DNA of 64,000 nt from Eutreptiella sp. 'Long Island Sound 2002' (GCA_964036045.1 OZ038378.1:3162001-3226000), one strand, 5' to 3'; counted from the stretch's first letter, positions 1-64,000 are shown. Translations and numbers: made by a program. The notes: generated by a model not told the origin, from the sequence alone.

Positions 1-1
1 G

Positions 2-310
2 CCGCACAAGTGGCAGTTGCTAGGAGATAGTGTGACGGTGCAGTAGGTCCCCTCCCATGTTGGTGTGTAGGGTAATGAGCACGCTGATGCGGGAGCTGTG
101 AAGGGGTCCGCACAGGCGTATCGAGTAGTGTGTCGTGATAGGGAGATCAGGGACATCTCGAGTGATTTAGGTCTCAAAGAGATGGAAGAGCCCAGTGACA
201 ATAATATGAGTGGGGCGTCGCAGGATGGGGCAGATTCGGACACAGACGAAGATGATACATTTGCAGGTGGTTCTAGCGGAGGGGAAGAGGACGATAGCAG
301 TAGCGAGTAG
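2..310 (+). pseudogene. Degenerate RNase H C-terminal remnant of a non-LTR retrotransposon, followed by an acidic tail
   Basis: Frame 2 reads VQ*VPSHVGV*GNEHADAGAVKG, matching the RNase H motif WVPSHVG.GNE.AD..A..G. Stop codons at 44-46 and 68-70. Truncated by the window edge. Confidence 0.75.
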
Positions 311-759
311 CGAGTAGTTGATGGGGTCATCGCCGTGTAAAAGACGCCTGACTGGGTTCCGGGGGTGGAGCTGCCACGATTGACATGGCGTGCACGAGTC
401 GTGTGTTGTCACGGTTGAAACGTGGGCATGTGTGCTGTTACAGCCTACCACTGGTTTTTGACCATGCTGCTTTGCATGCATTGTGACTACGAGCGCATAA
501 CCGGGTTTAGGGGGGGTGAGAGAGCTGACCCAAACCAGCCTATGAGACATTCGATAGCCCGTGGGCGAACTCAAGGCAACATTTAGTACTGGTTTGGAAG
601 TTTGGAGTTTGGAGGTTTCGAAGTAGAACAATTGCGAGCTATGACCGGTCACCTGTGACACGGGGGCGTTTGGTAGCTGGGTATCCGTTGCTTCATGGCC
701 CTACCAGCTCAGCCCTGCCCCTATGCAAACACAGCAAAGGACCACTGGGAGGGCCTAGA

Positions 760-885
760 TGGTGCCACATGGCTTCCCATGGCTTTATACGCACTCCCAT
801 TGCCACCAAATGATCACCCAACAACCATAGCCCAAGGGTCCCAGGGGTTAGCGGAGGTCAACTAGAAATCGCAATTTTTCCGCCA
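760..885. repeat. Dispersed repeat family A, copy 1 (others at ~23721-23845 and, more diverged, ~31141-31290)
   Basis: Shared core catggctttatacgcactcccattgccaccaaatgatcacccaacaac seen directly at 760 and 23721; a diverged version is at 31141. Confidence 0.8.
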
Positions 886-2029
886 TCCCAGAATAGCTAG
901 AAAATGGCTCAGTCCTCACCACTGGGGCTCCAAAGAGGAGCCGATCTGGGAAGCTTGGAGAAAGCACCCGGATCCTGTGTCATTGGTTCAGGGGTCCATG
1001 GAGAAAAATAGTGGAATGGGAAGTGGGTCCGAATCAACGCACAGTGGTGGCTATCGGCCAATCAAGTTTTGAACCCCCCTCCCCCAAATGGTTCCTAGTA
1101 TGGGGTGGGGGTGGGGGTGGGGGTCTTGTATTTCTATCCGTATCTCCATTCCCGTATCTCTACCCGTATCTCCACCCATACCCGTTCCCATTTCCATATC
1201 TCTCTCCCTGCTCAGCCCCCTCCTGCCACCCTCCCCACCGATGCCAGGCAATTGCAATGGAGACAATGTCATTTCTCCATCACCTTCCCCTTCTGTCACC
1301 TCTACTGTCCTGATTGCCGGAGTGTAGGACATGGTCGGTTCCCTGCTCTCCCCTGTCCGTTTCTTTTCTTGGCGTCCTACCGGCCCTTCTCTGCGCCCTG
1401 TAGACCCCACCCCCAGTTATAAGCAAGCGCTAATGTTTTTTTGCTTGCTTGCATTTCAAACAACCCCTGTTTTCACTACAGAAAGATGGCTCTTCCTAAC
1501 ACCAATGACCCCCATTGCTTTTACGATGACATCGCAGCAGCCGGAGAGGAGGATGAAGTGGTTGTTTAGGATTTTTATGAGGCTGCGACAGCTTTTGAGG
1601 ACGCACACAGCATTAGTGCAGAATCAAGTGAAGGCGTAGAAGAACATGCAGTTGCAAATGCCTCTTTCCGCGGCTCTTTCTCTTGTGTTTGGGGTCGCCA
1701 GTTTGCCATGCTTGTTTACATTCCAGACCTCAAAAATATAAGCAAGCACGCTTGTTTTCATTTTGGTGCTTGCTTATATTTTTTACTTATCGTGCCTATC
1801 CTTCCTTTACCATGGACCCCAGTCCCTCCCTATTCAGGATGCGGCCATTGTCATCCGTGGTGCTGTACTGTACATGGCAATGTTCCGCTGCGTGTCATTC
1901 TTCCTGCAGACGCGAGGAGATCGTACCGTTCTCTCCAGTGCTATTCAGGGTGGTGTCACAAAGTCGCCGAAGGCTCGTGTAGCCCAATCCACCTATTGAT
2001 TCAATTTCCTTTGTTCCTTTGTCAGGGTA

Positions 2030-3070
2030 ATGCTATGTATCAAGCTCTCGTTGATGCTGGTTCTACCTGTGCAGATGGCCGTTGCTGCTACCTGCAGCAC
2101 CAAGCAGGTGGAGAGGATTCGCCTGAGCATGGGCAAAGACATCTCCAAAGCCACCCGCTGCCCAGACGCCACATGGAAGGAGCTCTTCTTTCGAGGCCCT
2201 ACCATCCAGCGTGCCAGGCGACCAGTGATCGTGTATGATGTGGGTTGCAACAAAGCCTTCGATGCACTGTCCACGTTGCGGTCCCTCACGCTTAATCCTC
2301 AGATTGACCTGAGGAAGTGGATAAAACAAACGGGGTTCAAATGTGGAATGTGTCATCAATGCACAAACGCAATGGCCAAAATCAAAGGGTCGCCCAAAGA
2401 GGTCAGGCTGTTCTGCATGGAGCCCATGCCTGATACGTATTCATTGCTACTTAATGCCAGTCTTGCGCTTGGCATGGACAAATTGGGGCTTCAAGTCGCC
2501 AATGCAGCGTTCACCAGCAGAGCAGACGCCACCAAGCGAGACTGGAAGGGAGCCTTTCCTGCTAGTGGGGGCCAATTTTTCGCGGGACAGGAAAATATTG
2601 GCTTGGGCAATGCACTCAAGTACCGCGACAAATGTGAGCAATGTCACCTGAAGGACGTTCCTTTGATGGTTCTGGATGACCATGTGCGACAGGAGTCCGT
2701 GGACTACGTTGACATCCTCAGCATTGATACGGAAGGGAATGACCCTCTTGTACTCGAGGGAGCCATGGAAACCCTTCGTAAGGGGGTGGGGTATGTCGAA
2801 TTTGAATACAGCCGCAAGGGCCAGTGGAGTGTTACCAAGCTGATTGACGTTGTCAAAAAGTTGCACTTACTTGGCTTCGTGTGTTACTGGCTTGGTGTTG
2901 GTCGGCTGTGGCAGATCACTGGGTGTTGGCATCATGATTACAACGTTCGTCAGTGGAGCAACATCGGATGTGTGCACGTGAACAAGACTGAATGGCATGG
3001 AATCATGCATGGAATCTCAGAACGGACGTTGAAAAGCCGTACCAAAGGCACCCACAAGTCAAAAAAGTAG
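2030..3070 (+). CDS. FkbM-family (Methyltransf_21-like) SAM-dependent methyltransferase with hydrophobic N-terminus, 346 aa, intronless
   Basis: Motifs VIVYDVGCNK, LFCMEPMPDTY, DILSIDTEGNDPLVLEGA and VEFEY are typical of FkbM proteins. A pyrimidine tract plus AG (2024-2025) lies 4 nt upstream of the ATG. Confidence 0.85.
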   Translation: MLCIKLSLMLVLPVQMAVAATCSTKQVERIRLSMGKDISKATRCPDATWKELFFRGPTIQRARRPVIVYDVGCNKAFDALSTLRSLTLNPQIDLRKWIKQTGFKCGMCHQCTNAMAKIKGSPKEVRLFCMEPMPDTYSLLLNASLALGMDKLGLQVANAAFTSRADATKRDWKGAFPASGGQFFAGQENIGLGNALKYRDKCEQCHLKDVPLMVLDDHVRQESVDYVDILSIDTEGNDPLVLEGAMETLRKGVGYVEFEYSRKGQWSVTKLIDVVKKLHLLGFVCYWLGVGRLWQITGCWHHDYNVRQWSNIGCVHVNKTEWHGIMHGISERTLKSRTKGTHKSKK

Positions 3071-4829
3071 CCGTTGCCTGAACCCCGTTGGCATTTCGAC
3101 CCCAATGGTACGCCCACTCAGTCGTGTTGATATTTCCTGGGAACTGTTTGCGGTGTTGACACTTCTTTGGAGCATTGCAGTCCAAGTGCAGATGACGCCT
3201 GTTTGTAGCATTTGTACCTTCCGTACCACGGCAGCGGCTTGGGCGACGACTATGTTTGTTGTTGGCAAGTCTTCTGAATGCTACTCGAATGTCTTCCACC
3301 TCCTGCTTGCAAGAATGCCATGCCCCACTGTGGGCAACTGTCAGCAATTCGTATTGTGTTGCATACCACGGCGCTCCATTTTTTGTGCCTGATCTGACCC
3401 TGTGCCTTAGTGGCTGCTCTGCTACCCCATGTTAAGCCCCTTGACCTACTTCCACTTCCACTTCCTCATGTTCATCAAAAGCATCCAGCCTGCACCCCTG
3501 TCCCGCAACCACATCCAAGCACCCATGATGCCCGGACAGGCTGACCATCCGCCCAACAGTTCGATGACACGTCTCCTGATCTATGCTGCTCATAGCATAG
3601 GGGAGGCCGGACTTTCACTATTGTGTGTCTTTTTTGGGGGGAGAGGTTGATAGAGCCCATTGGCTGGACCCCCCCCCCAAAAAAAACGTTATCTACACGT
3701 TATGTACGCCCTAACCCAATCTCAGATCGTAGTGCAGCGTGACTCGGCACTAATACCCTGAACCATGAAGGCCTTGTCCCTTGCCCAAGCCAGGGATGAC
3801 AGTGAGAAACACTCGGAGCCAATGGGACAATTACTGGCAGTTGCATACGCAAGGAACTGATGAGGCAATGAAGGCCGTGTGAAGGCAGGCGCGGCTGAAG
3901 CACAGTGGCGGGTTCACACCTGACCTTTGGAGGCCCTCCCCAAAAAGGCTCAATGGACAATGCCCCCCCAAACCCACCCCAGGAACATCCCGGGTTTCAA
4001 TGGAAGGTGGGGTGAGGGGGGGGGGGGGGGGCAGGGGTGTGGAAAGGAAGCGGGACACTTGGTTTCAGGGTGGGGCCAGGTCAAACTCTAACCCTAATCA
4101 AGACTAAACATTGGGACCGAGATGGTGGCGGAGGGAACATCAGGTACACTACCCCCCCCCCCCCCTTTTGAACAATATCCAGTAGTTGAAAATAAACTCG
4201 AGTACTGGATAATATTTTGACATCTCAAAATTGATATCCAATACAGCCTGGACACCTGCTGTTCATTCCTGGATGTTTGCTGTTGTTTCCTGGATGCTTG
4301 TTGTTGATTTTTGGATGCTTGCTGTCAATTGTTGGAGATATCTGGCTTGTTGTTTCACGTCAAGTACACAACATTATCTTTACGACCAGCCTACCTGGTG
4401 CACATGCGGCAACCAATTTCCCGAATTGTGAACGACCGATCAAGTCATTGCCGTCGGCTGGTCTGATTCGTTGACCATGCTCTCAACGCATTTAGATTTT
4501 TGTATGTTTGTTCCTACAGTTTTTCAAGTTCCTTCACAGTCCGGCAGATGGGTGCCCCGTTGTAGGTTCTAGTTCCTGCTGTGCAGCATCTTCTTGCTCC
4601 TCATCAGTAAACGCTGCAAATTCCTCAAACACAAGCTCATCTGATCACGATCACGATCACTGCAGCAGCAACAGCTTCTGCAGCGAACTCACTATCTCGG
4701 GCTCGTCCTGGACCAACGTCAGGACTGTAGTCAGAGTCCGAGCAATCCTCCTCATTTGACACATGACCATCGAAAGGTCACTACCCCCCTCCCCCCTTGC
4801 AAGAGCTACGCCTTTGTCAGAGCGACAGT

Positions 4830-5460
4830 AGGTGATGTGTCCGCAACTTTTGGAGAACATGGTCACCGAAGACTCGGCCCTGCTGCGGCACCGCATTCGG
4901 GACAGTCTCCGTTGGAACTCACTACTGCAACTGGAGGCCGCCGTCCCCAGACCTTCTCGGGCTTGGCGGGCTCCATTGACAGGCGGGCCTGCCATGCGGG
5001 GCTTGCGAAATTCAGAGATGCGACGGAGCTTTCCATGCTAAGCAGGCTGCTGACCGGGGCCACGTGGACGGCATCTAGAGCGGGCAGGCAGCACATGCGG
5101 CCATCACTGGTGTGCCCTTACTGCCCAGGACGGTGCAGGAGACGGACAGTCACATTGTATGGGACTACCTGCGATGGAGGGCGGCACACGACACCCGGTG
5201 CCCTTGGGTTCTTGTGGCAGCTGTGGCCCTGCTGACATGGACCAGTGGCCCTCGTGCCTGAGGGGTGCCTGTGTGGTGCCTGACTGGGTCACGAAGGACG
5301 TTGACGTCGATGTGGTAGACGAGTTTGTCTACTGGGTTTATGGCATGGAGCTAGCTATCCTCATGATGTGCATGCGGCACGAACAGGGGACGGCCGCAAG
5401 AGGCCAGGCGGGTCTCCTCTTCCCGGATGCACCCACAGGGTTTGGACCCACAGGGTAGGG
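4830..5460 (+). mobile_element. Frameshifted 3' remnant of a LINE ORF2 (post-RT Cys/His zinc-finger region)
   Basis: LSRLLTGATWT...CPYC (5113-5124), then after a frameshift ETDSHIVWD (5138-5164), matching the CxxC...ET..H..W.C motif of non-LTR elements. Confidence 0.65.
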
Positions 5461-5699
5461 TTATGGGGTGGTGCGTCTTGGATCAGAGGCATAAATTGCA
5501 TGTCCCCATGGCCTGTGATCTGACGTTACAAACGTCTTCTATTGCGTATCACTCCTTTCCATTCATTCGTTCACTGGATTGCAGCTTAAACCCTGCCACT
5601 TTCACTCTGACAGTGAAGTGGGGATATTAGTGCATTAGGCAGGGGAAAGCCTTCCGGAGACTCCACCTACGCTGGGTGTTCGTCTGGCCTAATATGAGG

Positions 5700-6000
5700 T
5701 GGCCTAACCTGTGGATGCTAGGCCCTGTTGCTGGTTGCGCAAGAGTTGCGGCAGCAAATGAGCAGGGGGTGCTCAAATGCACCTAACTGCACCCCTCCGC
5801 AAGCACCGCTCTTGCATTTTTTTTTGTCCCAATGACACACTATCATCCATGGGAGGGGGTAAATCCAAACAACTGTCCACAACCCTTTCCTGCAACCGGA
5901 TTTCATGTTACCGCTAGTCTGCAGGCTGCCTATCTTTTACTCGGCCAGCATGGAGGCCGCCCCATTTCCCCAAATCCACTTCCTTAGGCACACTTGCCCC
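5700..6000 (-). mobile_element. Possible highly decayed LINE RT fragment
   Basis: Minus strand DSCLDLPPPMDDSVS resembles RT motif LDL.KAFDSV. Many stops; weak match. Confidence 0.3.
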
Positions 6001-6966
6001 AATCCCCAATCCTGACCTAGGAGTAATTTTCGGTCCCCAACTGACACAAAACATTCCATGCAATGTGTTGTATTGTTTGATACACTATGCTACGTGAAGT
6101 AAACGCATTTCATGCGTTCCACATGTATGAAACATGCGATGCATTCAACAAACGAAAGAAGCTGCTGTTGTGCGACAAGAGACCCTCCCTGACCATCACC
6201 CCAAGAAACCACAAACATCATGCAACCCCTCGTACATGAGAGGAACCATTCCAACTGCACGTACTGTTTTGAGTTGCCAAAAGGCGAAAAACCCGACTCA
6301 AACATATATGGTACGAGCATATTCTAGTCATCAGTGCTGGTATGGAGGAGGTAAGATTGGCGATCCTGCATGCAGTCTTTTATGGGTCTGAATTATCTAA
6401 CATCAACACCCCCTGTTCCAAGAGTGGGCACAAGCTGGAGAGGCTGTGGCCCGGTATATTTGATCTGTTCCAAGTTGAGCCGTGAATGTCAAATATTCAC
6501 ATTCCGCAATCATCGGGGGTGCCAGTGTTTATGGTTTTATGATTTCAACACCAACTAGTGGTGCTCGAATAAGGATGGTGTTCAGTTGTGATTGGTGGTG
6601 GGCAAGTCGTCATCAACCACATATGTCAAAACGGAAGGCAGCCCCCCGAAACCCCTAAAATTTCTGTTTTTGGGGCTTTTCAGTGGCACTGGAAAATTTT
6701 CCAAAATTGCCTCGAAGAGATGTCACTGGCACCACCACGTGTAACCAATGAATGATGCCATGTGGGTGTGGTAGACTGACTGCACTACTATATGAAGGGT
6801 CGACACATGGACTGTACGTTGCTCAGACCTCAGGTCCCCCCAGTTTCTGGGTGCACCTGTACTATAGATAAATGGACCTTCAACTTTCCAAGATACTCCC
6901 AAGTACACTCAATGACACCTTGAGTGCCAGGAGCTTTAAAAAAAAAAGAGATGTCGCTGGCACCAT

Positions 6967-7665
6967 GGGGGAGCCTCAAGCGCAGTGCACGCGCAGTGCA
7001 ACTATTTGGGCGTCTGGCCGTACTAGAGACCCGTACTTTGAGATACTAGGGGCCCCTAGGGGCATCATGGTGACCCCTAGCGGAGGTTTTGCAAGGTGTA
7101 GCACGTTTGGGTCAAGGCATGGCAAGGCGTAGCATGGTTGTGTCAAGGCATGGCAAGGCGCAATGCTCGTGTGCACACATTGATCTATCGTGCTTGCACA
7201 TATGCTAAAGGACTTCATACCCCCCTCCTCCTTTCTTAGAAACACTTTCTTCATGGATTTGAGTCTTGGCGATCAGGTGTTCTACACCTGCTCCAACAGC
7301 GTGCGATTTCCTGCCACAGTGGTTGGGATGGCGGGAGATGGGCTCATCCACTTGGAGTACTACCAAGATGCACTACGGGTGGTAAATTGCCAATGCAAGA
7401 TGGAGTCCATGTGTACTTAGTAGACAATGGAACAGAAGGACATTTCTGTGTTCTTGAGGGTGGCGACCAATGCGCTGTTCATGGCTTTTCCAGTTGTGCA
7501 TGATGTGTGTTATGTGAAGGGAAGGTAGTTTGCAACTTTCTTGAGCTGGGGCAGTTTGGGTCACCTAATTCTGAGGGCGTTTCCAAGGGGTTTGCTTGGG
7601 GGCTCTTCGGGGGGAACATAGTCTAAAAGTAGCGCGCAGTGCGCGCGCAGTGCAAAGATTCCCCC
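6967..7665 (+). mobile_element. Non-autonomous DNA element with GGGGG/CCCCC termini and 3-bp TSD (CAT), copy 1
   Basis: CAT at 6964-6966 and 7666-7668 flanks the element. Left arm (6967-7092) and right arm (7409-7665) are shared with the copy at 61380-62233. Confidence 0.8.
7253..7420 (+). CDS. 55-aa cargo ORF inside the element; Tudor/SH3-barrel-like pattern
   Basis: MDLSLGDQVFYTCSNSVRFPATVVGMAGDGLIHLEYYQD follows the Tudor-like pattern GD.V.....A.V....G...V.Y. Pyrimidine tract plus AG at 7238-7239 precedes the ATG. Confidence 0.4.
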   Translation: MDLSLGDQVFYTCSNSVRFPATVVGMAGDGLIHLEYYQDALRVVNCQCKMESMCT

Positions 7666-7800
7666 CATGGCCGCCCCTGCCCCTTTTGGGGGTTATTCAC
7701 GCTGGATACCTCAATTTGTGATATCTAATGTCTGTGCTCCACTACCTCTGTGCAATCACCACCACAGCCAGGGGGCGTTGTTTGAAATTTGGAGCCTTCA

Positions 7801-7975
7801 TTGGCTCTGTTGGGTCAACCTAATGGCAAAAAGTTGTGACTGTGATGGCTCTCATTGCAGATAAACATAATTCCCGCAATGCCAACACAAGCGTTGGCTC
7901 GTTGGGTCAACCTAATGGGAAAAAGTTATGATTGTGATGGCACGCATTGCAGATAAACATAATTCGGGCAATGCC
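7801..7975. repeat. Two-copy ~92-bp tandem duplication
   Basis: gggtcaacctaatgg...attgcagataaacataattc occurs at 7812 and 7904. Confidence 0.8.
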
Positions 7976-9657
7976 TGCACAAGTAGGGACTACCATAAAA
8001 TGCCTGTTTTGACGTCGGTTAGGTGTACAAATTATTTTTGGCCTGAGATGTTGGATGATGTTGATGGATCTCATGGATGATTGCAAAATCAGCCCCTTGG
8101 GGGTTCGTTGCTTGGGGCAATTTCTCTGCGAGTTGGACTTGCTGAAGGCAATAGAACTTTCATTGCACTGACCACACCGCACTTTTGACAGCACACAACA
8201 CCCACATGGGCCTCATCCTGTTGTGCTGATTGCCCAACTTTGCAGTGTCTCTAATGAATCATTGGCTTTCATGTGTGTGGTACCTATTGGGTGCCACACC
8301 CAATTTACACACAGCAGAGCAACACCAGTTCCATTTTGCCCCGCAGACTCCTATTTCATTTCATCAATGGCACATAAGTTCCTTGGCGCTTGTGCATGAG
8401 TCTGTCTCTCCCTCGAATTCCAGGTTTCTGTGTTGAATTGATAAACTGTGCATTGGAATCGAGATACCGTGCCGCAGTACACACTCTCTGAGCAGGTGGG
8501 CATTGCATCCACGACGAGTGCTCCCTCTCTCTGCCACATTGTGCCTGGCGTGCACATGAAACTTTGACTACAAACAGGCAACATGAGGAATCCTCCATGC
8601 GCGATGCACAAATCGGGGGAAATGGAGCCTATGAACGAATATAGGCTCTTCACTACAAAGGCATGGTTGTTGAAAAGATGCTGTTGCCGACCTCAGTTGG
8701 ATTGGTGGGGGAAAAAATCATAAGCGACTCCACCCCAAGCTACTTCCTCCATGTGCAAAATGAGTGCGGAATCAAAACTTATGGAGATTCATGAAATGCA
8801 GCCTGATGCATCATGCGTCCCAAGCTGCTGCTCCAGTGCTGCGTAGAGTAGGTACTGCCCAAAGTTTTGTGCCCTCAATAGCAGCGCCAGTGATCTGACA
8901 ATGTTCCTCGTATTTTTCACAAGGAACTGATGTCTTTCTTCCGGCAACATGGTAAAATGTTTGGGACGCTCAAAGTGCTTGGGCAACGGTGCTATTCGGC
9001 AGCTCCGACGCCATACGTGATGTTGTGCTATGAATATGTTCCCGATGTACTTGAAAAAAGGGGTCCCTTTCGTAATGACCATCTTGCCCTCGCTCAACAC
9101 TTTGCAAGCAAGGTTTGTCGCCAAAGTCCACTTTGTGCATGTCCCCACATGATCGCGCTGACGCCCACATACATGACGTGTGTGTACCACATCAGGGGTG
9201 CTGAGATGCATTCGTGATGGGTGAGCAGTAGACTAGGGCAGTAACCGAGGTCCGGTCCGCCAGGGTCTGATGCGTCCAAGTTATCCTGGAAGTGCTTTAG
9301 AAACATCGTCTTCCAAAAAGGCATGTCGCGATTACACGCCATGGCTGCCCGATTCAAGGGCAGAGGGGTATGAAGGATCCAGCAGTGTGCCGCTCTAACG
9401 GTACTTTAGTTGCGTGACTTCGATGTAGAAGGCTTGGCTTGTCCGGTGATTGTCATGGAATAGAAATTGTGGACGCGTTACGTGTCATTTGGGTTTGCTG
9501 GGCGACCATGCGAGGGTGGATTTGGAGGAGCCGGGACAGTGCTCTGCGTCCCAAGCCAAGCCGTCCTTGTCATTAACGATGACTCTCTCTGTTGTTGGGG
9601 TGGCAAATGCGCATATGTAGCCCGAGGTGATTTCAACCCGAACCCAACAACACGCCT

Positions 9658-10075
9658 GGGCGACCTGAAAATTGCTCTGCGGGGTGGGGGGGGGGGGTGA
9701 CATGGACGCCCGCCGAAGGAGGGGGCGGGGGTTGGAGAAATGGGGTTCCGTGTCGGGCCCTTTGTTTTGTGTAAGAACGGATGTTGGCGCCGAAGGCGCA
9801 GGAACACAAATTTTGGCCCGAAAAAGTTTTTTCCACCAATAATTCCCCCCCCCCCCCCCCCACATTTGAGTAGTCAAAATGATCAGCGCGACGTGGGTAT
9901 CATTTTGAGCCATAGATGTTGGGTTGACCCCCCCCCCCCCCCCGGCACGGCAGGTCGGGCACCCCCGCCCTGAACCCCCCCTCCCGTCACGGCGGCCAAG
10001 GAGGGGGGGGGGTTGGGAAACTGGGCTTCCGTGTCACCCCCCCCCCCCCCCCGCAGAGCAATTTTCTTCCCGCCC
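9658..10075. mobile_element. MITE with poly-G/poly-C terminal inverted repeats, copy 1
   Basis: Left gggcg-N4-gaaaattgctctgc(G)n-tgaca and right tgtca-(C)n-gcagagcaattttc-N4-cgccc are inverted. Near-identical copy at 17347-17790. No TSD recognised. Confidence 0.8.
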
Positions 10076-12310
10076 TGGGGTGCATATGATGGCGGTGCAC
10101 CGAATTGCGTTGAGACACTTTCTCACTGCATTCCAGGGCCAGCTGCTACTAGGCGGCGCATTCGACCCGCCTGCAGGGGCAGCTTTGGTGTTCAAAGGTC
10201 TGTGTTGTGCCTGCTCCCTGTGCCGTTGCCTTGCCTTACAGCCACACTGCAACGGCCCAGCACCCCATTTAAGTTTCATCAGTAGAGGCGTGTGGTGTTC
10301 CACGAATCGCGTCACAATGCACACTGGCTGACCATGCACTGCGTTTGGGAGTCGAGGTCAAGTGACCATCCTGGGTGTTCCAAAGCCGGGGCAATGGCAT
10401 TGTTGTTGCATTCCGCAGCCGGTTTGACAGAGGCGGCTGTCGTGGCAGCAGTGGCAGCGGTGGTGGCAGCATGGGCCCTGAACTGCTGAGGCAAAGAGCA
10501 ATCTATGGATTGCTTTCCGGTTTGTGAGTGTTTTCCTGTGTTGTGTTTGCCTGTTTGTCTCTCTGTGCAACACACCCTCGCGCTTAGGGTTGACGGATGC
10601 AGAAGTGCTTGAAAACTTCATACAAAAGGTCTGTCGATACGCTGTTCGTGTTCGTGGGATGGATGTTGCCTTGGGTTGCACTGCTGTCTCTTTGTTGTCG
10701 GCCTTTTTCTGTTGCGTTGAAGGTTTGACGTAACTGTGTGTTTGTGAGCGGTGCGAACAAAGAAAACGTTTACGACCCCGTAGACAAGTCGGCTACTGTC
10801 CGCATGCAGCCTGTCTTCTAGTGTGAGCCCCTCTTGGCCAGACCCCACCCACCCGCCCTACACTATCTATCGCAATCAGTCTTAAGACTGAACTGTCATT
10901 AGCACTTCGAGAGGGAGGCCACAACACTGACGAGATTGCTGTAACCCGAGCATTGCTGGACACGTATCCGTGCTGCATGGGCGTGCCCCCCTCGCGTTTG
11001 TTGAGGCTTTCGAGAACAGGGCGCTTTGTTCCTAGAATGCTGCCCCTTGGCCGACGGCTGCCGGCCACCCCGGCAGACTGCGTGCGATCGTCGGATATTT
11101 CTCGTCCATTTAGCGTCAACCGCCGTTTCCGACTGCCAACATTCATCGCAAGGGCCGATCGCAGTTTTGTTTAGCATCATCACCTCTTCTTCGCCAGGAT
11201 CCGTATGTGCAGAACGGCATTGTGACGAAGTGGGACCTCAAACGCTGGACCGTGGTCGCCGGGTGTCAGAGTTAATGGGTCGGTAGCCCCCACCTAGACA
11301 GAAGTGGCGTGTGTTGATGCCCCTCCGTCATGTCCCCATGCAGCGTCGTGAAGGATTCCAAAACCCTGGCCCTAAGCGGGTGTGCCACCGTGAGGGTTTC
11401 GCATATTCCCTCCCGTGTTTCGGCAGCTGGGGTTTTCCGCATTTGAAGCATGGTGCTTTTGACACAGAGCTGTACATGGTGACTCTAATTCCTCCCCAGA
11501 TGGCCGAAATTCCTACCAGGATGGCCTAAATTCCTACCAACTGGCCCCGTGATGGAGGGACAAGAATTTGTGTGGGCATGACCGTCAAATGAGGAGACTC
11601 ATGTTCGCACTTTTGCGGTCACCAGCAATGACCCACAGAACCAAAAACATTAAATAACCCCCCCCCCCCCTTTTAATTTTCAGAATTCTGCGCGAAACCT
11701 CATGGTGTCACATTTCGCAGGTTTGCCCCCCCCCCCACCCGTGACAGCAGCATCATGATCAGATGGGTGACGGTTCTGGGCCCCGTGTTGACTTGTTAAC
11801 ACCAAGTCAAGGATGGATTGAGAGGATGCGGGAGTGTCACGCTGTGCATTGTGCGTCCGAAAGCGTGAGCACTGCCCTGGAATGGTGTAAGTTCAAGGGC
11901 CCAAGGGCCTTGCGTAGACCATCGAGGTCGACCCAAACAGTCGTGTGCGTCGCGTTGACCGAGAGTGTTCATACAACGCCCTGCCCTGTCCGGCGGTTCT
12001 CAAACACCTGTCCCATCCCAGCACAGGTTTTACTGTCCCCGTTGTTCGCCCTTGGTGGCTGCTGCAGTGGGTGGTGCATGCACCACACGTGCAGGGCTTG
12101 TAGGAGCTGCCAGCAACAAGCTGCTGCTGCGTGCTCGCACGTTTCGTTTCATCTATTCACGGGGGCATGTTGCTGCATCAAATCAGGGACACAAGCTGGT
12201 GCGCCACTGCACTTGCTGCATCGGAGAGGAACCAAACGCGGCATTGCACACTCAAAACTGTGGTAGGTAAGAAAACAGTCCACTTCGTAACACCTGCTGG
12301 CGACACCATC

Positions 12311-12585
12311 TCGAGATCTCAGTCGATGCAGTGTCAGGGGTATCAACAGTGTGGCAGCACTTTCATCGAGATCTCAGTCGATGCAGTGTCAGGGGTATCA
12401 ACAGTGTGGCAGCACTTTCATCGAGATCTCAGTCGATGCAGTGTCAGGGGTATCAACAGTGTGGCAGCACTTTCATCGAGATCTCAGTCGATGCAGTGTC
12501 AGGGGTATCAACAGTGTGGCAGCACTTTCATCGAGATCTCAGTCGATGCAGTGTCAGGGGTATCAACAGTGTGGCAGCACTTTCA
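12311..12585. repeat. Perfect 55-bp minisatellite, 5 copies
   Basis: Unit tcgagatctcagtcgatgcagtgtcaggggtatcaacagtgtggcagcactttca starts at 12311, 12366, 12421, 12476 and 12531 with no spacers. Confidence 0.95.
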
Positions 12586-13899
12586 TTGGCCATGGGTTTG
12601 CTCACTCTTTCAGGAAACAGACCGGACCCGGAAGAGTCCCATTTTGGTCTGCGTATCTCCTGCATGCAGCATTGACGCACCTGCCTCCCCCTTGTCATCG
12701 GTAGTTTGGGAGGGGAAGTATGGGGTGGAGTAAGGGGTATTGGGGGGGGCTCATGCTGACTCCCCCGCCCTGGGGCCGTGCTGTGCAGGACAAGGACGTG
12801 GCCCCAGACGGGACGTCAGAGGGCAAGGGACAAGAGCGTGGCGGGTTGCGGGCACGTTACACTCCGGCTGACTGACAAGATACTGTGAAGACGCAGGCCA
12901 CTTGAACCGGATTTCAAACCGTCGCACCCAACCCCAAACCACGGAGCCATGCAGCAAGACTGATCATTCCTCTATTGGGTGCTCCCAGACCCGCCAGTGG
13001 GCCTCCTTTGCGCTATGAAACAGATTTTCATTCGGGTTGTTTTTCCCTTTTGCAGCCGTTCCTCCACCGCCTTGTGCCCCGCACCCTCATGCTCTACTCT
13101 GACAGCTGACCTTACAATGTACCCACTCCTTTTTACGGATCTTTTCCCAGCTTTCCCTTGCCCACACCAGTTCTGTATCCTCTCACCCCAGTGCAGTGAT
13201 CCGTCACGAGTCGTCACGAGCTAACTCCCTTGCAGTGCTCCTTTCTAACAACTTGTGCACACTCTCAGGGCAGTGGGTGACAGACGTTCAGAGCTGTTTG
13301 CTCATTCCAGAAGCAACGCCGTCCCCTTTCTGTCCGGGTGTTTGCAGACAACGCCTGGTCCTGGCCGGGTAGGGGTGGTCTTAGTGGGCGTGCGGTGAGG
13401 CATTGTCTTGCCCAGGGTCCATGGCATATCCAAGCCTTAGTGACCTCCCAACACACCTTGCATCCGCTAGTGTGCACGGACCGCACACATGCTCACGTAC
13501 GCTTCTATACCCTTTCTCCAAAACGTGACCGTGGTCGCAACCAATGACCTGCCGCCCATAGACTTTGAAGGCCACGTGAAATTGAACGACGGTGTTGGGG
13601 GCACCATTTTTTTTCTGATTGGGGTGCAGTTGAGATATGGGGATCGAAAGTCCAACGGCTGGTGCCCTCAAGTTTTATTCCACTTTCTCCACTTGTGAAC
13701 ATCAAATGGATTCTTTGACACAAGGTTTGGCCCTTCAATGTTGGTTGCGTGCTTGTTTTCTGCAGTACAGTGCATGTGGTGGTGTTGGCGTGCCGATGTA
13801 AGATGGTTGCATGAAGTGGTGCACTGATGCAAGGATCTGGACCCATCAACGTGGTCACTCGTCACTCTTTTGAAGGGAGGGGTTGGGTTGGGTTGGGTG

Positions 13900-14200
13900 A
13901 AGGCCTCACTTGGTCGCCTACCCACAGTCCGCGCTGCCGGACCCGACTGGGCGGCTGTACCCGGGTGTCCGGTCACAAGGCCTACCGGACTGTTGACTGT
14001 TGACTGCCCCCAGACCCCGCGGTGGCGCTCGCGGGCGGGAGATGCCGCCGTGCCTGTGTGTATGTGCCCTGGTGTGTCTGGGGGGGGGGGAGGGCTGTGG
14101 CACACCTGCTTGCTCCATTGTTGTTCGGCGTTGGCGCACATGGTGCGGGGAAGTGTGTGCCTGGTGCTCCAGGCCCCGGCAGGGAGGCTAGAGAGCCTGA
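13900..14200 (+). mobile_element. Possible decayed LINE C-terminal zinc-finger fragment
   Basis: 14090-14121 reads E-AVAHLL-LHC with single-base slips, resembling E...HLL..C. Weak. Confidence 0.3.
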
Positions 14201-17200
14201 CGCTGAGCCCGCCGGGGGAGATGTGGGCCTGAGCTCGCAACCTCCACGTCACAAGGACAGGCTACCCAACCACTCCACGACTGCTTGTTGGCACGGAAAG
14301 GCGGTGGTACGTGGCACGACTGGGGCCAGACCCGCACTCCTTGACTGCCTTCGGCACAGGTGGTGCTGCCACGCGGGCTGGGTCCGGCTCCCCACGGCTG
14401 AGGGCGTACCCCGGGCAGGTGGAGGGGCACCAGGGCGCAGAGAGTGCTTCCCAGCCCTGGGTGCCACCGGTGCTGGCTGCACTGGCTGCGGCGCTTCAGC
14501 CCACGTAGACGAGGGGGCCCAGAGGGCACCACACCCGAATGGCCTCTCCGTTGAGGAAGGGGAGGGGGGGGCAGGGGTCGGCAGGTGGCTGTCTGGCCTC
14601 CACGGGTGCACAGGAGTGCACGGGGCTGTGCTGGCCTAGGCATCTGTGATGAAGTTGGAGGGGCGCGCGCACACCTGGAGGTTCCTTGGGCAGGCCGCTC
14701 AAGGGATACCCACAGCGGTCAAGCTGTGAGCCCTTCACAACCTCCACTTTTCAGGCCCTGAGGGCGCCGACTCCGTGCACCCCTCCCGTCGGGGGCGCAG
14801 GCTGGGGGGGGGGGGGAGTGGTGGTAGGGTCTACCTGTCCGTTCAGTGGCTCGTGGTGCTCACTTGTTTGGGAGAGGAGGACCAGCTGGTGGGTTACCAT
14901 GTGGGTCCCAGATCCCAACATACTTGTCGTTCGGCGTCCGCCCCCTTTCCGCGAGGGGAGGGACCTCGATCAGCATGTGTCGGCCTGCAGTGTGGGTGCG
15001 AGGGCATGCTGGGGGGGGGGAGTGGTGCCGGGCCTGCTTTCGGTCTGGCCCCATTTCTGTTGGGGGGGGGGGGGGCAGCAAAAGGTCTGCTCCCCTGTTT
15101 CCTGGTCCCCAAGGGGAATTAGCCCACGGCATGCACCCTCGCTTTGTGGTGGCTGAAATTTGGGCCGACAGAGTTGAAGGGAGAGGGGGGGGTTGTTTGA
15201 GAGGTGCCTACAAGGCCCCTGCTCTTGCGCCCCAATAAGTGGCCAAACCAAGATTGGTGCCCCCTGCCCCCATCCGCACCCGAATGAAAAGCATCGCCTC
15301 TGTTGTCCTAACTGCCACCACACCCACCTACACACACAAGCACACACACACACACGCACGCACCCACGGGCTCCCTGCAACCCACACAACCACAACCACT
15401 TGCACCATCAATTTCCCCGATTTTGAGTCATATTCTGTTTTGCAAGGTTGCGTCCAGCCCAATTTTCATGTGATAAACACAGCATGGCCGCTATGCAGGG
15501 GTGTACGGACAGAGCTACACATGCATGTCCCCATACGGAAACACATGTGCCATTTCTGATGCCACTGGTGGCCCGGCGTCTTGCCAGCTTGTCCTCGGTG
15601 TGTTCACACCCACAAAAACAGACCGGCACCCTCCTTGAATTTTTTTTTTGTTACAAAGCACGAGGTTTCGCTGCAATTCAGGGCAGAATTTTGAGTAGGA
15701 CAACAGCACCGACAAAACAAATTTTCCGCAGGCGGCAGGTCTACATGTAGGGCATCAGCACTCACGGCCCTCGTCCTACCCCCACTCCAGTCAGACATGA
15801 ACCAGCCCTTCTAGGGACCAGGTGGACCCACCCACCCACCTGCATGCCTTTTCCAGAAGCAGCAGCAAGCAGGCGCTTGGAGAAAATCATATCTCAGGCC
15901 TAGTGGTCGGTTCTGCCCAATTTGCTTGCTCGATGACACTTCGGAATACGAGCTTGAATCCCATGAGGGTGAAGTAGGACATGCAAACGGGGGTCCGTAA
16001 GGAAGTGGAGCATCTGTGCGTACATATGTACGGTTATAGGAGTACAATTGACTGGTCCAGTACTATGCAACTACCGCCAATGTTTGATGCCAGTTTAAGC
16101 AACCTAGCCAGTTGACTACTACAGTTTAATTGGCACTTTGGGTTTGGAGCACTGAATGAATTTCAGTGATGCGGTTGTCAGTCGGGAAAAGTCAAGGCGC
16201 CGAGTACCTTAGGCAGGGTTCTGGGGACCTCTTTGCCACCCTGAGGACGGAATTGTCTGCACCCAAGATTTGTATCAGCATACTGCCAGGCTATCAGCTC
16301 TGTGATTTCCACCGCTTCCCTCATCACGTTGCATGACGGGCAAAGACAGTAGTGCGCAATACAGGTGTATGTGTAGGGTGCCTGGTAAAGTTGGCAGTAC
16401 AATATTCCTTCATCTTCAGCTCGGTCCGAACGCAGTACACACGGCCTACCATGCGCGTCACCCTGTGCTCAATCCACTGCCAAGGCAATTGGGGACTTTG
16501 CCGGGGAGGGAAAGGGATGGTGTTTGGTTTTCATGGTCAGAAGTCACCTTTTTAATGCGCCATATGACCGCAGAGCTTTTTCGGTTCAGGTTTGGTCCGG
16601 TTTTTGTCATATTTTGACCTGTTCTTTGTGCTCAAACAGGTGTTTTCCAGGCATGTTGGGAGTTTGTACAGATGCAAGTGGGCCAAACGTGCCAATCCCA
16701 CGTGTAAACAGCCGGTTGAAGGCGTACAGCCTTTTTTTTGGCACAACACTCCCATTCATCGTCATTGACGGGGAGCTTCTTGGGGTCAAGGCACCGCATT
16801 CGAAGCGGTTGAAAGCAATTGATAGCTGGAAACTGGGTATTTCGGGCCGGTTTCAGCGCCCAAGAGCCGCCTCCAACACGGTCACTGAGGGTGCTAATCA
16901 GGCCAAAAGGTTGTCAAAAGCTGGCATAGAGGGCTTTTACATCGTTTGGCTTGGCTTGAACGCATGAGTCTCCACGATGGGGGCTCCGGAAGAGTCCAAA
17001 AAGGCCTTTTCTTTGGCCGCGACCTCACCTTGCCATGCACAAGCCCAGGCGGTGGTTTGATCCCCCTAGTCTTGTGCACACGGTTGTTGTGGTCAACATC
17101 TTTCCTTGTTCAGCGTCTGTGTGTGTGTGTGTGTGTGTTCGGGGAGGTATTACACAAAGGCCGGCTGGGAACAACGGGTGCCCAGTGCCATGTCTTGTTT

Positions 17201-17346
17201 TCGTGGGGCAGGGGGGTTCATAGGAGACCAGCATGCAGACTGCAAGGCCGGAGTTTCGTACACATTGCAGCACCCTTTGCCCTGCAATGCCCCCTCCTAC
17301 CCCGGGGCAGGGGGCGCAGGGCCCCGCGGGCCTGGGCGGCTGCCAA

Positions 17347-17790
17347 GGGCAACCTGAATATTGCCCTGCGGGGGGGGGGGGGGGGGGGGGCATGGACGCC
17401 CGCCGAAGGAGGGGGGGGGGTTGGAGAAATGGGGTTCCGTGTCGGGCCCTTTGTTTTGTGTAAGAACGGATGTTGGCGCCAAAGGCACAGGAACACAAAA
17501 TTTGGCCCGAAAAAGTTTTTTCCACCAATAATTCCCCCCCCCCCCCCCCCCCCACATTTGAGTAGTCAAAATGATCAGCGCGACGTGGGTATCACGGTCA
17601 CGCCATACGTGACCGTGACCATAGATTTTGGGTTGCCCCCCCCCCCCCCCCCGGCACGGCAGGTCGGGCGCCCCCGCCCTGAACCCCCCCTCCCATCACG
17701 GTGGCCAAGGAGGGAGGGGGGGGGGTTGGGAAAATGGGCTTCCGTGTCACACCCCCCCCCCCCCCCCGCAGAGCAATTTTCTTCCCGCCC
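17347..17790. mobile_element. MITE with poly-G/poly-C TIRs, copy 2, ending 79 bp upstream of the glycosyltransferase ATG
   Basis: Aligns end to end with 9658-10075 and has the same TIRs. Confidence 0.8.
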
Positions 17791-17869
17791 TCTTACAAGG
17801 TCTGCCCGTGTCGGCCTCAGGGTCTCGCCAGGATGTGATGCAGTGAATGCCTCCCCGGAATGCCGCGCC

Positions 17870-18645
17870 ATGAAGCCCCGCAACGTCGTGCTGATCGCCC
17901 TCGTCGGCGTGCTCAGTTTCCTGGGCCTGACCCAGTCCCCGAGCCTCGCCAACTCCCTTGGCCCGGCCCTGCGCCCCGTCACCGGCCACGACAGCGTCCC
18001 CCCCCCACCCCGCGCCCCTAAGCGGCCGCGGGCGGGCGTGCCGCCGTCCCCGGCCCCGGGCACGGCCACAGACCCGGCGGTCCGCATTGCGGAGCTGGAG
18101 CACGCGCTGGAGGCCGCAGTGCGGGAGCGGGACCAGCTTCGGCGGATCGTCGAACATGCGGCGGCCTCCCCGCCCCCGAACCGCGAGCCGGTCGCGCCTC
18201 CCGGTGCACCGCAGGTGCTGTGGCCCTCTCACAGCGCCGAACCTGCCGGGCCGCCCCCAACGGACCCCCAGCCCCCGGTCCCGCCTTCGGTCCGCGTAGA
18301 CGCGCGCGCGCCAGCGCTGGTGGCGGCACCGGGCATTGCGACGGAGGCCCCGGAGGAGGGGCAGCTGCAGCCCACGATCCAGAGCCGACTGGACCGCCGC
18401 GTGCCGTTCATTTGGCGGGAGTCGCGCGCGCCGCGGTTCCCCGCCGACAACGAGACGCACTGGTACATGACGTCGGACATGTCCCCGGCGCCGGAGGACG
18501 TCGTGGTCTACCACTGGGTCACGACGACGGACGTCCAGTACCACTTCACGTTCGCCCTCGACCGGCAGGCGCTGCGCCGGGCGCTGGCTCCGCTCATGCG
18601 GCGCAGCGCGCAGCGGCTGGTGATCGTGACCTTTGCAAACCTCAA
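17870..18645 (+). CDS. Exon 1 of a GT77-like nucleotide-diphospho-sugar transferase (type II membrane anchor plus Pro-rich stem)
   Basis: MKPRNVVLIALVGVLSFLGL anchor, strong C/G third-position codon bias, ends ...LVIVTFANL-AA followed by GT donor at 18646. Confidence 0.8.
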
Positions 18646-21440
18646 GTGTGCCCGTTGGTGCAGGCGGGGGAAGTTTGGGAGGTCCGGGTTTCAACTGCGG
18701 GGGGGGGGGGGGGTCGATAGAGCCCCCCAAACTGGGGGGGGGGGGGGGGCGGTCGGGAAAAGGGCTCAATTGAGAGGACCATTAATCAATTATCATGAAA
18801 TCTGGCGCCGAAGGCGCGGAAAAGGTTTTTGAGCATTGAAAATGGTTTTCTTTTCCACCAAATACATGGCAAACGATGACTTATCTGAGCCCCCTCGACC
18901 TGATTGCAAAAATCACATTTTCATTTTTTGCCGAATTTGGGGTCCGGGTCACCTCCGGGGCCCAGGGGTCAGTTGCGGTAGGATTTTTGGGGGGCCTGTC
19001 AATTGAGCCCTTTTTTGGGGTGGAGGGGGGTCTAGTCAGAGGGCTGTACCGACCCCCCCCCCCCGGAGTTGAAAGCCCGCCCACCCTTTGCCGAGACCCG
19101 CGAATGAGGGGCAACGACATGAACGCACACCAGGCGGCACCATGCGGTTGAGGGAGGGGGGGATTCCTCGCTTCCCAGACGCAACTGCCCCCACCCAGCT
19201 TCAGCCCCTGCCATTCGCCTACACTTAGCCAGCCTTGAGCCCAACACGACCGCTGTAGCCAAAGGCGCTGGAACCGAAGAAACCATCCCCCCCCCCGTAT
19301 AAGCTACGGTCTTGTTTAAGCTCCAGCCCGCGTAGGGACCGCATTGATTTGGCAACATTTGGGTGGGCAAAATTCGAATGTAGTGCAGCTGTCATTGACA
19401 CACATTTTGTGAGTGTTTGCCCACTTGAACCCACGTACCTCTGATTTCGGGGATGTCTATGCGTTATATATCCCTTTCGTGCACCAGCGCGTGTGTGTCA
19501 GTGGTGTCATACCCCCTCCCCGAACTGATCCCCCATCCCTCCGAGCTAGGGCCGTGCCGTACATGGAACTGGGTCGATTTTGCGCGGCTGGAGGGCTTGA
19601 ATGTGCCCCCCAAGGGAGTCGAGATTGCTTGGAGAATGAGGCAGAGGAGTGATAGGGCTGCCGTTTGAAGTTTGCTGACAAATGGATCATGGATGGTAAG
19701 GGGGAGGCAGGTGCGTCAATGCTGCATGCAGGACGTACGCGTAGGCTACAGGCCACAGTAGGACAGCAGGACATATGCACTGAGGTGTGACCAGTGTGAA
19801 ACCGGAGGGTGACGACCATCGTCGGTTTATGTCTCAGCTACAGTAGGCGTAGGGACCGCATTGATTTGGGGCCTTTCCGTAGCTTAGACAAGGGGGGGGG
19901 GGGGTGTTTTTCTGCCTTGGGCAACTCAACCTCACAGAGCATTGGTTGTACCAAGACACCACAAAGTTGGGTGATAGTTTGAGTTGTTGAGGCTGAGAGC
20001 TGCCGAAGCAGACGGCCCTATTTGCGGTGCAAACCTATTTCCCGTGTTTCAAACGGGCCGTGGCCCGTCCGAGGCAGGGCCGCGGGCAGCAAGGCACGTC
20101 CTGTCACCCCCCGCAGGGACTTGCTTTAATTTTCATTCCGACGGGGGGGGGGACCCCTCCCCCCTGGACCCCCTCCCCCCCTCCCCTGGACCCCCTCCCC
20201 CCCTCCCCCCTCAGCTCAAGTGCAGCTGAAAACCTGGGTTTTGGGAACTTTTTTTGGTGACGGGGAAAAAATTTCTCGGCGCCTTCGGCGCACGCCACAC
20301 ACTGTTTACTTATCGTTTTATGTGTACCCTGTTTACTTATCGTTTTATGTGTACTCTGCGTTCCTTGTCTTGCAGATTACCATGACCCAACGCTTGTTGT
20401 CAGTGTATTTCCGCTCCCCAGTCCAACTGTCGCCACGCGCAAAACGCAAAGACGTAATCAACGCGCTGCTTTATTTTAGGTTTAAAGATAGGATCACAGG
20501 CCGGAAGAGACAAGAAGCATACAATGAGGCACAAAAGGCATGTGCCACACTGTTTGTGAGTGTGCCAATGGCAACACTTGTTTGATGTCTCCCATTCAGG
20601 CAGTGACTCAGATTCCTCATCATCATCATGTTCCAGCTCCACTTCCACTACAGATGGAGGCTCCAGTTCAGGGGAGTCTAATTCTGATTGACCATGATCA
20701 CTGTGAGTTGGCATGAAATGGTGAATGTCCCGCTTTGTTGTATTTGTTGTGTCTTGATTAGATGAGGGAACCCTGAATTGACCTGTAATGATGAATTAGC
20801 TTTGTTTGCTACCAACAAGATGACATTTCCATGTGCTGAGTGGTTCGTTGCCCAATCAAATTTTTTGTTCCTTGTGGACTAGGTACGTTCCGACAGGGGG
20901 GGGGGGGGCCTCCCCCCTAGACCCCCTCCCCCCCTCCCCTGGACCCCCTCCGATCGGGGGAGCAGACCTCTACCCCATGCCCCATGTGCTGTGCCCTGCT
21001 CGCGGGGCCTGTGCCCTCCGCCCTGGTGCCGAGGAAGTAGCGTGCGCAAGCCTGGCCAGGCCATTGTTTAGCAATGGGGGGGAGCGGGTACAAATGCGTC
21101 CTCGCTCATCTCATCAGATTCCGCATCGGAAAACTACTCCGGCGGAGAAAATCCGCCCTAGACCTGATTGGGGCTTGCCCAGGGCATGTGGGATGGTTCT
21201 TGTGCACACAAGGGCCGAAAGCGGGCTTGGCCTTCAGGGCCCTGTGGCACCCCGCTGGAGGGGGTGGGATGGGGGACGGTGTGGCAGCATGCCCAGGGCG
21301 GGGGGTGTAGGGACTTGCTTGAGCGGGGGGGGGAGGGGGGCGGGGGGGGGGTTGGGTTGGGTTTGAGTTGGACTCTCCCGACTTGAAAAACGCCACGGAC
21401 CCGTCAACTGAAAAATTTGGGTCCCCCGGGAGCGGCGCAA

Positions 21441-22472
21441 TCATCGGAGTAGTCTGAGCACACTCCGCCACCAGAAAGAGGACGACCGCACGACACATCT
21501 GCCTGCTGCACTATACCGCCTGCATCGCTCCTTGGTCAGCCGCTGCTGGCCCGGGGCAGCCCCACCGCGCCCTGAGTTCGGCGCCCACACGGCTGGGCCG
21601 CCGCTCTCGACGCTCGCGGGATCACTCCGACGCTGCCGGGCCCGAACCCCTGGGAGGGGCATCGGGGTCTCCCCTGGCGCGGACCACTGTGGAGCTGCCG
21701 GGCTGCCGAGCTGCCGGGTGATTGAAGTAACCCCTGTCCCCTGCAACTTGCCCTCTGTCAGCTGGACTGCTCTGAGGAACGCCGCGTCCTGCCGGTCTGC
21801 CCACCATGCTGTCAGGCGATCCTGGGCGGCCAGCTGGGTGCCCTCAAACAGCTTGGCGGCCGCTTCCGCGGCCAATCGAAACCCACTGGAGGATGACGGG
21901 ATAATGCCGCTGATGCACTCCCAGTACCATGTGAACGCGCCATCGGGCGACAGGCGGGCCCACCAGGCCCACCAGAATGCCAGGCTGGCCATGACGGCCG
22001 CTGAGGCCAAGTGCGATGGCTCTGCTCTCCGAAAGCTGAACAGACGGCCCGCCGGATTGGCCTGCGATAGGTACTCGGAGCGCACGCTGAGGTCGCAGGC
22101 CACTGCCAGATGGGTACTCAAGCCAGGCAGCAGGAACTTTTCGCAGGCATGAACCGGTGACTGAGCACTTACGAGGACCCAGTCCAGCTCCCTCCGGGAC
22201 ACTCCTGCTCTGTTGGCGACGATGTTGGTGGCCTCTCCGGGGTAGAGGTGGGTAAAGCCTACCCAGTATCTGCTGTCAGTGCACGCCTTGCGCAGCCAGG
22301 CTCCTGAATCGTCCGCCAGGTCAGAGTTCATGTCGCCCGCGACGAACTTCACCCCGCCGGGATGCCTGGCCTGGAACGCGGCGCTTCGGAGAATACTGAG
22401 CCGCCTGTTCGCGGCCTTCATCCCTGGCGGGAAGTGCACATTCGTGACCACGACGGGGACCTTCTCTGAGAC
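21441..22472 (-). mobile_element. Truncated LINE fragment encoding the C-terminal half of an APE endonuclease, antisense in intron 1
   Basis: VVVTNVHFP...FVAGDMNSD...RRELDWVLVS...STHLAV corresponds to APE motifs N.Y.P, GDFN, RIDY.L.S and SDH..V. The frame is open for ~340 codons. Confidence 0.8.
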
Positions 22473-22538
22473 GGGGGCGGGGGGGGGGGGTGTGCATGTC
22501 ACGTGCCTGCGCCGTGCCTGCGCCGTGCATCGGTTCAG

Positions 22539-22989
22539 GTATGCCGACGTGTTCATGAACTGGCTGGCGGCCCTCCATCGACTGCGCCTCCAAAACTACT
22601 GCATCTTCGCCATCGACCCCGACACGAAGGCCTGGCTGGAGGCCCGGCAGGTCCCCACGTTCGGCGTGTACATCAAGCGGTTCGCCGCGCTGTGGTACGT
22701 GCGGCTGATCGTGCTGCGGGCCCTCGCGGAGGTTGGCGTCACCTTCATCCACAGCGACACCGACGCCATTTGGCTGCGGGACCCCCTGGGCGCCTTCTTC
22801 GCGCCGACGCAGCCGGCGCTGCTCAAGTTCTCGCAGGGGACCGTGGCGCCCTCCCAGTTGCAGGCCCGGTGGGGCTTCGTGGTGTGCGGCGGCCTGTTCT
22901 ACGCACGCGCCTCGCGCTTCACGAGGGCGTACTTCCAGACCGTGCTCGAGCACCTCCTGCAGAACCCCCTCGTGCCGCGGCACGCGACC
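22539..22989 (+). CDS. Exon 2 of the GT77-like glycosyltransferase (DxD motif)
   Basis: AG at 22537-22538; the splice restores frame (NLK-YADVFMNWL). Contains FIHSDTDAIWLRDP and VCGGLFYAR. Donor GTATGC at 22990, phase 0. Confidence 0.85.
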
Positions 22990-24099
22990 GTATGCCTCCC
23001 CTGCCCCTCAGCCTCGGCAGCACTACTACTCGCCCCGCTGCCACGCCCCAGCCCCACTCCAGGCCTCACTCCGGGAGGACTGTAGTACTGTATGGGCGGT
23101 GTGCACGAGGATGTGCAGGGGAGTGGAGGGCGAGGCTTGTAAAGATTGAAAGAGGGCTGTGGAGGGTTGCAGAGGATTCTGGCGGGCTTCACGGCGCTGT
23201 GGCAGCAGTGTGCGGAAAAGGGGCCAAAGGTCGAAAGCTCTCTTTTGTGTGACTGACAGGACCGGACAGTTCTTCTTCGACGATGCTGTTGGTTATAGGT
23301 ACAACCAGAAGTATCGATGGACACCTGGCCAACCCTATGGTATTGACACCTTTCAGTCTTCCCCCTAGTAAACAGGTGACAGGTATTCTTGGGTGAGTAT
23401 CCTAGCCTCTGCGCGCGCAATATGCACGCAGTGCACACGCAGTGCGCACGCAGTGCGAGATCTTGGCCTTGCACACCATTTGCGGACAGGTTTGAGGTTC
23501 TGAATGCTTTGGGTTTCATGGTCTGTGGTCTCATTGATCCCCGGTTTACTTGGGGATGACTCCTGGGGTGTGAGGTGTTGTGGAGGGTGACGGTTCACGA
23601 GCGGGAATGCGGGTCGTGTGTGGGCCATCGAATGGGGGAGGGTTTGTTTGAGGGGTGTGGAAGGTTGTTGAGGCCGCGCTGCTGACAGGCCCCAAACGGG
23701 TCTTTCGGGGCCAATCAGTGGTGCTGCATGGCTCCCCATGGCTTTATACGCACTCCCATTGCCACCAAATGATCACCCAACAACGGCCCGACGGTCCCCG
23801 GGGGGTCGTCAGAGGTCACCCCGAAATCGCGACTTTTCGGCCACAATGAAAATGCCTGCGGGGGTTGTCCAGGACCGCCCACGCGTCGGTGAGTAGTGCT
23901 GCTGTTGAGACTGAATGATGGCTCAGACGTGGTCCGGCACGGCGAAGAAAGCGGCAGGTGGCTGCACAGGGCGCCGCACTAAACAGGACGAGATGCCACA
24001 CAGAGCCACTGGGTGAGAAGCGTTGCTGGAACGGTGTCGGGTGCCCCACGGTCGGTTACGGTGTTGTGCACCCGGCGTGCGGTGCCACGTCCTTTGTTT

Positions 24100-24190
24100 C
24101 GCGTGCTTTTGTTGGTCAAGATCAAGTGTGGGAGTGAGTGGGGCAAGAGAGGGGCAAGACGGGGTGTTGGAAGACAAGGCTGCCCATCCC
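24100..24190. repeat. Dispersed repeat also present at ~26380-26445
   Basis: Shared sequence ttgttggt..agatcaagtgtgggagtgag.gggcaagagaggggc.agacggggtg. Confidence 0.7.
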
Positions 24191-25489
24191 CTTGTGCTTT
24201 CGAGTGCATGCCATCTTGATTGGTTCTGATGTGATTGGGGGGTGCCCAACGTGCACCCCCTTCATGTCCATGCGCAAGCACGGCGTTGCCGAAGCACGGC
24301 CGAGAGGCCCACCCAGATAATCAACGGCGGCGATTGCAGTCGCCACGGGTGGGTCTGTTGTAGGAGCCCCCTCCCCCCCCGAGGGGAGTTGCGGATTTCC
24401 CGCTTTGCCGTGGACTGTGGCCCGCGCAGTGGGTTCTCGGAACAATGCCCCAATAGGCAGTACTACGCACCCATTTGTGTCTCTGTCCTGCCTTCCCACA
24501 TGTCCTTGACCAGACCACGCCTTGCAATGCATGCCAGTCTAAGAAGGCCGTGTGCGCAAGGGTGTCCTATGCAGGTGATGTTTGATTTGGAAACCCAAGG
24601 GCTGAGGGGCAGAGGGTGTTTTGTTTTTGTTTTACCCAAAGTGGTCTGCTCCGTACAGTGGCCCGGACGGTGGAAAAGCTTTACCCAGGGGTGGGGGTTG
24701 GCGGCGTTGGGGCTGGTGCCTATGGACCTTTCAGTGGCACATACACGTGAAGGGCCAAGAGTGCTGAACGGGAGGGCAGTCAGGGTTCGGTGTGGACCAA
24801 CAACGGGGAGTCCGAGTGTAGTACCAACGGTGGCAGTGAACGCCGGCGGCATCGCCAGGGGTCCGAGCTCGTCGTCCGACAGCTCAGGGTTTGGCATGGA
24901 TGTAAGTGACCCCTGAAGGGCGAGGGCAGTGACCAGTGGTTCAATCACGGAATGGGCCCGGTGCTGCTTTTCGGAACACATGGCTGGCGCTAGGCTTCCT
25001 TTATAAGGAATTGATATGTAGGGGAGGGGGGGGGGCGTCTGAGTGCATCCCACAAAGGGCCGCTTATTCAATTTTGATTTCCTGCCAGCCAAATTTGGGC
25101 CAAGATTTTTTTTGGGTGGGTGGGTCTCAGAGCCGAAAGACCCCCCCCCCTCTTATAAACAAAGCTCAACTGGCACTAGGGGCGGCTCCGCCGCATTGTC
25201 GCACATGCCCGACGAATCCCGGGCGCGCCTGTGGCGGCCGTGCTGTGTGGTCAGCGCGTCGATGCACTGTGGCTTGTTGGGGGTGTGATGCCCTGGGGGA
25301 ACGACTGTTGTCAGACGATGGCCGAGCACGGTGTGACCATGCCTTCGTGGGACCGGAGGCGGGCTTGGGATGGGTGGTGCTGAAGGCGCGGCTTTTTTTG
25401 ACGACTCAGCACCACCGGGAGGGTGGGGGGTCCCCCCACGGCACACCATGCCACATTCAGCACAGCCCCAACACGCCAACTACTGGGCT

Positions 25490-25680
25490 CCGTGAACGCG
25501 GAAACGACACCAGCAAGAGCACCGGCCGCAGCGGCCGACAGAAAGCAGCGACCCGACGCAACATGCGAAGGGAAGAACGGGTGACCGTCCAGGGCCCCGT
25601 AAAGGAGCAACAACCAGACGGAATGTCACACAGGGGGTCCCCCCCCCGCCCCCTGGACCCCCCCCCCCCGCTTTGCCTGT
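25490..25680. repeat. Short interspersed repeat in intron 2
   Basis: Translates to RERGNDTSKSTGRSGRQKAATRRNMRREERVTVQGPVKEQQPDGMSHRG, a string I recall as an abundant repeat in euglenid predicted proteins (memory, unverified). Ends in a ccccctggacccccc module also seen at 20155-20210 and 20910-20950. Confidence 0.5.
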
Positions 25681-25766
25681 CCCTCCCCCATTCCCGCCCC
25701 ACGACGCACCCCTTGCCGTGCACTCCCAGCCCCTCCGCACGGTCGTCCACCCCCCCCCCCCCGCAG

Positions 25767-26165
25767 GACCAGGACTCGCTGAACCTGGCGCTGGCGGAAT
25801 TCGGGGTCGCGTGGCACACGGTGCCCAACACCACGTACCACAAGAAGCTGTTCGCCACGCATTTCACGTGTTCGCTCCGGGAGGTCGAGGGCACGTTCGA
25901 GGGCGCCGGCCTCCGCGTGGCCCTCCTGCCCCACCACTTCTTCATGCGGCGCCCGATGGTGCACCCCGAGAAGCCCTACGTCCTGCACCTGTACACCCAC
26001 GGGGGGCCCAAGCAGACGGCAGGGAAGCTGAAGATGCTGCAGTCCGAGGGCCTGCAGTTCCTGCGGACGGACTGGGCCAACGTGAGCTTCCCCGGGGACA
26101 GGGGCGCGTGGCTGGACTCGTTGCTGCTCGTGAACGCGACGGTGCGGTCGCGGTACTGGCCTTAG
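25767..26165 (+). CDS. Exon 3 of the GT77-like glycosyltransferase (DQD motif); spliced product ~541 aa
   Basis: (C)n-GCAG acceptor ends at 25766. Exon starts in frame with DQDSLNLAL, includes the ALLPHHFF and YVLHLY segments typical of the family, and stops at TAG 26163-26165. Confidence 0.85.
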   Translation, partial: DQDSLNLALAEFGVAWHTVPNTTYHKKLFATHFTCSLREVEGTFEGAGLRVALLPHHFFMRRPMVHPEKPYVLHLYTHGGPKQTAGKLKMLQSEGLQFLRTDWANVSFPGDRGAWLDSLLLVNATVRSRYWP

Positions 26166-28419
26166 TGCGTGTCGCGGCGGTTGGGGGCGGTTGCGGGCGG
26201 TTGGTGGAGAGCCATCGGCAGTTCAGGCCGCTGGGGCGCTTGGTGGTTGGTGGTTGCTGCGGGCAGGAAAAGGTCATAAGGGACGGGGAAGGGGCCGCAG
26301 CTAGCGCAGGGGCGCTTGGATCTGGTGCAGCTGGGGGGCAGCTGGTGTAGGGCATCAGGGCAGCCCGGGTGTTTGATGTGCTTTTGTTGGTGGAGATCAA
26401 GTGTGTGGGAGTGAGTTGGGCAAGAGAGGGGCGAGACGGGGTGAGATTGGGTGGGTGCGGGTGAGAGGTGTGCCCCACTGCTCCCCGTTGCAGCATCACT
26501 GCCCCGTTGCCGTGGGGTGCACAGATGCGGGTGTGTCACCGTTCACAATTGGTGCGGTTTGTTACCATTACCCAAGGATTGATTGATCCTTGGTGGTCGG
26601 GTGCTGGGACAGGCGCTTGTTCAATTGGTCAGGGCGATCAGGGCGTATTACGCGGACATCGTCTGCTTTGGTTCAGTTTTGTGTCCAAGCCGTCGCCCCA
26701 CCATCTCCCCACCGTCGTCGGCCCAGCCGCCCCGTGTTGCTGTCTGCAACCGTTTGTTCTGTTCGGCGCCAACACTGTTTGATCGGGGGGGCCGGAAAGG
26801 AAGTCTCGTCTGTCTGGGACATCATCTGAGGCCCCTACCACATGCGGTTGGGTCGAAACCGACTGTAGGGGTTTGCACCGCCGGACGTGGACTCTGCAGT
26901 CACCATCCAACCAAACCAAATCTGTGCGGGAGTACACACAGGCAATCCGTTGATTTCTGACAGAGTTTGAAGTCCCTTTCCCAGCCGGGCATGTGGTGCC
27001 GTCACAGCGTGCACTTTCCAGCCCCCGAGAAGTGCCATCTGGCCATGGGTGTGGACCCATGAGGGTGATCCCGGATGCCGTGGGTAACGGGGGGGCCAGG
27101 GGATGGGTGCCTGTGGAGTTGTAGCGGCTGTTGCTGGCAAAATGGATCGAAGAAGCAAAACCCCTTGCCCAAAGCATTGCCTTTCAGCAGTGACATAGAG
27201 GGTCGGCGCTCCGACATTGTGAGCGTCATCAGTGCTGTCCTCCGTTCGCCCGACCCGCAGGGGGATGCCGGGGTGTTTTCGCTTCCGGCATGCGAGTCAT
27301 GAACTGCATAGCGTTAGACAGACTCCAGGGCTGCAATACAGTGAAGGAACGCCAGGAGAGCGTTCCCACCCATTGACCCAATCCCTAACCTCATTGCCTG
27401 CCCGTCCGACTCTTCTAATTGTTGCTGAAAATCAAAGTGGTTTGTGTTGTGGCGCCCACACACTTTGTGAGGGAGGGCTGGGCAGATCGCCTGTGTGTCC
27501 ATCCCTGAATGCCATTGACCCTTCAGCTGTTGATCCGGGGGGAGGGAGGGAGGTGCGGGCAGGCCAGGTCCATGGCTGCGACCCCCCCCCCCCCCCACCT
27601 CTTTTTTGAAACTGGAATTCCCTCACGCGCGCACAAAATGTAAGAGTTGAGCTTCCTATCAGTGGCACACGGTGACTCGCAGCTGCCTCAGTGATTCGCC
27701 AGCACTCGTGGAGGGTCAGCGGTGCTGCCACACTGGCGGTGTTTGCACCCACATGTCACTGCCCTAGCCCTATTCTAGTCACCCATTGCACCACCTGGCA
27801 TGTGCTGCTTATGAATCCTCACACACTGTCCCAATAGATTTTGCCTGGCGCTCCATGCCACCGTACTGCACTGTCCTTGTGCATATTGCTGTAGCCGATG
27901 GCCCAACAACATGAAAATGAGCCAAACCCAGTATACTCGGGCAGTTTGCAGTTCCATGCCGTGCAATCCTCGCATTGGCCTCAATACACTACAAATTCTT
28001 GGTGCCCGCTTCTCCTGTCTTCTTGCAGCCATTCTACTGCTGAAGAAAGGCATACTGACACGCTCCAAGACATGACCAGCAGTTGTTCAGGTGCCTGCAA
28101 GAATCCCAAGAACACGCAATTATCCAAACAACAGTGGCAAGGGTGCATATTTCACAGGAATGTACAGGCGTCCCCAGACGGATGCAGAGCTTATGAGCAT
28201 TAGCCCAGATGTCTCTAGGAACGGCCAAATACCCCCTCACCAACATGGAAAAGACAAAATGCCTCTGCATCCTTAGGGAGTATTCATGCGGCATACCCCA
28301 GTCCGGTTCACCCCTTGTAAAATCATCATTTTGGGAGATAAGATTATCCCCGAATTATTTTTTTATTTTAACCTCTCAGTCCCCCCCTTGTGGGGCAGTC
28401 TTGTGCCTTAGGGTATTCC

Positions 28420-28650
28420 ACTCGGTCACACTTTGCCTACCTTAGCGCATCGGTCGGGATCAATTGTGATCACAGTTTGCCTACGTTAGCGAATTGCCTA
28501 GGGGGCTTGGCTTGTACTGTGATCACACTTTGTCTACCTTACCATGGACAAGGGGTGCTTGGTGACCACCAGATTCGCCTAGATCCCCTTGGCCGATGTG
28601 CCAAGGTACCACCATGGTACCATGGTAGGCAAAATGTGAAAATGTGATCC
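28420..28650. repeat. Cluster of direct and inverted gtgatcacactttgcctacc modules; related cluster at ~30480-30890
   Basis: Repeated gtgatcac palindrome with tttgcctacc/ggtaggcaaa arms in both orientations. Confidence 0.7.
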
Positions 28651-29859
28651 CTTATGTTTACCCACCCACCACATTCTTTCTTCACTATGCACTGCATGCC
28701 TCGCCGGGGGGGGGGGGGGTTATTTGTAGCTTGCTGCGCTCAACTGCATTGGTGCAATGCATCTTTTAATGAAGATTTTTCTGGTTGCTACCCACCACAT
28801 AGGGTGCCGCCCGCGTGGTGCAACGTGCGGTGTGATGTCAACCCGGTGCACACACAAATTATGGTAATATTAAACAGTGCTTCGAAGTGGGCAGGGGATA
28901 GTGAACACAACGATCGGGTGATGCTAATTGTGTGTATGGGTAAGACATTCTTTAAGGGTATTATTTTGGGCAGTATTGGGCATAATGGATGCATGCATGG
29001 GAACAAAAGTTTCACATTGCAATGTGTTGTCTCCCTTCGTCTTGGCAGCTCACATGTCACTGAATTTGGACGTGTTCGAGCCACGCAGTGGTATGTTCCA
29101 TCGGGGCACTACGGATGGGCATGTGCCCGCCACCATTGTGGGCCCATCATGAGATCATCCACCCCATACTATGTGGCATTCAACATGATCTGTTTGGTTA
29201 TCTCTAGCTGTATCTGTATCTGCATTGCCCACCAGACCACCTCATGTTTCCCATCTTGCGCGCCGAGTCCTCCTTGGGCCGTGAGAGGTGTGGCCCCTTT
29301 TCTATCACAAGGATACAACCTCCTTGGCAGGGGGTGTGGGCAGTTGCAACCATCAACGCCCTAGGGATGAGGTCTTTGGAGTGGAGGCTGTTGTGGTATG
29401 CAAGTTCTCTCGGTCACCGTATCATTGCTTACCTCCCCCGCCCCACCCTTGTAACCCCCCCCCCCCCTTGCAAACACCCCCCGTTCACATGGGGGGACGG
29501 TCACTCTGACAAAAAAGCATAGGAAATACTGGGCACCGAAGAACCATAGCCGCCGAATAAAAATCACCTCGAAGCGAGGTTGTTGGATCAAGCGAAGGCG
29601 TGGATGTCGTGTACCCCCCCTTTTGGGGGGTCATTCACGTAGCATACCCCAAGGCATGATATTTGGTGTCCAACCCCTTGTAAAATCATTATTTTCCCCA
29701 ATGGATTTTTTGATTTTGAGGCCTCTATCCCTTGGATATCACTGGATATCACCTTTTTTTGGGGGGGGGGTCAAAAGTTTGTGCTCAAAGGCTTGTGCTC
29801 AAAAGGGTGTGAACGAGGGGTAGATTGAGCAGAGCTGACGTGCCGGCCGGCGCCGCCGA

Positions 29860-29930
29860 TGGTCGGCTAACCGGGATTCGAACCGCCGACCCACAAGTCT
29901 GTGGTCGGATGCATTACCATTCGACCACCC
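29860..29930 (-). ncRNA. tRNA-derived Pol III-type element (SINE head or tRNA pseudogene)
   Basis: Minus strand GGGTGGTCGAATGGTAATGCATCC...GGTCGGCGGTTCGAATCCCGGTTAGCCGACCA has A-box and B-box (GGTTCGAATCC) at tRNA spacing and a terminal CCA, but no proper acceptor or anticodon stem. Confidence 0.6.
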
Positions 29931-31789
29931 GTTGTTATGAAAGTTACTGCTCTCCCTACTGCTTGTAGCCGAGTGTGCCACTGAAAAAATCCAAAGTATG
30001 TGTTGCTGTTTGCTTGCCTGCTTGCCCAATTGACTGTCTGATTGACTGCTCTTACTAACTGACTGATTGGCTGACCGTTAGCCTCTCTTCGAGGTGCACT
30101 ACTGAAGGCAATAGAATTTTCTTTGGATTACATTGGAACTGCTGCAGTTTTAGTGCTACCATTGTGTGGTGCAATCCCGGGGGACCGTCACTTCATGACC
30201 CCCCCCCCCCACGGCGGTGGAACTCGAGAAGGATCTTGGTGAGGTGAGGTGGTATGCCCTGCAAGGACCTCCTTTGGGCCCTCGTAGGTCTCCGCGGCTT
30301 CATCGGCTTTGCCCTTCTCAAGGATGCTTCCCTATGCTCGCTTGCACTGTCACTCCCACAATCATTGGAGCTCCAAGCACGAGGTACAATATGGCTATAC
30401 ATGCCCTGCCGGCCGGACTGGGCAGTCTCTTAAACATCTTCAAGCTATCAAGCCCGCGGCGCATCGGGAATGCGCTAAGGTAGGCACCGTGTGATTGCCT
30501 CCAAAGTGGGTGATCACATTTTGCCTACCTTACCTTTTTGGCCGATAGGCCAAGGTAGGCAAAGTGTGATCACTGTACAAACTTCTCTGGCCGATGTAGT
30601 ACGGTAGGCAAAGTGTGATCACGGGTGATCACAGCTTGCATACCATAAGGCACTGGACAAGGGTGTTTGGGTGTGAGCACACTTTGCCTGCCTTTGTGCA
30701 TCAATTAAGGGGGCTTATGTAAATTGTGCACTCAGAGGACACACCCTAGCCAATGCGGTACACCAGACAAAGTGTGCACTAACAAAGTGTGATTGACCCC
30801 TCCATGGGTGATGATGGTTTGCCTACCATAGGACATCGGGCAGGGAGTTTTGGATGCGATCACAATTTGCCTACCTTAGGGCATTGGGGTATGGTGGGTT
30901 GTGCGGAGTTGGTTCGCCTATTGTGGCCACTATTGCTTGGATCCAGACCCTAGCCCCATTGAACTTTGATAGAATCCGAGGCCCCTGCCATTGGTTGAGG
31001 GGTCCATATGGAAGTAAAAAGTTCAAGGGGACCCGGGTTTGGATCCATGACCACAATAGGCCAACTGCATTTTGCCCACCATATACTGCAAGTAAGCCCT
31101 AAATGCTGCATTTAGGGGGTAGCGTGCATGACTATGGGGTGCCTGGTGCTACAGGCTCCCCTTGGGCTGATGCGTATGTACTTCCATTGTCACCAAATGA
31201 CCACCTAAGCCAGGCCCAAGGGTCGCCAAGGCCAGCATGGGTCACCGGAAAAACTGTTTTACGTGGAAACCGTGATTTCCCGCCCTTCAAACGGGCAATG
31301 GCTGGACTCAGGCAAGACTCAAGGCTGCAAAAAAAAAGTATTTTTGCATTCTACCATGGGTATGCTGTCACAACATCCTCAATTCCATCCCTCTATTCGG
31401 GGCGCCACAGGGTCACCAAGGTAGGCAAACACGCCACCGTAACCAAAGTGGCTGAAGACTGCATAATCTGCAAATCCACTCATCCCACTCGGCCTAGCCA
31501 ACCCTCATGGATTTGGAATGTGAAAACACTTTGTCAGCTCAAAAAGGAAAAAAACCAACAGATTCATCACTTTCAACCCCAAAACCATGGCTATCGTTTT
31601 TTCAACCCCCCTCCCCCCCCCCGAACCGCCCGCCCCCCCAAAAGGGAGGAACAGCACTTGGAGCTTTGGAGGGGCGGACCATTGGGAAGCAGGCCCTGAT
31701 ACGTCTAGATTCGCTGTTGGTGGTGGATGGTGTGATGGAGAAGTAGAGAAATGGAAACACTAATGGGTTCGGTCCAAGGGTCTAGTGGA

Positions 31790-32050
31790 GCATGTGGACC
31801 TATGTGAAGCTCGACTGCTAATTTTGGAGACATGCGGCCATCAAGTGCACTAGCTCCATGTGCCCCCCCACATCGGCATCACTGGCAATGGATCGGTGGA
31901 TCAACTGGCCGATGTGGGCTGCCGAAAATCCCACCTGCATTTTGGACACCCATCCATGAGAATGGTGGGCAAGGCGGAAGAAGGAGATGGCAAAGATGAG
32001 GACCAGGAGGTCCTAGACCGCAAGTCTGTCACTTTGGATGAAAGAACCCG
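31790..32050 (+). pseudogene. Second degenerate RNase H remnant with charged tail
   Basis: PPHIGITGNGSVDQLADVGC matches P.H.GI.GNE.AD.LA..G and is followed by an acidic stretch, as at 2-310. Confidence 0.6.
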
Positions 32051-35000
32051 GCCTGAGCTGCACATCACTTGCCACATACACGCATGCAGTCCCACACACT
32101 GGTCTGTGGAACACCAAGGGCACTCGCCACTCCGTTGTTGGAGGTGGAAGCCTGCACGCCACAGCTCATCAGAGATGAACTAAGTTTGGATCCCCCCTAC
32201 ACCGGCTACGCTGTACTCTACCCCACGCGTCAAGCGGCACATGGTGTCGAGCACACAAGTGGCACCACGAGGGGTGGGACACTTTCCATACGCCGGTACC
32301 GCCCTCCCCCAATTCACCCGAACGGACGATTGGAAACGCCGAAAGGGCGTGAGCGTTTTCGAGTGTTTGCACTACCGATGGCCCAACAGGCGAGAGCTCA
32401 CCTGACCTGGTACAGTGGAAAAGGGAGGGAGGGTCCTTGCCCCTGAACCCAACCATTGAACTTTTGGACAGCGCAAGCAGTGAACTGGATCTCGTACACT
32501 GAACTGGAAGCAATGAAGACCGCAGTAACAGGCGTGGTTGGAGCTAATTGCAGTGAAGCCAACCTGACCCATTGTGGCCCCATGTCACCCGGGGCAGCCA
32601 CACGATTCTTTGACTCGTTGATGCTTGTGGAGATGGGATCCCCGACCCCCGGAATCCCCCCAGCAGCCCTTGCGGTCTTTTTGTCCGATGAGGCAGAGCA
32701 CTCGGACGACACCATATCTTGTAGTACAGAGGGGTCCAGATGCCCAATCCCCCCCCCCCCCCTGACCACCAATAACACATACACTTGTGTGGGTGTGTAT
32801 TGTATGTCACGTGACCTTAACCAGTCCTAAGACCACTGTGTTTTTCAACCCGAGGAACAAGCCACATGACTTGCTCCGCAAAAATACAGGGTCGCTTGCT
32901 TGTGTGTGTTGTTAGAGGCATTTATCTGCAAAAGTGGACTTGCCTAAGGCAATAGAATTCCACAACCGAATTTTTCGATATTGTGACCACCCATACTGAT
33001 CAAATATCACATGTACAGCATGTTTGGGCATTCTCTGAGTGTATTTCACCTCATTTGGCCATTGGGTGCTTTCCAAGGGACTAGTAAACAACTTGCCCAT
33101 ACAGTTTTCGACTCGAACAGCTCAAAACCCCAAACTTTGTTGGGGATGATGAGACAACCGCAATTCTCCCTTGCTTGGGGACAGGGACAGGCAGGGGGCA
33201 CAGTGGCCACTACTACATACCATACCCCAAAGGGTTAAAATTTGTGGTTGAACCATTGCAAAATCCTTATTTTATCCAATGAAAGTATCCCTCAATCATT
33301 TTTTTTAGGGGGACGCCCCCCCCACCACACAACTACGAACACTGAGCCAATGTTTGTCCATAGCATTTATTGGAACTGCCCAACATTGCTGCATATGCAT
33401 ACCGGGACGTGCATGTGTGGAGCGCTCTTTGACCTGCGTGCGGCCCCCCACACACACTTGAAATCCACTTTTAGAGCATCAAATGGTCGGCAAGCTGAGC
33501 TGGATGTCACCGCCAAAAGACACTTCCAGCCATTGTTCATCAACAAGCTCCACAGCACTACGTTTGGAATTTTGATGGGCATTTGTCCCAGTGTTTCCAC
33601 CTGTGTGTCCTTGCGCTCATCGTCCTTTGCACAGCGGTCCATGTCCTTTTCAAGTTTGCACTTGGGCCCGCCACTGTCCCTCTGCACCCCAGTTTAGCAT
33701 TTGGCACTCGTAACCTTTGCCTTTGTACTCTTGTTGGGGCTTCGACTCTGCTTGAGTGGTGGTGTGCACGCCAGGGGCGTTTGGCCTGTGCTACTCCAGT
33801 TCTTTCTTTGGATATGGAACGGGGCTCAGTGACCCGGAACACTTGTGCAACGTTGCGTAATACATCCAGAGATACTAAAGTCCTTCAGCCCCAGTCCGCC
33901 CCAATCCCAAATACCATCCTCTGCCCGTTTCTGATCCATGTTTGTTCTCAGCCGCATGACCACCGATTCGCTCCTTTCGGCTGCTATTGCGAGTCCCCAT
34001 GGCATCCTGCCAAGCCCCAAGGCTGCATGCTGCTGGCGCTGTGGAGTGGCGGGACTCGCACTGTGCATCGTTGTGCTCTGGACTCTGTGCCCCTTCAAAC
34101 ACTCGTCAGCCCCCGGCAGTGTCAAGCAGTGGGTTGGCATTGCAGTGACCGCTGCAGCCACCAACGGCCTCCGCAAGCCTTCCTTGCAGGACACCCGGGA
34201 GACCCCATACCTGCGCAGACCCGGTGTACCAGAGGCTTCAGACCCCAAACGCCCGGCCCCCTCGCAGAGCGAGTTCCACACAAGGCCCACGCAGAACGTT
34301 TTCGTGTGGGATTTGGGTTTGGGCTGAGTCGAGTATCCAGTAAGGCCTTTCGTCGGGCCTATCCTGGCGTGCTGCCCGACTGAAGTGGATCCTTGCCCAC
34401 TGAACCCTGTGCTCGATATGATGCGCGCAGAGTATCGTAAGTCGTCCTCATGGATTACGCCATGATGCCTGCAGTCTTCCAACAGTTGTTAATGGGCTGG
34501 CTACCAACTGCACGACCATCAACGGGAACTGCTGGATTGCAGGGAGCTGACATGCGTTGGTGTGCAGTTGAGAAGCAAGCAACATTCTTGGCCCCAGCCG
34601 GTGCAACAGGAGTGTGTGATGGCTCAGCACAGAGCGCAAATGGAGCTGAGGTCATAGAAAATTGCAATTGGGGAGACAACGGAATGATGTACAGTTTGCA
34701 AGCAGGTCACTGGCTCGCAGCATCTTGCAATGCAACATCACCAATGCAACGTCAACTGCGGTCCTCTTCATGTGGGTACAAGGGAGTGGACTGTAGGGTC
34801 ACTTGTATGGATCTGCTTCTGCGCCATTTTCCGCGACACTGCCACAACGAAGCATTGCATGGTCTCTCAACACCCATTTTCAGGGGAGGAAATGCTCTGG
34901 AGCCGCACTGAAAACGGGGCGAATTGCGACTGTGAGATGGTAGGACACCTATGCCCACTGTTTGCCCAGCGTAGCTCCCTCTGTGACCCACGATCTTTTG

Positions 35001-36639
35001 CTTCCCCAAAGTTCCAGGATAGGTCTGTGGCCGGTCTCCTGCACAACACCGTTGTTGTGTGTTTTTGTCTGTCTCCTAAGACGGCGCCTCAGGTGCTGTG
35101 CCCGTGCTGTGCAACAAGTAGATACCCATGGAGTCCTCAGAGATGGTTCCAATGTGGTGTTGGATGATGGGAGGAATGCAAGGCTGTGAGGGTGGTGCAT
35201 CATGGCTACTACCATCACGTTGGATGCGATGCGCAGCTGCCCGTCACGATCGGGGTCCTCCTGCACTGGAGCAGCGTTTTGCACAACCGTGCACCATGTG
35301 CGCACCGCACTGTGTAGAAATCACGCCACGATCTGACGATGTAGCTACAGGTGCAAACCTGGTCATAAGGTTCCGTGCTCTAAATTGAGACGCCATTCGT
35401 CAGACTCTCGAAAGTAAGCGGAGGGCTAAGGAGATGCAACTTGGCCGTTGATGGCCACTGGATCTGCAACAGCCTTGGTCACTGGTTGTGCAACACGGTG
35501 AGCAGCTTTTTGTGCCTGTTTGCCGCTCTGCGTTTGTGGCGTCCATGCAAAAGGTATGAATAGGCTTGGACGGGGGCGTAGCATGGCAGAATATGTCGAT
35601 GACATTTACACTTGGACGTGCTACTCTGAGTGGGTGTGTTGTACCCAGCAGCACTAAAACGAACCCAGCACCAAAACGGGCTCGCCCATTTTCAATTTGC
35701 CGGGAAAGGGGTATGGATATGGGTATGTGAAGCCCTTGACCATGCCCTTTGGCTACTTCAACCCTTTGACCCCCCTGCCTCTCCCCCTATATCTGCCAGG
35801 AGGTCAAACTGCCAACAGCCTCGTTGACCCCTGAACCAGTTCACACCCGTGACAACGTCCGCAGCGCCACGGTGCAGAAGGTGCTTCCAGACTCGAGAAA
35901 GTGCTGCTTGAGCAGCTGTGCAGCAATTTGGCTAGGGCACGTTGGTTAGGCCGCACAAGACCTTCAAGGTGCACTGAAAGAGAAGGGCCTCCGATCTGTT
36001 GCACCTGTCGCAAACAGTGACACTTGCTTGCGGAGGGGGGGGGAGACCAAGAGTGGCTACTTGGGACACTTTCTATGGATCACCCTAAAAGAAGGGGGGC
36101 GAAAGGGGAAGGCTTGTGCAACTTGGAGTGGTGGACTTGGACCACACGTGCAGGCTACATAGCACTCCGCCCAAAGCAAGAAAGGTGGAAGGAAAGTGGC
36201 ATTTACTTAAACAACTCACCCTCACTAGATGAGTAGATGTGCAATCGGAATCATATGGGGTGGTCGCTTGCCTCTTTCTAGGCTCCCAACTCAACACCTA
36301 CTTCCTTTTCCCCATACTTGGCAGTGGCACACTCTACAATAGGTGGGGGCTCTTTGCATATGAAGCCTCCTCACAAAAGGAGGAGGAGGACAAAGAGAAA
36401 GAGGAGGTGGTGGAGAAATGGTTAGTGTTAGTAGGTACCGGGGCTCGTACGGACCTTGTGTAGTGGACAACATGTCCCCTCTGTTCTCTTCCTCCACTCC
36501 ATTAGGAGCTGCCTTGTTCCCTCGATTTTGGTGGTCCAATTGACCACCTTTCCGTTTTTGTCTGCTTTTATGGACAATGGGGTTGATAATGGCATGCTAA
36601 GCCATATGAATAGACATCATGATGGAAAAACACGCCATC

Positions 36640-39185
36640 GCCCATTTGGCAACAGATGGGTACCGTCGCCACTTTGGTGAACGTTGGATCCCGTAACCAA
36701 TTTGGCAACGGAAGGGTCCCGCCGCCAATTTGGAGACGGATGGATCCCGTCGCCAATTCGGCGAAGTATGGGTGTCATTGCCACTTTGGCGACGGATGGG
36801 CCCCGTAGCCAATTTGGCGATGGATCGGTCCCCCTGCCACTTTGGCGACAGATGGATCCCGTCACCGATTTGGCGATGGAAGGGTCCTGTAGCCAAGTTG
36901 GAGAAGGATGGGTCCCGTAGCCAATTTGGTGAAGGATGGGTCCCGTAGCCATTTTGGCGACGGATTGATCCCGTCGCCACTTTGGCGATGGATGGATGCC
37001 GTCGCCAATTTGGCAACGCAAGGGTCCCATAGGCAATTTGGTGACGGATGGGTCCCGTAGCCAATTTGGCGACGGATCAGTCCCGTCGCCACTTTGGTGA
37101 CGGAAGGACGCCGTCGCCAATTTGGTGATGGAAGGGTCCCGTAGCCAAATTCGCCGGATCAGTCCCGCTGCCAATTTAGCGACGGATGGGTCCCATTGCC
37201 AAATTGGCGCCGGATGGGTCGCGTAGCCAATTCAGCCACAGATGGGTCCCGTTGCCACTTTGGCGAACGATGCATGCCGTCACAAAATTGGCGCCTAATG
37301 GGTCCCGTCCCCAATTGGCGACCAAAGGGTCTCGTCCCCAATTTGGCGAAGGGGGGGTCGCATAGCCAACTTGGCGACGGATGGGTCTCGTAGCCATTTT
37401 GGCAATGGATTGATCCCGTCGCCACTTTGGCGACGGATGGATGCCTTCGCCAATTTGGCAATGCAAGGGTCCCGTAGGCAATTTGGCGACGGATGGGCCC
37501 CGTAGCCAAATTGGCGGCGGATCGGTCCCATCGCCATTTTGGCGACAGATGGATCCCGTCGCCAATTTGGCGATGGAAGGGTCCCGTAGCCGAATTGGCG
37601 CCGGATGGGTCGCGTAGCCAATTTGGCCAAGGACCGGTCCCGTAGCCATTTTGGCGACAGATCGTTCCCATCGCCACTTTGGTGATTGATGGATCCCGTC
37701 GCCAATTTGGCAATGCAAGGGTCCCGTAGGCAATTTGGTGACGGATGGGCCGCGTAGCCAATTTGGCGACGGATCGGTCCCGTCGCCACTTTGGCGACGG
37801 ATGGATGCTGTCGCCAATTTGGCGGCGGAAGGGTCCTGTCGCCCAATTGGCGCCGGATCGGCGCCAAATTGGCGACAGCACCCATCCATCGCCAAGTTCG
37901 CTAGGCGACCCATCCATCACCAAATTCGCTACGGTAGCCATCCGTTGACAAATTGCCTACGGGACCCTTCCATCGCCATGCAACGGGACCCTTCCGTGGC
38001 CAAATTGCCGATGGCATCCATCCGTCGCCAAATTGGCAACATCACCCATCCGTTGCGAAATTGCCTAGGGGACCCTTGCATTGCCAAATTGGCGACGGGA
38101 TCTATCCATCACCAAAATGGCTACGGGACCCATCCGGCGCCAAATTGGCTACGCGACCCATCCGGCGCCAATTGGGCGACGGGACCCTTCCGTCGCCAAA
38201 TTGGCGACAGCATCCATCCGTTGCCAAAGTGGCGACGGGACCGATCCGTCGCCAAATTGGCTACGCGGCCCATCCGTCGCCAAATTGCCTACGGGACCCT
38301 TGCATTGCCAAATTGGCGAAGGCATCCATCCATCACCAAAGTGGCGACGGGACCCATCCGTCGCCAAAATGGCTACGGGACCGGTCCTTGGCCAAATTGG
38401 CTACGGGCCCGCCGTCTCCAATTTGGCCACAGATGGGTCTCCTCGCCAATTTGGCCATGGAAGGGTCCCGCCGCCAATTTGGCGACAGATGGGTCCGGTC
38501 GCCAATTTGGCGACATATGGGTCCCATAGCACATTTTGCGACGGATGGGTTCCGTCGCCACTTTGGCGATGGAATGGTCGCACAGCCAATGTTGCAACGG
38601 AATGGTCGCACAGCCAATGTTGCAACGGAAGGGTCGCATTGCCAATTTGGCGACGGATGGGTATCGTCGGCAATTGGGCCATGGAAGGGTCCCGTCACCA
38701 GTTTGGTGACGGATGGGTCGCGTTGCCAATTTGGCAACGGAAGGGTCCGTCGCCAATTTGGCGGCGGATGGGTCCCATTGCCAAATTGGCGACGGATGGG
38801 CCTCGTCGATAATTCAGCCACAGACGGGTCCCGTTGCCATTTTGGCGAACGATGGATGCCGTCGCCAAATTGGCGCCTGATGGGTCCCGTCCCCAATTGG
38901 CGACCAAAGGGTCCCGTCGCCAATTTGGCAAAGGATGGTTCGCATAGCCAACTTGGCGACGGATGGATCCCGTAGCCATTTTGGCAATGGATTGATCCCG
39001 TCGCCACTTTGGCGACAGATGGATGCCTTCGCCAATTTGGCGATGGAAGGGTTCCGTAGCCAAATTGGCGCCGGAAGGGTCTCGTAGCCAATTTGGGGAA
39101 GGATGGGTGACATTGCCAATTTGGCAACGGATGTGTCCCGTAGCGAATTTGGCGACAAAAGGGTCCCATCGCCAACTTGGCAACC
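36640..39185. repeat. 28-bp palindromic satellite with higher-order structure and an internal inverted block
   Basis: Monomer approximately cgtcgccaatttggcgacggatgggtcc. Orientation flips at ~37857 and back at ~38405. Confidence 0.9.
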
Positions 39186-39669
39186 CCACCCTGGGGGGGG
39201 GGGACCGTCACCTTGACAGCATATTTTTTCCGTTGTGCTCTCTTGTTCTTCCTATGCTGGCGCCCCGCATATCAGATTTGGCTCCTCTTTGCATTCAATG
39301 TATGCCATAGGCATACCCTCGCGCAGCAAGGGTGGCCCACTGCTGGCAACTGTCATTGGTCCCTCTGGACCAGAGTTCCTGCATATTCAATACCAGGGTA
39401 CTGGGGCCCCGGGGGGGCGGCCGGGCCGGGTCCTTGTATGCGACCTCCCCCAGCCCCCCCCCCCCCCCGGGTTTTGAAAGATAGTGGTGCCGGGTCGGCC
39501 CTCAACAAGTGTTCCTAGAGAAAACTGTCCGGCGCCAAAGGCGCCAATTTTTTTTTTCATACTATGTGTTTATACTCAAAATACTCAAAATTTTGGAGAG
39601 AATTCATATTTGTGTTAAAACAACAAGAAAAAATTTTGACCTGAAGGAGGGCTACAGGAGGGCTGCAGG

Positions 39670-39765
39670 CCCTAACAGCAACCCTAGCCCTAACCCTAGC
39701 CCTAACCCTAACCCTAGGGCTAACCCTAACCCTAGGGCTAACCCTAACCCTAGGGCTAACCCTAA
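39670..39765. repeat. Interstitial telomeric-type (CCCTAA)n tract with CCCTAGGG variants
   Basis: Direct reading of ccctaa/ccctag units, including three ctaaccctaaccctaggg 18-mers. Confidence 0.9.
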
Positions 39766-40909
39766 TCAAGACTGAATATTGGGACCGAGCTGGTGGGGGA
39801 GGGAACATTAGATATGAATGGTGAGGGACATCAAGAATGATTCACACATTGATGGCTCTTGACAAAGTGAAATGCACCTGAACCCCATCACCACGAGGCC
39901 CACTTTCAAGGCTTTTTGGACTTCTCAGGGGCCAAAATGCCCCGAAATGGGCTCAAAATGGGCTCATTTCACCCTTTTGTGCACCCCAAATGGTCTAGGA
40001 TGAGTTTTGGAAAAATGTGTTTGTGACCCATTTTTGACCCATTTTTGGTCCCAAAACAGCCCATTTTCAAGGCATTTTGGGATTTTTGGAGGACCCAAAT
40101 GGGCCACCACAAGCTCAAAACAGTCCAAAAACACTTGTTTTAGCGTCGCACATGGTCTAGGATCATTTTTGCGGAAAGTCATATTTTTACCCCTTTCGGA
40201 CCCTGTTGACCCATTTGGGTACCCACCTGTTTGGGCTTGAGCTTGCAGCTTGCCACAGCCTAGTGGGCCTAGTTATTGGGGTCTAGGCGTCCGTTTGGGC
40301 AATTCTGAGGGGTGGAAACCACAAAACGTGGGGGGTTGCGGGTGGAGTAGGTGCCCTCGGAATCGCATTTTGAGCCATGTAGCCAAACATATGGCCTATT
40401 CTTGGTTTGTGGCTGTCGGCAGTTGGAGCTTCTGGGGGCCTTTTTGGGCCGCTTCCGCGGCATATCATGGAGTTAGAGGGCCGCAAAGAGCTCGTTGACA
40501 CGGGGAAGTCAAGCCGCACGTGGAGTGTACCCACCGTTTCCCTTCGTTTGGCCGTTTTGAATGTGCTCTAGGGCATTTTTGGCCCAAAAATGGCTGTTTT
40601 TGGCCCTAAACTGCAGTTTCTGAAACTGAGGTCCGCCACTTGCGAATCCCGTTCCCGGCCGCCACCGTTGAGTTTCTTGCTCAAACTTTGTGTGATTGTA
40701 CTTCACACCCATAGGTATCATCCACCAAAATTTCACCCGAATCTGAAGCACCACGACGGAAATCTGATTTTTACCCATTTCGCGCGTGCTGCTGCTTGCT
40801 GCTTGCTGCTGCTGCTTGCTGCTTGCTGCTGCTGCTGCTAAACCTGGTAGGTCCACCCTAGACACTAAAAAGGGTTATAAAACCAAGACTGGTTCCACCA
40901 GCTCGGTGA

Positions 40910-40958
40910 CCCTAACCTTAACCCTAACCCTAACCTTAACCCTAACGCTAACCCTAAC
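40910..40958. repeat. Second interstitial (CCCTAA)n tract
   Basis: ccctaaccttaaccctaaccctaaccttaaccctaacgctaaccctaacc. Confidence 0.9.
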
Positions 40959-41946
40959 CCCCCCCCCCACCCCTGGCTGGACGCCCCCTGACCCCCGGCC
41001 AGACGCCCCCCCCTGACCCCCGGTAGGAACACCCCCCCCCCCCGACCCCCGGCAGGAGCCCCCCCCCCCCGACCCCCGGCAGGAACCCCCCCCCCGACCC
41101 CCAACTGCCCCCCCCCCCCCCCCCCCCGAGTTTTGACAGATAGCTGGGGGGGTGGTCGCATCAGGACCGTTGGTAGTCGCCCCCCCGGGACTGGGGCCAA
41201 GGTGGTGGATCATATGGCAGTCAAGTTATCTTGGTTGGAGGCAGCACAGGATGTATCCCCTGAGTCGCCAGGATCTCCTGCTGTTGACAACCGTGGTACA
41301 GATTTGTGGTGCCATCCCCCTCCCCAGGGGGGGAACCGTCACTTCATGATTGCCCCCCCCCCCCCCCCCGGGGGCGAACCGTCCTACAAAAGGGGGGGGA
41401 GATGGCAAGGGGGGCTGGGGGTGCATAATTTGGCACAACAGAGGGCCATTGGAGGGGCAAAATAAGGGCTCTGCCTCCACACAACAAATATCATTCCAAT
41501 AAGCATGGCTCATGAACAATGCATGCAATTTGGCGCTTCTTCGTATTTTATGAGCAGCGGAAACGAGCCGTCCCCATCTTTTTCCGTCCTGGGGTTGTGT
41601 TGGCTGCAACGGTGCATGCTTTCAAAGCTTTGCTAATCTCCCAAACCCTGCACTTTTGATTCTTGGTGTTTTTTTTTTTTACTGTCTCTTGCGCATGTAC
41701 GGGCGAGTCTGTTGAGCAGCAGCAGCAGCAGCGTGCGCTTTTCTCTGTTGGGAAAACACTCGCCTCGCGGAGAAATCAGCTCACCTGGGCACTGATTTCT
41801 TCCCCCCTCCCCAGCCCTGGAAGTGGAGTGCACAAGGGACATCCACATGAGGGGTTATTAAAACCTGCGATCTCGGGATGGAGGTGTTGAGTGTAGCAAG
41901 TTCCATGTGCCAAGATGTATTGTCTCGTTCTTCCTCCTCCAGGTCC

Positions 41947-42366
41947 ATGATGTTGCCAGTTCCTGGTGAATCAGATTTGTTGCCTCTACTGGTCTGTGGG
42001 GCACACCTCGAAGGAATGCCCCTCCATCATCAGCTCCAAGACCGGGGCGCACAATTGCGGGAAAAGACGACGACGACGAATGACTATCGCCTCTACGCCC
42101 TGCCTGGGGGTGCGCGGCCGGGCCTTGTACAAGCTTCCGAAGGAGAGGCCGGGGTGCCGATTCAAGTGGAGGTGTATTTGATTCCAAGTGTTCACGTCGG
42201 GAGCTTCTTGGCGGGCATTCCGCATCCTTTGGGCCTGGGCAAAGTGCAAGTGGCCAGCGGAGAGATGGTGACAGGCTTCATCTGTGCACAAAATGGCCTG
42301 GCAGGAGCAGAGGATATCTCGAGCTATGGGGGCTGGCGGGCCTACAAGGCAGCACAGGGGCAGTAG
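41947..42366 (+). CDS. Allophanate hydrolase (AtzF/urea amidolyase) C-terminal domain, apparently stand-alone, 139 aa
   Basis: LVCGAHLEGMPLHHQL...YRLYALPGGARPGL...VEVY...FLAGIPHPLGLGKV...GFIC...DISSYGGWRAY covers all hallmark motifs of this domain. Pyrimidine tract plus AG at 41941-41942 lies just before the ATG. Confidence 0.85.
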   Translation: MMLPVPGESDLLPLLVCGAHLEGMPLHHQLQDRGAQLREKTTTTNDYRLYALPGGARPGLVQASEGEAGVPIQVEVYLIPSVHVGSFLAGIPHPLGLGKVQVASGEMVTGFICAQNGLAGAEDISSYGGWRAYKAAQGQ

Positions 42367-43514
42367 AAGGAGAAACCGGAGTGAGCACATTCAGCTTGGT
42401 TTTGGCCCTCCACGGTCCAGCACGGGACCCACGGCGGCGCACCGGGGCGGGGTGCTGTCCAGTGCAGCGCCACAGCGTGCGGTCGCAATGCCAGGACGGT
42501 GGCAATGTGCAGCCTTGCCGAGATGATGGCATCAGCAAAGCTGATGCCATCATCATCCTTGATGACCGGGGCACTTCTCTTTGGCGGAGGCTCAGTAACA
42601 GTGCAACGAAGGCAATGAAGGCTGAATAGCAGGCAGCCAGAGTTGTTGATAGTGCAACCCTCAGTTTGCCCCCTTGCATTGCTGACGAACAGACGTGTTT
42701 CGATTCCAGTGTTGCACGCAGGCACGGCTTGGCACGGGCATCGTGCGGTGCAATTTCCTCGCAAATGTGGGTAATTCTGTTGTCGGTGTTTGGGCAAGGC
42801 GATTGCTGACGTCCATCGGCTCAGATCCGTGCGCGGCTGTCGGAGCTGCTTAGCCTTTTGCACCGATGGACACAGACTTTGCTGTGCATAACCCAATCAA
42901 GAGCATGTGCACAACGGCAATGGAGTCCGGCATGATGATGATGATGTCGTTGAGTTTGGGGACACAAGAGCATCTTAGCCCGAGGTGCCGGAACACTTGA
43001 CTCTGAAACAGAAGATCTTCAAACGGGTGAGTAAATGATGAATCTGAAGCCCCACGATGCATTGATGCCAAAAGAAAGTCTGCATTTTCCGGCGATTTGG
43101 AACGTCTCGAGTGGACCATGGAGCTTGACACCGCACCCTTAAGCCCTTTTAAGCCCTGGAAAACGAGAAGGGCCCTGTCCCCATTCACTACTGTTTTCTC
43201 TGATTCTAGGATGCGACACCGTATTGTGGTCGATGACATTGCGGTGCAACACGATTGGTCTTTCCGAATTACGTCAAATATGGAAATGCATGTCTGTGTT
43301 CACATTGTGTGCACGGGCGGTATGTGTGACTCTGTCATGGAGGTGCTTACCACCCCGCCACTTCGGTCCTGAAGTAGTGTGGGAAGTGTGATACAGTTAT
43401 TGAGCCTTTCCTCCACCAAAAGTCGCTTTTCCAAGGCTGGCCAAGAGGCCATCTCAACCAGCATCCTGGTAGATTACAGTCCATATGATAAACATGGGTC
43501 CTTACAATGGGTGT

Positions 43515-43850
43515 GTTGTTGTTGCTGCTGCGGCGGCGGCGGCGGCGGCGGTTGTTGTTGTTGTTGTTGGTCGTGCGTCGTCTGCGTCGCCTGCGTCGTC
43601 GTGCGTCGTCGACGTCCGCTGTTGTCCCCCCATCCTCCGCCGTCGTGTCCGTCGTCGCCGCCGCCGCCGCCGCCGCCGTCGTCATCGTCGTCCCCGTCCG
43701 TCGTCGCCGTCGGTCGCCGTCCGTGGTCGCCGCAGCTGTCGTCGCCGCCACCGCCGTCGTCGCTGTCGTCGTCCTTGTCGTCACTGCCGCCGCCGCCACC
43801 GTCGTCGTGCGTCGTCTTCGTCGTGGTGGTCGTACTGGTGCACAGGCGGC
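43515..43850. repeat. Mosaic trinucleotide microsatellite (GTT/GCG/GTC/GCC)
   Basis: Direct reading; generates the poly-R/T/D/G ORFs in the ORF track. Confidence 0.9.
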
Positions 43851-44004
43851 CTAAACCCAATAACGCCATATTTCGAATGTGTTGTAGTGGCAGAAGCCAA
43901 AATATACGCTGACTGAAAGGTTTCCATTTTTCATGCTGCAGTAAAATTGCATTTCTTTGAGTCAAATCGGTGCCTCACATGTTGTTGCTGTTGTTGTCGT
44001 CAAT

Positions 44005-44106
44005 CTTGTTCTTGTTCTTGTTCTTGTTCTTGTTCTTGTTCTTGTTCTTGTTCTTGTTCTTGTTCTTGTTCTTGTTCTTGTTCTTGTTGTTGTTCTTGTT
44101 CTTGTT
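44005..44106. repeat. (CTTGTT)n hexanucleotide microsatellite
   Basis: About 16 near-perfect units by direct reading. Confidence 0.95.
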
Positions 44107-44152
44107 GTTTGTACAGCACTCAGGGGTTTTGGGGTTCTGCATTGCCAAATGA

Positions 44153-44803
44153 ATGCAGGGTAAAATACTGTACAGTGTTCGAGGTCAGGTCAGGTCAGCC
44201 ACAGACAGGCTGGCTAATGAACACGCTCAGCAAGCACGGGACATATACCACAAAGCTCACATAGGGGCGGTGGCGAGACAACACCTGCACACCCTACACA
44301 TGGTATACACCAACGCACTGACGGCTAAAACAGACTACCACAGGCTTGTCACAAAACTAGTCGACCAACAGAGACAAGCACAACGACTGCAGGACACACA
44401 TGCACACCTATACCAAATACGTAGACAATGGTATGAACAAGCGAAGGACGACACAAGGATGTGGTACGCTGACGCAAAACTGCTGATGATGGTCAACGAC
44501 CGATACCGGAGGCTGAGAGCAGGCACTAACAAGCTACTTGACCTGCACCAACAACAAGCGACCTACATGTGGCAGCAGCAGACACACCTGACTGCCATGG
44601 CACAGTACTACCATGACGCCTGCAAACACAAGACAACACAATACTGGCAAACAACCCGACCAGCCCGACAGACAATATACCTGATACGGAAGCGGCCGCG
44701 GGAGCGCTGGGACCCCACCTTGTGGGAAGTCCCGTTACAACCGCTACCGAAACGCCACAAAACGCACTGGGACCCAAATGAGTGGGAAGTACCAATGACA
44801 TGA
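44153..44803 (+). CDS. Orphan 216-aa ORF, Gln/His/Thr/Tyr-rich, with two WDPxxWEVP motifs
   Basis: Uninterrupted non-repetitive ORF; AG at 44115-44116 follows the pyrimidine-rich microsatellite. No family recognised. Confidence 0.4.
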   Translation: MQGKILYSVRGQVRSATDRLANEHAQQARDIYHKAHIGAVARQHLHTLHMVYTNALTAKTDYHRLVTKLVDQQRQAQRLQDTHAHLYQIRRQWYEQAKDDTRMWYADAKLLMMVNDRYRRLRAGTNKLLDLHQQQATYMWQQQTHLTAMAQYYHDACKHKTTQYWQTTRPARQTIYLIRKRPRERWDPTLWEVPLQPLPKRHKTHWDPNEWEVPMT

Positions 44804-44984
44804 CTACACCAACCTCAATGGGAAACCATGGGGGCACAGTCACGAGCTGCAGCCCGTATGCATACCCTGGCTTCGCCGAAATCTGTATCTTACTTCGAAC
44901 TTGGTCCACTGAGGCCCCTGGCACTTATGAACTGGCCTTTTTGATAAAAAATTTTTTTTTTCCTCCCCGCGCTTGGCGTTGCGG

Positions 44985-47900
44985 ACCCCTGAGAATGCAG
45001 GGGTGACGTAGCATTACGGCCCTCTTTTGGGCACCCCAGAAGGTAGGGGTGAGGTAGCCACTTCTGATTTTCTTCCCCTTTCTTGGGGACGCCCGAGAAC
45101 GCAGGGGTGACTTAGCATCTGCGCCCTCCTCTCGGCCCCCGAGAAGGCAGGGGTGAGGCAGCCACTTCTGATTTTGTTCCCCTTTGTTGGGGACCACTTC
45201 TGATTTTGCTCCCCGCACTTGGCATTGGGGACCCCCGAGAATGCAAGGGGTGACTTAGCATTTCTGCCCCCTTTTGGGCCCCCCAGAAGGCAGGGGTGAG
45301 GTCGCCACTTCTGATTTTGTTTCCCTTTGTTGGGGATCCCGGAGAATGCAGGGGTGACGTAGCATCTCTCACCTCTTTTGGGCCCCCCAGAAGGCAGGGT
45401 GAGGCAGCCACTTTTGATTTTGTTCCTCTTTGTTGGGGACCACTTCTGATTTTGCTCCCCGCGCTTGGCGTTGGGGATCCCCGAGAATGCAAGGGTGACG
45501 TAACATTACCGCCCCCTTTTGGGCCCCCGAGAAGGCAGGGGTGAGGCAGCCCCTTCTGATTTTGTTCCCCTTTGTTGCGGACCACGTCTGATTTTGCGCC
45601 CCGTGCTCAGTGTTGGGGACCCCCGAGAATGTCGGGGTGGCGTAGCATTACCGCCCTCTTTTGGGCCCCCGAGAAGGCAGGGGTAACACAGCCCCTTCTG
45701 ATTTTGTTCCCCTTTGTTGGGGACCACTTCTGATTTTGCGCCCCGTGCTCAGTGTTGGGGACCCCCGAGAATGTAGGGGTGACGTAGCATTTTTCCCCTC
45801 TTTTGGGCCCCCGAGAAGGCAAGGGTGAGGCAACCACTTCTAATTTTGTTCCCCTTTGTTGGTGACCACTTGTGGTTTTGCTCCCCGCGCTTGGCCTTGG
45901 GGACCCCCGAGAACGGCGGGGTGACGTAGCATCTCTCACCTCTTTTGGGCCCCCCGGAAGCTAGGGGTGAGGTAGCCACTTCTGATTTTGTTCCCCTTTG
46001 TTGCGGACCACTTCTGATTTTGCTTCACGCGCCTGTCGTTGTGGACCTTGGAGAATGCAGAGGTGACGTAGCATTACGACCCTCTTTTGGGCCCCCGGAA
46101 GGCAGGGGTGATGTAGCCACTTCTGATTTCGTTCCCCTTGTTTGGGGACCCCCGAGAATGCAGGGGTGACGTAGCATTACCACCCTCTTTCGGGCCTCCC
46201 AGAAAGCAGGTGTGAGGCAGCCACTTCTGATTTTCCTCCTTGCTCTTTGCGTGGGGACCCCGAGATTGCAAGGGTGACGTAGCATTACCGCCCTCTTTTG
46301 GGCCCCCGAGAAGGCAGGGTGAGGCAGCCCCTTCTGATTTTGTTCCCCTTTGTTGGGGACCACTTCTGATTTTGCGCCCCGTGCTCGGTGTGGGGACCCC
46401 CGAGAATGTAGGGGTGACGTAGCATTACCGCCCTCTTTTGGGCCTCCGAGAAGGCAGGGGTGACACAGCCCCTTCTGATTTTGTTCCCCTTTGTTGGGGA
46501 CCACTTCTGATTTTGCGCCCCGTGCTCAGTGTTGGGGACCCCCGAGAATGTAGGGGTGACGTAGCATTACCGCCCTCTTTTGGGCCCCCGAGAAGGCAGG
46601 GGTGAGGCAACCACTTCTGATTTTGCTCCTCTTTGTTGGTGACCACTTCTGATTTTGTTCCCCGCACTTGGCGATGGGGACCCCCGAGAATGCAAGGGGT
46701 GACGTAGCATTTTTGCCCCCTTTGGGGCCCCCGAGAAGGCAGGGGTGAGGCAGCCACTTCTGATTTTCCTCCCCTCGCTCGGCGTTGCGGACCCTGTAGA
46801 ATGCACGGGTGACGTAGCATTGCTGCCCTCTTTCGGGCCCCCTAGAAGGTAGGGGTGAGGTAGCCACTTCTGATTTTCTTCCCCTTTCTTGGGGACGCCT
46901 AAGAATGCAGGGGTGACGTAGCATCTCCGCCCTCTTTTGGGCCCCCGAGAAGGCAGGGGTGAGGCAGCCACTTCTGATTTTGTTCCCCTTTGTTCGGGAC
47001 CACGTCTGATTTTGCTCCTTGTGCTTGGCGTCGGGAACCGCCAAGAATGCAGGGGTGACGTGCCGTTTCTGCCCTCCTTTGGGCTCTTGTGACGGCACGT
47101 GTGAGGCAACCACTTCTGACTTTGTTCCCCTTTGTTGGGGACCACTTCTGGTTTTGCGCCCCGTGCTCAGCGTTGGGGACCCCCGAGAATGTAGGGGTGA
47201 CGTAGCATTTCCGCCCTCTTTTGGGCCCCCGAGAAGGCAGCGGTGGGGCTGCCACTTCTGATTTTCCTCCCCGCGCTTGGCGTTGCGGACCCCTGAGAAT
47301 GCAGGGGTGACGTAGCATTACGGCCCTCTTTTGGGCCCCCAGAAGGTAGGGGTGAGGTAGCCACTTCTGATTTTGTTCCCTGTTGTTGGGGACGCCCAAG
47401 AATGCAGGGGTGACGTCGCATCTCTGCCCTCTTTTGGGCCCCCTAGAAGGCAGGGGTGAGGTAGCCACTTCTGATTTCGTTCCTGTTTGTTGGGGACCCC
47501 CGAGAACGCAGGGGTGACGTAGCATCTCCGCCCTCCTTTGGGCCCCCGAGAAGGCAGGGGTGAAGCAGCCACTTCTGATTTTGTCCCCTTTGTTGTGGAC
47601 CACTTCTGATTTTGCTCCCCGCGCTTGGCATTGTCGACCCTGGAGAATGCAGGCTGATGTAGCATTACGGCCCTCTTTCGGCCCCCCCGGAAGGCAGGGG
47701 TGATGTAGCCACTTCTGATTTCGTTCCCCTTTGTTGGGGACCCCCGAGAATGCAGCGGTGACGTAGCATCGCTCACCTCTTTTGGGCCCCCGAGAAGGCA
47801 GGTGTGAGGCAGCCACTTCTGATTTTGTTCCTCTTTGTTGGGGACCACTTCTGATTTTGCTCCCCGCGCTTGGCGTTGGGGATCCCCGAGAATGCAGGGG

Positions 47901-47995
47901 TGACGTAGCATTACCGCCCACTTTTGGGCCCCTTAGAAGGCAGGGGTGAAGTTGCCACTTCTGATTTTGTTCCCCTTTGTTCCAGGCAGTGGTGA
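44985..47995. repeat. Satellite array of ~104-bp and ~142-bp monomers; further pieces at ~48395-48580 (and amplicon copies), 60589-60690 and 61505-61740
   Basis: Subunits A (gggacccccgagaatgcaggggtgacgtagc...), B (gggcccccgagaaggcaggggtgaggcagccacttctgattttg...) and optional C (ggggaccacttctgattttgctcccc...). Confidence 0.95.
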
Positions 47996-50383
47996 GGCAG
48001 CCACTTCCGATGTTGTGTCCTTGGGAGGGAGGGAGGGTGGGTGGCTCCGTAGCCCAAGCTTTTCACCATTGGACGACTCCTTTCTTGTTTTGTTGGGTGA
48101 GTGGTTACTTGTATGCCATCTTTTTGCATTCAACGGTCCCAGCACATGTAGAGGATGGTGCTTTTCTGCCTTACCCTTACCCGTGGGAAGTTTGGGGTGA
48201 TGTTCATGCAGGGTAGAGAAGAGCACACCGGTCCATGTCCGTGAAAAGATAAGACCCGGTTTATGGGGCAAAAGTAGATCCTCATGCTGTACATGAGCAG
48301 ATGATGTACGTGAGCAGCAACCCATGAGATGTAGCAAATGTGAGGTGAGTAAAAGGAGAAAACCCCCTCCCCCCCATATCCCCCACCGGCGCCTTGTGGG
48401 CCCCCGAGGAGGCGGGGGTGAAGTAGCCAATTTTGATTTTGTCCCCCTTGTTGGGGACCCCGAGAATGCAAGGATTACATAGCAATTCCACCCTCTTGTG
48501 GGCCCCCGAGAAGCAGGGGTTAGGTAGCCACTATGCCCACACGTGGGCCATTTCTGATTTTGTCCCCGTGCGGAGCATTGGGAGCCATTGATTTCTCCCC
48601 AGTAGCGGGGGCCACTTTTTAAATGCAACCGTCAGCCCGCGGACAAGGGGCCCCTGGCGCGGGCCGCCAATTGCGAAGCGAAACGACTACGTCACAGACC
48701 TTGGCACCCGGTGACGTAGGGGGGTAGGGGGTAGGAAGTAGTATTGGGGCTCTGCTACTTCTGACCGAGGGAGTAACGCCCCTCCTCCTTAACCACAGTA
48801 GAAGGGTGAGACTTCCCTACCACGCTTCACACGTTGAGTTGGGGCCGTAGTCTTCACATTGATGGAGCGATGGTGTCAAGATCAACGTGTGCTATTTCTC
48901 GGTTATCTGGTTTGTTTCGGGAACAGTCTGCAGTGGTTCTCATGAAAGGCCTCGGTGGGCCGCAACACATATCTCAATATGCACTCTCAGCCGGCTGGGG
49001 TAACCGGGCTTGCAATTGGAGGGGGGGGGTCGATAGAGCCCCCTGGCTAGACCCCTCCCCCCCCAAAAAAGGGCTCAATTAACGGGACCCCCCAAAACCA
49101 CCCCTGGGTCCTTTGTGGTTCAAATGGCGGTGGTATTTGTGTTTAAGGACACTTGGTCCCCGGTCCATTCCGGCTACACATGAAATGTCTGGACTTTTCT
49201 GATCATGATATGTCATCACCAGCGCGAGGCTTGCAGCCTGTTACAATAGCATGCGATAGGCTGCGTGACTCCGAGTCCTCGGAGGACACAGCCTCAACTG
49301 TGAGCTTTCATGGCTCGGACATCAGCGGTGACCAGGAGGAAATCTGGACCCCACTGGCTGAACTACTCTTGATACACCGGTTCAACCAAGACAATGGCGT
49401 CGGCTCAACACCCCGAGTGTCGATGCCAGTTCACGACGACATTTGCACAGTGACAGACTGTTGATTGCCTCAGGCTTTCACACACCACTCTCGGACTTCC
49501 ATTAGGTGTGTGCTCATGGTTGAATATAGGCAAGCAATGCATAGCAGAAGCACACCTGGGTGGCCCTCCATTTTGGAGGCGCTCTCCTCAGTGGCGGCAG
49601 CGTAGCCGGTGGGAGCGGGGACCCGCCTGCACCCTGGTGATGTCGGTGTGTACCGAGAAGTTTTTTGCATTTTCAGGAACTTGTTCAGCTAACCAACCCT
49701 GGTGGTTTTGGACCCAGTTGCTGACATTGTCATCGTAGCACAGCAGATAACACACCTGGCTGGTACCCAGAGACGTGGATTCAATCCCCGTAGAGGCAAC
49801 AACGCCAATGGGAAAAGGGATCCTTTTTTTGCTTTGCACCAATCACAACATATGCAGCCCAGACTTTGGGCCGGTCGTGCTATTTGTACATACACAGTGT
49901 TGCATTAGCAGTCTGGTATCGCTTTCGTGCAGGCTTACCGCACCTTTGCCCCCTCTACCTTCCACAAAATCTCCTGACACTTCCCTTTGTAGTAACATAC
50001 TGACCCCTAAACACTTGGCCACGTAGTGCCAGCACAAGCCACGTGACGAGGATGTAGGTGCTACTGGGCGCCCCACCTGTAGTGTGCGATGGAAACATGG
50101 GCGTGTTGAGCAAAACAGGCCAAAGGTGGATACCATTGAAAGGTTGTTCATACGAAATTAAATGAGTTATCCTTGGAAGAACCGCCGAACATTGCTGCAT
50201 ATGCATACCAGGACATGTCTTTGTGGAGCGCTTTGTGACCTGCTTGTGGCCCAGCACACTCCCATCCTCCACCCCATTTCCTCCACCACATTTTCCCTGC
50301 TGCATCCTGCCCTTCATCCCATATCCACAGCCCTGCCCAATTGCATCCATCATTCTGACCCTTTGACTTCCAGATCTCTCACA

Positions 50384-50719
50384 ATGCCAAAGCAACCCAA
50401 GACTACCCCCAAACACCCTTCGTACTCTGATATGGTTGAGGAGGCCATCGGGGTCATTGCCAAGCCTCTCAAAGGGGCCAAGGGTCAAAGGGGTGCCAGT
50501 CGAGCCAGCATCGTCAAGTACGTGGAGGCCACGTATGGCTTGGAGCGCTTGCGCAAGACCCCCTTTCGCCTGGCACTCAAGAGGCTTGTGACAAGGGGTG
50601 TGCTGACACCGGTCAAGGATAGCTACCTTCTGTCCAAGAGTGCCCAAAAGAAGCCGAAGGTGACCAGGGCCACAAAGCCCAAGGCAAAGGTGGTGCAGAA
50701 GCCGGTGAGCAGGCATTAG
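50384..50719 (+). CDS. Linker histone H1-like protein with winged-helix (H15) globular domain, 111 aa, copy 1
   Basis: HPSYSDMVEEAI...RGASRASIVKYVEATY...FRLALKRLVTRGVLTPVKDSYLL matches the GH1 consensus, followed by a short K/P/A tail. A long pyrimidine tract and AG (50372-50373) precede the ATG. Confidence 0.85.
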   Translation: MPKQPKTTPKHPSYSDMVEEAIGVIAKPLKGAKGQRGASRASIVKYVEATYGLERLRKTPFRLALKRLVTRGVLTPVKDSYLLSKSAQKKPKVTRATKPKAKVVQKPVSRH

Positions 50720-51219
50720 CCTCCCAAGCCCAAGCCTCGGCCCTCAACCGGTTGATTGCCTTGATTCTCAAAGAGCTGCACAGAATGCCAGCGCTCCAAT
50801 CAAGAAGTTTGCTGTGGACGGTGCCGTTGTTATCTGTGCAGAACCGTAAGTGCAGTTATGGATGATGATTGCACCGACCGCACAGCCATAGGCTTGCCCT
50901 TGGTTGCTAATTGCTCCGTGTGTCATATCCTCAACACACCCCTTCTCCCTTCTCTTTATTTCTATGTGTATGTGTGTGTGTGCGTGTTTGAGTGCTGCAG
51001 AGAAGTTGTTATAGCACTTGCGGCATTTCTTGGTTGTGTTGTGCCCCATTGCTATTGTATGAGCGCACACGTTTGGGGGTTTGGATGACGTATATGTGCA
51101 ATTAGGAAGATGCGACCCCCTACGCAGTGCGAACCTCTTATTTTGCCAAACTGAAGCCAACGTGGATCTCCAGCAAAGCCCGGACGCGCACAAACAATCA
51201 CAGCATACACCAGCATCGC

Positions 51220-51310
51220 ACAGCATAGCACAGCACAGCACGGCACAGCACGGCACTGCACGGCACGGCACGGCACGGCACGGCACGGCACGGCACACCA
51301 CAGCGCACCA
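51220..51310. repeat. (GCACG/GCACA)n pentanucleotide microsatellite within the amplicon unit (also at ~55925-56015)
   Basis: Direct reading. Confidence 0.9.
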
Positions 51311-54300
51311 CAGCATCGCACAGCATGGGATACCACAGGCCACCATATCACAGCACTGCACACAACCAGATAATTGGGGACATGCTTCACCAATCTGATC
51401 ATCGTCAACCACTGTGCACACAGCAAATCATTGACCGAATGTCACCAACTCACACCACGGACTCGAAATTGGAACTCTAGGTATTCAAATATGGAGGGCA
51501 CAGATGCCGCAGGGCGAGTGTTTAGTGAGTGGATCCTGCAGGTCTCCTGTTGGTATCCGGAGCCGGCGGCCCCAGGGTTGCCCCCGCTGTGTCTGGCCTC
51601 CCAATTGCTTCGGTCCTCCTTCCTCGTGTCGGCTTTCCCTCACCCAACCCTCCGCCGTGCCGATGACCTCCTCCCCCGTTACCGTACCCCGCGCCCGTGT
51701 TGTGCTTCCCACCTCTGCATCCCCCCCCCCCCCCCCAGCTCCGCTTCCCGGTGCAGCTCCCTCCACTGTGGGCCCGCTCTGTACAATACTTCGTCTCATT
51801 CTTAGTACATGATGCTCCTGATTGCATCCGCCTACGCAACCCCATTTCGACTCTGATCACTCTGCAGTCTTGTTGTGAGGACGACTTTGCATGCACCCTT
51901 TTTGCTGCCAGGCCCCTGCACCAGGGAGAGGGAGATGGGGTGTAGGATGGGTGTCACGACTGCTGCTTTGCCTGAGCTACCTTGAACTTGCATATTGTGC
52001 TTTTGACTGCCCTTTGCCTTTTGTTTCCTGGTTCGGCCATGAATGGGTTTTGAACCGTGTTGACACCCCTGGAAGCGCTTCCCCTCTCGGTACTATAACA
52101 GACCTGTCAAGACGTCTCAGACTACCCCGCCCTGGACTTGGGATACCCACAACCAGACATTTGTGGAGCATGTCCAGCATCGGAGGGCGGGGGTCTAGAC
52201 AAGGGGCAGTCGTGATGGATCGTACACGAACAGGTGGTCAGTCCTCAAGGCTGCGGTGGCTTGAAAATGTGTCCCAAAGTGGCCCACATGAAGTCTTTTT
52301 TCGAAAAATTGTCTCCCCCACAAGACGTTACTTAGATTGGTCAGCACGTCACGGGGATAGCTTAGACCCACATTTGTTGGTGCCTCGACCTTCATTTGCA
52401 GGTACATCCGCAATCTACATCTTCAACCTGTCGGCCGTGCCTCGTCCTCTCTTTGTCGGATACCCCTGACTTAGTTGACGGTTCGGCCAACCTTGAGCCT
52501 TCTTGGCCCTCAGATTTCAGACAGTCTCAACTCATCTCACTTCACTGCTCCTAGCCCTCCTCAGCTGGTCTTGGGGCTTTGTCACTAGAGCCCCCCCCCC
52601 CCCCCGCCCCTTGGGGGGGGTCCAAAAAGTGGGCACTAACAAGCCCCCTTCTCCCAGGCAAGTGAGTTCCATTCGTGCTCACTTTTGCACTATTGTGTCT
52701 GTCCTACTCCTGGGGCGGGTGGATGGGAGGGAGGGAGGGAGGGTGGGTGGCTCCGTAGCCCAAGCTTTTCACCATTGGACGACTCCTTTCTTGTTTTGTT
52801 GGGTGAGTGGTTACTTGTATGCCATCTTTTTGCATTCAACGGTCCCAGCACATGTAGAGGATGGTGCTTTTCTGCCTTACCCTTACCCGTGGGAAGTTTG
52901 GGGTGATGTTCATGCAGGGTAGAGAAGAGCACACCGGTCCATGTCCGTGAAAAGATAAGACCCGGTTTATGGGGCAAAAGTAGATCCTCATGCTGTACAT
53001 GAGCAGATGATGTACGTGAGCAGCAACCCATGAGATGTAGCAAATGTGAGGTGAGTAAAAGGAGAAAACCCCCTCCCCCCCATATCCCCCACCGGCGCCT
53101 TGTGGGCCCCCGAGGAGGCGGGGGTGAAGTAGCCAATTTTGATTTTGTCCCCCTTGTTGGGGACCCCGAGAATGCAAGGATTACATAGCAATTCCACCCT
53201 CTTGTGGGCCCCCGAGAAGCAGGGGTTAGGTAGCCACTATGCCCACACGTGGGCCATTTCTGATTTTGTCCCCGTGCGGAGCATTGGGAGCCATTGATTT
53301 CTCCCCAGTAGCGGGGGCCACTTTTTAAATGCAACCGTCAGCCCGCGGACAAGGGGCCCCTGGCGCGGGCCGCCAATTGCGAAGCGAAACGACTACGTCA
53401 CAGACCTTGGCACCCGGTGACGTAGGGGGGTAGGGGGTAGGAAGTAGTATTGGGGCTCTGCTACTTCTGACCGAGGGAGTAACGCCCCTCCTCCTTAACC
53501 ACAGTAGAAGGGTGAGACTTCCCTACCACGCTTCACACGTTGAGTTGGGGCCGTAGTCTTCACATTGATGGAGCGATGGTGTCAAGATCAACGTGTGCTA
53601 TTTCTCGGTTATCTGGTTTGTTTCGGGAACAGTCTGCAGTGGTTCTCATGAAAGGCCTCGGTGGGCCGCAACACATATCTCAATATGCACTCTCAGCCGG
53701 CTGGGGTAACCGGGCTTGCAATTGGAGGGGGGGGGTCGATAGAGCCCCCTGGCTAGACCCCTCCCCCCCCAAAAAAGGGCTCAATTAACGGGACCCCCCA
53801 AAACCACCCCTGGGTCCTTTGTGGTTCAAATGGCGGTGGTATTTGTGTTTAAGGACACTTGGTCCCCGGTCCATTCCGGCTACACATGAAATGTCTGGAC
53901 TTTTCTGATCATGATATGTCATCACCAGCGCGAGGCTTGCAGCCTGTTACAATAGCATGCGATAGGCTGCGTGACTCCGAGTCCTCGGAGGACACAGCCT
54001 CAACTGTGAGCTTTCATGGCTCGGACATCAGCGGTGACCAGGAGGAAATCTGGACCCCACTGGCTGAACTACTCTTGATACACCGGTTCAACCAAGACAA
54101 TGGCGTCGGCTCAACACCCCGAGTGTCGATGCCAGTTCACGACGACATTTGCACAGTGACAGACTGTTGATTGCCTCAGGCTTTCACACACCACTCTCGG
54201 ACTTCCATTAGGTGTGTGCTCATGGTTGAATATAGGCAAGCAATGCATAGCAGAAGCACACCTGGGTGGCCCTCCATTTTGGAGGCGCTCTCCTCAGTGG

Positions 54301-55089
54301 CGGCAGCGTAGCCGGTGGGAGCGGGGACCCGCCTGCACCCTGGTGATGTCGGTGTGTACCGAGAAGTTTTTTGCATTTTCAGGAACTTGTTCAGCTAACC
54401 AACCCTGGTGGTTTTGGACCCAGTTGCTGACATTGTCATCGTAGCACAGCAGATAACACACCTGGCTGGTACCCAGAGACGTGGATTCAATCCCCGTAGA
54501 GGCAACAACGCCAATGGGAAAAGGGATCCTTTTTTTGCTTTGCACCAATCACAACATATGCAGCCCAGACTTTGGGCCGGTCGTGCTATTTGTACATACA
54601 CAGTGTTGCATTAGCAGTCTGGTATCGCTTTCGTGCAGGCTTACCGCACCTTTGCCCCCTCTACCTTCCACAAAATCTCCTGACACTTCCCTTTGTAGTA
54701 ACATACTGACCCCTAAACACTTGGCCACGTAGTGCCAGCACAAGCCACGTGACGAGGATGTAGGTGCTACTGGGCGCCCCACCTGTAGTGTGCGATGGAA
54801 ACATGGGCGTGTTGAGCAAAACAGGCCAAAGGTGGATACCATTGAAAGGTTGTTCATACGAAATTAAATGAGTTATCCTTGGAAGAACCGCCGAACATTG
54901 CTGCATATGCATACCAGGACATGTCTTTGTGGAGCGCTTTGTGACCTGCTTGTGGCCCAGCACACTCCCATCCTCCACCCCATTTCCTCCACCACATTTT
55001 CCCTGCTGCATCCTGCCCTTCATCCCATATCCACAGCCCTGCCCAATTGCATCCATCATTCTGACCCTTTGACTTCCAGATCTCTCACA

Positions 55090-55425
55090 ATGCCAAAGCA
55101 ACCCAAGACTACCCCCAAACACCCTTCGTACTCTGATATGGTTGAGGAGGCCATCGGGGTCATTGCCAAGCCTCTCAAAGGGGCCAAGGGTCAAAGGGGT
55201 GCCAGTCGAGCCAGCATCGTCAAGTACGTGGAGGCCACGTATGGCTTGGAGCGCTTGCGCAAGACCCCCTTTCGCCTGGCACTCAAGAGGCTTGTGACAA
55301 GGGGTGTGCTGACACCGGTCAAGGATAGCTACCTTCTGTCCAAGAGTGCCCAAAAGAAGCCGAAGGTGACCAGGGCCACAAAGCCCAAGGCAAAGGTGGT
55401 GCAGAAGCCGGTGAGCAGGCATTAG
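55090..55425 (+). CDS. Linker histone H1-like protein, copy 2
   Basis: Identical translation to copy 1. Confidence 0.85.
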   Translation: MPKQPKTTPKHPSYSDMVEEAIGVIAKPLKGAKGQRGASRASIVKYVEATYGLERLRKTPFRLALKRLVTRGVLTPVKDSYLLSKSAQKKPKVTRATKPKAKVVQKPVSRH

Positions 55426-58400
55426 CCTCCCAAGCCCAAGCCTCGGCCCTCAACCGGTTGATTGCCTTGATTCTCAAAGAGCTGCACAGAATGCCAGCGC
55501 TCCAATCAAGAAGTTTGCTGTGGACGGTGCCGTTGTTATCTGTGCAGAACCGTAAGTGCAGTTATGGATGATGATTGCACCGACCGCACAGCCATAGGCT
55601 TGCCCTTGGTTGCTAATTGCTCCGTGTGTCATATCCTCAACACACCCCTTCTCCCTTCTCTTTATTTCTATGTGTATGTGTGTGTGTGCGTGTTTGAGTG
55701 CTGCAGAGAAGTTGTTATAGCACTTGCGGCATTTCTTGGTTGTGTTGTGCCCCATTGCTATTGTATGAGCGCACACGTTTGGGGGTTTGGATGACGTATA
55801 TGTGCAATTAGGAAGATGCGACCCCCTACGCAGTGCGAACCTCTTATTTTGCCAAACTGAAGCCAACGTGGATCTCCAGCAAAGCCCGGACGCGCACAAA
55901 CAATCACAGCATACACCAGCATCGCACAGCATAGCACAGCACAGCACGGCACAGCACGGCACTGCACGGCACGGCACGGCACGGCACGGCACGGCACGGC
56001 ACACCACAGCGCACCACAGCATCGCACAGCATGGGATACCACAGGCCACCATATCACAGCACTGCACACAACCAGATAATTGGGGACATGCTTCACCAAT
56101 CTGATCATCGTCAACCACTGTGCACACAGCAAATCATTGACCGAATGTCACCAACTCACACCACGGACTCGAAATTGGAACTCTAGGTATTCAAATATGG
56201 AGGGCACAGATGCCGCAGGGCGAGTGTTTAGTGAGTGGATCCTGCAGGTCTCCTGTTGGTATCCGGAGCCGGCGGCCCCAGGGTTGCCCCCGCTGTGTCT
56301 GGCCTCCCAATTGCTTCGGTCCTCCTTCCTCGTGTCGGCTTTCCCTCACCCAACCCTCCGCCGTGCCGATGACCTCCTCCCCCGTTACCGTACCCCGCGC
56401 CCGTGTTGTGCTTCCCACCTCTGCATCCCCCCCCCCCCCCCAGCTCCGCTTCCCGGTGCAGCTCCCTCCACTGTGGGCCCGCTCTGTACAATACTTCGTC
56501 TCATTCTTAGTACATGATGCTCCTGATTGCATCCGCCTACGCAACCCCATTTCGACTCTGATCACTCTGCAGTCTTGTTGTGAGGACGACTTTGCATGCA
56601 CCCTTTTTGCTGCCAGGCCCCTGCACCAGGGAGAGGGAGATGGGGTGTAGGATGGGTGTCACGACTGCTGCTTTGCCTGAGCTACCTTGAACTTGCATAT
56701 TGTGCTTTTGACTGCCCTTTGCCTTTTGTTTCCTGGTTCGGCCATGAATGGGTTTTGAACCGTGTTGACACCCCTGGAAGCGCTTCCCCTCTCGGTACTA
56801 TAACAGACCTGTCAAGACGTCTCAGACTACCCCGCCCTGGACTTGGGATACCCACAACCAGACATTTGTGGAGCATGTCCAGCATCGGAGGGCGGGGGTC
56901 TAGACAAGGGGCAGTCGTGATGGATCGTACACGAACAGGTGGTCAGTCCTCAAGGCTGCGGTGGCTTGAAAATGTGTCCCAAAGTGGCCCACATGAAGTC
57001 TTTTTTCGAAAAATTGTCTCCCCCACAAGACGTTACTTAGATTGGTCAGCACGTCACGGGGATAGCTTAGACCCACATTTGTTGGTGCCTCGACCTTCAT
57101 TTGCAGGTACATCCGCAATCTACATCTTCAACCTGTCGGCCGTGCCTCGTCCTCTCTTTGTCGGATACCCCTGACTTAGTTGACGGTTCGGCCAACCTTG
57201 AGCCTTCTTGGCCCTCAGATTTCAGACAGTCTCAACTCATCTCACTTCACTGCTCCTAGCCCTCCTCAGCTGGTCTTGGGGCTTTGTCACTAGAGCCCCC
57301 CCCCCCCCCCCGCCCCTTGGGGGGGGTCCAAAAAGTGGGCACTAACAAGCCCCCTTCTCCCAGGCAAGTGAGTTCCATTCGTGCTCACTTTTGCACTATT
57401 GTGTCTGTCCTACTCCTGGGGCGGGTGGATGGGAGGGAGGGAGGGAGGGTGGGTGGCTCCGTAGCCCAAGCTTTTCACCATTGGACGACTCCTTTCTTGT
57501 TTTGTTGGGTGAGTGGTTACTTGTATGCCATCTTTTTGCATTCAACGGTCCCAGCACATGTAGAGGATGGTGCTTTTCTGCCTTACCCTTACCCGTGGGA
57601 AGTTTGGGGTGATGTTCATGCAGGGTAGAGAAGAGCACACCGGTCCATGTCCGTGAAAAGATAAGACCCGGTTTATGGGGCAAAAGTAGATCCTCATGCT
57701 GTACATGAGCAGATGATGTACGTGAGCAGCAACCCATGAGATGTAGCAAATGTGAGGTGAGTAAAAGGAGAAAACCCCCTCCCCCCCATATCCCCCACCG
57801 GCGCCTTGTGGGCCCCCGAGGAGGCGGGGGTGAAGTAGCCAATTTTGATTTTGTCCCCCTTGTTGGGGACCCCGAGAATGCAAGGATTACATAGCAATTC
57901 CACCCTCTTGTGGGCCCCCGAGAAGCAGGGGTTAGGTAGCCACTATGCCCACACGTGGGCCATTTCTGATTTTGTCCCCGTGCGGAGCATTGGGAGCCAT
58001 TGATTTCTCCCCAGTAGCGGGGGCCACTTTTTAAATGCAACCGTCAGCCCGCGGACAAGGGGCCCCTGGCGCGGGCCGCCAATTGCGAAGCGAAACGACT
58101 ACGTCACAGACCTTGGCACCCGGTGACGTAGGGGGGTAGGGGGTAGGAAGTAGTATTGGGGCTCTGCTACTTCTGACCGAGGGAGTAACGCCCCTCCTCC
58201 TTAACCACAGTAGAAGGGTGAGACTTCCCTACCACGCTTCACACGTTGAGTTGGGGCCGTAGTCTTCACATTGATGGAGCGATGGTGTCAAGATCAACGT
58301 GTGCTATTTCTCGGTTATCTGGTTTGTTTCGGGAACAGTCTGCAGTGGTTCTCATGAAAGGCCTCGGTGGGCCGCAACACATATCTCAATATGCACTCTC

Positions 58401-59795
58401 AGCCGGCTGGGGTAACCGGGCTTGCAATTGGAGGGGGGGGGTCGATAGAGCCCCCTGGCTAGACCCCTCCCCCCCCAAAAAAGGGCTCAATTAACGGGAC
58501 CCCCCAAAACCACCCCTGGGTCCTTTGTGGTTCAAATGGCGGTGGTATTTGTGTTTAAGGACACTTGGTCCCCGGTCCATTCCGGCTACACATGAAATGT
58601 CTGGACTTTTCTGATCATGATATGTCATCACCAGCGCGAGGCTTGCAGCCTGTTACAATAGCATGCGATAGGCTGCGTGACTCCGAGTCCTCGGAGGACA
58701 CAGCCTCAACTGTGAGCTTTCATGGCTCGGACATCAGCGGTGACCAGGAGGAAATCTGGACCCCACTGGCTGAACTACTCTTGATACACCGGTTCAACCA
58801 AGACAATGGCGTCGGCTCAACACCCCGAGTGTCGATGCCAGTTCACGACGACATTTGCACAGTGACAGACTGTTGATTGCCTCAGGCTTTCACACACCAC
58901 TCTCGGACTTCCATTAGGTGTGTGCTCATGGTTGAATATAGGCAAGCAATGCATAGCAGAAGCACACCTGGGTGGCCCTCCATTTTGGAGGCGCTCTCCT
59001 CAGTGGCGGCAGCGTAGCCGGTGGGAGCGGGGACCCGCCTGCACCCTGGTGATGTCGGTGTGTACCGAGAAGTTTTTTGCATTTTCAGGAACTTGTTCAG
59101 CTAACCAACCCTGGTGGTTTTGGACCCAGTTGCTGACATTGTCATCGTAGCACAGCAGATAACACACCTGGCTGGTACCCAGAGACGTGGATTCAATCCC
59201 CGTAGAGGCAACAACGCCAATGGGAAAAGGGATCCTTTTTTTGCTTTGCACCAATCACAACATATGCAGCCCAGACTTTGGGCCGGTCGTGCTATTTGTA
59301 CATACACAGTGTTGCATTAGCAGTCTGGTATCGCTTTCGTGCAGGCTTACCGCACCTTTGCCCCCTCTACCTTCCACAAAATCTCCTGACACTTCCCTTT
59401 GTAGTAACATACTGACCCCTAAACACTTGGCCACGTAGTGCCAGCACAAGCCACGTGACGAGGATGTAGGTGCTACTGGGCGCCCCACCTGTAGTGTGCG
59501 ATGGAAACATGGGCGTGTTGAGCAAAACAGGCCAAAGGTGGATACCATTGAAAGGTTGTTCATACGAAATTAAATGAGTTATCCTTGGAAGAACCGCCGA
59601 ACATTGCTGCATATGCATACCAGGACATGTCTTTGTGGAGCGCTTTGTGACCTGCTTGTGGCCCAGCACACTCCCATCCTCCACCCCATTTCCTCCACCA
59701 CATTTTCCCTGCTGCATCCTGCCCTTCATCCCATATCCACAGCCCTGCCCAATTGCATCCATCATTCTGACCCTTTGACTTCCAGATCTCTCACA

Positions 59796-60131
59796 ATGCC
59801 AAAGCAACCCAAGACTACCCCCAAACACCCTTCGTACTCTGATATGGTTGAGGAGGCCATCGGGGTCATTGCCAAGCCTCTCAAAGGGGCCAAGGGTCAA
59901 AGGGGTGCCAGTCGAGCCAGCATCGTCAAGTACGTGGAGGCCACGTATGGCTTGGAGCGCTTGCGCAAGACCCCCTTTCGCCTGGCACTCAAGAGGCTTG
60001 TGACAAGGGGTGTGCTGACACCGGTCAAGGATAGCTACCTTCTGTCCAAGAGTGCCCAAAAGAAGCCGAAGGTGACCAGGGCCACAAAGCCCAAGGCAAA
60101 GGTGGTGCAGAAGCCGGTGAGCAGGCATTAG
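59796..60131 (+). CDS. Linker histone H1-like protein, copy 3
   Basis: Identical translation to copy 1. Confidence 0.85.
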   Translation: MPKQPKTTPKHPSYSDMVEEAIGVIAKPLKGAKGQRGASRASIVKYVEATYGLERLRKTPFRLALKRLVTRGVLTPVKDSYLLSKSAQKKPKVTRATKPKAKVVQKPVSRH

Positions 60132-60912
60132 CCTCCCAAGCCCAAGCCTCGGCCCTCAACCGGTTGATTGCCTTGATTCTCAAAGAGCTGCACAGAATGC
60201 CAGCGCTCCAATCAAGAAGTTTGCTGTGGACGGTGCCGTTGTTATCTGTGCAGAACCGTAAGTGCAGTTATGGATGATGATTGCACCGACCGCACAGCCA
60301 TAGGCTTGCCCTTGGTTGCTAATTGCTCCGTGTGTCATATCCTCAACACACCCCTTCTCCCTTCTCTTTATTTCTATGTGTATGTGTGTGTGTGCGTGTT
60401 TGAGTGCTGCAGAGAAGTTGTTATAGCACTTGCGGCATTTCTTGGTTGTGTTGTGCCCCATTGCTATTGTATGAGCGCACACGTTTGGGGGTTTGGATGA
60501 CGTATATGTGCAATTAGGAAGATGCGACCCCCTACGCAGTGCGAACCTCTTATTTTGCCAAACTGAAGCCAACGTGGATCTCCAGCAAGACCCCCGAGAA
60601 TGCAGTGGTTCTGTAGCAATTCCGCCCTCTTGTTGTCCCCCGAGAAGGTAGGGGTGACGCAACCCCTTCTGATTTTGTCCCCCTTGTGACCACGACTTTG
60701 CAAGTAACCATGAATTTGCAATTGAAAGTACGGGTTTCTATCGCCTTGGGGGGCCTAAATGTCATCGTTTGAGTGCCCGGGGACCACCACTTTCCAAGTA
60801 CTCATGAATTTGCAATTGAAAGTACAGGTTTCTATGGCCTTGGGGAGCCTAGATGTCAATGGTCACACACATATATATGTGTGTGTGAGCTCGTATCCGT
60901 TGCTTATGGCCC

Positions 60913-61110
60913 TTATGCCAAGCCACGTTCCAGGACCGAAACCATCCTAGGTACAAACATCTCCGAAAATTTCTGACAAAATTCCGGCATTCCGTCTTTA
61001 CCTGCTGAGGAGCCGGCCTTTAGGGTTTCCCATGCCGCAGTCACGACATCCGCCGTGAGCGGCAAACAAACAGCAAGGGCGACACCGCTTTGATCTTGGC
61101 AGGTAGCGGC
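60913..61110 (-). mobile_element. LINE fragment, region immediately N-terminal to the RT core
   Basis: PLTADVVTAAWETLKAGSSAGKDGMPEFCQKFSEMFVPRM matches P.T..E...A...L..GKAPG.DG.P.EFY..F....P. Confidence 0.7.
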
Positions 61111-61379
61111 AAACTTCAAAGATACCCCTTGCACTCCCCCTCCCCCGCCTCCTATCACCCCCGACCAATATTCCGGCAGTCAGTTAGCCCGGCCACTTTT
61201 TTCGACCCAAAATGCAATACTCCTACCAAATGTTTCAAAGAAGACAGATGCTTGCAATCTTGTAGCTAGAGGACTAAATCATGTATTCCCAGACGACGGT
61301 TCTGCTGAGCCTCTGCCCGTTCTGCCTGCGACCTCAATTGCCTTCGCAAACTTGTGACCTGTTTGTTCCGAAATTCTAT

Positions 61380-62233
61380 GGGGGCGCCTCAAGCGCAGTG
61401 CGCGCGCAGTGCAACTATTTGGGCGCCTGGCCGTACTAGAGACCCATACTTTGAGATACTAGGGGCCCCTAGGGGCATCATGGTGACCCGTAGCGGAGGT
61501 TTTGACTTCTGATTTTGTCCCCCTTTGTTTGGGGACCCCTGAGAATGCAGGGGTGACATAGCATTTCCGCCCTCTTTTGGGCCCCAACCTTCCGGTGCTA
61601 TTGAGGAAACCGGGACAATCTTTGATTCCACGCTTTGTTGCATGGAGCATCATGGTGACCCCTAGCGTAGACTTTGTCTTCTGATTTTGTTCCCTTTGTT
61701 GTGGACCCCCGAGAATGCAGGGGTGACGTAGCATTTCCGCCCACATGTATGGACTGCACCTACACAGGAGGACAATGATGATGAGGATGTTGTGGGTGAT
61801 GATGGGGATGTTTGTGCCCTTTGTTGCACCAAGTTTGACCCTGAAAAGATGTTCATGTGTGACAAGTGTGAGCTGCAATATTGTACGGATTGCATTGACA
61901 CACACACATGTGACAATGTGACTTTTCTTTGATTCTGCAACTGTGTCATGTTGTGCACATAAGTTGCGTATTCTCAATGTGTACTTAGTTGACAATGGAA
62001 CAGAGAGACAGTTGTGTGTTCTTGAGGGTGGCGACCAATGCGCTGTTCATGGCTTTTCCAGTTGTGCATGATGTGTGTTATGTGAAGGGAAGGTAGTTTG
62101 CAACTTTCTTGAGCCGGGGCAATTTGGGTCACTTAATTCTAAGGGCGTTTCCAAGGGGTGTGCTTGGGGGCTCTTCGGGGGGAACATAGTCTAAAAGTAG
62201 CGCGCAGTGCGCGCGCAGTGCAAAGATTCCCCC
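61380..62233 (+). mobile_element. Non-autonomous GGGGG/CCCCC element with 3-bp TSD (TAT), copy 2
   Basis: TAT at 61377-61379 and 62234-62236. The 257-bp right arm (61977-62233) and ~125-bp left arm align with copy 1 at 6967-7665. Confidence 0.8.
61741..61932 (+). pseudogene. 5'-truncated cargo reading frame: acidic linker plus Cys/His zinc finger (PHD/AN1/B-box-like spacing)
   Basis: Not in the ORF track (no start codon). Reads EDNDDEDVVGDDGDVCALCCTKFDPEKMFMCDKCELQYCTDCIDTHTC, i.e. C-x2-C-x11-C-x2-C-x4-C-x2-C-x3-H-x-C. Confidence 0.6.
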
Positions 62234-63079
62234 TATTGCCTCCGGCAAGGCATCTCAAAGAGAGTGCTAGAACACTAGAGTCAAACAAGCAAGCTTACAG
62301 TCAACTAATAAGCTAGTCAGTTAGGCAGGCAGTCTATGAGGCAGGCAGGCATGTAGGCAGAAACACCTAGTTTGGTTTTTCTGTTGTTTTCTCTCGGCTA
62401 GTGTGCAGACATCTGCAGCACATAAGAAAAAATTATTGGGACAGCACAACAAGCCAGAAATATTTAGCCGTGCATCCCACAATAAATATATTGGCCATTG
62501 GAACCTTGATTGTATGCAGCAAGGATGCCAACAGCCGTGCCTGCTGGGAGGTCCTGGAGTTCCAGAAAGGCAGGGTGGCTCCAGCCCATGCGCACAGTTC
62601 GCGCATACACCAACTCTTGCTTTGAAGCGGTGCGACCGGTCCAAAGCTAGAAGAAGAGCTGTCCGAAGCTAGTGCAAAAAACTTGGACTGCCTCACCGCC
62701 TCCCCCTCGGATGTGTGGACAGGTGCAACAATGGTGTGCATATTCCTGCGTGCTGAATATTTTGAGCGGTAAGCTGGTGCCACTACCCCGCCAACCATTG
62801 TTGTGGTTGCTGCATCCTCCTCCAAATCATTAACTGGCCCACACCACTTCACAATGCGGTGAAGCAAACAGAACAAGCCCGAGATAGCATTGCTGGTTAG
62901 GGTAGGCCACCAGTGACCGTGGTAGAAGCACCATCCAAAAGAACTAGCCCTGCCTGTCAAAATGAAGGGACCGATTTGACCCAGACAAAGACAGAGAGAA
63001 GGGACCAATTGGCAACCATCGGCACTGGCCAAAAAGTCAGCTAATGTCGGCCAGTCGCGAAAATCCCATTTTGTCAGTT

Positions 63080-63355
63080 GGCTAGTTCGGCGAGCAAGTT
63101 CATCAACGGAACTTGGGGGAACGGTGGCGAAGCTGTGGAGACATGGGGAAAATGGGACTGGGAAAAATTGGAAATTGGTCCCAATTTGTCCCATTTTTGT
63201 CCGATTTTCCTCCCGTTTCCTACCAATTTCACACATTTTTTATACATTTGCCACAAAATATTTATGGCAATTTCCCAAAAGTCCCCATTTCCCCCCATTT
63301 TCCCCCGCTTCCCCCCATTTTGCCACCATTTCCCATTTTCCCCATTTTCCTTCAC
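63080..63355. repeat. Low-complexity ggaaaatggg/cccattttcc repeat element with inverted arms
   Basis: The purine-rich left half mirrors the pyrimidine-rich right half. Confidence 0.55.
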
Positions 63356-63847
63356 CTCTGCGGGTAGTCGGCTAATTTGGCTGCGGCTGACACCGATGCC
63401 TGAACAGTTGGACCCAGCCAGTCAAAAGAAAGAAGAAGAAAGTGCCCTCACCTTCCAATCGTCCGCTTTTTGTTTGCAGCCCCTTCATGGTATGAAAATA
63501 GAGCTATGTGGGGCCCATGGAAGCCCCCTTGTGGGTCGTGGACAAATCCTATGGCCTACCCCACGGCCGCACATCCGTGGGTTCAATCCACTGCAGCCCA
63601 CGCAAGCGCCGTCAACAGCGCTTGGGGCTGCAGAAATTGCGCTTCTGTGGAGCACTCGCTTGAACAGTGCCCGCATCCATGGCTTTGCTGGCGTTGCGGC
63701 CAATCGGGGCACACGCATCATGTTTGTCGCACGCCGGACAGTGCACTTCACAATATCTGGAATGGCTACTACACAGGGCATTCCTATCCCAATGGGTCAG
63801 ATTATCCACCAACTCCCAAGGCTCCACCAAACTCAGTGTCCAGGTCC

Positions 63848-64000
63848 ACTCCAATACCCCCCCAATCCCACACAGCGGCCCAGCTCCACGCGTCCACCAC
63901 TCCAATACCCCCCCAATCCCACACAACGGCCCAGCTCCACGCGTCCACCACTCCAATACCCCCCCAGTCCCACACAGCGGCCCAGCTCCACGCGTCCACC
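63848..64000. repeat. 51-bp minisatellite, at least 3 copies, running to the window edge
   Basis: Unit actccaatacccccccaatcccacacagcggcccagctccacgcgtccacc at 63848, 63899 and 63950. Confidence 0.9.

What the first reader, a model, noticed from the sequence alone, without database searches (positions are those of the whole stretch)
48023..60588. Satellite-embedded 4.7-kb tandem amplicon carrying a winged-helix linker histone H1
Seen: ~2.67 essentially identical 4706-bp units. The array is entered and exited mid-unit (48023 and 60588) with satellite on both sides, and each unit carries an internal satellite fragment and one intact H1-like gene with its own pyrimidine tract/AG. Known: histone genes are often tandem, but usually as multi-histone clusters; no core histone gene is recognisable here. 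Inference: partial first and last units fit rolling-circle amplification/reintegration of a 4.7-kb circle or satellite-mediated unequal exchange. This could be an H1 variant that amplifies within, and possibly packages, the satellite it lives in.
Basis: partly seen in the sequence, partly recalled or inferred. Interest (0 to 1): 0.8.

Follow-up and report, generated by a model that had tools for sequence, protein, structure and literature searches.

The report
Tandem H1-variant gene block in satellite
In a euglenid alga, a 12.6-kb head-to-tail block (2.67 copies of a 4.7-kb unit) carrying an expressed short-tailed linker-histone H1 variant sits cleanly inside one repeat of a common satellite, which looks like a pre-formed DNA concatemer (possibly from a circle) pasted into the chromosome.

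Summary
Window 48023-60588 is 2.67 head-to-tail copies of a 4,706-bp unit. The copies have no substitutions and differ only in the length of two poly-C runs.

Each unit has one intronless 111-aa H1 gene with a winged-helix globular domain. Four RNA contigs start with the euglenid spliced-leader end joined at the predicted AG, so the gene is expressed.

The genome's canonical H1 lies elsewhere (contig C6), in classical H2A-H3-H1-H2B-H4 repeat units. Every gene there ends in a histone 3' stem-loop. The window gene has no stem-loop and no core-histone neighbour, and its tail is only 25 residues. It is an orphon, replacement-type H1 variant.

The two flanks of the block rejoin without a gap into one continuous satellite repeat, and no donor copy exists elsewhere in the assembly. 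The block is therefore an insertion of a concatemer.

Satellite-mediated unequal exchange is not supported. "H1 that packages its satellite" has no support either: the satellite is dispersed genome-wide and absent from the canonical H1 arrays.

Copy number rests on one assembly lineage. The scan had already noted this gene on this same window (s1-206741).

The parts
44958..48025 (.). Left flank: array of a 104/142-bp satellite family. It ends ...CCTTGGG at 48025; GGG 48023-48025 is shared with the start of the insert.
   Evidence: TRF rows and family D1. The family is dispersed genome-wide.
48023..60588 (+). Inserted block: 2.67 head-to-tail copies of a 4,706-bp unit (48023-52728, 52729-57434, 57435-60588).
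   Evidence: The flanks rejoin in satellite register.
48387..48532 (.). Satellite-like fragment inside the unit (about 1.4 monomers, about 80% identical to the flank). Repeated at 53093-53238 and 57799-57944.
   Evidence: blastn of unit 2 against the window; sequence read.
48513..48932 (.). Copy of an abundant dispersed repeat (unit positions 491-910; at least 8,175 first-look candidates in the genome). Also present in units 2 and 3.
50270..50373 (+). Pyrimidine-rich tract and AG trans-splice acceptor (AG = 50372-50373). Copies at 55078-55079 and 59784-59785.
   Evidence: RNA contigs L042 and L046-L048 carry (A)TTTTTTTTCG joined to 50374/59786. The pattern CTATTTTTTTTCG|GTA occurs 1,673 times in the genome against 1 for the control.
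50384..50719 (+). H1 variant CDS, copy 1 (111 aa, intronless).
   Evidence: Pfam PF00538; PDB H1.0/H5 matches; AF2 model and Foldseek; genome search.
55090..55425 (+). H1 variant CDS, copy 2 (identical).
59796..60131 (+). H1 variant CDS, copy 3 (identical). This is the copy whose mRNA is documented.
59786..60948 (+). Minimum extent of the mature mRNA of copy 3: 10-nt 5'UTR after the spliced leader, the CDS, and at least 817 nt of 3'UTR that crosses the right junction into the flank.
   Evidence: L046 is 100% identical to 59785-60948. L042, L047 and L048 agree.
51177..52728 (+). Part of the unit missing from the last copy (unit positions 3155-4706; second copy at 55883-57434). It is unique to this locus apart from a short CACGG-type repeat and a 150-bp dispersed repeat.
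60589..60690 (.). Right flank: a single satellite monomer starting GACCCCCGAGAATGCAG. It continues the left array's register exactly.
60691..61375 (.). Single-copy right flank (includes a 94-bp x1.8 local repeat at 60688-60858).
   Evidence: the search found only the window's own copy.
61376..62235 (.). Copy of an abundant, young dispersed element (at least 6,549 candidates, up to 98% identity). It carries satellite-like monomers itself, at 61507-61585 and about 61670-61740.

Best explanation
The window comes from a euglenid nuclear genome (2.28 Gb) that uses spliced-leader trans-splicing.

The 12.57-kb block is a head-to-tail concatemer of a 4,706-bp segment. It was inserted by end joining into one monomer of a common 104/142-bp satellite; 3 nt (GGG) are shared at the left join and none at the right. 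A concatemer of at least 1.67 units most likely arose outside this site. The likeliest source is an excised circular copy that was replicated by rolling circle or multimerised. Unequal exchange between copies may later have changed the copy number.

The unit's only recognisable gene is an old, diverged H1 paralogue that lives outside the histone clusters (an orphon). It keeps the nucleosome-binding winged helix, has a 6-7-residue loop insertion and has only a 25-residue basic tail. Its mRNA is trans-spliced 10 nt before the ATG and has a 3'UTR of more than 800 nt. It lacks the histone 3' stem-loop that every clustered histone gene of this genome carries.

I therefore infer that it is expressed like a replacement-type linker histone rather than an S-phase one, and that it binds chromatin more weakly and more dynamically than the canonical H1.

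Shown here: the array, the insertion signature, the gene, its expression and the lack of a stem-loop. Inferred: the circular intermediate, the timing of expression and the biochemical behaviour.
For: Array:
- 2.67 units with no substitutions between copies.

Insertion:
- Window ...CCTTGGG (48025) joined to GACCCCCGAG... (60589) aligns to satellite repeats without a gap at the join. The match is 19/19 around the join and 80-85% over 320 nt.
- Beyond the single right monomer the flank is single copy.

No donor:
- The protein search scored all 59 candidates. Only the three window copies are 100% identical; the next best is 56%.
- The unit and its 3155-4706 part match nowhere else except through short dispersed repeats.

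Not a blanket assembly effect:
- Neighbouring units of the C6 histone arrays differ by 3-22 mismatches per 3.3 kb in the same assembly.

Gene:
- PF00538, E 6e-11.
- phmmer matches to human H1.0, E 3e-8, with helix 3 LALKRLVTRGVL against LSIKRLVTTGVL.
- The AF2 model has the order a1-b1-a2-a3-b2-b3. Linker-histone structures fill Foldseek ranks 1-22, target-normalised TM 0.44-0.82, around 0.75-0.8 for the best matches.

Expression:
- One Logan and three JGI RNA contigs begin with the spliced-leader end and are 100% identical to copy 3 through the right junction.

Variant status:
- C6 units are H2A-H3-H1-H2B-H4 quintets with five GGTGTT-TTTC/G-AACACC stem-loops per unit, all on the sense strand.
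- There are none on either strand in 48023-62400.
- The tail is 25 aa with 9 K/R, against 57-68 aa with 30-36 K/R in the canonical H1.

Age:
- dS is about 0.8 and dN/dS about 0.43 against the canonical H1. The gene lineage is old and has been under constraint, while the amplification is brand new or homogenised.

Context from papers:
- Euglenids keep their rDNA on extrachromosomal circles (PMC9082867).
- eccDNA has been detected in E. gracilis (10.1101/2023.11.29.569251).
- Trypanosomatids use tandem repeats and extrachromosomal amplicons to adjust dosage (10.64898/2026.07.29.740908).
Against: - No circle, no read-level data and no empty-site allele are available. A fragment of a chromosomal array that was later lost, or that is unassembled, would leave the same footprint.
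- Copy number and the left and internal junctions rest on one assembly lineage. The ENA contig has 0 mismatches to the window.
- Perfect identity of the copies could also come from gene conversion or from polishing.
- All four RNA contigs are of the copy-3 type. ORFs from the 3155-4706 part, or spanning the 3154/3155 join, occur only in the genomic ENA contig. Expression of copies 1 and 2 is therefore undocumented, and the amplification may not raise dosage.
- No poly(A) tail was seen on any contig, so 'polyadenylated replacement-type mRNA' is an inference from the missing stem-loop.
- No orthologue of the variant was found, but only the word-based search was run.
Confidence: 0.55

Rival explanations
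1. In-place tandem duplication. The H1 variant is native to this spot and was duplicated and then triplicated locally, by replication slippage, template switching or unequal sister-chromatid exchange. The result would be U(1-3154)-F(3155-4706)-U-F-U, with the right flank as the gene's original 3' region.
For: - Any non-integer array can be written this way.
- All four RNA contigs use the right flank as 3'UTR, which would fit if that flank were the original context.
- The left join lies in a (GGGA)n tract.
- Tandem gene arrays are common in Euglenozoa (10.64898/2026.07.29.740908; PMC3486875).
Against: - The sequence directly left of U and the sequence directly right of the last U are two halves of one satellite repeat in perfect register. 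The duplication boundaries would have to coincide exactly with the boundaries of an earlier insertion.
- The spacer F has no source elsewhere in the genome.
Confidence: 0.15
2. Piece of a pre-existing chromosomal array. An H1-variant tandem array existed elsewhere, and a 12.6-kb fragment was moved or copied into a break in the satellite. The source was later lost, or lies in unassembled DNA. No circular intermediate is needed.
For: - It would leave the same footprint as the circle model: a periodic insert, arbitrary phase at both ends and seamless flanks.
- This genome does hold long histone arrays.
- 2,317 contigs leave room for unassembled repeats.
Against: - There is no trace of a second copy of the gene, the unit or F in 2.28 Gb.
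- A recent transfer (no substitutions between units) should have left its source behind, unless the event was cut-and-paste.
Confidence: 0.2
3. Assembly artefact in the copy number. The locus contains the unit, but the true number of copies differs from three (two, or many more), because identical 4.7-kb repeats were mis-resolved or homogenised by polishing.
For: - No substitutions in 7.86 kb of overlap, and the only differences are homopolymer lengths typical of long-read error.
- The only second assembly is virtually the same sequence.
- No RNA contig shows the 3154/3155 join.
Against: - F is unique sequence joined on its two sides to the end and the start of U, so at least U-F-U must exist.
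- The same assembly keeps 0.1-1.4% differences between neighbouring C6 histone units, so it does not generally collapse or homogenise arrays.
- The right junction is confirmed by four RNA assemblies.
Confidence: 0.1

Closest known systems
Replacement-type linker histones of animals (H1.0 / H5)
   Same: - They are the best sequence and fold matches: E 3e-8, 30-38% identity across the H1.0/H5 globular-domain structures, target-normalised TM up to about 0.8, and a nearly identical recognition helix.
- The gene is solitary, lies outside the histone cluster and has no histone 3' stem-loop.
   Different: - It is only 111 aa, with a 25-residue tail against about 100.
- It has a 6-7-residue insertion between helix 1 and strand 1.
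- Its mRNA is capped by spliced-leader trans-splicing.
- It is not an orthologue. It shares lineage-specific motifs (MP.K..PKHP.Y, KDSY) with this genome's own H1 genes.
- Polyadenylation and cell-cycle behaviour were not shown.
Histone orphons (solitary histone genes derived from tandem clusters; own knowledge, Childs et al. 1981)
   Same: It is an H1 gene away from the H2A-H3-H1-H2B-H4 repeat units on C6. It still shares 80 nt of DNA similarity with them around the acceptor and the first codons.
   Different: - It is old and strongly diverged (about 52% aa identity, dS about 0.8).
- It has lost the stem-loop.
- It is itself locally amplified.
Trypanosomatid H1 gene arrays
   Same: Both are euglenozoan, both have trans-spliced mRNAs, and both have H1 genes in small polymorphic tandem arrays without core histones (PMC3486875).
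   Different: Kinetoplastid H1 lacks the globular domain altogether (PMC3486875). This protein is mostly globular domain. In this euglenid the canonical H1 sits in mixed five-histone units.
Genomic insertions and translocations through circular DNA intermediates. Examples: eccDNA reintegration (reviews PMC9527254, PMC8414719); cattle colour-sidedness KIT translocations and Leishmania amplicons (own knowledge); the euglenid rDNA circle (PMC9082867).
   Same: The insert is head-to-tail with arbitrary phase at its ends, the target site rejoins seamlessly, and no donor copy is left.
   Different: No circle, no permuted donor and no deletion scar was observed here. The intermediate is inferred only.
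Short-tailed stress-inducible plant H1.3 (own knowledge)
   Same: Both have a conserved globular domain with markedly shortened, less basic tails alongside long-tailed main H1s.
   Different: The two are unrelated in descent, and nothing is known about how the euglenid gene is regulated.

Membership tests
Linker histone H1/H5 (Pfam PF00538) | Globular-domain sequence match above the curated threshold | tested here: met
   42.9 bits against a cut-off of 22.4, E 5.9e-11, profile positions 1-63 of 74. phmmer against PDB H1.0 gives E 3.3e-8.
Linker histone H1/H5 (Pfam PF00538) | Winged-helix fold (three helices plus a beta hairpin wing) | tested here: met
   AF2 model, pLDDT 71: H14-25, E36-39, H40-51, H58-70, E74-77, E80-83. 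Linker-histone (H1.0, H5, H1.4) structures fill Foldseek ranks 1-22; target-normalised TM is about 0.75-0.8 for the best matches, range 0.44-0.82.
Linker histone H1/H5 (Pfam PF00538) | Long lysine-rich C-terminal tail | tested here: inconclusive
   The tail is basic but only 25 aa with 9 K/R. The genome's other H1s have 57-68 aa with 30-36 K/R.
Linker histone H1/H5 (Pfam PF00538) | Binds linker DNA / the nucleosome dyad | not testable with these tools
   This needs biochemistry or ChIP.
Canonical (cluster-borne, stem-loop) histone genes of this genome | Sits in a repeat unit together with core histone genes | tested here: not met
   PF00125 matches recur in the C6 arrays, and none lies in the window. 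The one unit read in full (L026-L049-L027) is H2A-H3-H1-H2B-H4. No other Pfam domain was found in the ORFs of the window's unit.
Canonical (cluster-borne, stem-loop) histone genes of this genome | Histone 3' stem-loop directly after the stop codon | tested here: not met
   There are five per C6 unit and one after the C5 H1. There are none on either strand in 48023-62400, and no RF00032 match at E<=1 in 44000-64000 or in RNA contig L046.
Circle-derived (eccDNA / rolling-circle) concatemer insertion | Insert periodic from end to end, with non-integer copy number | tested here: met
   12,566 bp = 2.67 x 4,706. Identity starts at 48023 and stops at 60588.
Circle-derived (eccDNA / rolling-circle) concatemer insertion | Flanks rejoin into an uninterrupted target sequence | tested here: met
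   The joined flanks align without a gap to satellite repeats across the join.
Circle-derived (eccDNA / rolling-circle) concatemer insertion | Donor locus deleted, or circularly permuted relative to the insert | tested here: inconclusive
   No other copy exists in the assembly. That fits excision, but no deletion scar can be identified.
Circle-derived (eccDNA / rolling-circle) concatemer insertion | Physical circles of unit length | not testable with these tools
   This needs exonuclease-treated DNA with outward PCR or sequencing.
Array made by unequal exchange between satellite repeats | Satellite sequence at the joins between successive units | tested here: not met
   The joins at 51176/51177 and 52728/52729 have no satellite similarity. 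The only satellite piece lies at unit positions 365-510.
Gene-carrying transposon (e.g. Helitron) array | Transposition protein, or further copies at other sites | tested here: not met
   The unit occurs at this locus only. None of the 13 other unit ORFs tested has a Pfam match.
Kinetoplastid-type H1 | Only a C-terminal-like basic domain, with no globular domain (PMC3486875) | tested here: not met
   The globular domain is present.

The most novel reading that the evidence does not exclude
The 4.7-kb unit is, or recently was, a self-maintaining extrachromosomal circle carrying the H1 variant, analogous to the euglenid rDNA circle. The chromosomal block would be one reintegrated rolling-circle product. 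Exchange between circle and chromosome, plus unequal crossing-over, would then make the dose of this linker-histone variant differ between cells and strains.
Probability: 0.1. Interest if true: 0.75.

Novelty: new member of a known kind. Interest (0 to 1): 0.45.

Why it matters
This locus is a clean natural footprint of a concatemer pasted into a chromosome of a euglenid. Euglenids already keep their rDNA on circles, yet structural genome dynamics in the group are almost unstudied. The locus offers specific junctions (48025/48026, 51176/51177, 60588/60589) for PCR and long-read tests of circle formation, reintegration and copy-number variation.

It also shows that euglenids have a metazoan-like division of labour. 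Clustered five-histone units carry 3' stem-loops, while a dispersed stem-loop-less H1 variant lies apart from them. This contrasts with kinetoplastids, whose H1 has no globular domain. The contrast is useful for reconstructing linker-histone evolution in Euglenozoa.

Tried and rejected
1. My first model was in-place U-F-U-F-U duplication with the right flank as the native 3' region, based on the RNA contigs. I demoted it once the flanks proved to be one continuous satellite repeat.

2. I assumed that euglenid histones would sit in single-class arrays as in trypanosomatids. That was wrong: the C6 units are full five-histone quintets.

3. I scanned metagenome contigs for the 3154/3155 join, to look for mRNAs of copies 1 and 2. 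The scan was blank, but so was the positive control with the right-junction pattern that the JGI contigs do contain. The result is uninformative. The exact-ORF look-up is only weak evidence.

4. The ENA contig ctg8227_30x_l cannot serve as independent confirmation. It has 0 mismatches and 3 gap bases against the window over 23.8 kb, so it probably comes from the same data.

5. Rfam gave no match on two putative SL-RNA loci. The spliced-leader identification rests on the 1,673-fold CTATTTTTTTTCG|GTA pattern, the sequence read, and my recollection of the Euglena spliced leader.

6. Species identity was not settled. The published E. gracilis assembly has 46 chromosomes with a maximum of 121 Mb (PMC11252322), whereas contig C1 here is 201 Mb. 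I call the organism a euglenid only.

7. It holds older repeats (95-99.6% identical) at several offsets, and they run off the fetched piece. I did not resolve it.

8. The word-based protein search for orthologues of the variant found only the gene itself. I did not run the large HMMER search, so I make no claim that relatives are absent.

9. I made no complex prediction, because no binding claim is made.

Full report
**1. The observation**

Self-comparison of the window shows three in-register copies with a period of 4,706 bp: 48023-52728, 52729-57434 and 57435-60588. That is 12,566 bp, or 2.67 units.

Units 2 and 3 are identical over 3,154 bp. Units 1 and 2 have no substitutions and differ only by one base in each of two poly-C runs, at 51736 and 52590.

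A 3-kb array of a 104/142-bp repeat lies to the left (44958-48025). Each unit holds a satellite-like piece of about 146 bp at unit positions 365-510.

**2. The organism**

The window is G000:C1:3162001-3226000 of a 2.28-Gb assembly. Four RNA contigs of the H1 gene begin with (A)TTTTTTTTCG, which is not in the genome at that place. The motif CTATTTTTTTTCG followed by GTA occurs 1,673 times in the genome, against once for the reversed control. One such locus reads ...ACACTTTCTAGGTGTCTATTTTTTTTCG|GTATA.

From my own knowledge this is the euglenid spliced leader and its donor site. I therefore take the organism to be a euglenid. The species is not settled: the published E. gracilis assembly has a different chromosome size range (PMC11252322).

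**3. The gene**

The ORF at 50162-50719 contains a linker-histone domain (PF00538, 42.9 bits). The RNA contigs place the trans-splice acceptor at AG 50372-50373, 10 nt before the ATG at 50384. The CDS is 50384-50719 (111 aa), with identical copies at 55090 and 59796. The contigs are colinear with the genome, so there is no intron.

The protein matches human H1.0 and chicken H5 structures. An AlphaFold model built on a 17-sequence alignment gives the winged-helix order of elements. Its best structural matches are linker-histone globular domains.

Compared with euglenid-type H1s, the protein has a 6-residue insertion (AKGQRG) after helix 1 and a tail of only 25 residues.

**4. The rest of the H1 family in this genome**

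A six-frame search finds only three identical copies of this gene, all in the window. It also finds about 27 copies of a 53-56% identical H1 in two arrays on contig C6, and one more H1 on C5.

The C6 genes encode ordinary long-tailed H1s. Their relatives at 54-75% identity occur in other public data.

The C6 units (about 3.8 kb) are complete five-histone units, H2A-H3-H1-H2B-H4, all on one strand. Each gene is followed by the same stem-loop, GGTGTT-TTTC/G-AACACC. There are five per unit on the sense strand and none on the antisense strand. The C5 gene has one too.

The window gene and its surroundings (48023-62400, both strands) have none, and Rfam finds none either. Its mRNA runs at least 817 nt past the stop codon.

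The window gene is therefore an H1 variant outside the clusters, without the mark of cluster-type histone mRNAs. Against the C6 H1, dS is about 0.8 and dN/dS about 0.43. The lineage is old and has been under constraint.

**5. What the array is**

I first read the structure as U(1-3154)-F(3155-4706)-U-F-U made in place, because all four RNA contigs follow the third copy across 60588 into the right flank.

That reading does not survive a look at the flanks. The left flank ends ...GTGTCCTTGGG at 48025 and the right flank starts GACCCCCGAGAATGCAG at 60589. Joined, they read ...TTGGGGACCCCCGAGAATG..., which is the satellite's own sequence. The joined flanks align to satellite repeats across the join without a gap, 19/19 at the join and 80-85% over 320 nt.

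After that one monomer (60589-60690) the right flank is single-copy DNA. The whole 12.57-kb block is therefore an insertion into a satellite monomer, with 3 nt (GGG) shared at the left join.

The insert is periodic from its first base to its last, and its ends fall at arbitrary positions of the unit. Neither the gene, nor the unit, nor the 1.55-kb part missing from the last copy exists anywhere else in the assembly.

The simplest account is that a concatemer of at least 1.67 units was formed elsewhere and captured at a break. An excised circle copied by rolling circle, or a multimeric circle, fits this and would also explain why no donor is left. A fragment of a lost array fits the footprint equally well.

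Unequal exchange between the copies could later change the number. It would also produce one-copy alleles, which may explain why only flank-type transcripts are seen.

**6.

The joins between successive units carry no satellite sequence, so satellite-mediated unequal exchange did not build the array.

The satellite is a dispersed family with at least 2,965 first-look candidate places; the scored places lie on 13 of the large contigs. Satellite-like monomers are also part of an abundant young dispersed element just to the right, at 61376-62235.

No satellite similarity was found in the sampled C6 units, which cover about 87% of each unit, or in 1.2 kb beyond the array end. Nothing links this H1 functionally to the satellite.

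**7. Reliability**

In the same assembly, neighbouring C6 units differ by 3-22 mismatches per 3.3 kb, and the two C6 arrays are about 90% identical. The assembler therefore does not routinely erase differences between repeats.

Even so, the copy number and the left and internal joins are seen only in this assembly and in an ENA contig that is virtually the same sequence. The right join is independently confirmed by four RNA assemblies.

ORFs from the 3155-4706 part were found only in the genomic contig. Two DNA-pattern scans meant to test this were uninformative, because the positive control also failed.

**8. Comparison with what is known**

The protein is a member of the H1/H5 family. It behaves like a replacement-type or orphon linker-histone gene, not like the clustered type.

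Kinetoplastid H1 lacks the globular domain and sits in small H1-only arrays (PMC3486875). This euglenid has globular H1s and mixed five-histone units.

Circular DNA is established in euglenids as the rDNA circle (PMC9082867), and eccDNA has been detected in E. gracilis (10.1101/2023.11.29.569251). Reintegration of circular DNA is known from other systems (PMC9527254). None of these sources describes this locus.

**9. Verdict**

This is a real feature. It combines a new member of known kinds: an orphon H1 variant, and a concatemer insertion that is probably circle-derived. Interest is moderate. The locus makes circle formation and reintegration directly testable in a euglenid, but the proposed satellite-packaging role has no support.

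The gene model has no introns, so no joined-exon step arose.

Noticed in passing
G000:C6:133558577-133645786 and 134229534-134325285 (loci L024-L032, L049-L051, L053): This is the major histone locus. It holds tandem units of about 3.8 kb with H2A-H3-H1-H2B-H4 on one strand, each gene followed by the stem-loop GGTGTT-TTTC/G-AACACC. H3 and H2B appear to be split by an intron. Adjacent sub-arrays have PF00125 matches (the core-histone family) at 3.3-3.9-kb spacing and no H1 match. H1 tail length varies between units (138-155 aa).
   Followed up: partly
G000:C5:154895301-154897000 (L052): A third, single-copy H1 of 144 aa with a K/E-rich repetitive tail (KVKKETK repeats). It carries the best-scoring histone stem-loop of all (RF00032, 28.4 bits).
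   Followed up: partly
window 61376-62235: Copy of a very abundant, young dispersed element (at least 6,549 candidate places, many 97-98% identical). It contains satellite-like monomers and forms local arrays elsewhere (e.g. C9:15.765-15.772 Mb). It may be the source of the 104/142-bp satellite.
   Followed up: partly
G000:C1:51786-433173 and G000:C2:22677-1731212: The spliced-leader donor motif CTATTTTTTTTCGGTA (1,673 copies genome-wide) is concentrated at the starts of contigs C1 and C2, at spacings from under 2 kb to tens of kb. These look like large SL-RNA gene arrays near chromosome ends. Rfam has no matching family.
   Followed up: partly
window 36638-39181: A 28-bp minisatellite (TCGCCAATTTGGCGACGGATGGGTCCCG), about 91 copies at 72% match. 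The unit contains a palindromic core.
   Followed up: no
window 12311-12586: Five perfect copies of a 55-bp repeat inside a 200-codon ORF with no Pfam match.
   Followed up: no
window 2030-3070 (+) and 21441-22556 (-): An ORF with an FkbM-type methyltransferase domain (24.5 bits), and an ORF with an endonuclease/exonuclease/phosphatase domain just below threshold (24.4 against 24.5 bits). The second is possibly a retroelement endonuclease remnant in the GC-rich 14-28-kb stretch.
   Followed up: no
window 51199-51362 (and 55905-56068): A CACGG/CACAG-type short repeat inside the unit. It belongs to a family that forms kb-scale arrays on several other contigs (e.g. C18:25.105 Mb, C19:1.976 Mb, C14:24.51 Mb).
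   Followed up: no
It holds repeats 95-99.6% identical at offsets of 2,938, 3,602 and 6,540 bp that run off the fetched piece. It is an older and more complex amplification than the one in the window.
   Followed up: partly
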